Shown piece by piece: positions 1 to 64,000 of a stretch of 64,000 bases of DNA. The stretch's first letter is position 1. Each line of letters starts with the position of its first letter. Source of the DNA: Azolla caroliniana (taxonomy: Eukaryota > Plantae > Polypodiophyta). Both the position numbers and the translations under genes were made by a program. Location: the NCBI GenBank assembly GCA_043228905.1, contig JBHGNT010000010.1, positions 3,100,001 to 3,164,000 on the forward strand. Reading direction: 5' to 3'. The notes below the pieces were generated by a model that did not search any database, had not been told where the DNA came from, and saw only the letters and a list, made by a program, of their open reading frames with translations.

Positions 1-1649
1 GACTTGAGATCAAATAAAAATTAGACCCATTGAGGGCCTACTTTTTCAACATGTCGTCAATGGATCAAAAGGAATTGGGGACACTTCTTGAAGGCAAAAC
101 AACACCAATGGTATCGTCAAGAATTGGGATGAAATCAAAGTAGCATGCCAACACGTCAATAAGAGAAGGCAATGGTATAGGGTCATTCAAACAATGGATT
201 CAACTTCTATAAGAATCTAACTTGGGGATCTCAAGATCGTAAAATATCGCTATGAGTTTGGCTTGTAGTTGTTGATCCGAATAAAAGAAGGAAAAGGAAA
301 GGTCTAAAAGATGAAAAATCAGTCAAAGTGCAAATTTGGACTCCAACGAATTAAGTAGGTGACTTGATCAAAGACAACATAATCATTACCGAAGCAACCT
401 GCCAAAATTCTTGTTATAGTCATAACCTTAGGAACCAATTCTAAAGCCTAATTTCAATGGTTTAAGGGTAAGATAAGTGGGAAACCAATTACCTTAGGAA
501 TTGGGACAAACCCATAATGACCTAGGAGTACAAGGGAGTTTGGGAACCTAAAGATTTGGGCTATATAAAGGGAGTTCTAGCAACCCCCTTTACTACAACA
601 TCTTGAGATGATGTTGAGATATTGGTGAGGCAAATCTTTCTTCTTTCATGTCCATTCATCTTAACTTCCATGGTTTAACAAAAGGTACTATTCGGTCATA
701 GTGGATGATGATGATAATATTGAATGTCCATATCTTGTCCTTCATGTACGAATAGTCAATGTGGCCAAGCACCTTTAAACCATTCATTTCTCAATCTAAA
801 TACTCATTGCTATCATTAATTCTCAACAAGCAAGACAAGAAATAAGATGGAGGATTCAGGAATATGGGAAGACCAAAGAAAATAGGGATAAAGTGGCCAC
901 AGAAAGGCCAAGACATAAAGAGAGAAAGGAAACAAGATGAATAAGACATCAACAAAGAGTCAAGAAGAAAACCAAAAATAGGGAAGATTTCATTTGAGGA
1001 AGCAAAATTGGCCAAGAATTAAGACTTTGATAAGTTGGGATGGTCTAGTCAATGACACAAGAAGCGTTGTTGAAACTTCATACCACAACTAAATTGTGCT
1101 CAAAGAAGAAAAGACGGCCATATGTTAGACAAAATAAAAGGAGAAAAGGGGGAGGGGGTGGTTAATAAAGTGATGTAGATTGTCACGCTTAAATCAAAAG
1201 AAGATGAGAGAACTCAAAGTACGAGCTTCTTTGAAAAAAATGTGAAAGTGTAAGTCTTAAAAGGAGGTGTGTGTAGAGGAGGGTGAGTTGGAAAAAGAGG
1301 AAAGATTGGTTATCTCCATACAAAGGGGAATCTAGCAAAGATGTTATACATGCCAAAGAGAAACTCAATTGACAATTCAAAAGGGATTGCCAAGGAATTA
1401 TGTACAACATGATATAAGATGTCACAATAGTTAATCAAATTTGCAACACCACGACATAATTATGTATGTCAATTGTTCATTTGGATGGAGACAAAGGAGA
1501 AGGATCGTGTAGTACTCAAACTAGCATTAACGTAAGCATCAGTAGTGCAATTGAACATCAAGTTAGAAATTCATGCAATACTACATTTAGAAGCAACATT
1601 TACCCAATGATAATCAAACATGTGATAGTGTGTAAACATACGAAATTAT

Positions 1650-4600
1650 AATTTGAGTTAGAAATGCACCTCAATCATATCTTAATGTAATCAACATGTG
1701 TGAGAGGAGGATGTGTGCATGCCCATACCTATCAATGAATGTGGAGAAACCTAGAAGTAACCGTCAAGCGGAGTGGACATAGCTTCATTGTTATGTTACA
1801 TTTCTGCCATATCAAGGGATTAAATGTGATCATAACTTCTAGTGTTGTTCTACCAATAAAATATCAACTAGTTAGCTAGTTGGCAGATGTACATCATGCA
1901 AAAATGACAACTAATGAATAAAGCAATGCAAGACAATTGAAAATATATAATGGGAAGGGACACATCCTTCTATGGGACATTCCATCAACAAAATTATAAA
2001 GAAACTAGCCACTATCAAAGGGTAGACAAGTTGGTTTGTAGCTTGTAGGGGGGGCATAATGGAGTGAATAACACATTTCTCTTGTGGATATTTAGTTCTT
2101 CTTGTTCAAGGGCTAGATGTTTGCAACAACTATTTGAATTTACCATTTTCACGATATGTAGATCGATTCATAGCACTTCATAACAAAGGTCACTAGCACA
2201 AACATTTACACCCAATGAAATTATACGTTGGATATGTCATGTAGATTTTTCTTGTCATCTACATATATGCTTCTATTAGTAAAAGATATTTAGCAAGTAT
2301 TCTTACAAGTTTGATTACACTAGTTACAAGTTCATGTAATCTTCTATGTCAGACTCTTGTTTCTCATAGGAAATTGATCATTCAAAAGATTTTTTTGATA
2401 TTATTGTTGATCAACTTAGACAACCACACAAATTCAAATTAGAAACAATATCACTATATATAGTTTACATGTGTGTAAATACTCTTACATGCATGAATGC
2501 ATGCATACATACTTATTTGCTTACATGTATGTGTGTGTGTGCGCGCGCTTCTAAGGATGTGGTGTCTTTTAGCATGGGAAATTTGGAGCTTGAAAAGGAG
2601 GGGCCAAGACGTTGTCCACCCCTAGTTAGCGTTTTTAGAATAAACAATTTTTAAAGTTTTTACCTTTGTAAAAATATGCATGTAGTACCAATTTTATGCA
2701 AAATGTTGCTTTTGTTGAACCCACATAATTTGATTGCTTTAGACAAGAAAATGGTGTGGTCTTCCACGTCCTTGAAAATAATATATTATAATGCCTTCCC
2801 CACTTAAAGATGAACAGAGTTTTCTTAATCTTATTGTTGAAGCTTAAACCTAATCAAGGATACATAATTGTCAAGGATGTCTCAATCTTAAGTAATTAAG
2901 GATACATAGTCAAGGGTGTCCCAATCTCGAATAGTCAACTATAGATAGTTTCTCATACAAAGGCAAGGGTGCACTCTCCACCTTGTCTTTCTGGAAACTC
3001 TCTTGAGACTATATATGAGTGGTGCACCATCTCAAGAATATGCCATTGATCACATAGAAGACCTTCATTCAACTTTTCCTGCAATTTCATTGATCTTGCT
3101 CACAAGGAGCATATCATCAAAACTGAGAATACAGATAACTTAGGCGCATCATAGTTTGACCAAGTAGTGTAGTCCGATTGGCTCGTGAATTGTCCTCATT
3201 GTCAATAGATTTATGCATAGCTTCGGTGGTTTCGTGATTAATTTCTAGAATGTAGAAATTTCCCTAGTGTGCATTTAGGTGTGGCAATTCTTTATGAATA
3301 AAAGGATGACTACCAAGCTACCTTCATCTATCTTCTTCATACAAAGTCAGTGATTATCTTCACTTCATCTGTACTCATGGGAGTCGGGACTACATGAATG
3401 CATCGAACTTACAATATTATACGCCCATCAAGTTTGCTTGAAACCTTTGGTAAAATCACGTGTGCCTTGTGGTTATGCAACACATAATTGGGATTTATAT
3501 TTTATATGAACTTGAATTGCATGGAACCAAATCCCCCACGTCTCATTTCATGTTTTAATGCATTCATTTATAGATACTTTAGCCTTCTACAACTTGCACC
3601 TATCATGACACATGATAACATCTTCATTGCATGAAGCTCCATAGGTCAACATCGTAAAATCCAAGTTGGGCACAAATACTTTAAGAGGATGAAACACAAA
3701 ATTTCCATACTCGAAGACAAGTCCATCACCATCCATTTGTTTTACTTAGATCGTTATCTTCACAAGAGAAGGTAATTGTCTCATATCTTTTAACAACAAA
3801 ATTGATCTAACTAGTATATGTACATATTATTTTTATGCCATGATGGTCGTTGTAAAAATGTACACTACCATGTTTATCATTGTCTTGGAGAACCAATCAC
3901 AGTGGGTGTAACAAGAGAGGACATGACGAAATTAGTAATCTAATTTGGAACTTGAGTGCTCTAATTAAATACATGGGCATATGCCATGTAAAGAGTATAT
4001 CAATATCATCGTGTTCACGTGATTGAATAAATTTCACATAATCATATTTTGATTTCTCTTTGCTATCCATAGTGGAATTTGATGCATCTTCGTAACTCTT
4101 CGCATTGTTTTTATTCTTTTATGTCAACTTGAGACATTCATTATTTACATGGTCTTGCTTGTCACAAATAACTCATCACTTGCTAGAGTTAATTCCATCA
4201 TGGAACTCGCCTTGGAATAATAACAAACTAGCAATACATACATTTCCACTAGAAGATGCTATGGAGAGCTTGTTAACTTTGTGTTGGAGCTATTGACTAT
4301 GTTGTTAGGTGCCAAATTATAAATGGCCATGTGAAAACTGCATCATGATTTTTGCAATGAACATAAAAGAAGCATGCCTTTAATGGCATCTTCTACATGT
4401 TTTGCATTTGAACAAGTTTGTTGTGTAAACATGAAATTGAAATCATTGATGTGTGCCATTATATATGTTCTAACTTGGTTGTTCAAATCAAGTTGTATTG
4501 CTTTGTTAGTAGCTCTTTCATATTAGTCCTTGTGAGTGCCATACAAAAGCATGTAGGATCCAATAAGTGCAAATTGGTCATGGACATAAACATATATACC

Positions 4601-4700
4601 CCAACTCGTGACACCTATACACTTGGGTCTCACCACCATCAATTATTTAAGTTTATCATACCAAATCCATAACTACTTAGTTCAATAATAGAAAGGAGAA
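1650..4700 (-). mobile_element. Highly degraded Ty1/Copia pol remnant
   Basis: Minus-strand remnants include an IYVDD RT motif (~2254-2268), a KAHV..PK..SKLD-like integrase C-terminal segment (~3430-3470) and a DG..EY-like integrase segment (~3700-3745). There are many stops and no LTRs were resolved; boundaries are approximate. Confidence 0.5.
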
Positions 4701-6259
4701 AGTAGGTCTTCTATGACTCTAAATATGTGGTATTTTGTGTTAAGGATGTCACCTTTCTCACAAATAGGTAATATACAAGAATGTTTTTAAGAGAATCAAT
4801 TCTCTTCAATTTGGCTAGTTTCTTCCCTAGGCAAATTTGACCGGCTAATGACATCATACTTGTAATAATAATGTCAAAAGGTAACCCTCGAAGGTAACAT
4901 TTGTTTATTGCTTAGGATGATTTCGGATGGGAGTATTAAATGGCTAGTGAATTAAGAACAATTATTTGGAAATTACTTACTTCAAAGCGAAAATGTAGGT
5001 GATGGACGAATTAATAGATGGTTTAGAACTTTCTCCAACAAGAAAGTTTTTAACTATTTATCTATGCATTGACAAAGACACTAAATTTCTTCAAGCTAAA
5101 TTTTTTACCTATTTATCTAAGGATTGACAAAGACAGACACTCTCTCTTGGGTCTTTTGATGCGTGTAATCATCAAGGTAGGAGCCACTTTTTGTCCCATT
5201 TTTTGTTTAAAACAAACTTAGAAATGCCCTTTACCTTAACTTTAGGGCTAAGAGGTTATGAAATATTGAAAGAACATTCAAATATTTTATACAAATTGTA
5301 AGACTTTTTGTTTTGTTTTGTTTTGGTTTTGAAAGAGTCGGATGAGTGGAGTAGTGAGGTACGAACAAAGCTCGAATGGGGTCACATACAGAAAACCAAT
5401 AGATAAGAAAATAACTCTCTCTCCCACACACACTCGATATCTCTCACATTTTTCTCTCTGTCTTGAAGAACCCACCTCTCCTCATATGTTTGCCACAAAG
5501 TTTAGCTTTTGTAGGCATGGTGGAGCACCCTTAGCTAGGTGCAATGGATGTCATACAACCATTGATCAGATTGTAATTTTCTTTCGTTTCCCTAATCTTC
5601 GATTGGCGTGATGGAGCAAGCATACGTAGCTAAGTGCAATTAGGGATATAATGCATTGTAGGCCCCATAGCTCTTTCCTAATGTTCCTTACAATGAGCAA
5701 ATATCACACATGTAGGAGCCTTTAAGGTGGGTCAAACATATAGGGACGAGCATGCCCGATCTTGTAGATGCAAAAAAGAAAAGTTGAAACAAAATACGCA
5801 CAAATACGTGCAATCAGATTTGGTTCCTGGCTGAGCCTCGAGACTATATCCCGCTCGGTTTTTTGTCGTACAGTTGTTTCACATGGTTTTACATGCATGT
5901 GAAGGTTGAAACTCAATGGCAACTACCCCTAACATAACACCCCATTTGTTGAACGGGCTCCTTCAGACAAACGGGGTACGAGGGAGGTTCTTTTCAGGAT
6001 ACGAGGAGTCAAGGGGCCCATAAAAACAAGGATCCGGATGGATGGCAGCTGCAAGGGGTTATCCTGCATGCACGCGAGATTCTGTGTTGTAGCTTTGTTT
6101 CAGGCAAATGTCAAACAATCTCAAAGTGAGATAGATAAATAGGTAGATAGATTGAGTGAGTGAGATGTTATTCTGGATGTGAGGGTTGGGCGAGAGGGGT
6201 TGAGATGGAATGGGTGGGCGGGTTGTCCGGCATGGATTGTCCATCAATGGGTACTACTG

Positions 6260-6389
6260 CATACATACATACATACATACATACATCATACATACATACA
6301 TACATACATACATACATACATACATACATACATACATACATCACACATACATACATACATACATACATACATACATACATACATACATA
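6260..6389. repeat. (CATA)n microsatellite
   Basis: About 30 near-perfect CATA units seen directly; source of the spurious HTYI/VCMY ORFs. Confidence 0.95.
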
Positions 6390-6430
6390 GTAGTAGTAGA
6401 CCTTCACTTTCCTCTTCTTTCATCCTTCAC

Positions 6431-6431
<1 letters not shown>

Positions 6432-6472
<41 letters not shown>

Positions 6473-6629
6473 TCTTCTTCTTCTTCTTCTTGTGTTTTGT
6501 GGATCACTCACTCACTCCAAGGAGCTAGCTCATCTTCATTCCTAAGGACCAAAAGTGTTCTCTCTCTCTCTCTCTACAAAAGTGTTCTCTCTCTCTCTCT
6601 CTATTCATCTCTTCATTCTTTCCTTTTCT

Positions 6630-6660
<31 letters not shown>

Positions 6661-6684
6661 TCATCTCTTCATCTTTCCTTTTCT

Positions 6685-6715
<31 letters not shown>

Positions 6716-6872
6716 TCTTCCACATTCCCTGCATCTCTTCCTTCCATATCCAACCCAATCTCACCTCCTTGTCGAAAGTTCGGTCTCTCAGTTTCTTCTT
6801 CTTCTTCTTCTTCTTCTTCTTCTTCTTCTTCATCTCCCTGTAATCTTTCTTTCTTTCTTTCTTTCTTTCTTC
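6432..6872 (+). repeat. Pyrimidine-rich (CT)n/(TCT)n/(TTTC)n microsatellite cluster, probable promoter/5' leader of the HD-Zip gene
   Basis: Multiple CT and TCT tracts and short direct repeats (caaaagtgttctct x2; ctattcatctcttcat x2) upstream of the HD-Zip CDS. Confidence 0.8.
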
Positions 6873-6890
6873 CGCTCTGAAAATCGATCC

Positions 6891-6947
6891 ATGGCTTACT
6901 CGTTCGCCTCTCCATCTCTCCATCTCCATCTCCGTCTTCGTCTCTGA
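6891..6947 (+). promoter_or_regulatory. Candidate uORF1 (MAYSFASPSLHLHLRLRL*) in HD-Zip leader
   Basis: ATG at 6891 in ccATGg context, TGA ending 6947; low-complexity, and transcription through it is not demonstrated. Confidence 0.35.
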
Positions 6948-7024
6948 TAAGCTTCAATCGACTCTCCTCACTCTTCCTTCCCCCCCCCCCCCCCCCCCCT
7001 TTCTTTTCTTCTTCTTCTTCTTCG

Positions 7025-7114
7025 ATGGCTCTCTGTCTAGAAATCCCGATTGGGTTCAAGATGGCCAAGCAAGTGATGCATCTGCAAGCTTTTCCACACC
7101 ATGGACGCCTCTGA
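7025..7114 (+). promoter_or_regulatory. Candidate peptide uORF2, 29 aa (MALCLEIPIGFKMAKQVMHLQAFPHHGRL*)
   Basis: A non-repetitive 90-nt ORF embedded in an otherwise microsatellite leader, followed by a plausible 5'UTR intron (GT 7129 ... AG 7335), upstream of an HD-Zip I CDS. Confidence 0.5.
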
Positions 7115-7418
7115 CACTCTGTTTTCATGTGAATTCTGCCTGCCCCCCCCCTCTCTCTCTCTCTCTGTCTCCCTCTATTTCTCTGCTTCTCTGCATCTGT
7201 GTTTCTCTGTCTTTAACACACACACTCTGCCCTACCTGAACCTAAATCCCAAAATCCTAAACCCTAAACCCTATATATATATATACTTCTGTGTGCTGGG
7301 TTTTTCTTTGATTTGTATTATTACTAAAACTGTAGGTTGAATTTGCAAGAGAGTGAGGAAAGGGGCAAATTTTGTGCAATTGTTTTTGTTTTTTACTATC
7401 AATATTTAAAACAAAACC

Positions 7419-10400
7419 ATGTCATGGAATGATGCTATCGGATCTATGAAGATTCTTAGAGACAATCCCAGTCCTGATCTCGATCACAAGAATGATGGCC
7501 TCATGCTTCCTCATCAGATCTCTCCAAGGCTTCCATCTTCGATCTCGCAAGGTAGTCCTCATTTTTTTACCATAATTTCAATAAATCCCTTGACTATTAC
7601 ACACTTTAATTCTTCCATTCGTGTCATTAATGATCAATTTCTTCTTAAATATCATTAATTAAGACAATTTTCTTCTTTCACATCGTTAAGACCAATTAAT
7701 CTCTTCATTTGTGTCATTAGGAGACTAATTTGTTTCTGTATTCAGAGACCACTTCACTATGTTTTGGCTATGGAGTAATTTCTTCTTTTGTGTGATGAGA
7801 TACTAACTTCATCATGTCTAATTAAGCCTTCCTGTATTTGTCATTAAGACTTTCTTGAGGTGTCGATAAGATGAGTTTCTTCATGTCATTAATGTCTGTA
7901 GACTTTCTTCATGTTATGAATGTCTTTTCCAACTGTCTTCATATATCCCTAAGCCTAGTTTCTTCATGTCATTAATGTCTTTCAACTTTATTCATGTTTC
8001 TCTCTAACACTAGTTTCTTCATGTCACTAATGTCTTTCAACTGATTTCATGTGTTGTTTCCGCAAATTTATTTCTTCATGTGCCGGGAGCGCTAATTTAT
8101 CTCTTCATGATTAGGGCTAATTTCTTCATATAGCACCAAGATTAATTTCTATATGTGCCATTTAGACTAATTTCTTCATGTATCCGTTAAACTTATTTCT
8201 TCATGTGTCATTAAGAATTCCTTCATATGTTGTTAAGAATTCCTTCACATGTCGTTAAGAATTCTTTCATGTGTCAGTCAATTAAGAATTCCTTCATGTC
8301 ATTAGGAAATCTTAGAAATTTTTGTGCCATGACACTGTACACATATACTCATATACACAAAATCAGGCCTCTCGAAGCTCATAATGTTGAACATGAGGAT
8401 GAAAAGTAGGCTCTTTCCCACTTCCCCTGTTTCCCCTAAGAGAAAATGGTCTTACAATGTTGAACACTGTACATATATATTTGAATTAAATATCCAAATA
8501 GTATGTATGTGTGCAACCTTTATTCTAGACATATGGAGTTATTATAATATATGCCACTACATATAGTTCTCTGTGTATCAAATTGTTGTTGAACACTGGA
8601 CCAACAAGACAGAAAATGAGCTCTTTTCCAGTCCCCATATGTGAAAAAATGTAGAGAAATTGTTGTTTGCAATAACTTGGTCATTTTCTTGACATTATGC
8701 TTTAGTTTTGATATTAGCAGAACAAAAGACATGCATCGATGTCACCACCTTAGGTTTATATCCCCACCATAGTTATCCAGTATTTCTCTAGCCTTACCGA
8801 ATTCCTCCGGTTACATATATATGCTCATATCGCTTAGGATGATCTAGATCATATACTTAGATTTGATATGATTTGATCATATTGAGTCCTTTTAAAGAAA
8901 CCTCGATCATCATGTACTTGAGTCCTGTGTTAGTTAGCTATATAGACTTCTACAGATGATCAAAAGTCCATAATCATCTGTCAGTTCTTTTGAAGGCGCT
9001 TGGTGAGTAATACAGATTTCGTTTTATAATGGAACTCCATAATTATATACTACATGACCAGATCCATACTTTAGGTCCTTCGTTAATGTGAACTCCATGT
9101 TGATATATAAATTTTGATGAGCAATATAGATCTTTTTGTATAATGAACTCCAAGATCATATGCATACATTAGGTCCTAAATATAGTTAAATTGAAATCCA
9201 TATGTTGATATACAGTTCATTTGGGTCCTTGGTGGCACACACACATATATAGGGTACAATTGAATTCCTTTGAAAACAACATCCTCTTTGTTCTCCAGAT
9301 CTCAGTAGAGGAACCAAGAAGCGTGCACATCAATGCATTAGTAGGGAAGAAGTAGACGAGGACGATGGAACCGATGACCTTTCAGCCGATAAGAAGCGGC
9401 GGCTCACAGTCGAGCAAGTCAAGTTCTTAGAGATGAGTTTCAATATGGACCTCAAGCTCGAGCCCGAAAGGAAGGCCCTCATTGCAAAGCAATTGGGAAT
9501 TCGGCCTCGTCAAGTTGCAATCTGGTTCCAGAACCGTCGAGCTCGATGGAAGAACAAGCAACTCGAGCATGAGTATGACACCTTGAAGGCCAAATATGAA
9601 ACCGAGATGAAGGAGAAGGAGAACCGCATGAAAGAATATGAAGTGGCCATGGAAGAGAACAAGAAGCTGCAAGCCGAGGTATATATAAATTTATAGCAAA
9701 ATATCCCTAGCATCTGGGGTCCCTTTCAATTTTTTGAATATTTACCAAAATGTGCTGAACTTTTGTTGGGTTGTTACCAACATTTCCTTAGCTAAATGTC
9801 CCCCTATGTTATTGGGTAATTGCCAAAATGCCCCTAGCTTGTTGCATATTTACCAAAATGTCTGTAACTTGTTGGGTGCTTCCAAAATTCCCTAACTCTT
9901 CAAAGGTTGCCCAAATGACCCATTTGTTAGTACAAAACTTACTGCCTAGGTGTGTTCTGCCCAATCTTGAAAAACTTATGGTTATATATCCGAAAAGTAT
10001 GTGCAAAATTTTCTTTTCTCTTTTTCTTACTGTTTTTATGCTTATGCAAAAGGTTGCTCACCTCAAGGATCTACTCCAAGGAGCGAAGACATCTGGTTCG
10101 ATGCCGAACATTCAAATCATTGTGGACTCGAATGATGGGTTAGTTAAGGAAGAGGAACTGAGTGGGAAATCGGAAGTTGCCTCGCCAACAAAGTCATTCG
10201 ATGGGCAAAGTGAGATGCAAGACTCGGGGCAAAGCTATGCCACGCCTTTGGAGCCATCACTACCCAACTCGTCGTCCTTTGTGGAGCTCCATGCAAATAA
10301 TATGAAGCTCGAGACAACCGACTACCAACTGTTATCTTCCACAGAGGATGCGTTCGGAAGCCTAGTTCAACATCTTGTTGCAAATGGGCTTGACCCCGAA

Positions 10401-10469
10401 GAGGCATATCGTCTCTTCTTCAACTATGATGATGACCAATTCCATGGCTTACCATGGAGCGGGTGCTAG
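7419..10469 (+). CDS. Homeodomain-leucine zipper class I transcription factor, 309 aa; exons 7419-7551, 9299-9678, 10053-10469
   Basis: Homeodomain [14 protein letters not shown]...LEPERK...[25 protein letters not shown] is followed directly by a zipper and a C-terminal aromatic AHA-like tail ([14 protein letters not shown]). GT-AG introns have consistent phases (1,0). Confidence 0.93.
7590..8310. repeat. Degenerate ~24-bp minisatellite in HD-Zip intron 1
   Basis: Recurrent taatttcttcatgtgtcattaa-like unit. Confidence 0.7.
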
Positions 10470-11299
10470 AAACTAGTGCATAAGAAAAAAAAAAAAAACA
10501 TTTGAAAGTACTTTATTATTATCTAATCCGAATTCTTGGATACTTGTAGGATTATGCATCTGTCTAGAGGTACCTTTAGGAACGATAGATCTATGTGGAA
10601 GCTAGTTGAAAGGTATTTCTTGCAAAAAAAAATCAATGCTATGTTCTCAAATCTTTTCATTTTGTGAAAGGATTGGGTGCATGCTTGAGAATAAGCCACT
10701 AAGAGCTCTATTATATATTATGGAAAAACTGAAAGTTCTTATTATATGGACATTTTGCAATGGCATTGGTGTGTGTGGAGAGTTCTTTTTAAAAGGCTGT
10801 AAAGTATCTGGTAATTTGGCCACCTGTTGATTTTATTATATTGATCTTTGTGTTGGTATGTCCATCTAATGCATGCAAAGTCTGCAGAGGGGCTATGATC
10901 AAGCCACTCTAGACCGTCAACTCGTCTCGCTAAATCCGAGGCCTCTTTTTATGTATTGATACGATACAATATTCCTTTTTTTAGCATTTGTCCCTAATTC
11001 CACTGGGTGGTTCACTCACACTGAGTGGGTGCCATCTTGATTTTTAGAGTGGCAGACAACTTCTACTTTTCCCCACTTTTTATTTCTTCTACTTTAAACG
11101 TTGTGTCGACCTTTTTTTCGCTACCTTTTTACATTTACTTGGTATCGCTCTTTTCTTCCATGGAAATCTCATAATATAACTTTGTGCTTCGTACAATTAT
11201 CGATGTTGATGCATGTCATACCACTCGTAAAGTAGGTAGCTTCCATAACATTTTTAGGAATAAGGTTTAACTAGTCTCTCTCGTTCACAGTATGAATTG

Positions 11300-13050
11300 G
11301 TTTAAAAAGTAGGGAGTTGAAGACCCATTAGAGTTGTTAGGTGATGCAATGGAAATATGTGATCATTGAGGATGGATTACTAGATGTACTAAGAATGAAG
11401 TAGGAAGATGACAAAGTGTCAAACTTGCGTTACTACATTATGAAAATTAACCCTCAATGTTGGTCCTAACACAAGGTAAAAATGCTAGAATGTATCTAGA
11501 ATGCTCATAGAAGTTGCGTATTGAGGTAGCATCATCAACCAAATATAAAGATATCCAATGAAAACCTAGTGGAGGATGAATGTCACTTACTTCTTGCATG
11601 TCATACGTGGTAGTTCGCAAGAAATATGATGACTCTTTCGTTAGGCATGATAATTTTAAGTGTCGTACTCAAATCTCCACTAAGATGGGTGAACACTTTT
11701 GTGTGTGCATTATTTTCACATAGATAGTTTTTACTACAAAGTAGTAACTTCCCTTAGGATTGAGACACGTACAAGATGATATTTTTACTTGGTCCCATAG
11801 GTCAAAATTGACCTCACTAACGATAAAAGAAATATATTCTATTCACTAAGATCATGGGCATGGTAAAGGTTGTTAGGTAAATGTTCAAGGTTCAAAAAAA
11901 CCCACATTCATTGACTTCTTAGAATTGAATGGGAAGCAAGTAAAAATATTCAAAAGATACATAAACGTGAAAGTTGAAGTTTTGATTGGTTGCAAGATAC
12001 TTTGGAAGATGGGATGCTTTACATTTGCTTTACCATGTGTAATAGATTCTTCTATAAATGTGGAATTTGGCAATAATTATGTATCATGACTTGGGAAAAA
12101 ATGTGAAGGCTCAAGATACCAAGATATAAAACTATCTTCTTCTTCATAGGGGGGGGAAACCAAATTCATTAATACATGCTAGAGCCCATCAATCTATGTA
12201 ATTGCAATCTACACCATTCCTTTTGTACAACTTAGTTCAACAGTTTCTTGGATGCAATGTGGGGCGTTGGCAAAAATTATGTGGCAAGTGCTCCACATGA
12301 TTTAGTTGAGCTCACTAACAGACTCCAACATTGCAACGAGACGTTTTGCACAACAAAAAGTGGTAATAAGAAGTACGAGAAGAAGAAGACGAAAAAGAAG
12401 AAGAAGAAGGAGATCAAATTATCATGAAACAAGATATAGGAACAAAACAAGAAGTTGTAGTCAATGACTTGGTGTTGATTTTTTATACAATCATTAAGCC
12501 ATGAAACCCACAAAAAAGCACCCATTTTATACAATCATTAAACCATGATGAAACCACAAAAAAACACCTTGTCTCCACCTCACATTACAGGTCGATGTCT
12601 TAACTCTTTACATTAGTTAGATATCACATTCAAGGGTCGTGACATCGTCTGCTAGGTCGGAAGTTCATATTTCATGTTGGTGCTTCACCTTCCTTTAACT
12701 CATGGCCAAAGCAACATTTATTGGAAAACTAGACCATAGGATTCTCATGCTTTAAGAGGCACTTTGTTGGGAAACTTTTTGTAGTTTAATATAGTTGATC
12801 CTTCATTGTCATCTTTTCATGTGAAACATCCCTTTTTGCTCATTGGAAAACATTGTAGATTTTATCATGTTTTGACCAGGAATAAATATCAGCCCTTCTC
12901 TTTGTCCATGAATGACTAGTTAAACCTTTTCGTTTGAGGTCCTCAATGAAAGAAAGTTCACTATTGCATTGGACTTACATGCCTTGTTCCATTATTTTCC
13001 CGATAGGCATAAAGTTCTTTGTGATAATGGGGACATGAAATACAAGGTTC
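11300..13050 (-). mobile_element. Possible very old Ty3/Gypsy pol remnant
   Basis: Only faint minus-strand RNase H-like fragments (FHVYV-like ~11955-11980; EFEYD-like ~11660-11685); no intact ORF. Confidence 0.3.
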
Positions 13051-14614
13051 TTTCTTAATGCACTTCTAATGTCCATCATTGTCATCAATCAGAACATTGC
13101 CAATATAGAGAGTAGTGTGTAGTATTATTGCTCATTTCCACATTCTTAGGCCTTTTGGGTGTTAAACTTGTAGATTGTAGAATTAGCCATACCTCGTCGT
13201 GTGATTGGATAAGCTCAAGTCCACAAATCACAAGACATGGAACTTACCAGTGCTTATTGATATGGAAATTTCCTTATGATTCATTGCAAGAATATTGTCA
13301 TACTCATCATGACATTGGCACCACTTTTCTATTTACAACAATCCACATTCATGTGCCCGAAATTGCCTCAATACTAACATTCCAATTTGTTTGAGTCGGT
13401 TTCTCCATCTTTTGAGTCATTATTGGGAATTCATGTTTGGTGGATATCATTATCTATTGTTGTATTCCCTATTGCTTGAACTTCGTCCTCTTCTACGGCC
13501 ATGCTAGTCATCTGAGTGTTTGTAGAGCATTCGCATTTACATGTTTCTCTTCAAACTATAACATTGATTAGAAATCAAAGAATGATAGTATTGTCTTTCT
13601 ACTAAGGATTGTGGCCTAACAATTGTGTCAGCTCAAGGTATCAAGTGTTCTCACCATAGTTATCCAATATTTGTATTGGCTAAATTTCGCCTCTGCATTG
13701 ATATTGTAATCAAGGGGTCTGAGTTGTTGTATACCCTATTGATCCTATTGATGGTGAGTCAAGTGAGCATGGTTGCTTATCAATCACTCTTGAGCCCCTA
13801 AGCTCGTGAACTTTTTTTTTACTCACATCCCTCACAAAAAAAGCTAGTCTAACTAAGGTGTTAATCAATGTCTCCAAAAGGCAAGTAAAGAACATTACAC
13901 ATAATGATGCTAACCACACTTTGATTAGAGAAGTTACACCACACACACAATGGAGAGAGTTATTAGTGGTTGGCTTAATAATGCTTCACTCTTACTAGTC
14001 ACAAGTATGAGAGAGGAAGGGGGAGAGAGCTTATGTTAAAGAGGAGAAAACTCAAGGTTCCAAAAGAAGAATGAAAAAATGCACAAAGGGGACGTTTATA
14101 GTTCTTGTACAAAAAGATTGTCCCCTTTCACATTGGGGCAGCCATTGAGCCTAAAGCTACAGAGCTAACTTCATTATGGCCCTCTTCTCTTGGTTTCACC
14201 TTGGTTTTTAGTACCAATGCCAATGTCTTCATGGGTCGTGCAACATACACACACACCAAGTACCTAATCAATATTCTAGGAGACCGTCAAAGCATATCTC
14301 CACCATTTCATTCTCCTCGTCCTTGACATCAATTGTACCAACGGAGTTTCACAGTGATTGTATACTCAAGGTATAATCATTAACGACCATATCTTTTCTC
14401 ACTTAATTCCATTCAACTCTTAATTTAGTTAAAGTTTGAGTTGTTGTATTTGTGGTAAAAATGTTCTTGAGATTCTCCCATGCCTCTTCCAATGTTTTTG
14501 CATCATCCCCATATCCAAACATACAGTCATGTATGGATGTTGCAAGATGATATATTACACAATTCCCCCTTGTGATCTAATATTTTCACATTGTCGCGAA
14601 AAATACATGTGTGC

Positions 14615-14822
14615 ATGTGAATGTGAGTAGTTATTATCAATGTTCAAGAACTTTATTAATAAATGCCACAATTGAGCAAGCACATTGCGACTATGAGAGA
14701 AATTTGTGCTTGAGTTTGGTCGAACATTGTGAGCAAAGGTAGAACATTGTATCAAAGTGTGATAGTCAAACTCCCAAACTTATTTAGGGCAAAATGTGCA
14801 TTGTTGACTACTATCATCACGT
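14615..14822 (-). mobile_element. Old LINE 3' fragment, left half (split by LTR element)
   Basis: Aligns to 33690-33912 of the younger LINE (atgttcaagaacttta; cattgtatcaaa; tttagggcaaa.tgtgcat; ctatcatcacgt vs ctctcatcactt). Confidence 0.8.
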
Positions 14823-15576
14823 TGTCGCGTTGTTACGCGCGTGCGTGGAGAAAGGCGGGACCACGGGGGTCTTGGACTAGAGAGGGATGGAGCGTAGGAA
14901 GTCGTGCTTCACTGCTTCTGGGGCATCTCAGAAACACACCGGAAGCAACCGAAGGGAGAGAGAGAGAGAGAGCGTGCTTAACACTGACTCATGCACACAC
15001 ACGCACACACACCCCGACCCGACTCATGCCCTTATGTACAGGAAACGCAGGAAAGGGGGGGGCACCCGACACCAACATAGACGCGAATATACACAGACAG
15101 ACGCAAACATATATATAAATGTATAAATAGAAGAATACAATCCCGGCTTCGACCCGGACTGGAGTAGGTTACAATAGTCGTCTACTGCCAAGCCTCCGTC
15201 GAGGAGCTCTCAGCTCGTCGCGCCGAGCGGGGTCTTGCACAGGAGGCCGAACCAAAGCAAACCCTAAGCAAACACGCAAAAGGAGGAGAAGAAGAACCTA
15301 ACTCTAAATCTAACAGTATACCCTCTAATGCAAAATGGGCAACCCTTTTACAAAGGGCGTTCCCTTCCTTTTATAGAACAAGGAAAGGGAGGCATTACAA
15401 TGCGGGACAAATCCCGACTTACATGGGATCGTCTGTCCCGACTTGACTACTCTTCGGCGCCATAAAGGCGCCCTCGATATTCACACTAAATGTACATGGG
15501 TGCATACACACGCTGCACCCCGCCGATGTAGCCAATGTTTCCCGGTTTTCGCCTATGGCCGAAATTCTTCACGACA

Positions 15577-15592
15577 TCCGCCCCCACCTAAC
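15577..15592 (-). promoter_or_regulatory. Polypurine tract of outer element (GTTAGGTGGGGGCGGA)
   Basis: Abuts the 3' LTR; identical to the PPT of the inner element at 29073-29088. Confidence 0.85.
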
Positions 15593-17457
15593 TGCACATC
15601 CACCGGTATGTGCCAAGTCCGGTTGAAGGGTGAGAGATTTCGGCCGGTGAGAAACCGGTCTTCCGTGATCCGCATCTCGGCTCGCTGCCGGTTTGATCCG
15701 TCGGCTTCAAGTCTTCCTTCGCGCTCGCCTCCCCGTAGGCTCGTTCGACCCGTCGATGGGTCCTCTGCCACGATCTCCGTAGTACGCGTTCTTCCGTTGG
15801 CCCTTGTTCGGCCGTATGAACGCCCCGCTTCCCGCCATATGCTTGATGTCCTCCGCTTGAGGAATGCCCGTGGCAACCCGCTTGGCCTCCGTTGTTGAAT
15901 CGTGATGTTCCGATGGTGTTTCGCGTTGCCTTCGTCCTTCCGCCGCCACCTTCCTTCTCCGTGGTCTTACATCGCCGCGTCGGCTCGAACCGCCATGGTC
16001 TCCGGAACGGTGTGGAGGATCCCTTTCCGACGTTCTCCGCGCTCGCCTTTCCGCTTCGGCACCTCCGTGTGCCATGTACCCTCGCCCGTTGTTTGGCACT
16101 GCCTATGTCACACTTCGGTTTATTGCACGCCTCGTCGGCCCCTTTCCGGCCAGATCGTGCATCGCCGCTCACCCGCATACCGGTGTCCTCTGCATCCGAG
16201 GAACACCCCGTAGTAGCCCGCCTGGCCCTTCCCGTCTTCGTGCTGCTGCAACAGGTCCTGAGTCTTCCGCTTGCCGTCGTCCCCTCGCCCCCACCAGCTT
16301 GTCACCCTGGCTTGCCGTGTCAGTCTTCGTTACTTCGACGGAGCTACCGAGATCTACGAAGCGAGTGTGGAGGATAATCCTCCGGCCTCTCTTGCCATCC
16401 TGATCCCGACCCTGTGCAGTCCACTAGGCACTTGTCACTTCGTTCTCGGCACCTCCCTTGTGCCGTCTTCCGCTTCCTTCGTTCGGCCCCGCCCGCTGTC
16501 GTGAAGAAAACCGTCCACGAGCGGAATCGGTGCGCCGGAGCATAGGAACCGGCGCTTCAAGCACGTACGCCTTACGTTGTACATAAGAGAGCATTAGGGA
16601 CATAGAGGATCCTAGGTAGGTAGATTCGGTAGGTAGGAAGTTATTAGGAAACGGCTCCTTCCTTGCCTATAAAAGGAGGGAGACGAGGAGGGGGAAAGGG
16701 GATCGCGGAGAGTCGAGGACGAAGTGTTGTCGGTTTGTGGGCGAAGGCTTCTCTCTCTCTCTGGCTCGCAAACTCCATAGCTTCTTTCTGTGCAAGTTTC
16801 GGGAGGCTCGCGCTGCTCTGAGGAATGCCCGAGTGCTTCCGGCCCGAGGGCTCCACTATATATAAAGAGGTTATATCACGTGCATTCATGACATCTTTTA
16901 TAAACCCCTTATACATATGTTTTTTACTATTTTAGATACCCTTCTGTGAAAAAAGGACTAATAAAAATACCCCTTGGGGCCAATATATATTTTGAAAATA
17001 ACTCATTTTAAATGCCCTTACATAAAAGATACATGTATGTTTTATACATGTGTGTGTGTATGTATGTATGTAATATATTGTACTGCATATGTTGTATATA
17101 TTTTTATGTATGGGTTGTGTGTGTGTGTGTGTATGTTTCATATGCATGTATGTATTATACTGTATGTGTTGTATATTTTTGTTGTATGGCATGTTTGTAT
17201 GTATCTATGTGTTGTGTGTGTGTAGTGGCTCCTATCTATTGGACCTAAAATCATAAATATTCTTTTACTAATAAAGATTGAATAGTTCATTATTTGGTTT
17301 GATCGATATTCTCTATTTAAACTTCATGAAATTTCATCAACAATCATCATGAATACTCTATCACTACAAGAAGTTCCTTCAAATGCCCAATTATTTCTCA
17401 CATCACAACATTATTTAACAAGGAAAAGATTAATATATGACTAATTAAATATGTGAA

Positions 17458-17562
17458 GCTTATCAAGCAATATATGTGCTATATGGGTCAAGCCACATTT
17501 GACATACATATCAATCACACTATTGGCAATACAACATTTCTTTCTAGTACATCTTTTCCTTA
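17458..17562 (-). pseudogene. Single PLS-type PPR motif fragment
   Basis: Minus strand reads (K)DVLERNVV / IANSVIDMYVKCGLTHIAHILLDKL with one frameshift, matching the PPR consensus VVGNALVDMYAKCG...A..VFDKL. Confidence 0.65.
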
Positions 17563-19058
17563 GATGATATAGTTCGCAACAAACACATGCAAAACCAACT
17601 TGCTATGATAATGAAACACCGAAGGTTCAAATAATGTTTCAAACAAACAATAATTCATTAGACGAGAGGAAAGTAATGGAAACAATTCTATATTACAACA
17701 CATACAATTATTTATTTATCAATCTCCTCCCTTTACAACAAGTAGAAATCAAGACCTTACATTCTCATAATGATGTAGCACTAAGAAAGATGAACACAAT
17801 GTCACTTGATAATAAAATCCAAGGACACAATCAGTGAAGAGTAAAGTGGGTGTGATTCGATGAATAAACTCCAACTTGGCTTCAAAAATGTGAAGTCAAG
17901 GTCATCGCGATCAAAGTGACCATATGTAGGGATCTTCTTGCAATGTTTGCTTCTGCCTCTGTGAAGCTTGAGGTGGATAGCCATCACCCCAGGTTGGAAA
18001 TGATTGGGATTGGGGTTTCCTAAAGTAAAAATATTTCTCATCATTTCCTTTCAATTTCAGGAATACAAAGGAAACACAACGAATACATTTTCCTAAACTA
18101 TTATACATTCCTTGACAAATAAGCACAACCAAACTTGATTTCTACTAAGCTCCTAAGAAGAATCAAGTTCAATATTTTCTCATGACTTTATTTGCATGGA
18201 AAAGGAGAAAACATGCAACAATGAGTGAAGAACAAGGCTCAACATCCACCAAGGTCACAAGACGAATACATACCTGGACAATGGGACGATGAGCAAGTCT
18301 TGCTGCAACAATACTCTTCACAAGTTGCCTCACAATGTAACATCTACTCCAATCAACCTAAGTAGGGTCCTTCCCAAAGGAAGCACCGCCACCACGAGCT
18401 CCCCACGAGGCTTCTTAAGACAAAAAGAATTTTTCTTGCCTATGAAATGACAATAACAAATACACAAATTAACATGGAAAAAAAAACATGAGAGGGATAG
18501 TTGCCAATGCATGTGTATATGTTCATATATGCATTAACATACACACACACAAACATAACCATGCATATGAAAATACATATGCACACATGCAGACATAGAA
18601 ACATGGTTAAAAATTGATATGGTACTAAACCAAGAACCCTCGGAATGAGGTTTGGATCCTGATGGCAACAAATTCTGCCTTTCTTGTAGCTCATCTTGCA
18701 CATCCTTACTTGCTAGAGAAGGGCCACTTCAAAGAGGTCAATCACAGTCATGGCTCTCTCTCTCTCTCTCTCTCTACTCTTTGTCTCTCCCCTTTTCCCC
18801 CTACGTCCAACCCCCAACCCCATTTCTTTCCTTTTTTTTTTAATTGATAAGAAATCCTTGCTCTTGAGACACACTAACTTATGCAGAAGAACTAATCATA
18901 CTGTCAATACATGGAAAAGGAAATTATAGATTGTCATTACCAAAAAATTGGCATGGGCAGAACAAAGAAAGTGACTCATTTCAAAATAGCCAACGCACAC
19001 CAACAATGCAATGTATTTGTAAGCCTCGGTTGCCTAAAGCATACAATATAATTTTGGC

Positions 19059-19728
19059 TCATGCCACAACAGGTCCAATTGTCTTGCCTTTTTTCCTTTG
19101 AATCTTCTTTTGTTCTAAGAACTCAAGCTCCTTGCCTTCAAGAATATAACCATCAGCTCTACCACATTGACCTGGTCGAGAAGATATGCAAGCAAGCAAA
19201 CGACCACTGGAAAATTGATCTTCAAGGTGCTGGTCCAATTTCCTCTCCTTGAGTCGGTCAACATTTCTATGGACAAAATGATTGCTTTTCTTTGCCTCTT
19301 CATCACTTGTAACAGGTGTCTCTCCTTCCTCAGATTCGGTCTTAGTAGCAATAGCTTTCTTTTTCTTCCCCAAATCTATGCCATAATGATTGTTCTACCA
19401 CGTGTGGAAGGGTGTGGCATCAACTTGAACAATTGCAGATTTCACCAAAGTTTGTGTTCTAACAAGCTCATTGTTAGAAGCATTGCAGACAACATCTAAA
19501 ATTTGTGTATGAAATACAACCTTAGATCCCCATGAATACTTTCCAATATCGAGTCTTAGAGCTCAAAATTTCAGATTTCCACCATGCGCTCGGATGTTCC
19601 TGATTGTTTTGTTGCTCGACAGCTTTGACATTGCAGCTTATCCTCTTCTTGCACCTTGTCTTCTTCTTGCCTCCTGTGCCGCGCCTCTTGTGTGTTGAGT
19701 CTCGAGAGATACCAATCGTTGTACCCAT
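19059..19728 (-). pseudogene. RPS8: Processed pseudogene of 40S ribosomal protein S8 (eS8)
   Basis: [80 protein letters not shown]. No introns, two in-frame stops, and a frameshifting deletion after KKR. A10 tract at 18832-18841, about 220 nt past the stop. Confidence 0.93.
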
Positions 19729-19781
19729 CGCTTCGTTGCAGGAGGTCGAAGAGGCTTCTCTCCATTGACGCAGGAAAGCAA

Positions 19782-19820
<39 letters not shown>

Positions 19821-19939
19821 CTTTCTTATATTCCCCCCACTTTTTTGCTAAAACACTAACACATACATATGTATCTAATCTAGTAATCTCCCCCCCTTTC
19901 TTCCCCCATTTTTTCAAACAATTGGCGTTTTAAAAATAG

Positions 19940-22900
19940 CGTGTGTATGTATGTACATATGTTTTATACATGTGTGTGTGTGTGTGGTCACATGCATGTG
20001 TATATACTTTGGGTATGTGTGTATGTGCTCTCTGTACATGTGCATATGTATGTATTGCATTCCGTGTGTTGTATGTATTGTGTGTATGGCATGTGTATAT
20101 ATAAGTATGTGATATGTGTGTATGTTCTACATATGTATGTACATGCATGTATGTGTTATGTGTGTGTATGTTGTATATATGTGCATGCGTATATATGTAT
20201 GTGGTGTGTGTATGTATGTATGTACAAGATTGTATTGTATATATTGTGTGTATGGCATGTGAGTATGTATGGTATGTGTTATGTGCTTGTGTATGTTCTA
20301 TGTATGTGTATATGTATTATATACATATAGCATGTGTGTATGTATGTGTTATATGGGTGTGTATGTTCTATATATATGCATACGTATTGTATTGCATACA
20401 TATATATATGTATGTGTTGCGTGCATGTAATGATGTGTATATGCATGCATATACATATTGTATTGCATTGTATAATTTTGTATCAATTGCATTATTGTAT
20501 ATATGCATTGTATGTATGGCATGTGTACATGTGTATGTATGTACATATTGACATATTGTATTGTGTTGCATGTGTTGTATGCATGGCATGTGAGTATGTA
20601 TAATGTATCTGTGTGTTATGTGTGTGTATGTTCTATATATGTGCATATGTATGTATTGTATGTATGGCACATGTCCATGCACATATGTATGTATGTGCTA
20701 TATGTGTTTGTATGTTCTATACATGTATGTGTGCATGTCTTCTATATATTCTACATATGTATGTATGTATTATGTATTGTACATATATAATGTGTCTATG
20801 TATGTATGTGTGTATTTTCTATTAATGTACATATGTATGTATTGTATTGCATGTGTTGTATGTCTATATGAAAGTATTGTAATTTGTATGAGCTTGTATG
20901 ACCTATACATACGGTGATATGTGGAATATCTATGTATGTGTATGCATATATGCATGTGTCAAAGTACATGATTTAATGTGTCTGGATGTGTGTTTATAAT
21001 ATGTGCATAATGTATGCATGCATGAATGTTTAGTATGAATGTATGTTATGTATGTATGTGCACATAATGTATGCATGCATGAATGAATGAATATATATAT
21101 ATGTAATGTATGAATAAAATATGTATGCTTCAATGAATAAACATGAATGAATGAATATATGAATGTACATATGTAATATGTAATGTATGTATATTTGTAT
21201 GTGTGTGTGTGTGTGGATATTTGTTTGTAATATGTATGTATGTGTATGTACATGTAGCAATGTATAAAAGATTGTATGTATGTGTATGCATATATGCATA
21301 TGCAAATGTACATGATTCAATGTGTATGGATGTGTGATTGTAATATGTGCATAATATCTATGTATATATATGTGTATGTATATGTAGCAATGTATAAATG
21401 AATATATGTATGTCCATGTACGAATGTACATATGTGTATGCATATATCCATATGTAATGTGTGTGTATGTATAGAAGACTATATGTAGGTGTGTATATAT
21501 ATACGTATGTGTGTATATATCTAATATATGTATGTCTGTACGTATGTGTATGTACATGTAGCAATGTATAAAATACTATATGTATGTCCATGTACGAATG
21601 TATATATGTGTATGCATATATGCATATGTCATGTATGTATGTATGTATGTGTATGCATATATGCATATGCAAATGTTCATGATTCAACGTGTATTGAAGT
21701 GTGATTGTAATATATGCATAATATCTATGTAGATATCTGATGTATATATGTGTATGTATGTGTAGCAATGTATAAATGAAGATATATATGTCCATATACG
21801 AATGTACATATGTGTATGCATATATCCATATCTAATGTATGTATGTATACATACACGTATGTATGTATGTATGTATGTGTACGCATATATCCATATGACA
21901 ATGTACATTATTCAATGTGTATGGATGTGTGATTGTAATATTTATGTATATATCTAATTTATGTATATGTAGACAGTAGCAATATATAAATGAATATAGG
22001 TATGTCCATGTATGAATGTAAATATGTGTATGCATATATATACGACAATGTACATGATTCAATGTATATGAATGTGATTGTAATATATGCATATGCAATG
22101 TATGTATGTACACGCATGAATGTACAAGTATGCATGTACATATGTATATATATGTAATATGCAATGCATGCATGTATGTTTGTATGTGTAATAGTGTACT
22201 ATGCATACATGAGTGTGTTCATAATATTTATGTATGTGTAAGTATACATGTATGTATTGTAGTCTGTGATGAAATGTATGTATGTATGTGTATGTAACAT
22301 ATTTATGTGTATGCATGTATGCAATGTATGTATATATGTGTATGGATGTATGTTTGTAAAACTTTTAACATTGTAGGCATATGTACATATATATATGGTG
22401 ATATGTGGAATATGTATGTACATATGTAATGTATGTATGTGTATGCATATATGTATATGTCAATATACATGATTTAATGAGTATGAATATGTTTGTAATA
22501 TGTGCATATATATCTAATGTATGTATGTATGTGTGTGTATGTGGTCATATATATGTAAATGTATGAATGTATGTACGTGTATATATGTAATGTATTTATG
22601 TATGTATATTTTTGGGATATTTTCATGTTTAGTACATATGTATTTGGCTCATATATGGATGTATGTTTGTAATATGTACGTAATATGCATGTATATATCC
22701 AATGTATGTGTAAGTATACATATATCTAATGTGTGTGTGTGTGTGTGTGTGTGTATGTAAGTATTGTGGTTTGTATGGTCTAGTATGATCTATACATATG
22801 GTGATATGTAGAATATGTATGTACATATGTAATATATCTATGTATGTATATATGTAATTTATGCATGTGTAAATTTGTATATTGTGTAATAAGTATGGAT

Positions 22901-24151
22901 TATGTGCTATGTAATATCTAATTTATTTACGTGTAAGTATACATATATCTAATGTGTGTGTGTGTGTGTAGTATGTATATATATAAGTATTGTGGTTTGT
23001 ATGGTCCAGTATAATCTATACATATATATATATGGTGATATGTGGAATATGGATGTACATATGTAATATGTCTATGTATGTATGTATCTATATATGTATA
23101 TATGTAATTTATGTATGTGTAAATTTGAATATTGTGTAATATATGCTATGTAATATCTAATTTATTTATGTGTGTGCACGTGTATATATATTTAACTTGT
23201 TTGTAAGTATGAAGATTTGTATATATATAGTATTTAATCTTAGCCTTTAGGTGTTAATATGTATGTGTATGTGTATACATATATATAATATGTAATTTAT
23301 TTTTGTGTGTTTTGTATGTATATATGTATGTAATATGTAATTTTATTGTATGTATTATGTACATATTTACATATGGTAATATATATTTGTACATATATTT
23401 ATGTTTAGTTAATATGTATGTATAAATGAGTGTAATGTATGTATATACATATTCATGGATGTAGGTATATATGCATGTGTGATGTGTGATATATGAATGT
23501 AGCCTGTAGGTATATATGCATGTGTGATGTGTGTTATGTTTGTGTGTGTATGTATGTACATATTGTATTGTATTGTATGTATGGAATGTGTGTATGTGTA
23601 TGTATGTGTATATATATTATATAATATGAATTTTATTTTTTTTGTGTTTGGTTTGTATATTTGCATTTGTATATAATTGTGTGTATAATAATAAATGTGT
23701 GTAATATGTAATATATAAAATATGTTTGTAAGGAAGTGTATGTATAAATGTAATATGTAATTTTAATGTATGTATGTCAATATATATGGCCAATTCTAAT
23801 ATGTATGTAGTATGTAATGCATGCATGTATGTGTATGTACATATTTACATATGGTAATATATATTTGTACATATGTAATATATAAAATATGTTTGTAAAG
23901 AAGTGTATGTATAAATGTAATATGTAATTTTTATGTATGTATTATCTATATATGTATGTCAATATATATGGCCAATTCTAATATGTATGTAGTATGTAAT
24001 GCATGTATGTATGTGTATGTACATATTTACACATGGTAATATATATTTATGTTTAGTCAACATGCATGTATAAATGAGTGTAATGTATGTATGTATAATA
24101 CATATTCATGGATGTAATGTTTGAATGTAGGTATATATGGATGCATGCATG

Positions 24152-24183
<32 letters not shown>

Positions 24184-24195
24184 TGTATGTATGCC
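19940..24195. repeat. 4.3-kb low-complexity TATG/TG/TA array with higher-order repeats
   Basis: Direct reading; a related short block lies at 17030-17225. Confidence 0.95.
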
Positions 24196-24759
24196 ACTTC
24201 AAATTTGAGTATTGTTTCAATAATATATTCTTCACTATCTCATTGAAATATCTAATATTTCATGGGCTTATGTAATTTTTTTTAAAGCATAATTGATAAT
24301 ACCCTTATGTAAAAATATTTTCAAATCTTTATTAATACCCTTATGTATATATATTATGTATCTCACTGATTAATTAAAACCCCTTTTGATGAACTCACGT
24401 GCTATCATACAAGTTTTGACAGTGAAGTCCCCGGGGCTTCCGGCAGCACCTCCAACCTGCTCCTTTCTTTCTGTACGTTTACGAACAGGCATCAGCATCT
24501 GTTCGCCGGCCTGTTCGGTTGTAACCGACTTCGTGTTTTTGTTGCTTTCGTGTTCTTGTTGTTGTCTTTGTTAATACATACATACATTCGTGTCTCTCTG
24601 TGTCGCTGTCCCACTCGCGTCTTTGTGTCGAAGGGCCGTGTCCTTGTGAATCTACGCTCGCACGTAGTGGGTCTCTTTTCCTTTCTCTCTTGCTCTTCGG
24701 TACAGGACCCCCGAGGTCCCGCCTCATTCCACGCATCCGCGAGGAATACCTCGACATCT

Positions 24760-24777
24760 TGGTGAACCCGACGTGAA
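24760..24777 (+). promoter_or_regulatory. Primer-binding site complementary to tRNA-Trp 3' end (TGGTGAACCCGACGTGAA)
   Basis: 3 nt after the 5' LTR; reverse complement TTCACGTCGGGTTCACCA matches the 3' end of plant cytosolic tRNA-Trp as I recall it. Confidence 0.8.
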
Positions 24778-24799
24778 GGAGGCGGCAGAAGAGCAGAAG

Positions 24800-25614
24800 A
24801 TGAAAGGGTCGGATCTTGCGGAGGCCATGGCTTTGGCCGTGGATCGGATATTGAGCACACGCGAGGGCTCCGGCGCCCTCGACAGAGCCATTGAGGCGGT
24901 CGTCGGTACGATCGGCCAGTTCAGCGGAAAGGATGCCACGAAGTATTTGGCGTCCTACGGGGCAGAAATGCTGATGCGGGACATTCCGGAAGAGAGGCGT
25001 CTTGCCGGGTTTCCTCGAGTGGCGATGCCGAGCATCCATGCGGAGGTGCTCGAGGTCCGGGCGGAGAGCCGTACCTGGGAGGAGTTCGAAGGCCGACTCC
25101 TGGAAAAATACGGGTTGGACGACGCGCTCCGGCTTTCGAAACGAGACTTCATGGAATGGGTGGAGTCCCCCGGCAAGGGAAGAAACGCATCGGCACTCCT
25201 CCGGGAGTTCGAAGAACGCTTTGCGCGCCTTTCGGCGCTTGACCGAACCTGATGTCCATGGACTTCTATAAGAAGGGGAAGTGGCCGATCAACACCAAGC
25301 ACGGGTGGAAGATACGCGCGGCGACGCGCACCACCGAGGAACTGCATGGGGCCTGCTCGAACGTGCGAGTCAAGATTGGCGACGTCGAGATTGACCAGCA
25401 CTTCTTCGTACAGGAGACGTCCTCGCACCCGGTCATATTAGGGGAACCATACATCACGGCGGCGCGAATGGAGACCAAGGTGCTGGACAACGGTTCGGCC
25501 TACGCGAGGGTCAAAAGCCAGGACGGGCGCCATTCGGTCCAATTTCTGACGGTGCGGACGAACCACGAGCGAAACCGCGAATCCCTCGGTGGCGAGAATC
25601 GGGAGGATTTTTAG
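24800..25614 (+). pseudogene. Inner Gypsy gag (24800-25249, truncated by internal deletion) and C-terminal part of the aspartic protease (25252-25614)
   Basis: Gag-like FSGKDATKYL...TWEEFEGRLLEKY; protease C-terminal HFFVQ...PVILGEPY. The catalytic DSG region is missing at the 25249 junction. Confidence 0.75.
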
Positions 25615-28600
25615 AAAGGGCTGCCAAGGCGTGGGGCCGAGACAGCCCAGACACTCGGAAAAGACCCCACGACTGTACGATAGAACCGAAACCGAAGGAA
25701 CCCTATACAATAGGTAGGAAATTTTGCTTCTCCGACAACGGAGGGTGTATGATAGTCGGCATCGTTGGCCGAGAAAAGACAAGGGCAGAAGTGCGACTTC
25801 GAGCGTGCGGAGTTCTCGGCCCGGACGAGGAAATCAGCGGAGCCATGGAGGCGGTCTCCTTCGACGACACCTTGGGAATGCTGAGGAAGGTAGCCGGAGA
25901 AGACCTTAACGAAGACCGGATGATACCGGTATGTTCCGAAGAGATGTACGAAGTCATCGCGAACTTCAATCGAGGGCTCGGGTCGGATCGGACGGCCCGA
26001 GTTAGCACAAAGTACAAGACTGTGGACCGGAAGGTAAGGCCAGTCGCGGCACCCTTACCGGAGGGTAGCGAGTCCCGAATCAGAGGGGTTCCGTCGAACC
26101 CCAGTTTACGAGATCCGGCCTGCATAGGACACACCTTCACCGACGGGACGCTCCGGGAGCTCAAGATCGGTGGGGGCGGGTTCCTACTGCTGGCGGAGGA
26201 AGACCGGTTTCGGAGAATGCTCGAAAGTCACGGGAAAGCCTTCGCATTCTCGCCGGAAGAGATCGGGTGCGTAGACCCGACAATTGTGGAGCCGATTCCG
26301 GTACCGCATGTGCCGTGGAATCTCAAGCCGATTCCGGTACCAAGAGCTCACATCCCGGAGTTGATGGAGCTACTGAGGCAGAAAGTCGATATGGGCATTC
26401 TCGAACCGTCGAGTGCCCCATACTCGAACCGATGGTTTACCGTACCAAAGAAAAACGGAATGTTGCGCTTCATTCAAGACCTGCAGCCGGTCAACAGAGT
26501 GACCATTCGGAACGCAGGAATCGGACCGACCATAGACGAGTTCGCGGAGGCCTTCGCCGGAAGGTCGATTTACTCGGTCGGTGATCTGTACTCGGGGTAC
26601 GACCAGTTCCAGCTAGCCGTGGAGAGCAGAGACATTACGACGATGCGAACTCCCCTCGGCCTAGTGCGAATGTGTACCCTGCTGCAAGGCAGGACCAACT
26701 CGGTGGCCCACATGGTGAATGCAATGAACAAGGTACTGAGGGATTGCATCCCGGACATCACCATGCCGTTTCTAGAAGACATCTATTTCAAAGGGTGCCC
26801 GGTGGAAGAGAAGGACGAGACAGTCGGGCCGGACAGATGCCGGCGGTTCGTGCAACACACATCGACGACTGCGAGAAGGTGCTACAAAGGCTAGAGGATG
26901 CGAGGCTCACCTTCTCCGGGGAGAAATCGGCCTTCGGACAATCAAAAATCCTGGTGGTCGGACACCTGTGTGGACCATATGGCCGGAAGCCGTCGCCGGC
27001 AAAGGTAGAAGCCATCTCCGCGATGAACACCGACTGTAGCTCGGTTACGGGTTGCTGAAGAAAGGGCGAAAATTCGAGTGGCGAGACGAGCACACGGAGT
27101 CGGTCCGGAAGCTGAAGGAAGCTCTTGCGGCAGCACCGGCGCTCCGGAAGGCTGTCTACGGGAAGGGTACCCCGGTATACATAACGGTGGATACGAGTCC
27201 AACCGGGATCGGATGGGTCGTCAACCAAGAAGACGAAGACGACATTCGGTTCCCGATCCGATTCGGCGCAAAGGTCCTCAGTGAGCGACAGCAAGGGTAC
27301 GCCTAGGTTGAACGCGAACTCTGGGGTATCGTTTCGGCAGTAAAGGCCGACAAAGACTACCTGATCGGGACAGAAGTGATTATCGAGACGGATTGCCTGC
27401 CAATTCTCGGCATGGTTTCCGGATGCGCGACACCGGACCTGGCGATGCTCAGGTGGATAGCGTACATCAAGTCCCTGGGCCCGGAAATACGGCACATTTC
27501 CGGAAAGGACAATGCCATGGCCGACATGCTTTCGAGGGCGAGGTTTGATGACGAGGGCGGCATGGTTTTGGAGGACGAAGAAGTTGGCGTGGACTTCTTC
27601 GAGGCGGCGTACGTGACGACCAATGGGACGAGCACTCCGGCACTTAACGACTTCGACGAGAGCAAGTACGACGGCGAGTGGCTCCGAATCGGTGGATTTT
27701 TTAGGACAATTACGCCGGATGCGTCATGGACAAAGGACGAGGCCAACCGGATCCGGAAGAAAGCTTACCGATTCTTTCTCCGGGACGGATACTTATGGAA
27801 GCACCCGAAGAAGAGGAACGACGTCCCGCTCCGGGTGGTGGCGATGAAGGAAGAACAGGAGGAGCTGCTGACGGCCTACCACGACAGCCCTTGGGCTGGA
27901 CACCGTGGAACGTGGGCCACGTTCGAGAAGATAAAGGGGAAGTACTGGTGGCCGGGACTGTACCGGGACGTGCATCGGTTCGTGACGACTTGCGAGAGCT
28001 GTTAGATGCACTCCATAGTCCGACATCGGGACGAGCTTCACCCTACGTACCCTCCGACCATCCACTTCCAATGGATGGTAGATCTGGTGACGATGCCGAT
28101 GGGAGTAGGACAGATGCGGTATCTGGTCCTAGCTCGAGAAGATCTGACGAACCAGGTGGAAGGCCGAGCCGTTTAGAAAAAAACGACCGCGGCCGTATGT
28201 CGGTTCCTGATCGAGGACGTGATATGCTGGTACGGGTGCGTCGGGAAGATCGTGGCTGATCACGGGGAGTTGGACGCCGAAGAGGCCGAGGAGCTGTTCG
28301 ACCGGCTAGGAGTCAAGCTCTCGCTTACCACTGCGTACAATCCGGAGGCGAATGGAAAGGTGGAGCGCGGACACGGACCGATCGTCAAGGCGTTAGTTCG
28401 GGCATGCGGAGGTCAAGTCGGGAACTGGCCGCGGCTGCTGCCTTACGCGTTGTGGGCTGACCGAACTACGCACAGTTCGGTAACCGGGTTCATGCCGGCA
28501 GAGCTCATGTTTGGGCAGAAGCCGGTCATGCCGATGGAACGTACGATCTCCTCGTGGCAACCGTGGACTGGAGAGACGAGATGAGCCGGGAGGAACTGCT

Positions 28601-29015
28601 AGCGGCGCGTATACCACAGCTCGAGCGAAGACCGGAAGACGTGGAGCAGGCTGCGGAAAAGCTTCGGGAAGCAAGGATGAGGAACAAAGCCCGGTTCGAC
28701 CGAACACACCAGCTCCGACCGAAGAAGATCGAGGAAGGCGACTGGGTGCTAGTCTACGACAGCAGCCTCGACAACCAGCACCGAGCGACACGGAAGTTCG
28801 CAAGAAGGTGGTTCGGGCCTTACGTGGTACAAAGCGCCAACGACAACGGGACGTACCATCTGGCGGAACTCGACGGCACGAGAGTGGCGATACCGGTAGC
28901 TGGGAAACGGATCAAAGCGTTCAAGAAGCGTCACGACGACGAGCCGGATCCGGTTAACTTGGACCGGGACGACGAACGATCCGAAACCGAGGAAGAACCG
29001 ACGGGCGGGGAATGA
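25611..29015 (+). pseudogene. Inner Gypsy pol (RT-RNase H-integrase), disrupted
   Basis: PSSAPYSNRWFTVPKKNG.LRFIQDLQPVN, DLYSGYDQF, FLEDI (YXDD position), ITVDTSPTGIGW, HDSPWAGHRG..CESC, AYNPEANGKVERGH, RRWFGPY. Stops at 27304, 28003 and 28174 plus frameshifts and deletions. Confidence 0.92.
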
Positions 29016-30669
29016 AGGCTGGACCGGTTTTCTCCGTCCCAACTCAATTTGGCGCATGCCGGTGGATGCGTGGTTAGGTGGGGGCGGATGTCATGAAGAA
29101 AACCGTCCACGAGCGGAATCGGTGCGCCGGAGCATAGGAACCGGCGCTTCAAGCACGTACGCCTTACGTTGTACATAAGAGAGCATTAGGGACATAGAGG
29201 ATCCTAGGTAGGTAGATTCGGTAGGTAGGAAGTTATTAGGAAACGGCTCCTTCCTTGCCTATAAAAGGAGGGAGACGAGGAGGGGGAAAGGGGATCGCGG
29301 AGAGTCGAGGACGAAGTGTTGTCGGTTTGTGGGCGAAGGCTTCTCTCTCTCTCTGGCTCGCAAACTCCATAGCTTCTTTCTGTGCAGGTTTCGGGAGGCT
29401 CGCGCTGCTCTGAGGAATGCCCGAGTGCTTCCGGCAGCACCTCCAACCTGCTCCTTTCTTTCTGTACGTTTACAAACAGGCATCGGCATCTGTTCGCCGG
29501 CCTGTTCGGTTGTAACCGACTTCGTGTTTTTGTTGCTTTCGTGTTCTTGTTGTTGTCTTTGTTAATACATACATACATTCGTGTCTCTCTGTGTCGCTGT
29601 CCCACTCGCGTCTTTGTGTCGAAGGGCCGTGTCCTTGTGAATCTACGCTCGCACGTAGTGGGTCTCTTTTCCTTTCTCTCTTGCTCTTCGGTACAGGACC
29701 CGCCTCATTCCACGCATCCGCGAGGAATACCTCGACACCGCGCCGAACACCGTCCCGTAGTCACGCTTCGATCCGGCCCGCGATGGCCACTTGCGAGACT
29801 CTTGTTCTGCCCAAGGTGTGCCTTTCCGGCCTGACACACCTCTCCGTGTTTGCCCTTACCGGCTTCTTCCGAACCTCGTGTCGTTGGGTCCCGTTCCCTG
29901 CCGCCACCGTCCTTCTCCCTCGGTCTCACGTTGCCACGTTGGCCGAACTGCCGGAGTCTCCGGATCAGTGTGAGGGTCCCATAGGACCAGACTCCGTTTC
30001 TATGCTTGCCGAAACTCGGGTGTCTTTTCTTTGAGTCCCTCCTGGACTCTCCTCGTGTCTTCCGCGTAGCCGGGTCCCGTTTCCCACCGCCACCTTCCTT
30101 CTCCCTCGGTCTCACGTTGCCACGATGGCAGCACAGCCGGAGTCTCCGGAACCGGTGTGGGGATCCCGTAGGACCGGACTTCCTTACGCCCATTGTCTTC
30201 GTCACCTCGCCGCCACCGTCAGTATCTTGGTCTTACGTCAACCGTGTTGCCGACTGCCGAAGTCTCTAGAACCGGTGTGAAGGATCCTCCGTCGACCGCC
30301 CTTCCGTAGCCCTTGCCTTCGTCACCTCGCCGCCACCGTCAGTATCTTGGTCTTACGTCGACCCCGTTGCCGACTGCCGAAGTCTCTAGAACCGGTGTGA
30401 AGTATCCTCCGTAAGGAATCGCCCGTCCATTCTTCGCCCTTGTCCGTAGCCACCGACTCTTCGTGGTCGGCGGTCGTCTTCTTACCGATCGCGCAAGCCC
30501 CGTCTGGGTTTGCTTCTCCAATGCTCGGGATCTCGGGCTGACACGCCCGAGACCGCTGGTCCCAACATTCCGGTTCCGCGATCGGTATCTCGGCCTCGTC
30601 CTTGGCCGTTCTATTTCCGCAAGTCGAGAGGGCGTTTCGTTCCGCACCCTCTCCTGTGGTACCGTCGTA

Positions 30670-31491
30670 TCAATCTTCCGCCGTCGCGTGGGGCAAGTCC
30701 ATCTCCTCGGTCTCAGCTTCTGGCCTCGATCCTCCCTCTTCCTCGAGCATCGCTTTGAGCATTGCGTACGCCTCCGCAATCCTGGACCCAACGCCGACCC
30801 TTGCCGACTCTCTTTGCCGTTCGGCCTCTTCCCGTTGTGATGGCACGCCGTCGCGTACCTTCCTCTTAGCCTTCTCGGCTCGCTCGTTGTCTAGCCTTTG
30901 GCACACCCTTCCGACCTTCGACCAATCCTCCGTAAGCCCATTCGCTCCATCATCATCTTCGAGCTCAATCCCGATGGCTTCCCGTTCCGCTCGGTCGATT
31001 GACCTGACGAACAAAAGGACTTTGTCCGCCCCCACCAAACCTTGTTCCTGCTCTGGGAGCCGAGCAAGTTGTCGCTCGAACTCCCGGAACACCTTCGTCG
31101 CACCCCGGTGGGTCTTTGCCGATGCTACCCACTGGTCGAAGTGGTGCCGTCCCCAGCTCTTCCGCCGTCCTCCGTATGCTTTCAGGAGCGCCTCTTCGAA
31201 GGCCTCCCACGAACTATGAGCCTCACAGAGCTCCTTTACTTCCGCACGCATCCGGACAGCTACGACCCGGCAGAAGAACTCCAGCCTCAACGCCTCGTCT
31301 ACGCCACGCTCCTCCATTTCCGCGTTGTAGGCTCCCAAGTAAGATGGGACTTTGTCCCCGTTGAAACGGCTGACTCTTTCGACCACTCGCTCAACCGCTT
31401 GTTGCGCTGCTTCTCGCCTCATCACCACTCGTGCCGACTCCAACACCACTTCGGCCACCATCTCCGCAAGGTCGTCGTCTTCCGACTCCAT
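30670..31491 (-). CDS. Gag-like ORF of outer element, 273 aa
   Basis: Starts just after the PBS. AVERVVERVSRFNGDKVPSYLGAYNAEM aligns with inner gag AIEAVVGTIGQFSGKDATKYLASYGAEM; SWEAFEEALL with TWEEFEGRLL; FREFERQLARL with LREFEERFARL. Confidence 0.8.
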   Translation of the reverse strand: MESEDDDLAEMVAEVVLESARVVMRREAAQQAVERVVERVSRFNGDKVPSYLGAYNAEMEERGVDEALRLEFFCRVVAVRMRAEVKELCEAHSSWEAFEEALLKAYGGRRKSWGRHHFDQWVASAKTHRGATKVFREFERQLARLPEQEQGLVGADKVLLFVRSIDRAEREAIGIELEDDDGANGLTEDWSKVGRVCQRLDNERAEKAKRKVRDGVPSQREEAERQRESARVGVGSRIAEAYAMLKAMLEEEGGSRPEAETEEMDLPHATAED

Positions 31492-31506
31492 CCTCCCTTG
31501 CCGCCT

Positions 31507-31524
31507 TTCACGTCGGGTTCACCA
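31507..31524 (-). promoter_or_regulatory. tRNA-Trp primer-binding site of outer element
   Basis: Same 18-mer as 24760-24777 in the opposite orientation, 4 nt from the 5' LTR. Confidence 0.8.
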
Positions 31525-31668
31525 AATATGTCGCGTTGTTACGCGCGTGCGTGGAGAAAGGCGGGACCACGGGGGTCTTGGACTAGAGAGGGATGGAGCA
31601 TAGGAAGTCGTGCTTCACTGCTTCTAGTGCATCTCAGAAACACACCGGAAGCAACCGAAGGGAGAGAG

Positions 31669-31700
<32 letters not shown>

Positions 31701-32302
31701 CATGCTTAACACCGACTCACGCACACACACGCACACACACCCCGACCCGACTCACGCCCTTATGTACAGGAAACACAGGAAAGGGGGGGGCACCCGACAC
31801 CAACATAGACGCGAATATACACAGACAGACGCAAACATATATATATGTATAAACAGAAGAATACAATCCCGGCTTCGACCCGGACTGGAGTAGGTTACAG
31901 TAGTCGTCTACTGCCAAGCCGCCGTCGAGGAGCTCTCAGCTCGTCGCGCCGAGCGGGGTCTTGCACAAGAGGCCGAACCAAAGCAAACCCTAAGCAAACA
32001 CGCAAAAGGAGAAGAAGAAGAACCTAACTCTAAATCTAACGGTATACCCTCTAATGCAAAATGGGCAACCCTTTTACAAAGGGCGTTCCCTTCCTTTTAT
32101 AGAACAAGGAAAGGGAGGCATTACAATGCGGGACAAATCCCGACTTACATGGGATCGTCTGTCCCGACTTGACTACTCTTCGGCGCCATAAAGGCGCCCT
32201 CGATATTCACACTAAATGTACATGGGTGCGTACACACGCTGCACCCCGCCGATGTAGCCAATGTTTCCCGGTTTTCGCCTATGGCCGAAATTCTTCACGA
32301 CA

Positions 32303-32640
32303 ACGTGTGCCCCAACAACTCGTCTTACATCATAGTGAAAGCTAAGTCTCATGGAAGCAATGGTTGTAATCGCATATAACGAGATGAGGTCTAACATGTA
32401 TTGACATGTTCGGATTTCCCGTTTAGGGAAGAATGAGCCTCCACATTTATCCCATATCATGATACATTGTCATTGCAAAAAGGCTTCATTCATAGAGGAA
32501 TCTATTGATGCATCATGAGGCAAGTATTGCATCCCATCTTCCAAACCATTTGTCCATATATTATATCCAAGTAGAACACAAAATTTTGCAAGCATGTCCT
32601 TTGGATCTCTTGGTTTGCTTCCCTATGATTCTAGGAACTC
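32303..32640 (-). mobile_element. Old LINE fragment, right half
   Basis: gtgccccaac...gctaagtc.catggaagcaatggtt...ccacattt.tcccat.tcatgatacattg aligns with 33913-34300 and continues the 14615-14822 piece without a gap. Confidence 0.82.
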
Positions 32641-33589
32641 AATCCTCTCTTATCTTTTTATTTTTAGCGTACGCAATTACATTTGATTCCATTGTGTCCA
32701 AAATTCAAATACCTTTGGATCTTTTGGTTTGCTTACCTATGATCTAGGAACTCAATCCTCCCTTATCTTTTTCTTTTTAACATACACAATTACATTTGAT
32801 TCCATTACGTATCCAAATAGTTTTGCCATTAGTGAATAGATCATGATGGTTCTATTATAGATCCAAATGGTCTTGCCATCAATGAGACTTTTTTTTTTTT
32901 TTTTTTTAAGGAATATACACCTTTGTATATTACTTGAAAAGTCTACATAAGAAAAACAGAAGGAGACATTTCATTTCACTTCTTTTTGTAAGGTACAAAA
33001 GCTAGTACATCTGATGATACAAATGATGTCATATATGAACAAGTAGAACAATACTTACTATCCACTATCCAACATAAACGAAGGTATGGCATAATTCCAC
33101 TTTGGACCAGCAATTGTCTCTGAAAATAATTGGAGTCCTTGCCATCGGTTCTTAAAGGCCACTTGTCGTTGCCACAAAACATCATCTGAACCCTGCAGAT
33201 CATCAAATTGGCCATGAAGTGTGTGAACAAACAACATCCAGAATTCAATAAGCATAGTGTTGAGTTGTATATGGGCATTGTTAAAAACTGAATCACATCA
33301 ATGAGACTATTAACAAGGATAAACCTATTTTGGATGGTGAATAAAACTTATTCTATGTAATTTGATTTGTCCAAAGGAAGTATTTTACTCATTATGTACA
33401 TATTCATTTTGCTACTATGAGAAAGGAGTCGCATACTAATATCCATAATGGAACAAATGTAAACCTTGTTCCAATCCAATAAAAAATTTCAAGTCTCATA
33501 GTGCATGTGGTAACACTCAAACGCAACATGAGATAATCTTAAGAAAATTAATGTTCAAAGTAGGCTATTAATATATATATATATATAAT

Positions 33590-33615
<26 letters not shown>

Positions 33616-33620
<5 letters not shown>

Positions 33621-35277
33621 ATTATCGTCTTCAGAGGTCAAATATGACCTATGAGACCAAAAATATTACATTTCACATGATACGTGTGAAGGTGAGTAGC
33701 GACTCTCGATGTTCAAGAACTTTACCAATGAATGTTGCAATCGAGAGTGCACATCGTGGTTGTGAGAGAAATTCGTGCAAGGATTGGGCTCGATCGAAGA
33801 GGTGTGGAAAGCATGGTCGAATATGATCAAAGGCAGAGCATTGTATCAAATGATACTCAGACTCTCGAACTTGTTTAGGGCAAAGTGTGCATAGTCGGCC
33901 ACTCTCATCACTTGTGCCCCAACGCCCCGTCTCACATCTCAATGTGTGCGAGCTAAGTCGCATGGAAGCAATGGTTCGAATGGCAGATATCGGGATGGGC
34001 TCTAACATGTATCGATGTGTACAACTTCCCCATTCCACGAAGCATATGGTTTTGTAGTTAGGTGCAACATTTGTAGTATAATGTGTGAAGCGTGAGCCAC
34101 CACATTTGTCCCATGTCATGATACATTGGCGTTGCAAAAAGGCCTCATTTACAGAGGAATCTAGTGACGCATCATGAAGCAAGTGTCTTGCATCCCATCT
34201 ATCAAACCATTTTTCTAAATCTTGCATCCAACCGGAACACAAAATTTTGCATTTATGCGTCTTTTGGATCTTTTTGCTTGCTTCCCATGCAATTCTAGGA
34301 AGTCGATGTGGGGCTTTTTTGAACCTTAAGCATGTATTCAACAACCCTTTCCATGGCCATGATCTCAATGGGAAGCGATCCCGTCTCAAGGAGGAGGGTA
34401 TATGGTGTTTGTTTCTTAACTTGTAGAAACTTTGTAAGAAATTGTTTTGGACATTTTCAAACTCTTTCCACGTAGATTTAGGGATGCTACCACCCCATAC
34501 TTCCACCCCATAGAGAAGAACCGGGGTCACCAAAGTGTCAAAAAGATATTTCTTGAGGACCCAACACTAAATATCTCCAAGATTGCATGTGTTCTCAAAT
34601 GCATAATATGCTCGCTTACCCGCCTCTAAGCGGCGTGTAGCACATTCATTCCATTTATGATTTGAAGGAACTTCATGGCCAAGATATTTGAAGCTTTCCA
34701 CACATTCAAGTGGCTCACCGTTGTACATAATGCATGGTTTGTCTCTTTTTTTACTCTTCACAAGCATAATCTTTGTTTTAGAGCTATTGGCACTTAATCT
34801 AGTATGCATGCAAAAATTTTCCAATGCCTTCATAAGCTTTTGTGCATCTCCTGAAGTATTTGCAAAAAGCACTACATCATTCGCATATAACAAAAGCATA
34901 ATCACAACATTCCCAATGGCAACTTCTTCAACACATTCTTTCTTTACAAACTTGGTAACCATTTCTTCTAATTCATCAATGCATAGACCAAATAATATTG
35001 GTGAGAGTGGGCATCCTTGCTTAACACCAATAGTGCTATTGAAAAAATCTGAAAGTCTATCTCTCATACGCACACAACATATGACCTTCTCATATATTCG
35101 GGAAATTGCATGCATATATTCACTTGGCACCTCAAGTTCTTCCATCCGCCTCCAAAGATGCTCACGAGGTACCATATCAAAAGCTTTCTTAAAGTCTACA
35201 AAGCAACAATATAAACTTTTACCTCTAAGGAAACTTTCCTCCGTTAATACTCGAAGAGTGACAAGATGATCAATGGA
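33616..35277 (-). mobile_element. 5'-truncated LINE (RT plus C-terminal CCHC domain; RTEX/L2-like rather than L1), frameshifted
   Basis: DHLVTLR...CCFVDFKKAFDMVPR, GVKQGCPLSPILF, LLYANDVVL, FKYLG, LRCETGRW..RLCTLC..ESEYHLIQC. Short ATA-type tail; (GA)n tracts on both sides. Confidence 0.9.
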
Positions 35278-36969
35278 AGAGAGAGAGAGAGAGAGAGAGA
35301 GGAAGAAGGAGAGATAGAGACAATATGTTCTTGTACATGGTTATATTAATGTGAAAATATCCTTGCAAGAAACAACACACTCATTTGATTGAAAACATGC
35401 AGGAGTCTTAATATGCAACACATCAAATATTTAAAGATGACCTTTGGCCTACCCACTACTAACAAAAAGCATGGTTCTTTTATTTTAATGTCAAGACATC
35501 CTTGTGGGAAAAAACACTCTCATCTTATTTTAAACAAGTAGGACTCTTCATAAGCAACACATCAAATGTTTAAAGATAATCTTTTCACCTATGCACTATT
35601 AACAAAAATCTCATAGAATCATATCCAATTCTTTACACGTCTATTTTAGAAACTCTTTATAAATTTTGTTTGACACCATGTACATTGGTCATATAATCCT
35701 TGCACACAAAACAAACTTGTTTGATGTTGCTATTATAGAAACTCTTTATAATTTAGTTTGACATCGTTTACATTGGTCATATGATCCTCCCACACAAAAC
35801 AAACTTTGTTAGCATCCTTTATTCATTTTTAGTGATGCATGGTAGTGGTATGTCTTTTCTATCAAAGAGAAAAAATGAGTATATACATAATAAAGCCTAC
35901 AATTCAAAATTCAAACCTATAAGAACCAATAGCCTTCTTCCTTCATTGTATCACTTCTTTTTCAGAATGTTAGTGGAACATCCAAAAGATGTAATTGGCC
36001 CCATCAACTTTGTCTTTCGGCACAAGTTCCAATAGAACATCCAAAATATTATGTGTTTGTTTTACAATCATTAGTGCAAAACATGTTCAATGTTGTTTTC
36101 AGTCCCATTCATTAGAGGTAGAATCACCATGACTTTACTCCGAAAAGTTTGAATTCCTTTCAACACGTTGCCCTATATTTTTTGTGATGTCAAGTAGCAG
36201 TTCCATTTTATTTTATAGTCTTACAAGTTTGGATCATCTCAATCTCTCTATTCTATTTGTGTGACCCCTTTTGTCAAAAGTAGAATTTCCATCACATCCA
36301 TTAGAAACATGGATGTAGATACCACCAGAATCTAGTCACACAATCACTCATCACTAGTAAAAAAGCACCACGCTAAGGACATTGGCAAGACAAGCAAAGG
36401 AGTGCAATAAGGAATATTTAAATTGTCATGACCAATATATAAAGTGCCTCGGCTCTAAATCATTAGTGTTGACAAAGGTTTTGGCTATTACTTGTGACCA
36501 ATGATCTTGATAGACTAATGGTTGTTAGAGAAAGCAATGGTATTTCAATCACAATGAAATTCCTTTCTGTTTAATTTCAATCTCATCATACACTTTTAGA
36601 GCTTCAATGATGGCATATCAATGCAGCCATTATTCATAATTAAGACTAATTAGATTGAAAACCATTTAAGCATTGTAGATTTTAGATCCTCACATGTGTT
36701 GATGCATGGAGACTCCATGCTTAGGGGGAGGAGTGAACTCTAGACCCAATGGAAGCTTGATAAGACACTTCTTAAACTTTCAATTTGCAAGCTGCACCCA
36801 AATGAAATAAGATATGTGCAGTTCTTTCTCCAGTAAGTGATTGCTTTGTTGGTTGCACCCAAAGTTGTCATTTTCAAAATTCAATCAACCATCCCTAGGA
36901 TAGAATGCAATGAGAAGGTGAGAGATGAGGAATAAAATCCTCTACTGTCAAGATAACCTCTAACCAGGT

Positions 36970-49709: not shown

Positions 49710-52700
49710 TGTAAAGAATCATGTATGATTCTTGTGTAGCGGAAGAGATGCGTGTTATGTGTATGTGTGAGAGGAATTAGAGGAAAGATGAGAGAACACA
49801 AGATAGATAGAAAAAAAAATGAATACTCAAGAAGAAGGTGTATATTTCACAAGTAGAATAAGAATTACAAAATGTGGCATAATAAGGAGTCACAACCAAC
49901 TTAGTATTAAGTATGAGGAGGGTGCTTTATATAGAGTCACCCTCTCTCTTCATTAACTTACAACAACTACTCTCTCTCTTGGGGAATGTGAAGACTCATG
50001 GTCATGGGGAATATGTAACTCATTAGTTATGTGGCATAGAATATGATTCTATGACACATAGTTTAATGTGTAGAGAGTGGTATGACTCTTGACCTTTGAG
50101 TGCACATAGATTCTCAAAGGTGTGTTCACACGTTGTACTATGTTGACCTTGATTCTCAACACACCCCCTCAAGCTCAACTCATGTTAGTTCCTTTCGATT
50201 TATGTCCGCTTCAGTTGGTATCCGGTTCAGACAATATCTGGTTCTTGCTTGTACTCCCCCTCAAGCTTGGCAAGTCAGGGATCATCAATCTGAGGTCTGA
50301 GATGAATTGCCGAAGCTTGTCGGCTCCTAGGGCCTTGGTGAAGATGTCAGTTGTTTGAAGATTCGTGTTGATGTGTAGAAGATCAACATCTCTGGCCTAT
50401 ACGCGTTCTCGAATGAAGTGATAATGCACTTCGATGTGTTTTGTGCGTCCGTGGAACATCGGGTTCCGAGCTAGATATATACTGCTCATGTTGTCGCAGT
50501 AAATGGGAGTTAGATCCTTGATGGGGACGCCCAGATCCTTCAAAATCCTCTTGAGCCATACGGCTTTACATGCAGCTACGGCTACGCCCCTGTATTCGGC
50601 CTCCGTACTCGAAAGTGTGACAATAGGCTGCTTCTTACTACTCCAAGGTATTGCTCCGCTACCAAGCGAGAAGACAAATCCGGAGGTCGATTGTCGATTA
50701 GCTTTGTAGCCTGCCCAATCCGCGTCTATGTACCCTTCGAGTCATATTGGTGTGACTGATGCGTATAGAACGTCGTAATCCATTGTGCCGCTCACGTATC
50801 GTAATACTCGCTTAGCGCAATCAAAATGGATATCTCGCGGAGTTTGCATGAATTGGCTAAGGAGTCCGATTGGATAGCTAAGGTCGGCTCGAGTGATCGT
50901 TAGATAGATGAGACTCCTGATCAATTGACTCGCACTCGTCTGTGCTGGAGTCAACATCTAGTTTTAGGTTTTGATAAAGAGGCGTAGCAACCGATTTGCA
51001 CTCAGTCATCCCGAACTTGTATAACAAGTTGAGGATGTAGTGTCGTTGAGAGATCATAATGCCGGTCGAAATCCGAATTACTTCGATGCCAAGGAAGTAA
51101 TGGAGCTCCTTCATGTCCGTCATCTCGAATTTTCCGGAGAGTAGGGATTTGACCTTGTTCATGTCGACTAGACTTTCACCTCCAATGACTAGATCATCCA
51201 CATATAGGATGATGATAATTAGGCTTCTAGAGTCGTGTCGTACGTAGAGGGAGTTGTCAGATTTCGACATTCGAAAGCCGATTTAATGAAGATATTGTGG
51301 AATCTTCGAATGCCAAGCACGCGGTGCTTGCTTGAGGCCGTAGAGTGGCTTCTTGAGTCGGCACATGGCTTTCGGATGAGTACGCGATTCGAAGCCGGGT
51401 GGTTGTACCATGTACACCTCCTCTTCTAATTCGCCTTGAAGAAAGGCATTCTTGACATCAATTTGGTGGAGGTGCCACCCTTTTGCCACTACAAGTGCGA
51501 TCATGGTCCGCACCCGTCGTCATCTTTGCCACCGAGGCAAAGGTCTCTTCATAGTCGACTCCATGTGTTTGTGTGTATCCTTTCGCTATGAGTCGAGCTT
51601 TGTAGCGGTTGACGAAGCCGTCGACATTATACTTCACCTTGTAGATCCATTTGCAACCAATTGCCTTCTTGTGAGGTGAGTGGGGAATGAGATCCCATGT
51701 CTCGTTCTTGTGTAGTGCACGCACCTCCTCGTTCATTGTTTCGATCCATCACAGGTCCTTCGCGGCCTTGGAAAAGGTTTCCAGCTCCCGTATTGTTGCC
51801 ACCTTCATCATAAATGCGTAATGGTATGCCATGTACTCATCGTAGCTGAATGGGCTTACGGGGTTCTTTTCACGGGTGGATCGGCGGAGTTTCTCGTTTG
51901 CGGATTCTAAGGCTTTCTTCACTCCATTTGTCTGGATATCAAGGCGTTCGAACTCACTATCGAGGGAGTGAGTCGATTCGATGCTGTCGAAATGATCGTC
52001 TTCATACCCCGGCATTTTCGCCTTCCCTTTGTCCAGCTTCGAACTCGGTCGAGATGTGCTTTGATCGCTCGGAGTCTCTTGTGGTCCACTAAGCCTTGTC
52101 GTAATCGGGCTTTTTTTGGACATGCGCGTGAGTCGATCTTCGACTTCTATCTCTATTTTAGCGAAATCTGGTTCGAGCGGAATCGAAGTTGAAGTTGTCT
52201 TTGGTGCGTACCAAGATGCGGACTCGTCGAAAACGACGACTCTACTTACTCGAACTTTTCGAGTTGAGGGGTTATAGCACTTGTACCCCTTTTGCTCTAG
52301 TGAGTATCCTATGAGGATACATTTCTCCGACTTCAGGTCAAGCTTTTGTCGCTTTTCGTCGAGGATGTACACGTACGCAATGGAGCCGAATATCCGAACA
52401 TGCGATAGGTCTGGCTTCTTTTCGAAAAACTTCTCGTGCGGAGTAAGTTCGTGCACACTTGATGTCATACACCGATTCATGAGGTATATGGCCGTGTTAG
52501 CCGCCTCTGCCCAATATGACTTTGGCACGTGCTTTTCGTTCATCATGGTCCGTGCTACTTCGAGGATGTGCCGATTCTTTCGTTCGGCCACTTTGTTTTG
52601 TTGTGGCATATGTCGACACGAAAACTCTCACCGAATTCCTTCTTTTTGTAGATACACCGTAAACTCATCCGAGAATATTCCTTGCCTCCATCCAATCGAA

Positions 52701-55700
52701 GGCACCGTTGTCATAGTGTATTTTGTACACTACATGAAAAACTTATAAAGTAACGTTTTAGTAATATGAAGAAATAGAAGAAAATATCAAAATAAATAAT
52801 ACATGCATAGGGCAAGATTCAAACCTTACACCTCCATGTTAATAATGTGAAACCTTACCATTACACTAGCATTTCATTAGTGTTAAAAAGTAGATGTCCC
52901 ACATAGAAAGGTAAGTTCACCTAGGATAAACTTTAGTTAAAAGAAAAACGCATGCTAAAAGAAAAAGGCACACATTCACATCTAGCGTGCATGAACGCTA
53001 TAGTCGATAAAAAATGCACAAGTTAGAAAAATCATGATCACTTTACATAAAGCATATAGTCTATCTATAGGAAACGCATGAAGTCTATAGTTAGAGGAAA
53101 AGCATGGATTACTAAGACTCCCTCATCACTACATAAGGATGGGGAGCACAATGTAACGGGGGTGTGTGTGAAATATTTGGAAATTGGATATATTTCTTAA
53201 AACACCAATTAATAAAATATAATTGTGGGATTCAAGAAGTTTTATATAATCTCTCGCTTCCAATCTATGATAAATTGTAATTAGGATTCTAAATAGTAAT
53301 AAATCTAATAATCTATACTTGTGGGATTCACAAGTTTCTATATCTCTTTCTTGTAATCTACTCATAACTAGATTAGCCTCAAATTCTTCCTCTTCCTAGT
53401 CCAAAACCCCAGTGGTTCCCACCCGACTCATGCAACGATTCGGAGCCGAAAGGCACGACACCGTACGTGTCGACTCCACTCTTGAATTTTTGGAAGTATC
53501 CGAACACTTCACTCTTTTGCCGCATCGGGTAGATCCAAGTGTGCCTAGAGAAGTCGTCAATAAAGGTCACATAGTATCAACATCCGCCGAATGTCGCCGT
53601 TTGAGCCGGTCCCCATACATCAGAATGAATTACGTCGAGTACGCCTTTGCTTACATTCCTCTCCTTCGGAAATGAATGCTGATGTTGCTTGCCGAATTAG
53701 GAAGCCGCACATACGCCTTCAATCTCTCTCTCTTCTTGAAGGTCGGGAGTTTGATGACGACTCCTTTCAATTGCATCGCCTTGAGCTTTTGAAGGTTGAT
53801 ATGGCCAATCCGTTTGTGCCATAACTCTAGGTCGGACTCGGCTTTCGTGCCTTTTGCGAACATGGCTGATTTCATCTCGTGCGAGTCGAGAATGAACATT
53901 CGGCCCTCTCTCCGTCCGCGCACGATGAGTCATCCCTCTTTTTCGATGAAGCAACCGCCTTGATTAAATCGAACTTGCATTCCTTGCTCTACAATTTGGC
54001 CGACGGAGACCAAATTCTTCGTGATAGTTGGTACATGCAAGACATTTTTAATGTAAGTTTGCTTACCTTCTTTTCCGATTGGAACATTGCCAATGTGCTG
54101 AATCAGGTGTGTAGTGTCATCTCTGGTTTCGACATAGCTGGGTCGGTCCGGCTCTCGAAGTTCTCGGAACCATTCTTGATGGAAAGTCATATGGTTCGAG
54201 GCACTGGAATCGACGAGCCATACATCTTCCGGACTAGAGGCACTAGTAGAAGTAGAGGCCGACATAGAATTCACTTTATGTCTCATTACGAATAATCCAT
54301 CGTAATCGTCGTACTCGGATTTGGTGGCGTAGTTGGTGAGTTGTCGACTAGTGGAAGCTGACTCACATATTTTCTTACGACATTCTTCTTTGTGGTGACC
54401 GATTTTCCCGCAATATCCACATTCGACCGAGTTTTGTCGACTCGGATCGGAATGGAAGCTCCCCATTCTTCCGAAGGTTCCTTGATGGCTTCCGTCTTGA
54501 TGCCGAAATTGTGAGTTGTTTTCGTAAGTCAGGCCTCGTCTGCCTCATCCTTGACCGAATTGGCCTCTTCTTGCACGACTGAGTCCTCTTCCTCTGTCCA
54601 AATGTGTGTAGAGCATGTGGTTATCTGAGGCATTGCTCCTTGTTCGAACATGATTCTCTTCGACCAACAACATGGATTAAAGATCGAAGAAGGAGGGCAG
54701 ATTCTCCCGTGCTAGTACGACGGTCTGCATCGCGCCGAACCGTGGTGCAAGGCCACCGAGGCATATTTGCACCATTTCGTCATCCTCCACATTGACGCTT
54801 ATCGAGCCGAGTGCATCACAAAGCTCCTTGATCTTCAAGGTGTAGCTTGTAATGGACATATCCCGTTGTTGGATGTTGTTCAATTCTTGGCGGAGTTGAA
54901 GCTTTCTCCTGGTTGTATTGGCGGTGAAAATCTTTCGTAGATTCTCCCACGCTTCCTTTGGCATCTCGGCTTCTCGAATGTAGCCGAGCATGTGGTCGTG
55001 AACACATGTCGCCAAGCAATACATCACTCGGCTTGCCGCTTGCTCCCAAGTTGCATAGTCGACGTCTTTCGGGTTGGGTCGGTTTTCTTGTACTCCCTTG
55101 ATGTAACTCCAATAGCCTTGGCCGACAAGGTATTGGTGCATCTTGTACTCTCAATATGCAAAGTTGTTGCGATCCAACTTCTCGCTACGGAGAGCGCTCC
55201 CCATTTGAGTATTCATTGTCGATTAAGCTTCCTTTCTTCTTTTCCTTCTCTCTCGAACACAAGCTATGTAGTGGTACTATGATAGCGATGAGCCAGTTCT
55301 TCTTGAACGCCGACGTAGAGCACAACACACGTTCACGATGAGGCGAATGGGCTAGATCAAGCTACCAAATCGCTCTGAAAACATGTAAACAATCGGGTAT
55401 AATTCTTGTGTATCAAAAGAGATGTGGGTTATGTGTATGTGTGAGAGGAATTAGAGGAAAGATGAGAAAACACAAGATAGATAGAAAAAAAAATGCATAC
55501 TCAAGAAGAAGGTGTATATTTCACAAGTAGAATAAGAATTACAAAATGTGGCATAATAAGGAGTCACAACCAACTTAGTATTAAGTATGAGGAGGGTGCT
55601 TTATATAGAGTCACCCTCTCTCTTCATTAACTTACAACAACCACTCTCTCTCTTGAGGAATGTGAAGACTTATAGTCATGGGGAATATGTAACTCATTAG

Positions 55701-55839
55701 TTGTGTGTCATAGAATTATATTCTATGACACATAGTTTAATGTGTAGAGAGTGGTATGACTTTTGACCTTTGAGTACACATAGATTCTCAAAGGTGTGTT
55801 CACACGTTGTACTATGTTGAGAATTGTTGATTCTCAACA
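49710..55839 (-). mobile_element. Full-length defective Ty1/Copia element; 5' LTR 55384-55839, 3' LTR 49710-50161
   Basis: 5-bp TSD ATTCT (49705-49709, 55840-55844); degenerate iMet PBS at 55372-55383; PPT at 50162-50175. Gag (QYLVGQGYW), CGYCGKIGHHKEEC knuckle, WLVDSSASNHM protease, LWHKRIGH, integrase, LYVDDL RT and [11 protein letters not shown] RNase H, with many frameshifts. Confidence 0.95.
52709..53460. mobile_element. Solo LTR (752 bp) inserted in the Copia integrase
   Basis: AT-rich TGTCAT...ACGACA segment flanked by 4-bp TSD CCGT (52705-52708, 53461-53464); removing it rejoins the integrase coding sequence. Confidence 0.85.
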
Positions 55840-58710
55840 ATTCTAAAGGAGGGGTCTATTATCAAACTCACTGGATGCTAGATCAAACCATTGGAAATGC
55901 ATAGTTTTGCTTCTATCATAGTCATGTTGGGGCTACCCAACTTATGCCAGTATCGACTATCATTGAAGCCGTGACATCGTTAGCTTTATGGGAAATATGA
56001 AACTAGAATCGTCGTCGCCGAAGCTAACATGCACTGATGAGGAGTTGAACCTTATGCAAGGAGCTCTGTTAGCTCTCAGTACATCAAAAGAAATCAGTAA
56101 AGTAAGTAGAGCTCTTGCTTGCCTAAAACACAAAAAATAAGGTAAACTTTAATATTGGAAATTATTCATGTTATCTTTTACGATTAATATCCTACCTTAC
56201 TGATCCGTCCTGGAAGGGTATAACATGTACTACCTCTAATCACTCTAGTTTTGCAAATGTTATATTTGGAATTGCCAATTGGGTTCCTTAGTTGAACATG
56301 AAGGTTTTTGGTATTTTTTGAAGTACATCGTGCCATGATCGAGGGTCTAATTGAAAGACTTTTTCTATGGTGAGCTCCATTAATCTAAGATAGGATCGAA
56401 CCAACATATGTGTTCTCGACGATGGAGGGCCCGACAACTCAAGATACTTATTTTACCGACAATGACACCTTAAATTGTAGGATTTCCTAGAGCAAAGCCT
56501 TATCAACATTTGGGGTTCCCATCGTTTGCTTTACAAGAGGGTTCCAGCCCAAATATTCCATCGGTGGCTTTTGATAGTTATTTGGCTATGTTATAATGAA
56601 TTTTAGAAAATTATGTTCTTACACTAATGCAACAATCAATATTCATGGACAGTGTCGTGTCCTTAATATGTAGGACAACACATGTTCTCATGAACAACAT
56701 GTCTAGAGGGTTGTTCTATTTTCTTAGTGTGGTATGTAGACATAAATGGATGTGAGATTTATCCCCCAAGATTTATCACCACATTCTCATGTGTTAACAA
56801 TTAAGTAAGTAATTAAGCAAGGGTTAATTAGTACCTAATTATGTGATTAAGCTAAACGAAAGATTAAGTGATATGTGTGTGTATGTGTGTGAGAGGAAGA
56901 GAGAGAGAGAGATGCGCTTATGAACAACACAAGATGGGGAATGAGTAAGTATGTTAAATTAGCATTATCATCATCAAAACACAAAAATACCCACAATGAG
57001 GTATATATACATCTCATGTGCAAAGGTGCACATGTGTGAGTAGAATATAGGTACAAGGGTGTAAGTCCTATATTAAATGTATTTGGGAGTGGAGGATCTA
57101 GAATATCCTACTTAAGTAGAAGGTCCTATTTAAGGTGTTATAGTCAACACTTCAAACTAGACTCTATCTAGGTAACTACGAAGTTACATAGTTGACTAAC
57201 TAACTAAACTAAGTTGAGCTTGATCTCTCAACATCGTGTAGTGTGTTCGTAGGAGGAAAAGTGCCGAACTCCAAGTTTATGGAATATTAAAGGTTGGTTG
57301 AAGGCATGACTAAGAAGGACATGTGGTGGGATAAAAGTCAAACTAACAAAAAGATTAAGCTCAACTGGCAAGAGCTTACTCTTTTAAAGGGTTCAAATAT
57401 TGTTCAAAGGGGATATGTGGACTCGAGCAGATCGTGAAGACATTGTGAATGGATGGTCACATTGGGCCCCATGGGAAGGTAAGGGTAGGTGTAGTGCATG
57501 CTAAAAGAGGAGGTGGATTTTTCAGCTCATAAATCTGAGCACAATGTGTGAAGATACGTGAAAAATTCCTCAAATTCGACAAATTTGGAACTTCTCACTG
57601 AAGACCTCGTAAGGCTAGAACAAAGAGGTCACCATGAGGGTCATAACAATGTCCATTCATGTAAATGTATTCCATGTCTTTTCATTAGTTTGCACATCAT
57701 GGTTGGAGCTAGATAAAAAATAACATTTATCTCAAAAGTTAACATTATGTCTAGATATTAACTTTAAGGAAGGTGAGCACATTTATCTCAAGATTTCTAT
57801 GATTTCTTAGAGAAATCAATACTTGCTAAGTTGTTGAGTTCTTTGCATGGCATCTTAGTCCACTTCCATTCTGAAACAAACTAGGAGGTGTCATATAAGT
57901 CGGATTACCTTAGTTACACCGCATCAATTTATCTTAATACTCGCAAGGTGTGTTTGGCCCACTTCTTGTTATTAGAGCAAGGCACATAGAGGTCGGTTTC
58001 TCATAGGCACGAGGGAAAAGGCAACAAATGTATGGTCATGCGGTCAAAAGTCTCACATCTTCAACAGACCCGATCAAAATTTTGTGGTATTATATTGCGT
58101 CCAACACCACCGTGATGTTCTCTCAGGCACAACACCCAATAGGCAAAAAATAAAAGTTCTGGATGGCAGAGCAACCATATTTTGTTGTGATCGGTTGTTT
58201 TGCTATTTATCAGGTGGGTGTGGAATGGAGGTGACGTGTTGAGTGTGTGTCCACCACCTATAGAGGAAATGAGGAGGGGGCACTAAGGGGAGGAGAGAGG
58301 GAGGGAGGGAGGGTGTGTGTGTGGTTTGTGTGTGTGCATGTGAATGTATGTTGTGTGAGTGTGTTCACCACCCGTTCACCTATGTGCGTATGTGCGTCCA
58401 ATATCCTTCGAAGAATGAGGGGGGAGGGAATGCAAGCAAGAAGAAGCTCACCCAAGTCTTGTCTGTTTGGGACCACACAACAGGTAGAACAGAGCAAAGG
58501 TGTCTCTACATTGATTTACCGCTAGAGTAAATACTTCTTCTTTTTTACACACCTAGAAACCTTTCCTTTTGAATATTGATGTGGGTAATACTACATATGT
58601 GTGTATGTGTTTGAAGCATTGCCATTGGGGACAGAATGCATGTTGTTGTGGTGACAAAGAGGGACACAAGGCCTTTGGGGAAGTGGAAGGGGGCTTTGTG
58701 GGTGGGAAGC

Positions 58711-58856
58711 TGGCCACGTGGCGCTAGCTGATTGGCGGCACGTGGCGGGGGCTCATTGGTTCTACGTGGCAGGAGATGATTGGTGACATGTGGCAACCAA
58801 CGGACCGTTGAGAACCCTCCACGTAAGCACACTCCGAAAAAAGTTTCTCTATATAA
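58711..58856 (+). promoter_or_regulatory. ELIP proximal promoter: phased G-box/ABRE plus inverted CCAAT modules and TATA box
   Basis: ACGTGGC at 58716, 58740 and 58764 (ATGTGGC at 58788); ATTGG at 58731, 58755 and 58779; TATATAA at 58850-58856. Confidence 0.8.
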
Positions 58857-59032
58857 AGGCACGAAGAAACTCTAGAGAAAACAGAGGAAAATTACACGCA
58901 GAGGAAACAGCTTCCTTCTCTCTTCTGTCTTCTCCCTGTATTTATCTGTCTGTCTATCTATCTGTCTATCTGCTCGCAAATCTGTTCCTTCTCTCATATT
59001 ACGTGCCCTTTAATTTCTTCTCTGTCTGAGCA

Positions 59033-60552
59033 ATGGCTGCCCGTTTCGCTTTGGAGATGACAAGCTGCAGCAGCACCTCAAGCTTCCATGGCTTCTCTTC
59101 TCGCTCGCAGCTTCTCACAGTTCTAGGAAAGAGGAACTCCATGTTCAGTATCAGAGCCAGTCAGTCTGTGCCTCCCCCCAAGGTATGATAACATAAATAG
59201 ATGGTTTTAAGGTCTTTACACTTCCTGCGCCTTCTACTCTACTTTTCGTCTGCCTTTAGGGCTTAGGTAGAGGTAGCGTTAGGGTTTTAAAAATGTGGTT
59301 TCGGGTTTAGGGGGATTCGAGAAAGAGTATATAGTTTAGTAGGGATTCTTTTCGTTGGGGTGGGTTTTTTTTTCTCAGGAGTCAAGAATTTAGCTTCTGC
59401 TAGGGTTTCTGGTCTGGTTGTTTATTTAGAGTTTTAGCATACATAATCCCATTTTCTTAGGGTTTTGTTTTTCTGGGTGAGGGTATGAAGGTTTTAGAGG
59501 GTGAAAACCTAGGGTTTAATGTTTTAAGAGTACTAATTTTATTTTATTTTTTACTTTAAGCCCAGATCGATGGGGTAGGGTTTCGGGGGGTTAGATTTCA
59601 GTTTAGGGTTTAATGTATCGATGAGTACGAATTTTTTTTTAGTTCAAGCCGGATGGACGTGGTGTAGGGTACTGCTAAGGGTTTAGGGTTAAAGAGGTCG
59701 TCACCAGAGGGTTTAATAGTTTGATTAAGAGTACAAAAGTTTTTTATTTAGGGTTTTAGAGGTCACTTTTTTAAGATTTTAATGTTGTAGAGTGTGGGAA
59801 AATTTAGGGTTTTATCTTTGTGGAAAGTGCCAAAAATCTCCATGTAATTTTATGTTTGGTTCTGGTTACAGGAAAATGGTAGGGTTTTAGGGGTCACTTT
59901 CTTTAAGATTTAAATACTGTATAGAGTGTGGAAAATTTAAGATTTAAATGCTGTAAAGTCCAAAAATCTCATCTAAAATTTTTATTTTATGGGATTTAAA
60001 ATTTTTTGGTTGTGGTGACAGGAAAATGGTGGTGGAGAGAAGGCGGACGAGAAAACCTCGCCGGTGGTGTCGAGCGTGAGCTCGCCATCGCCGAAGGCGG
60101 CAATGCCACAAGCATCTGCATCTTCTGGCGGAGGAAGCGCCACGTCGGCCCCTGCGGCGGCGGCGGCGGCGGCGGCGGCAGTGAAGAAGGAGAAGAAGGT
60201 TTCGACGAACCCGATGGACGTGATGGCGTTCAGTGGGCCGGCGCCTGAGACGATAAATGGGCGGCTGGCGATGGTGGGGTTCGCGGCGGCGATGGGCGTG
60301 GAGGCGGCGACGGGGAGGGGGCTGGCGGAGCAGATCCAAGTGGGCGGCGGCGAGGCCTGGTTCGTGGCTGTGGCCCTGCTTGTCACGGCGGCGTCGTTGG
60401 TGCCCATGCTCAAAGGTGTGACCCGCGAATCCAAGGCGTCGCCTGGCTCCCTTATGTCCGCCACCGCTGAGACGTGGAATGGGCGCGCCGCCATGCTGGG
60501 CCTCGTCGCCCTCGCCGTCACCGAGTACCTCAAGCAAGGCCCCCTCATCTAA
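59033..60552 (+). CDS. ELIP: Early light-induced protein (three-helix LHC-like), 226 aa; exons 59033-59182 and 60022-60552
   Basis: Transit peptide ending FSIRASQ; KVSTN..DVMAFSGPAPETINGRLAMVGF; ASLVP; AETWNGRAAMLGLVALAVTEY; phase-0 GT-AG intron; (GCG)n poly-Ala linker. Confidence 0.95.
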
Positions 60553-61022
60553 CTAGTAGTAACTCATTTTAATTAATTACATACACACACCCCCCCCAAA
60601 ACAAAAACCTCTCCTTATACCCCGCCCATCCACACCCACAAAGCCCCTTTGAAGCCCCTTTGTATAAAAAACAAATGGAAAAAAACACACAAAAGAGCTG
60701 CTGCTGACCCTACCCACCCAACCCCCCCATTTGTCCGTCCACACCACACCATTTGTCCGCCCAAATCCCCCCACGCCCCCCCCCAAAAAAAAAATCCTCT
60801 TTTTTTTGTCTCTCTATCATTTTTATAACGATCAAGTAATACACTAAATTATTTTTTTTAGCCCTTAAGTCTAAATTTGCCCCTCTTTTACTATGTATAG
60901 TTAATGGCTTTGTTTTTTTCTTTTTACATAATAGTATTCACTCTCACTCTCTCATGGGCCAATTTTGGTCTTAGAAGACCTTAATCTCTCTCTCTCTCTC
61001 TCTCTCTTTGTGTCTTTGCCGT

Positions 61023-61309
61023 TAACAATCGGCGACGGTTCGGATTGAACCGAACCCTTAAAACCGTGGCTTAACGATTACAACGGTTTAGGTTTAGGTT
61101 TTTTAAAACGGTTCAGTTTGGTTTTCAATTGTCAAAAACCGTGGTTTAAACTAAACCGGTTTTTTATTCTTATTTTATTAAATTTGAAAACATTGTTTTT
61201 AAACAATCTTTTCATTTGTAGACCTTATTATTCTCACATTTTAGGAACATCTTTAAAAGTTTAAAATAATGAAATATTATAAATTAAACGAAACTGTTGT
61301 CGATTGTTA
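61023..61309. mobile_element. MITE, same family as 48411-48714, copy 2 (downstream of ELIP)
   Basis: TAACAATCGGCGACGGTTCGG ... CTGTTGTCGATTGTTA ends; shared interior (ttctcacattttagga); degenerate 8-bp TSD tttgccgt/tttgttat. Confidence 0.8.
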
Positions 61310-62246
61310 TTTGTTATCGGATTACATAGTTTGATATACTCTTCTCAAGAAGAGACAAGCGTGGGAGACATCTCAATATTGGGAACTCTACCATATGCTC
61401 ATGAGTAGTGATTGCACCATTGCATGGAAGAGACTGTGGGGAACCAAAAGCACAAACATCCATCGAGGATCCTAACGCTTGGCACACATATATAGAGAGA
61501 CTATACCAAACTCCAAACCAGACAACCATTGCTATGCCTTTTACACCTAGACCTACCATAGGAACATTTTTATGCCCTCTAGGGTAAGTAAGGTAAGTAA
61601 GAAATTAAACATTGAAAGTTTATGGATTTCATAGGATTATGGGTTGCTGACCACATTATATATGCTCAAGAGTGCCTAGCTCCTTTTCTCACTCTACTCT
61701 TCAATTGTGCTCTCACGAAGGGTTTTCCACCACAATGGAACATGAACATATTGGCCCATATAAATAATGGAGAGGACCCATGAACCCAAATAAATATAGG
61801 ACCATAATGGCTACATGTTCGCTATAATTATATGGTGTAGTAGTACTAGGCAGTCGGCTTTAGATGAGTCTTCTTACTATTGACCATATCTTCACACTTA
61901 AATGCTTAATTGACCACACCAAGGCTTGTAAGAAGAAATTGTATTGTTGTTTTGTGGAAATTTAGAAGTAGAGAGCGGTTGTTTGATAGGCTTGAAAGCT
62001 TGGAGATACCGGATGACATGATTTGGGTCATCTATATGCTTTATATGAGCAAGTCTCTAGGTGTGTATAATGTCCCGACAGCCTATCCAATTGTTTCATT
62101 AGCACGATTTGTGTAAAACAAGGTTGTCCCCTATCATTGACTCCATTTGGGATTTCCATTGATGAGATAATTGATTTTATTGCTCATAATGGAGGCAATG
62201 GAGTAGTCATGGGGGTTCGCAAGTCAATCTCTTGCTCTATATAGAT

Positions 62247-64000
62247 TGTTGGGATTTCGGTCCCTTTCGGATGGGATGGTCGGATGTCGGAGATGGATGC
62301 CGGATGCCGGATGGTCGGTTTCGGTTTCGGTGCCGGATGACGAATGTACCCGGAGAGCGATCCGGATGCAGGGACATATCCGTGAATATGTTCGCTATGG
62401 GCCCCCTGAGGCCACAGTTGTAAATAGCCCCAAAGTCATATATGTATAAATATGACTTAGGGCAAATAGTTTTGTAGTTGCTAATCATTTTTCTGTTTTT
62501 CCACTCAAGAGGAGTGAAGAGGGAGCAGCCGTGAGAGTGAGAGAGAGAGAGAGATAGAGCGCGAGAGAGGAAGAGGACGACGCCTCTGTGTATTTCCGCC
62601 GCCTGTGGCGAGGACAGCGAGCTCAAGGTCGTCGCCTTGGAGCTCGTCATTGTATACCTCTTTTTGCATAGTGTTGTTTGGAGTCTTGTACTCCCGTGGT
62701 TTTTCCCATCTAGGGTTTTCCACGTCAATCCCTGTGTATCGCGTTTTTTCTTCAGTATTTCCTATTTTCTGCTGCATTGATCCGCGATCAATCGGTTGTG
62801 GCCGATTGGTGAAAGTGAATCCAAGCGTTGATTCCTCACAAACTGGTATCAGAGCAACTGTTGCAGAAAATGGAAGGCGGCGGCAGCGGGCAGCCGATGA
62901 TGATGGTGCTGAATGCACAGAATTACGCCGACTGGAAGATCAAGATGGAGGACCTTCTGATCGTTCGGGACCTGTACGAACCGATTGACAGGTCGGAAAT
63001 ACCGAAAGGGGTACTTGAGTCGGAGTGGAAGCTCCTGAACCGGAAAGCCGTAGCGACGATCCGACAATACGTCGACGTGAGCGTCCTACAACATGTGGCA
63101 AACGACACCAACGCATATGAGATGTGGAAGAAGCTGTCGGGCCTCTACGAGAGGAAGAATGCGTTGAACCGGACCTCCCTGATGAGGAAGATAGTGAATC
63201 TCAAGTACCGGGACGGCGAGAGCATGGTGGAACACGTAAGCACGTTCATGGGATTCGTGAATCAGCTTGCGGCGATCAAGTTCCCGTTGGAGGATGCAAT
63301 GCAAGCCATCATCCTAATGTGTACATTGCCGGAAAGCTGGGAGAACTTGGTGGTGACTCTCAGCACCTCGTGCACCGAAGACAACTTGTCCTTACAAACG
63401 GTAAAGACAAGTATTCTGAATGAAGAAGCGCGTCGGAGAGATAAGGAACCGACCTCCGAACCGAAGATGTTGTTTACCGAGTCGGATCGGGGAAGACAAT
63501 GGAACCGGAGTCCGCAAAGGCGGGAGAAGTCGGGGACCCGGTCGCAGTCAAGAGGAAGGCCCACATGCTTCCACTGTGGAAAGCCGGGGCACTTCCGAAA
63601 GAATTGTCGGCATTACCGAAAAGACAACGGAGCCGACGACACCGACTCGAAGAAGTCACCGGAGAGAAACGGTGCATACCGGGGAGCCACGGACCGGAGA
63701 GGTTCGGATCGGCGAGGGCAAGACCGGAAAGGAACAACGGCACTCGCGGCAAGTGAGGAAGAAATCATGCTCATCACCGAAGAAGGTGAGCTAAACGTTG
63801 CCGGCGATGAGACGACCTGGGTGGTCGATTCCGGAGCATCGTTCCACCTGACCCCGGAGAGAAGATACTTCTCATCCTACACAGCCGGCGAGCATGGCTG
63901 TGTTCGGATGGGAAATGAAGGTACGTGCCGGATTGCCGGCATCGGAGACGTGTGGTTGACAACCCCGACCGGATGCAAAATGCTGCTGAAGGATGTCCGA
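62247..64000 (+). mobile_element. Ty1/Copia element (Tnt1/TAR-like), 5' part; 5' LTR 62247-62840, PBS 62844-62855; continues beyond window
   Basis: TGTTG...CACA LTR candidate with TATAAAT at ~62445; perfect TGGTATCAGAGC tRNA-iMet PBS. The LTR start is inferred because the second LTR is not visible. Confidence 0.88.
62870..64000 (+). CDS. Copia Gag-Pol polyprotein N-terminus (open to window end)
   Basis: LNAQNYADWKIKMEDLL..DLYEPI, WKLLNRKAVATIRQ, TLPESWENLV, CFHCGKPGHFRKNC, WVVDSGASFH; no stop seen. Confidence 0.9.
   Translation, partial: MEGGGSGQPMMMVLNAQNYADWKIKMEDLLIVRDLYEPIDRSEIPKGVLESEWKLLNRKAVATIRQYVDVSVLQHVANDTNAYEMWKKLSGLYERKNALNRTSLMRKIVNLKYRDGESMVEHVSTFMGFVNQLAAIKFPLEDAMQAIILMCTLPESWENLVVTLSTSCTEDNLSLQTVKTSILNEEARRRDKEPTSEPKMLFTESDRGRQWNRSPQRREKSGTRSQSRGRPTCFHCGKPGHFRKNCRHYRKDNGADDTDSKKSPERNGAYRGATDRRGSDRRGQDRKGTTALAASEEEIMLITEEGELNVAGDETTWVVDSGASFHLTPERRYFSSYTAGEHGCVRMGNEGTCRIAGIGDVWLTTPTGCKMLLKDVR

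Follow-up and report, generated by a model that had tools for sequence, protein, structure and literature searches.

A host-gene-bearing DNA transposon from a multicopy family in ferns, probably mobilized by a P-like transposase of autonomous relatives

The 7,593-bp insert at 16843-24435 of the window, a 64,000-nucleotide stretch of the Azolla caroliniana genome, is very probably a non-autonomous cut-and-paste DNA transposon that belongs to a multicopy fern family with 8-bp target-site duplications; a P-like enzyme of autonomous relatives probably moved it. It interrupts the 5' LTR of a young gypsy element (Table 1), and the first-pass annotation, which had described an insert in a very young LTR with an exact 8-bp duplication, is upheld by both flanks and by the uninterrupted target site kept in the intact 3' LTR at 29427-29434. 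Because the first base of the element equals the next flanking base, a 9-bp duplication can also be read, in the window copy only; for the family end pair L046/L025, 8 bp is the sole length that fits. Between the host LTRs there are 4 substitutions in ~649 bp (0.6%) and a 10-bp indel, which we considered as an excision footprint and rejected: related LTR ends of the outer element retain the 10 bp, and the indel is therefore a deletion in the 3' LTR. The window contains the 7-mer CCCGAGG at two places only, one being the left terminus and the other lying within this indel near the LTR end. A similar target near contig L013 is alike over ~10 nt only, and we regard it as coincidence.

Table 1. 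Features of the insert and its host LTRs, in window coordinates
Feature	Position	Strand	Remarks
Host 5' LTR, part before insert	16497..16842	+	resumes 24444-24756
Target-site duplication, left copy	16835..16842	.	GCTTCCGG; single occurrence in intact 3' LTR
Left terminal inverted repeat, 15 bp	16843..16857	+	one base off family consensus CCCGGGGGCTCCACT
Left arm common to other family copies	16843..17891	+	80-92% identity
Subterminal CACGTG-NN-TTCAT	16877..16889	+	19 nt inside left repeat; kept in 32/32 left ends
PPR-repeat-like fragment (one)	17444..17602	-	part of family left arm; Pfam PPR E 0.065 (weak)
S-adenosylmethionine synthetase fragment	17886..18002	-	residues ~345-383; PDB 6vcz E 1.7e-6
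S-adenosylmethionine synthetase fragment	18262..18439	-	residues ~262-312; in-frame stop and frameshift
Segment skipped in run X9 contig	18440..18940	-	GT..AG on minus strand; joins RPS8 3' region to synthetase exon
Imperfect 26-nt direct repeat flanking RPS8, left copy	18818..18843	.	T10 run (A10 on gene strand)
Processed RPS8 copy with UTRs	18844..19891	-	coding part 19059-19728, collinear with mRNA
Direct repeat flanking RPS8, right copy	19892..19917	.	77% identity to left copy
TG/TATG-rich degenerate minisatellite region	about 19942..24190	+	family-wide feature
Right arm common to other family copies	23854..24435	+	85-97% identity
Mirror CACGTG-NN-TTCAT	24389..24401	-	19 nt inside right repeat; kept in 15/15 right ends
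Right terminal inverted repeat, 15 bp	24421..24435	-	one base off family consensus CCCGGGGGCTTCACT
Target-site duplication, right copy	24436..24443	.	GCTTCCGG; exact 8 bp
Host 3' LTR with empty target site	29089..29737	+	

The termini match the initial description in most respects. The left end (CCCGAGGGCTCCACT) and the reverse complement of the right end (CCCGGGGACTTCACT) agree at 12 of 15 positions, as expected of the imperfect 15-bp inverted repeats reported at first pass, and the degenerate terminus pattern CCCGRGGNCTYCACT has exactly two exact matches in the window, which are the insert's two ends. The 15-bp family consensus is CCCGGGGGCTYCACT, and all 47 family ends begin with CCC or CCT, mostly as CCCGGGG; the CCCG termini described initially hold for the window copy, whose CCCGAGGG is a one-base variant of the family's CCCGGGGG. 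Exactly 19 nt inward of each repeat, at 16877 and 24396, lies CACGTG, so that the CACGTG..TTCAT motif is indeed symmetric about the ends, and CACGTG-NN-TTCAT is a candidate binding site for the transposase. The subterminal ataccctt-type repeats were recovered as ACCCTT and ACCCCTT motifs, which occur near both termini and run in the same direction instead of being inverted.

Searching for the terminus pattern yielded 46 contigs, with 32 left ends, 15 right ends and 41 different flanks among them. Every contig belongs to a single ENA plant-associated metagenome project, unrelated metagenomes giving none; as these are metagenome assemblies, their host species may differ from that of the window. 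Paired ends with 8-bp duplications, which the first-pass annotation had proposed to look for, are among them: two left/right contig pairs carry identical 8-bp flanks, against 0.007 expected by chance in 465 comparisons. Over the left arm, contigs in three DNA runs are tens of times deeper than over single-copy parts. L027 and L028, in which both ends lie on one contig, have no matching duplication, which we attribute without proof to chimeric short-read assembly or to recombination, and they are therefore unusable as evidence. A AGTGAAGCCTAG motif in L001, L006 and L008 was weighed as a second right end and set aside, as it is not accompanied by the CACGTG module and L008 runs past it. The ends bear also on whether the insert might be filler DNA from double-strand-break repair, or an artefact of assembly, for which one could point out that no contig (as distinct from reads) among the matches listed bridges the junctions; an exact 8-bp duplication and inverted termini of the same type as dozens of ends with unrelated flanks make such an origin hardly credible.

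Inside the insert, no open reading frame bears a transposase signature, in agreement with the first reading, and the superfamily assignment comes from relatives. Three contigs (L015, L048 and L019) have the same terminal repeat and first ~190 bp as the window copy's left end, are 99.5-99.9% identical to one another over 4.5-5.6 kb, lie in three different flanks, and retain intact reading frames: a 1,122-aa ORF and an upstream 270-aa zinc-finger exon, together an enzyme of ~1,390 aa. The N-terminal part of a 1,423-aa homologue aligns with ORF1. The enzyme carries a DDE-type triad (AEDET; HASDGDSRRRK followed by DQDxIHNGKK; GSDxCExFFS) whose catalytic motifs are invariant across 30 homologues, and unannotated relatives of the enzyme occur in other ferns, in liverworts and in a brittle star. 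An AlphaFold model of the core (pLDDT 92.4) matches Drosophila P element transposase (6p5a_A) in Foldseek at E 1.8e-9, and by VIA-align the predicted core scores Z 24.8 against P transposase (rmsd 3.4, 346 residues), 11.5 against Transib and 8.1 against Hermes. In the model, a large helical domain is inserted into the RNase H core and divides it, an arrangement also seen in Drosophila P transposase, and the nearest Atlas clusters in a feature search are families with TNP-like RNase H and GTP-binding domains. Thus a copy encoding a DDE transposase, the search for which had been suggested at first pass, exists, and its predicted P-like fold agrees with the initial inclusion of P among the possible superfamilies and with the doubts raised there about hAT.

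Because the enzyme of these left-terminus relatives is predicted to fold like P transposase, we assign the window copy to a divergent P-like family as a non-autonomous member; most likely, autonomous relatives with the same left terminus supplied the transposase that moved it in trans. The right end of the autonomous element lies in none of the contigs, every one of which breaks in TG-rich repeats, and the left end is what would pair this element with the right end seen in the window. P elements generate 8-bp duplications (PMC7776569, PMC3698922), and both the exact 8 bp of the window copy and the 8-mers shared by two family pairs fall within the 7-8 bp of the superfamily. An RNase H domain with a large helical insertion, the second hallmark, is present in a predicted structure rather than a solved one. 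Sequence-level resemblance to curated P/THAP9 models is absent: sequence and profile searches of the PDB with the transposase gave no match, and the Pfam models Tnp_P_element and TNP-like RNaseH_N, GBD and RNaseH_C had no hit at E <=0.1 on the fern protein or on 30 family members, the best P-type score among the latter being TNP-like_GBD at E 0.13 in one member. Pfam likewise detected no THAP domain in ORF1 or ORF2, and the N-terminus carries C..C..H..H fingers instead; THAP has been reported as restricted to animals (PMC7776569).

Other superfamilies fit less well. A hAT element with atypical termini might be suspected from the 8 bp of the duplication, the shortness of the inverted repeats and the short repeats next to them. 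hAT elements, however, start with YARNG and encode a transposase with a C-terminal dimerisation domain; none of the 47 ends starts in this way, Pfam finds neither that domain nor any other hAT family in the partner enzyme, and the Z score against Hermes is 8.1 versus 24.8 for P, so we judge a hAT origin highly improbable. Mutator-like elements, including Pack-MULEs, have 9-11 bp duplications, long terminal repeats and a MULE transposase, whereas this family has 8 bp, repeats of 15 bp and no MULE domain in Pfam. We also weighed Novosib, a poorly documented Repbase superfamily: the family may be Novosib instead of P proper, or Novosib and the present clade may be identical. Both have 8-bp duplications, and the fern enzyme is invisible to Pfam just as the Novosib nuclease domain, described as unconfirmed, has no Pfam match (PMC5751038). 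Fold and language-model evidence nevertheless points specifically to P/THAP9-type proteins, whereas Novosib could be compared by description only, and we consider the Novosib alternative unlikely.

The cargo falls into parts with different histories, as a comparison among copies, advised at first pass, makes plain. The PPR motif annotated there is a weak Pfam match, although its peptide is conserved in at least 20 family copies. The other exon-like blocks are also genuine; considered as ubiquitin-RPL40 or RPS27a, they proved, when searched one block at a time in Pfam and PDB, to be pieces of S-adenosylmethionine synthetase matching residues 281-312 and 345-383 (for the piece with the frameshift, Pfam S-AdoMet_synt_C E 0.0011 and PDB 6vcw E 0.007), and the parent mRNA-like contig of the synthetase fragment, from run X9, ends at ~17888. 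The synthetase fragment is present in L028, L029, L035, L040 and L052 and partly in L002 and L004, and copies at a minimum of five distinct sites share synthetase and PPR fragments. Host gene fragments recurring in several transposed copies, the mark of a Pack-type element, are thus found for synthetase and PPR, not for RPS8. Together with the ends and flanks, these recurring fragments support the original proposal of a recently mobile non-autonomous family with terminal inverted repeats and 8-bp duplications that spreads host gene fragments. The kilobases of TATG repeat, counted as cargo at first, are not cargo, because autonomous copies have them too: similar TG/TATG repeats lie in L027 and L028, and in L019 and L048 they are found upstream of the gene for the transposase.

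RPS8 had been listed as a full retrocopy within the cargo, and its identity stands (Pfam S8e, E 2e-13 and 2e-9), but it was not captured in the manner of Pack-MULEs: the retrocopy inserted into a single family copy and was then carried along with the element. None of the other family copies sampled contains the segment, which is therefore a secondary addition, and L040 retains a single, unduplicated version of the flanking repeat. A run X9 contig, at the joint 18438>18940 (cut +1, record 27), departs from the window by 1-2 differences per 166-170 nt. That RPS8 is private to the window copy would also be expected if the 7.6 kb were not one mobile unit, with a shorter element landing in the LTR and RPS8 and other parts added later in place. 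The ages argue against this, since the RPS8 copy has at least two frameshifts and two premature stops and differs by ~10% from an mRNA-like contig, and its flanking repeat has itself decayed to 77%; given that the host LTRs have diverged by only 0.6%, the decayed cargo must be older than the insertion, as the first-pass annotation had proposed, and later addition in place is very unlikely.

We therefore favor an account in which the element travelled with its cargo. An ancestral deletion derivative would have gained the synthetase and PPR fragments and amplified; an RPS8 mRNA copy would have retroposed into one of its copies and decayed, with ~650 bp of family sequence lost; and the RPS8-bearing copy would finally have transposed into the 5' LTR of an already integrated gypsy element. 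The order of the first two steps is the one we infer.

Compared with known systems, the fern family most resembles the P element/THAP9 superfamily (Drosophila P, 1360, Galileo, zebrafish Pdre), with which it has in common the 8-bp duplication, short terminal repeats with an internal motif resembling a binding site at a fixed distance, the split RNase H core (predicted for the fern enzyme), D..D-x2-H..E motifs with an E..FFS-type third block, and an abundance of internally deleted non-autonomous copies. Besides the differences in sequence matches and N-terminal fingers given above, its termini are CCCGGGGG rather than CATGATG, its motif spacing is 19 nt at both ends as opposed to the 21/9 of the P element, and it occurs in ferns and liverworts in addition to animals. 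Like Pack-MULEs, Pack-CACTA and Pack-hAT, the element is non-autonomous, carries and amplifies host gene fragments and gives chimeric spliced transcripts; unlike them, it belongs to another superfamily, holds few fragments (a synthetase piece and one PPR repeat), and acquired its largest gene piece, RPS8, by retroposition instead of transduplication. The nearest precedent for the assignment is BuT5 and its divergent P partner in the Drosophila repleta group, in which, as here, a non-coding derivative was typed as P only via the termini of an autonomous partner, although BuT5 is a 1-kb MITE of insect hosts without host gene fragments (PMC3698922).

P-type transposons are textbook animal elements, and to our knowledge P-type transposases are hardly known from land plants; fern genomes are very rich in transposons. 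From the duplication length and the modelled fold of the enzyme, a family of P type looks to have been recently active in a fern. A recent survey of 1,007 plant genomes, which relied on profiles from Pfam or on custom ones, listed seven superfamilies as the only ones with recently active TIR elements, P not among them (PMC12973397). We tentatively raise the possibility, on which we would place somewhat less than even weight, that the family represents a deep unannotated branch of the P superfamily (possibly the same as Novosib) that is active in ferns, present in liverworts and echinoderms, equipped with a non-THAP zinc-finger module and CCCGGGGG termini, and missed by Pfam-based surveys including that of the 1,007 plant genomes, and whose Pack-like derivatives in ferns multiply host gene fragments and give rise to chimeric spliced transcripts. 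P transposases use GTP as a cofactor and cleave the donor with a 17-nt stagger, and a P-like enzyme without THAP would allow one to ask whether GTP dependence and this unusual cleavage are ancestral to the fold. Annotators of transposable elements would gain a missing profile for fern genomes, and one more superfamily would join those known to shuttle host gene fragments.

The 7,593-bp insert, a TIR element carrying gene fragments, is very probably a non-autonomous member of a divergent P-like transposon family. The insertion itself is confirmed: it splits the 5' LTR of a gypsy-type element (see table), GCTTCCGG stands on either flank, and the 3' LTR retains the uninterrupted target with GCTTCCGG in single copy, which bears out the exact 8-bp duplication described in the first-pass annotation. 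With the insert and one duplicate taken out, 4 substitutions over ~649 bp (a divergence of only 0.6%) and one 10-bp indel separate the two LTRs. Loose contig ends at 16843 run on as LTR sequence, representing other LTR copies that lack the insert. An artefact is barely credible. The termini are inverted, matching at 12 of 15 positions, and CACGTG lies exactly 19 nt inward of either terminus, followed by NN-TTCAT, confirming the imperfect 15-bp TIRs and symmetric motif noted earlier; within the 64-kb window the degenerate terminus pattern has two exact matches, the two ends of the insert. As had also been observed, none of the insert's ORFs is transposase-like.

Coordinates of the insert, its host LTRs and its gene fragments in the window
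Feature	Position	Strand	Remark
Outer LTR element	14823-32302		opposite orientation to gypsy host
Outer element LTRs	14823-15576, 31529-32302		95% identical
Gypsy 5' LTR, two parts	16497-16842, 24444-24756
Insert	16843-24435		7,593 bp
PPR-like repeat, one	17444-17602	minus	Pfam E 0.065
S-adenosylmethionine synthetase, two blocks		minus	residues ~262-312 and 345-383
Between synthetase blocks	18003-18261		259 nt
RPS8 coding sequence, almost full-length	19059-19728	minus	collinear with mRNA-like contig
Direct repeat bounding RPS8 segment	18818-18843, 19892-19917		26 nt, 77% identity
10-bp LTR indel	24710-24719 (5' LTR), 29698 (3' LTR)
Gypsy 3' LTR	29089-29737
Single GCTTCCGG	29427-29434		in 3' LTR

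The LTR indel, which has CCC microhomology at its borders, was considered as an excision footprint and rejected: because the related ends of the outer element retain the 10 bp, it is a deletion in the 3' LTR. Besides the transposon terminus, the sole other CCCGAGG in the window falls in the 5' LTR stretch of this indel, a coincidence. The outer element in which the gypsy host is nested has an LTR end and primer-binding region similar to those of the inner element.

Read evidence consisted of contigs from three DNA runs, whose summed depth was very high on the LTR, 4,000-5,600 over the insert's leftmost 900 bp, 1,000-2,000 to ~18727 and only 80-300 over the RPS8 region, where near-identical contigs reach ~82-86 in one run (X1). 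A small left-arm ORF, used as query in a protein word search, led to ENA metagenome contigs that contain host plant DNA and are 84-92% identical to 16843-17891; in one, L005, the left terminus adjoins an unrelated flank. A pattern of CACGTG, 19 unspecified bases and the degenerate terminus, run against the metagenome collection, gave 46 matching contigs, all within one ENA project, with 32 left-type and 15 right-type ends in 41 distinct flanks. The family terminus consensus is CCCGGGGGCT(C/T)CACT, from which either end of the window copy departs by a single transition, and family copies have a right arm of ~580 bp in common at 85-97% identity. Among 465 comparisons of left and right flanks, two pairs share an exact 8-mer (chance expectation 0.007): L014/L058 with ACCTTTAT, and L046/L025 with GGATCTAG, for which a 9-bp reading is impossible. 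This supports the inference in the first-pass annotation of a recently mobile, non-autonomous TIR family. Two contigs with both ends present (L027, L028) have no matching duplication; as products of short-read assembly across a repeat whose core is long and of low complexity, they are considered chimeric or recombinant and left out of the evidence. The kilobases of TATG repeat, earlier listed as cargo, prove instead to be a family trait, since TG/TATG repeats also occur in the contigs of transposase-encoding copies.

Several further observations concern insertion sites and internal structure. One copy (L013 174-183) landed in TGCTTCCAG, approximately the same 9-mer as the window target TGCTTCCGG (16834-16842), in surroundings otherwise unrelated to the window's, and across the 41 sites the duplication is G-rich at position 1 and A-poor at position 8. 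In three contigs (L053 4158-4309, L018 1488-1670, L028 1-55) the surroundings of the insertion are 76-94% identical to the gypsy internal region at 26239-28926, which could be a target bias or merely that retrotransposon's abundance. An internal motif resembling a right terminus, AGTGAAGCCTAG, occurs at L001 1041-1057 and at ~1150 in L006 and L008; directly past it L001 and L006 part from L008, and L002 has a 20-bp deletion across it. The motif could be a recombination hotspot or the relic of an internal end.

The PPR motif recognized earlier is supported, its peptide being kept in at least 20 family contigs, and the other exon-like blocks are identified as S-adenosylmethionine synthetase. Copies of the synthetase fragment are also present in L028, L029, L035, L040 and L052, and partially in L002 and L004; because the flanks of the copies bearing it differ, where known, it was dispersed by the element. 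A stretch of ~650 bp present in the synthetase-bearing copies is missing from the window copy, at 17891 to 17919. Coding sequence between the synthetase blocks should amount to 99 nt, and the extra sequence may be either a fern-gene intron or an insertion; an mRNA-like contig of run X9 omits 270 nt there, with unknown letters in between.

RPS8 has a different history: from ~18790 to 19850 nothing matches in any other sampled family copy, and contig depth at the RPS8 segment is at single-copy level. The direct repeat bounding this segment is imperfect, its downstream copy on the gene strand opens with an A10 run, and L040 has the same site in single, unduplicated form; together these form the signature of a retrocopy inserted into the element, rather than of transduplication. 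The earlier call of a retrocopy stands; the copy carries at least two frameshifts and at least two premature stops and is private to the window copy, whereas synthetase and PPR recur when cargo is compared among copies. Since RPS8 is broken and ~10% different from the mRNA-like contig while the host LTRs differ by so little, it was inside the element before landing, as the first-pass annotation had proposed for the cargo, and assembly of the parts in place is most improbable.

Run X9, although labelled 'DNA?', appears RNA-like, with ribosomal-protein and synthetase contigs at depths of 1,000-4,000 and others at 5-8. One of its contigs, at least 99% identical to the window, omits 18440-18940, a segment bounded by GT..AG on the minus strand, and links the RPS8 3' region to the synthetase exon, which suggests a putative chimeric spliced transcript from the window copy or a near-identical one.

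A subgroup of left ends has the terminus CCCGGGGACTCCACT and only the first ~190 bp in common with the window copy. In three of these (L015, L048, L019) an intact 1,122-aa ORF comes after the terminus, with a 270-aa ORF (ORF1) upstream of it and both oriented toward the left end; with DDE-type motifs, they provide the transposase-encoding copy whose search had been proposed. Their mutual identity of 99.5-99.9% over 4.5-5.6 kb, in three different flanks, indicates recent transposition. ORF1 aligns with the N-terminal part of a homologue of 1,423 aa (E 5e-9), and the sequence separating the ORFs has a pyrimidine tract and AG at its end, so the two are most likely exons of a single gene of ~1,390 aa. 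Directly upstream of ORF1, the putative first exon, lie ~73-bp TG-rich tandem repeats (L019 1-450, L048 7040-7360), and because all contigs break in them, the right end of the autonomous element was not recovered in any short-read contig. L023 (3351 bp), an internal-deletion derivative that keeps three blocks of the 6-kb autonomous element, illustrates how non-autonomous copies in this family originate.

Searches of Pfam, and sequence and profile searches of the PDB, returned no match to the transposase. A word search found 92 homologues at 29-56% identity, all 'hypothetical' and almost all without a Pfam domain, in fern (Adiantum), liverwort (Riccia and Calypogeia), brittle star (Amphiura) and further eukaryotic assemblies. 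Invariant across 30 of these are AEDET, C..H.C, HASDGDSRRRK, DQDxIHNxKK (a D-x2-H motif past the second aspartate) and GSDxCExFFS, a set typical of DDE transposases in the hAT/P group. Candidate catalytic residues of the enzyme are D389, D509/D511 and E746. A full-length homologue with 38% identity is present in the brittle star Amphiura filiformis, and this, together with the liverwort members, points to a lineage that is old or horizontally spread and nowhere annotated. An AlphaFold model of residues 340-860, from 29 sequences (pLDDT 92.4, pTM 0.92), found the Drosophila P element transposase as its top Foldseek match (6p5a_A, E 1.8e-9, probability 1.00, TM 0.55/0.64), all others being at E 3e-3 or worse. 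Alignment to that transposase with VIA-align gave Z 24.8 and an rmsd of 3.4 Å over 346 residues (chain 192-566), followed by Transib (11.5), RAG1 (~10) and Hermes; with Hermes at only 8.1, assignment of the family to hAT retains next to no probability, and assignment to MULE is similarly remote. A language-model search placed TNP-like RNase H and GTP-binding-domain families in neighbouring clusters (0.92-0.95), and one homologue has a borderline GTP-binding-domain Pfam match (E 0.13).

P elements make 8-bp duplications (PMC7776569, PMC3698922), in agreement with the duplication length of this family. Unlike the known P superfamily, however, the family's enzyme is not matched by curated P sequence models and has no THAP domain, which is reported as restricted to animals (PMC7776569); its N-terminus has C..C..H..H fingers. 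Novosib, a Repbase superfamily that likewise makes 8-bp duplications and lacks a Pfam signal (PMC5751038), is the naming rival, though an unlikely one. On the P-like placement, what would be new is a variant and not a mechanism: a THAP-less, Pfam-invisible P-type lineage with Pack-like derivatives, which looks to have been recently active in a land plant.
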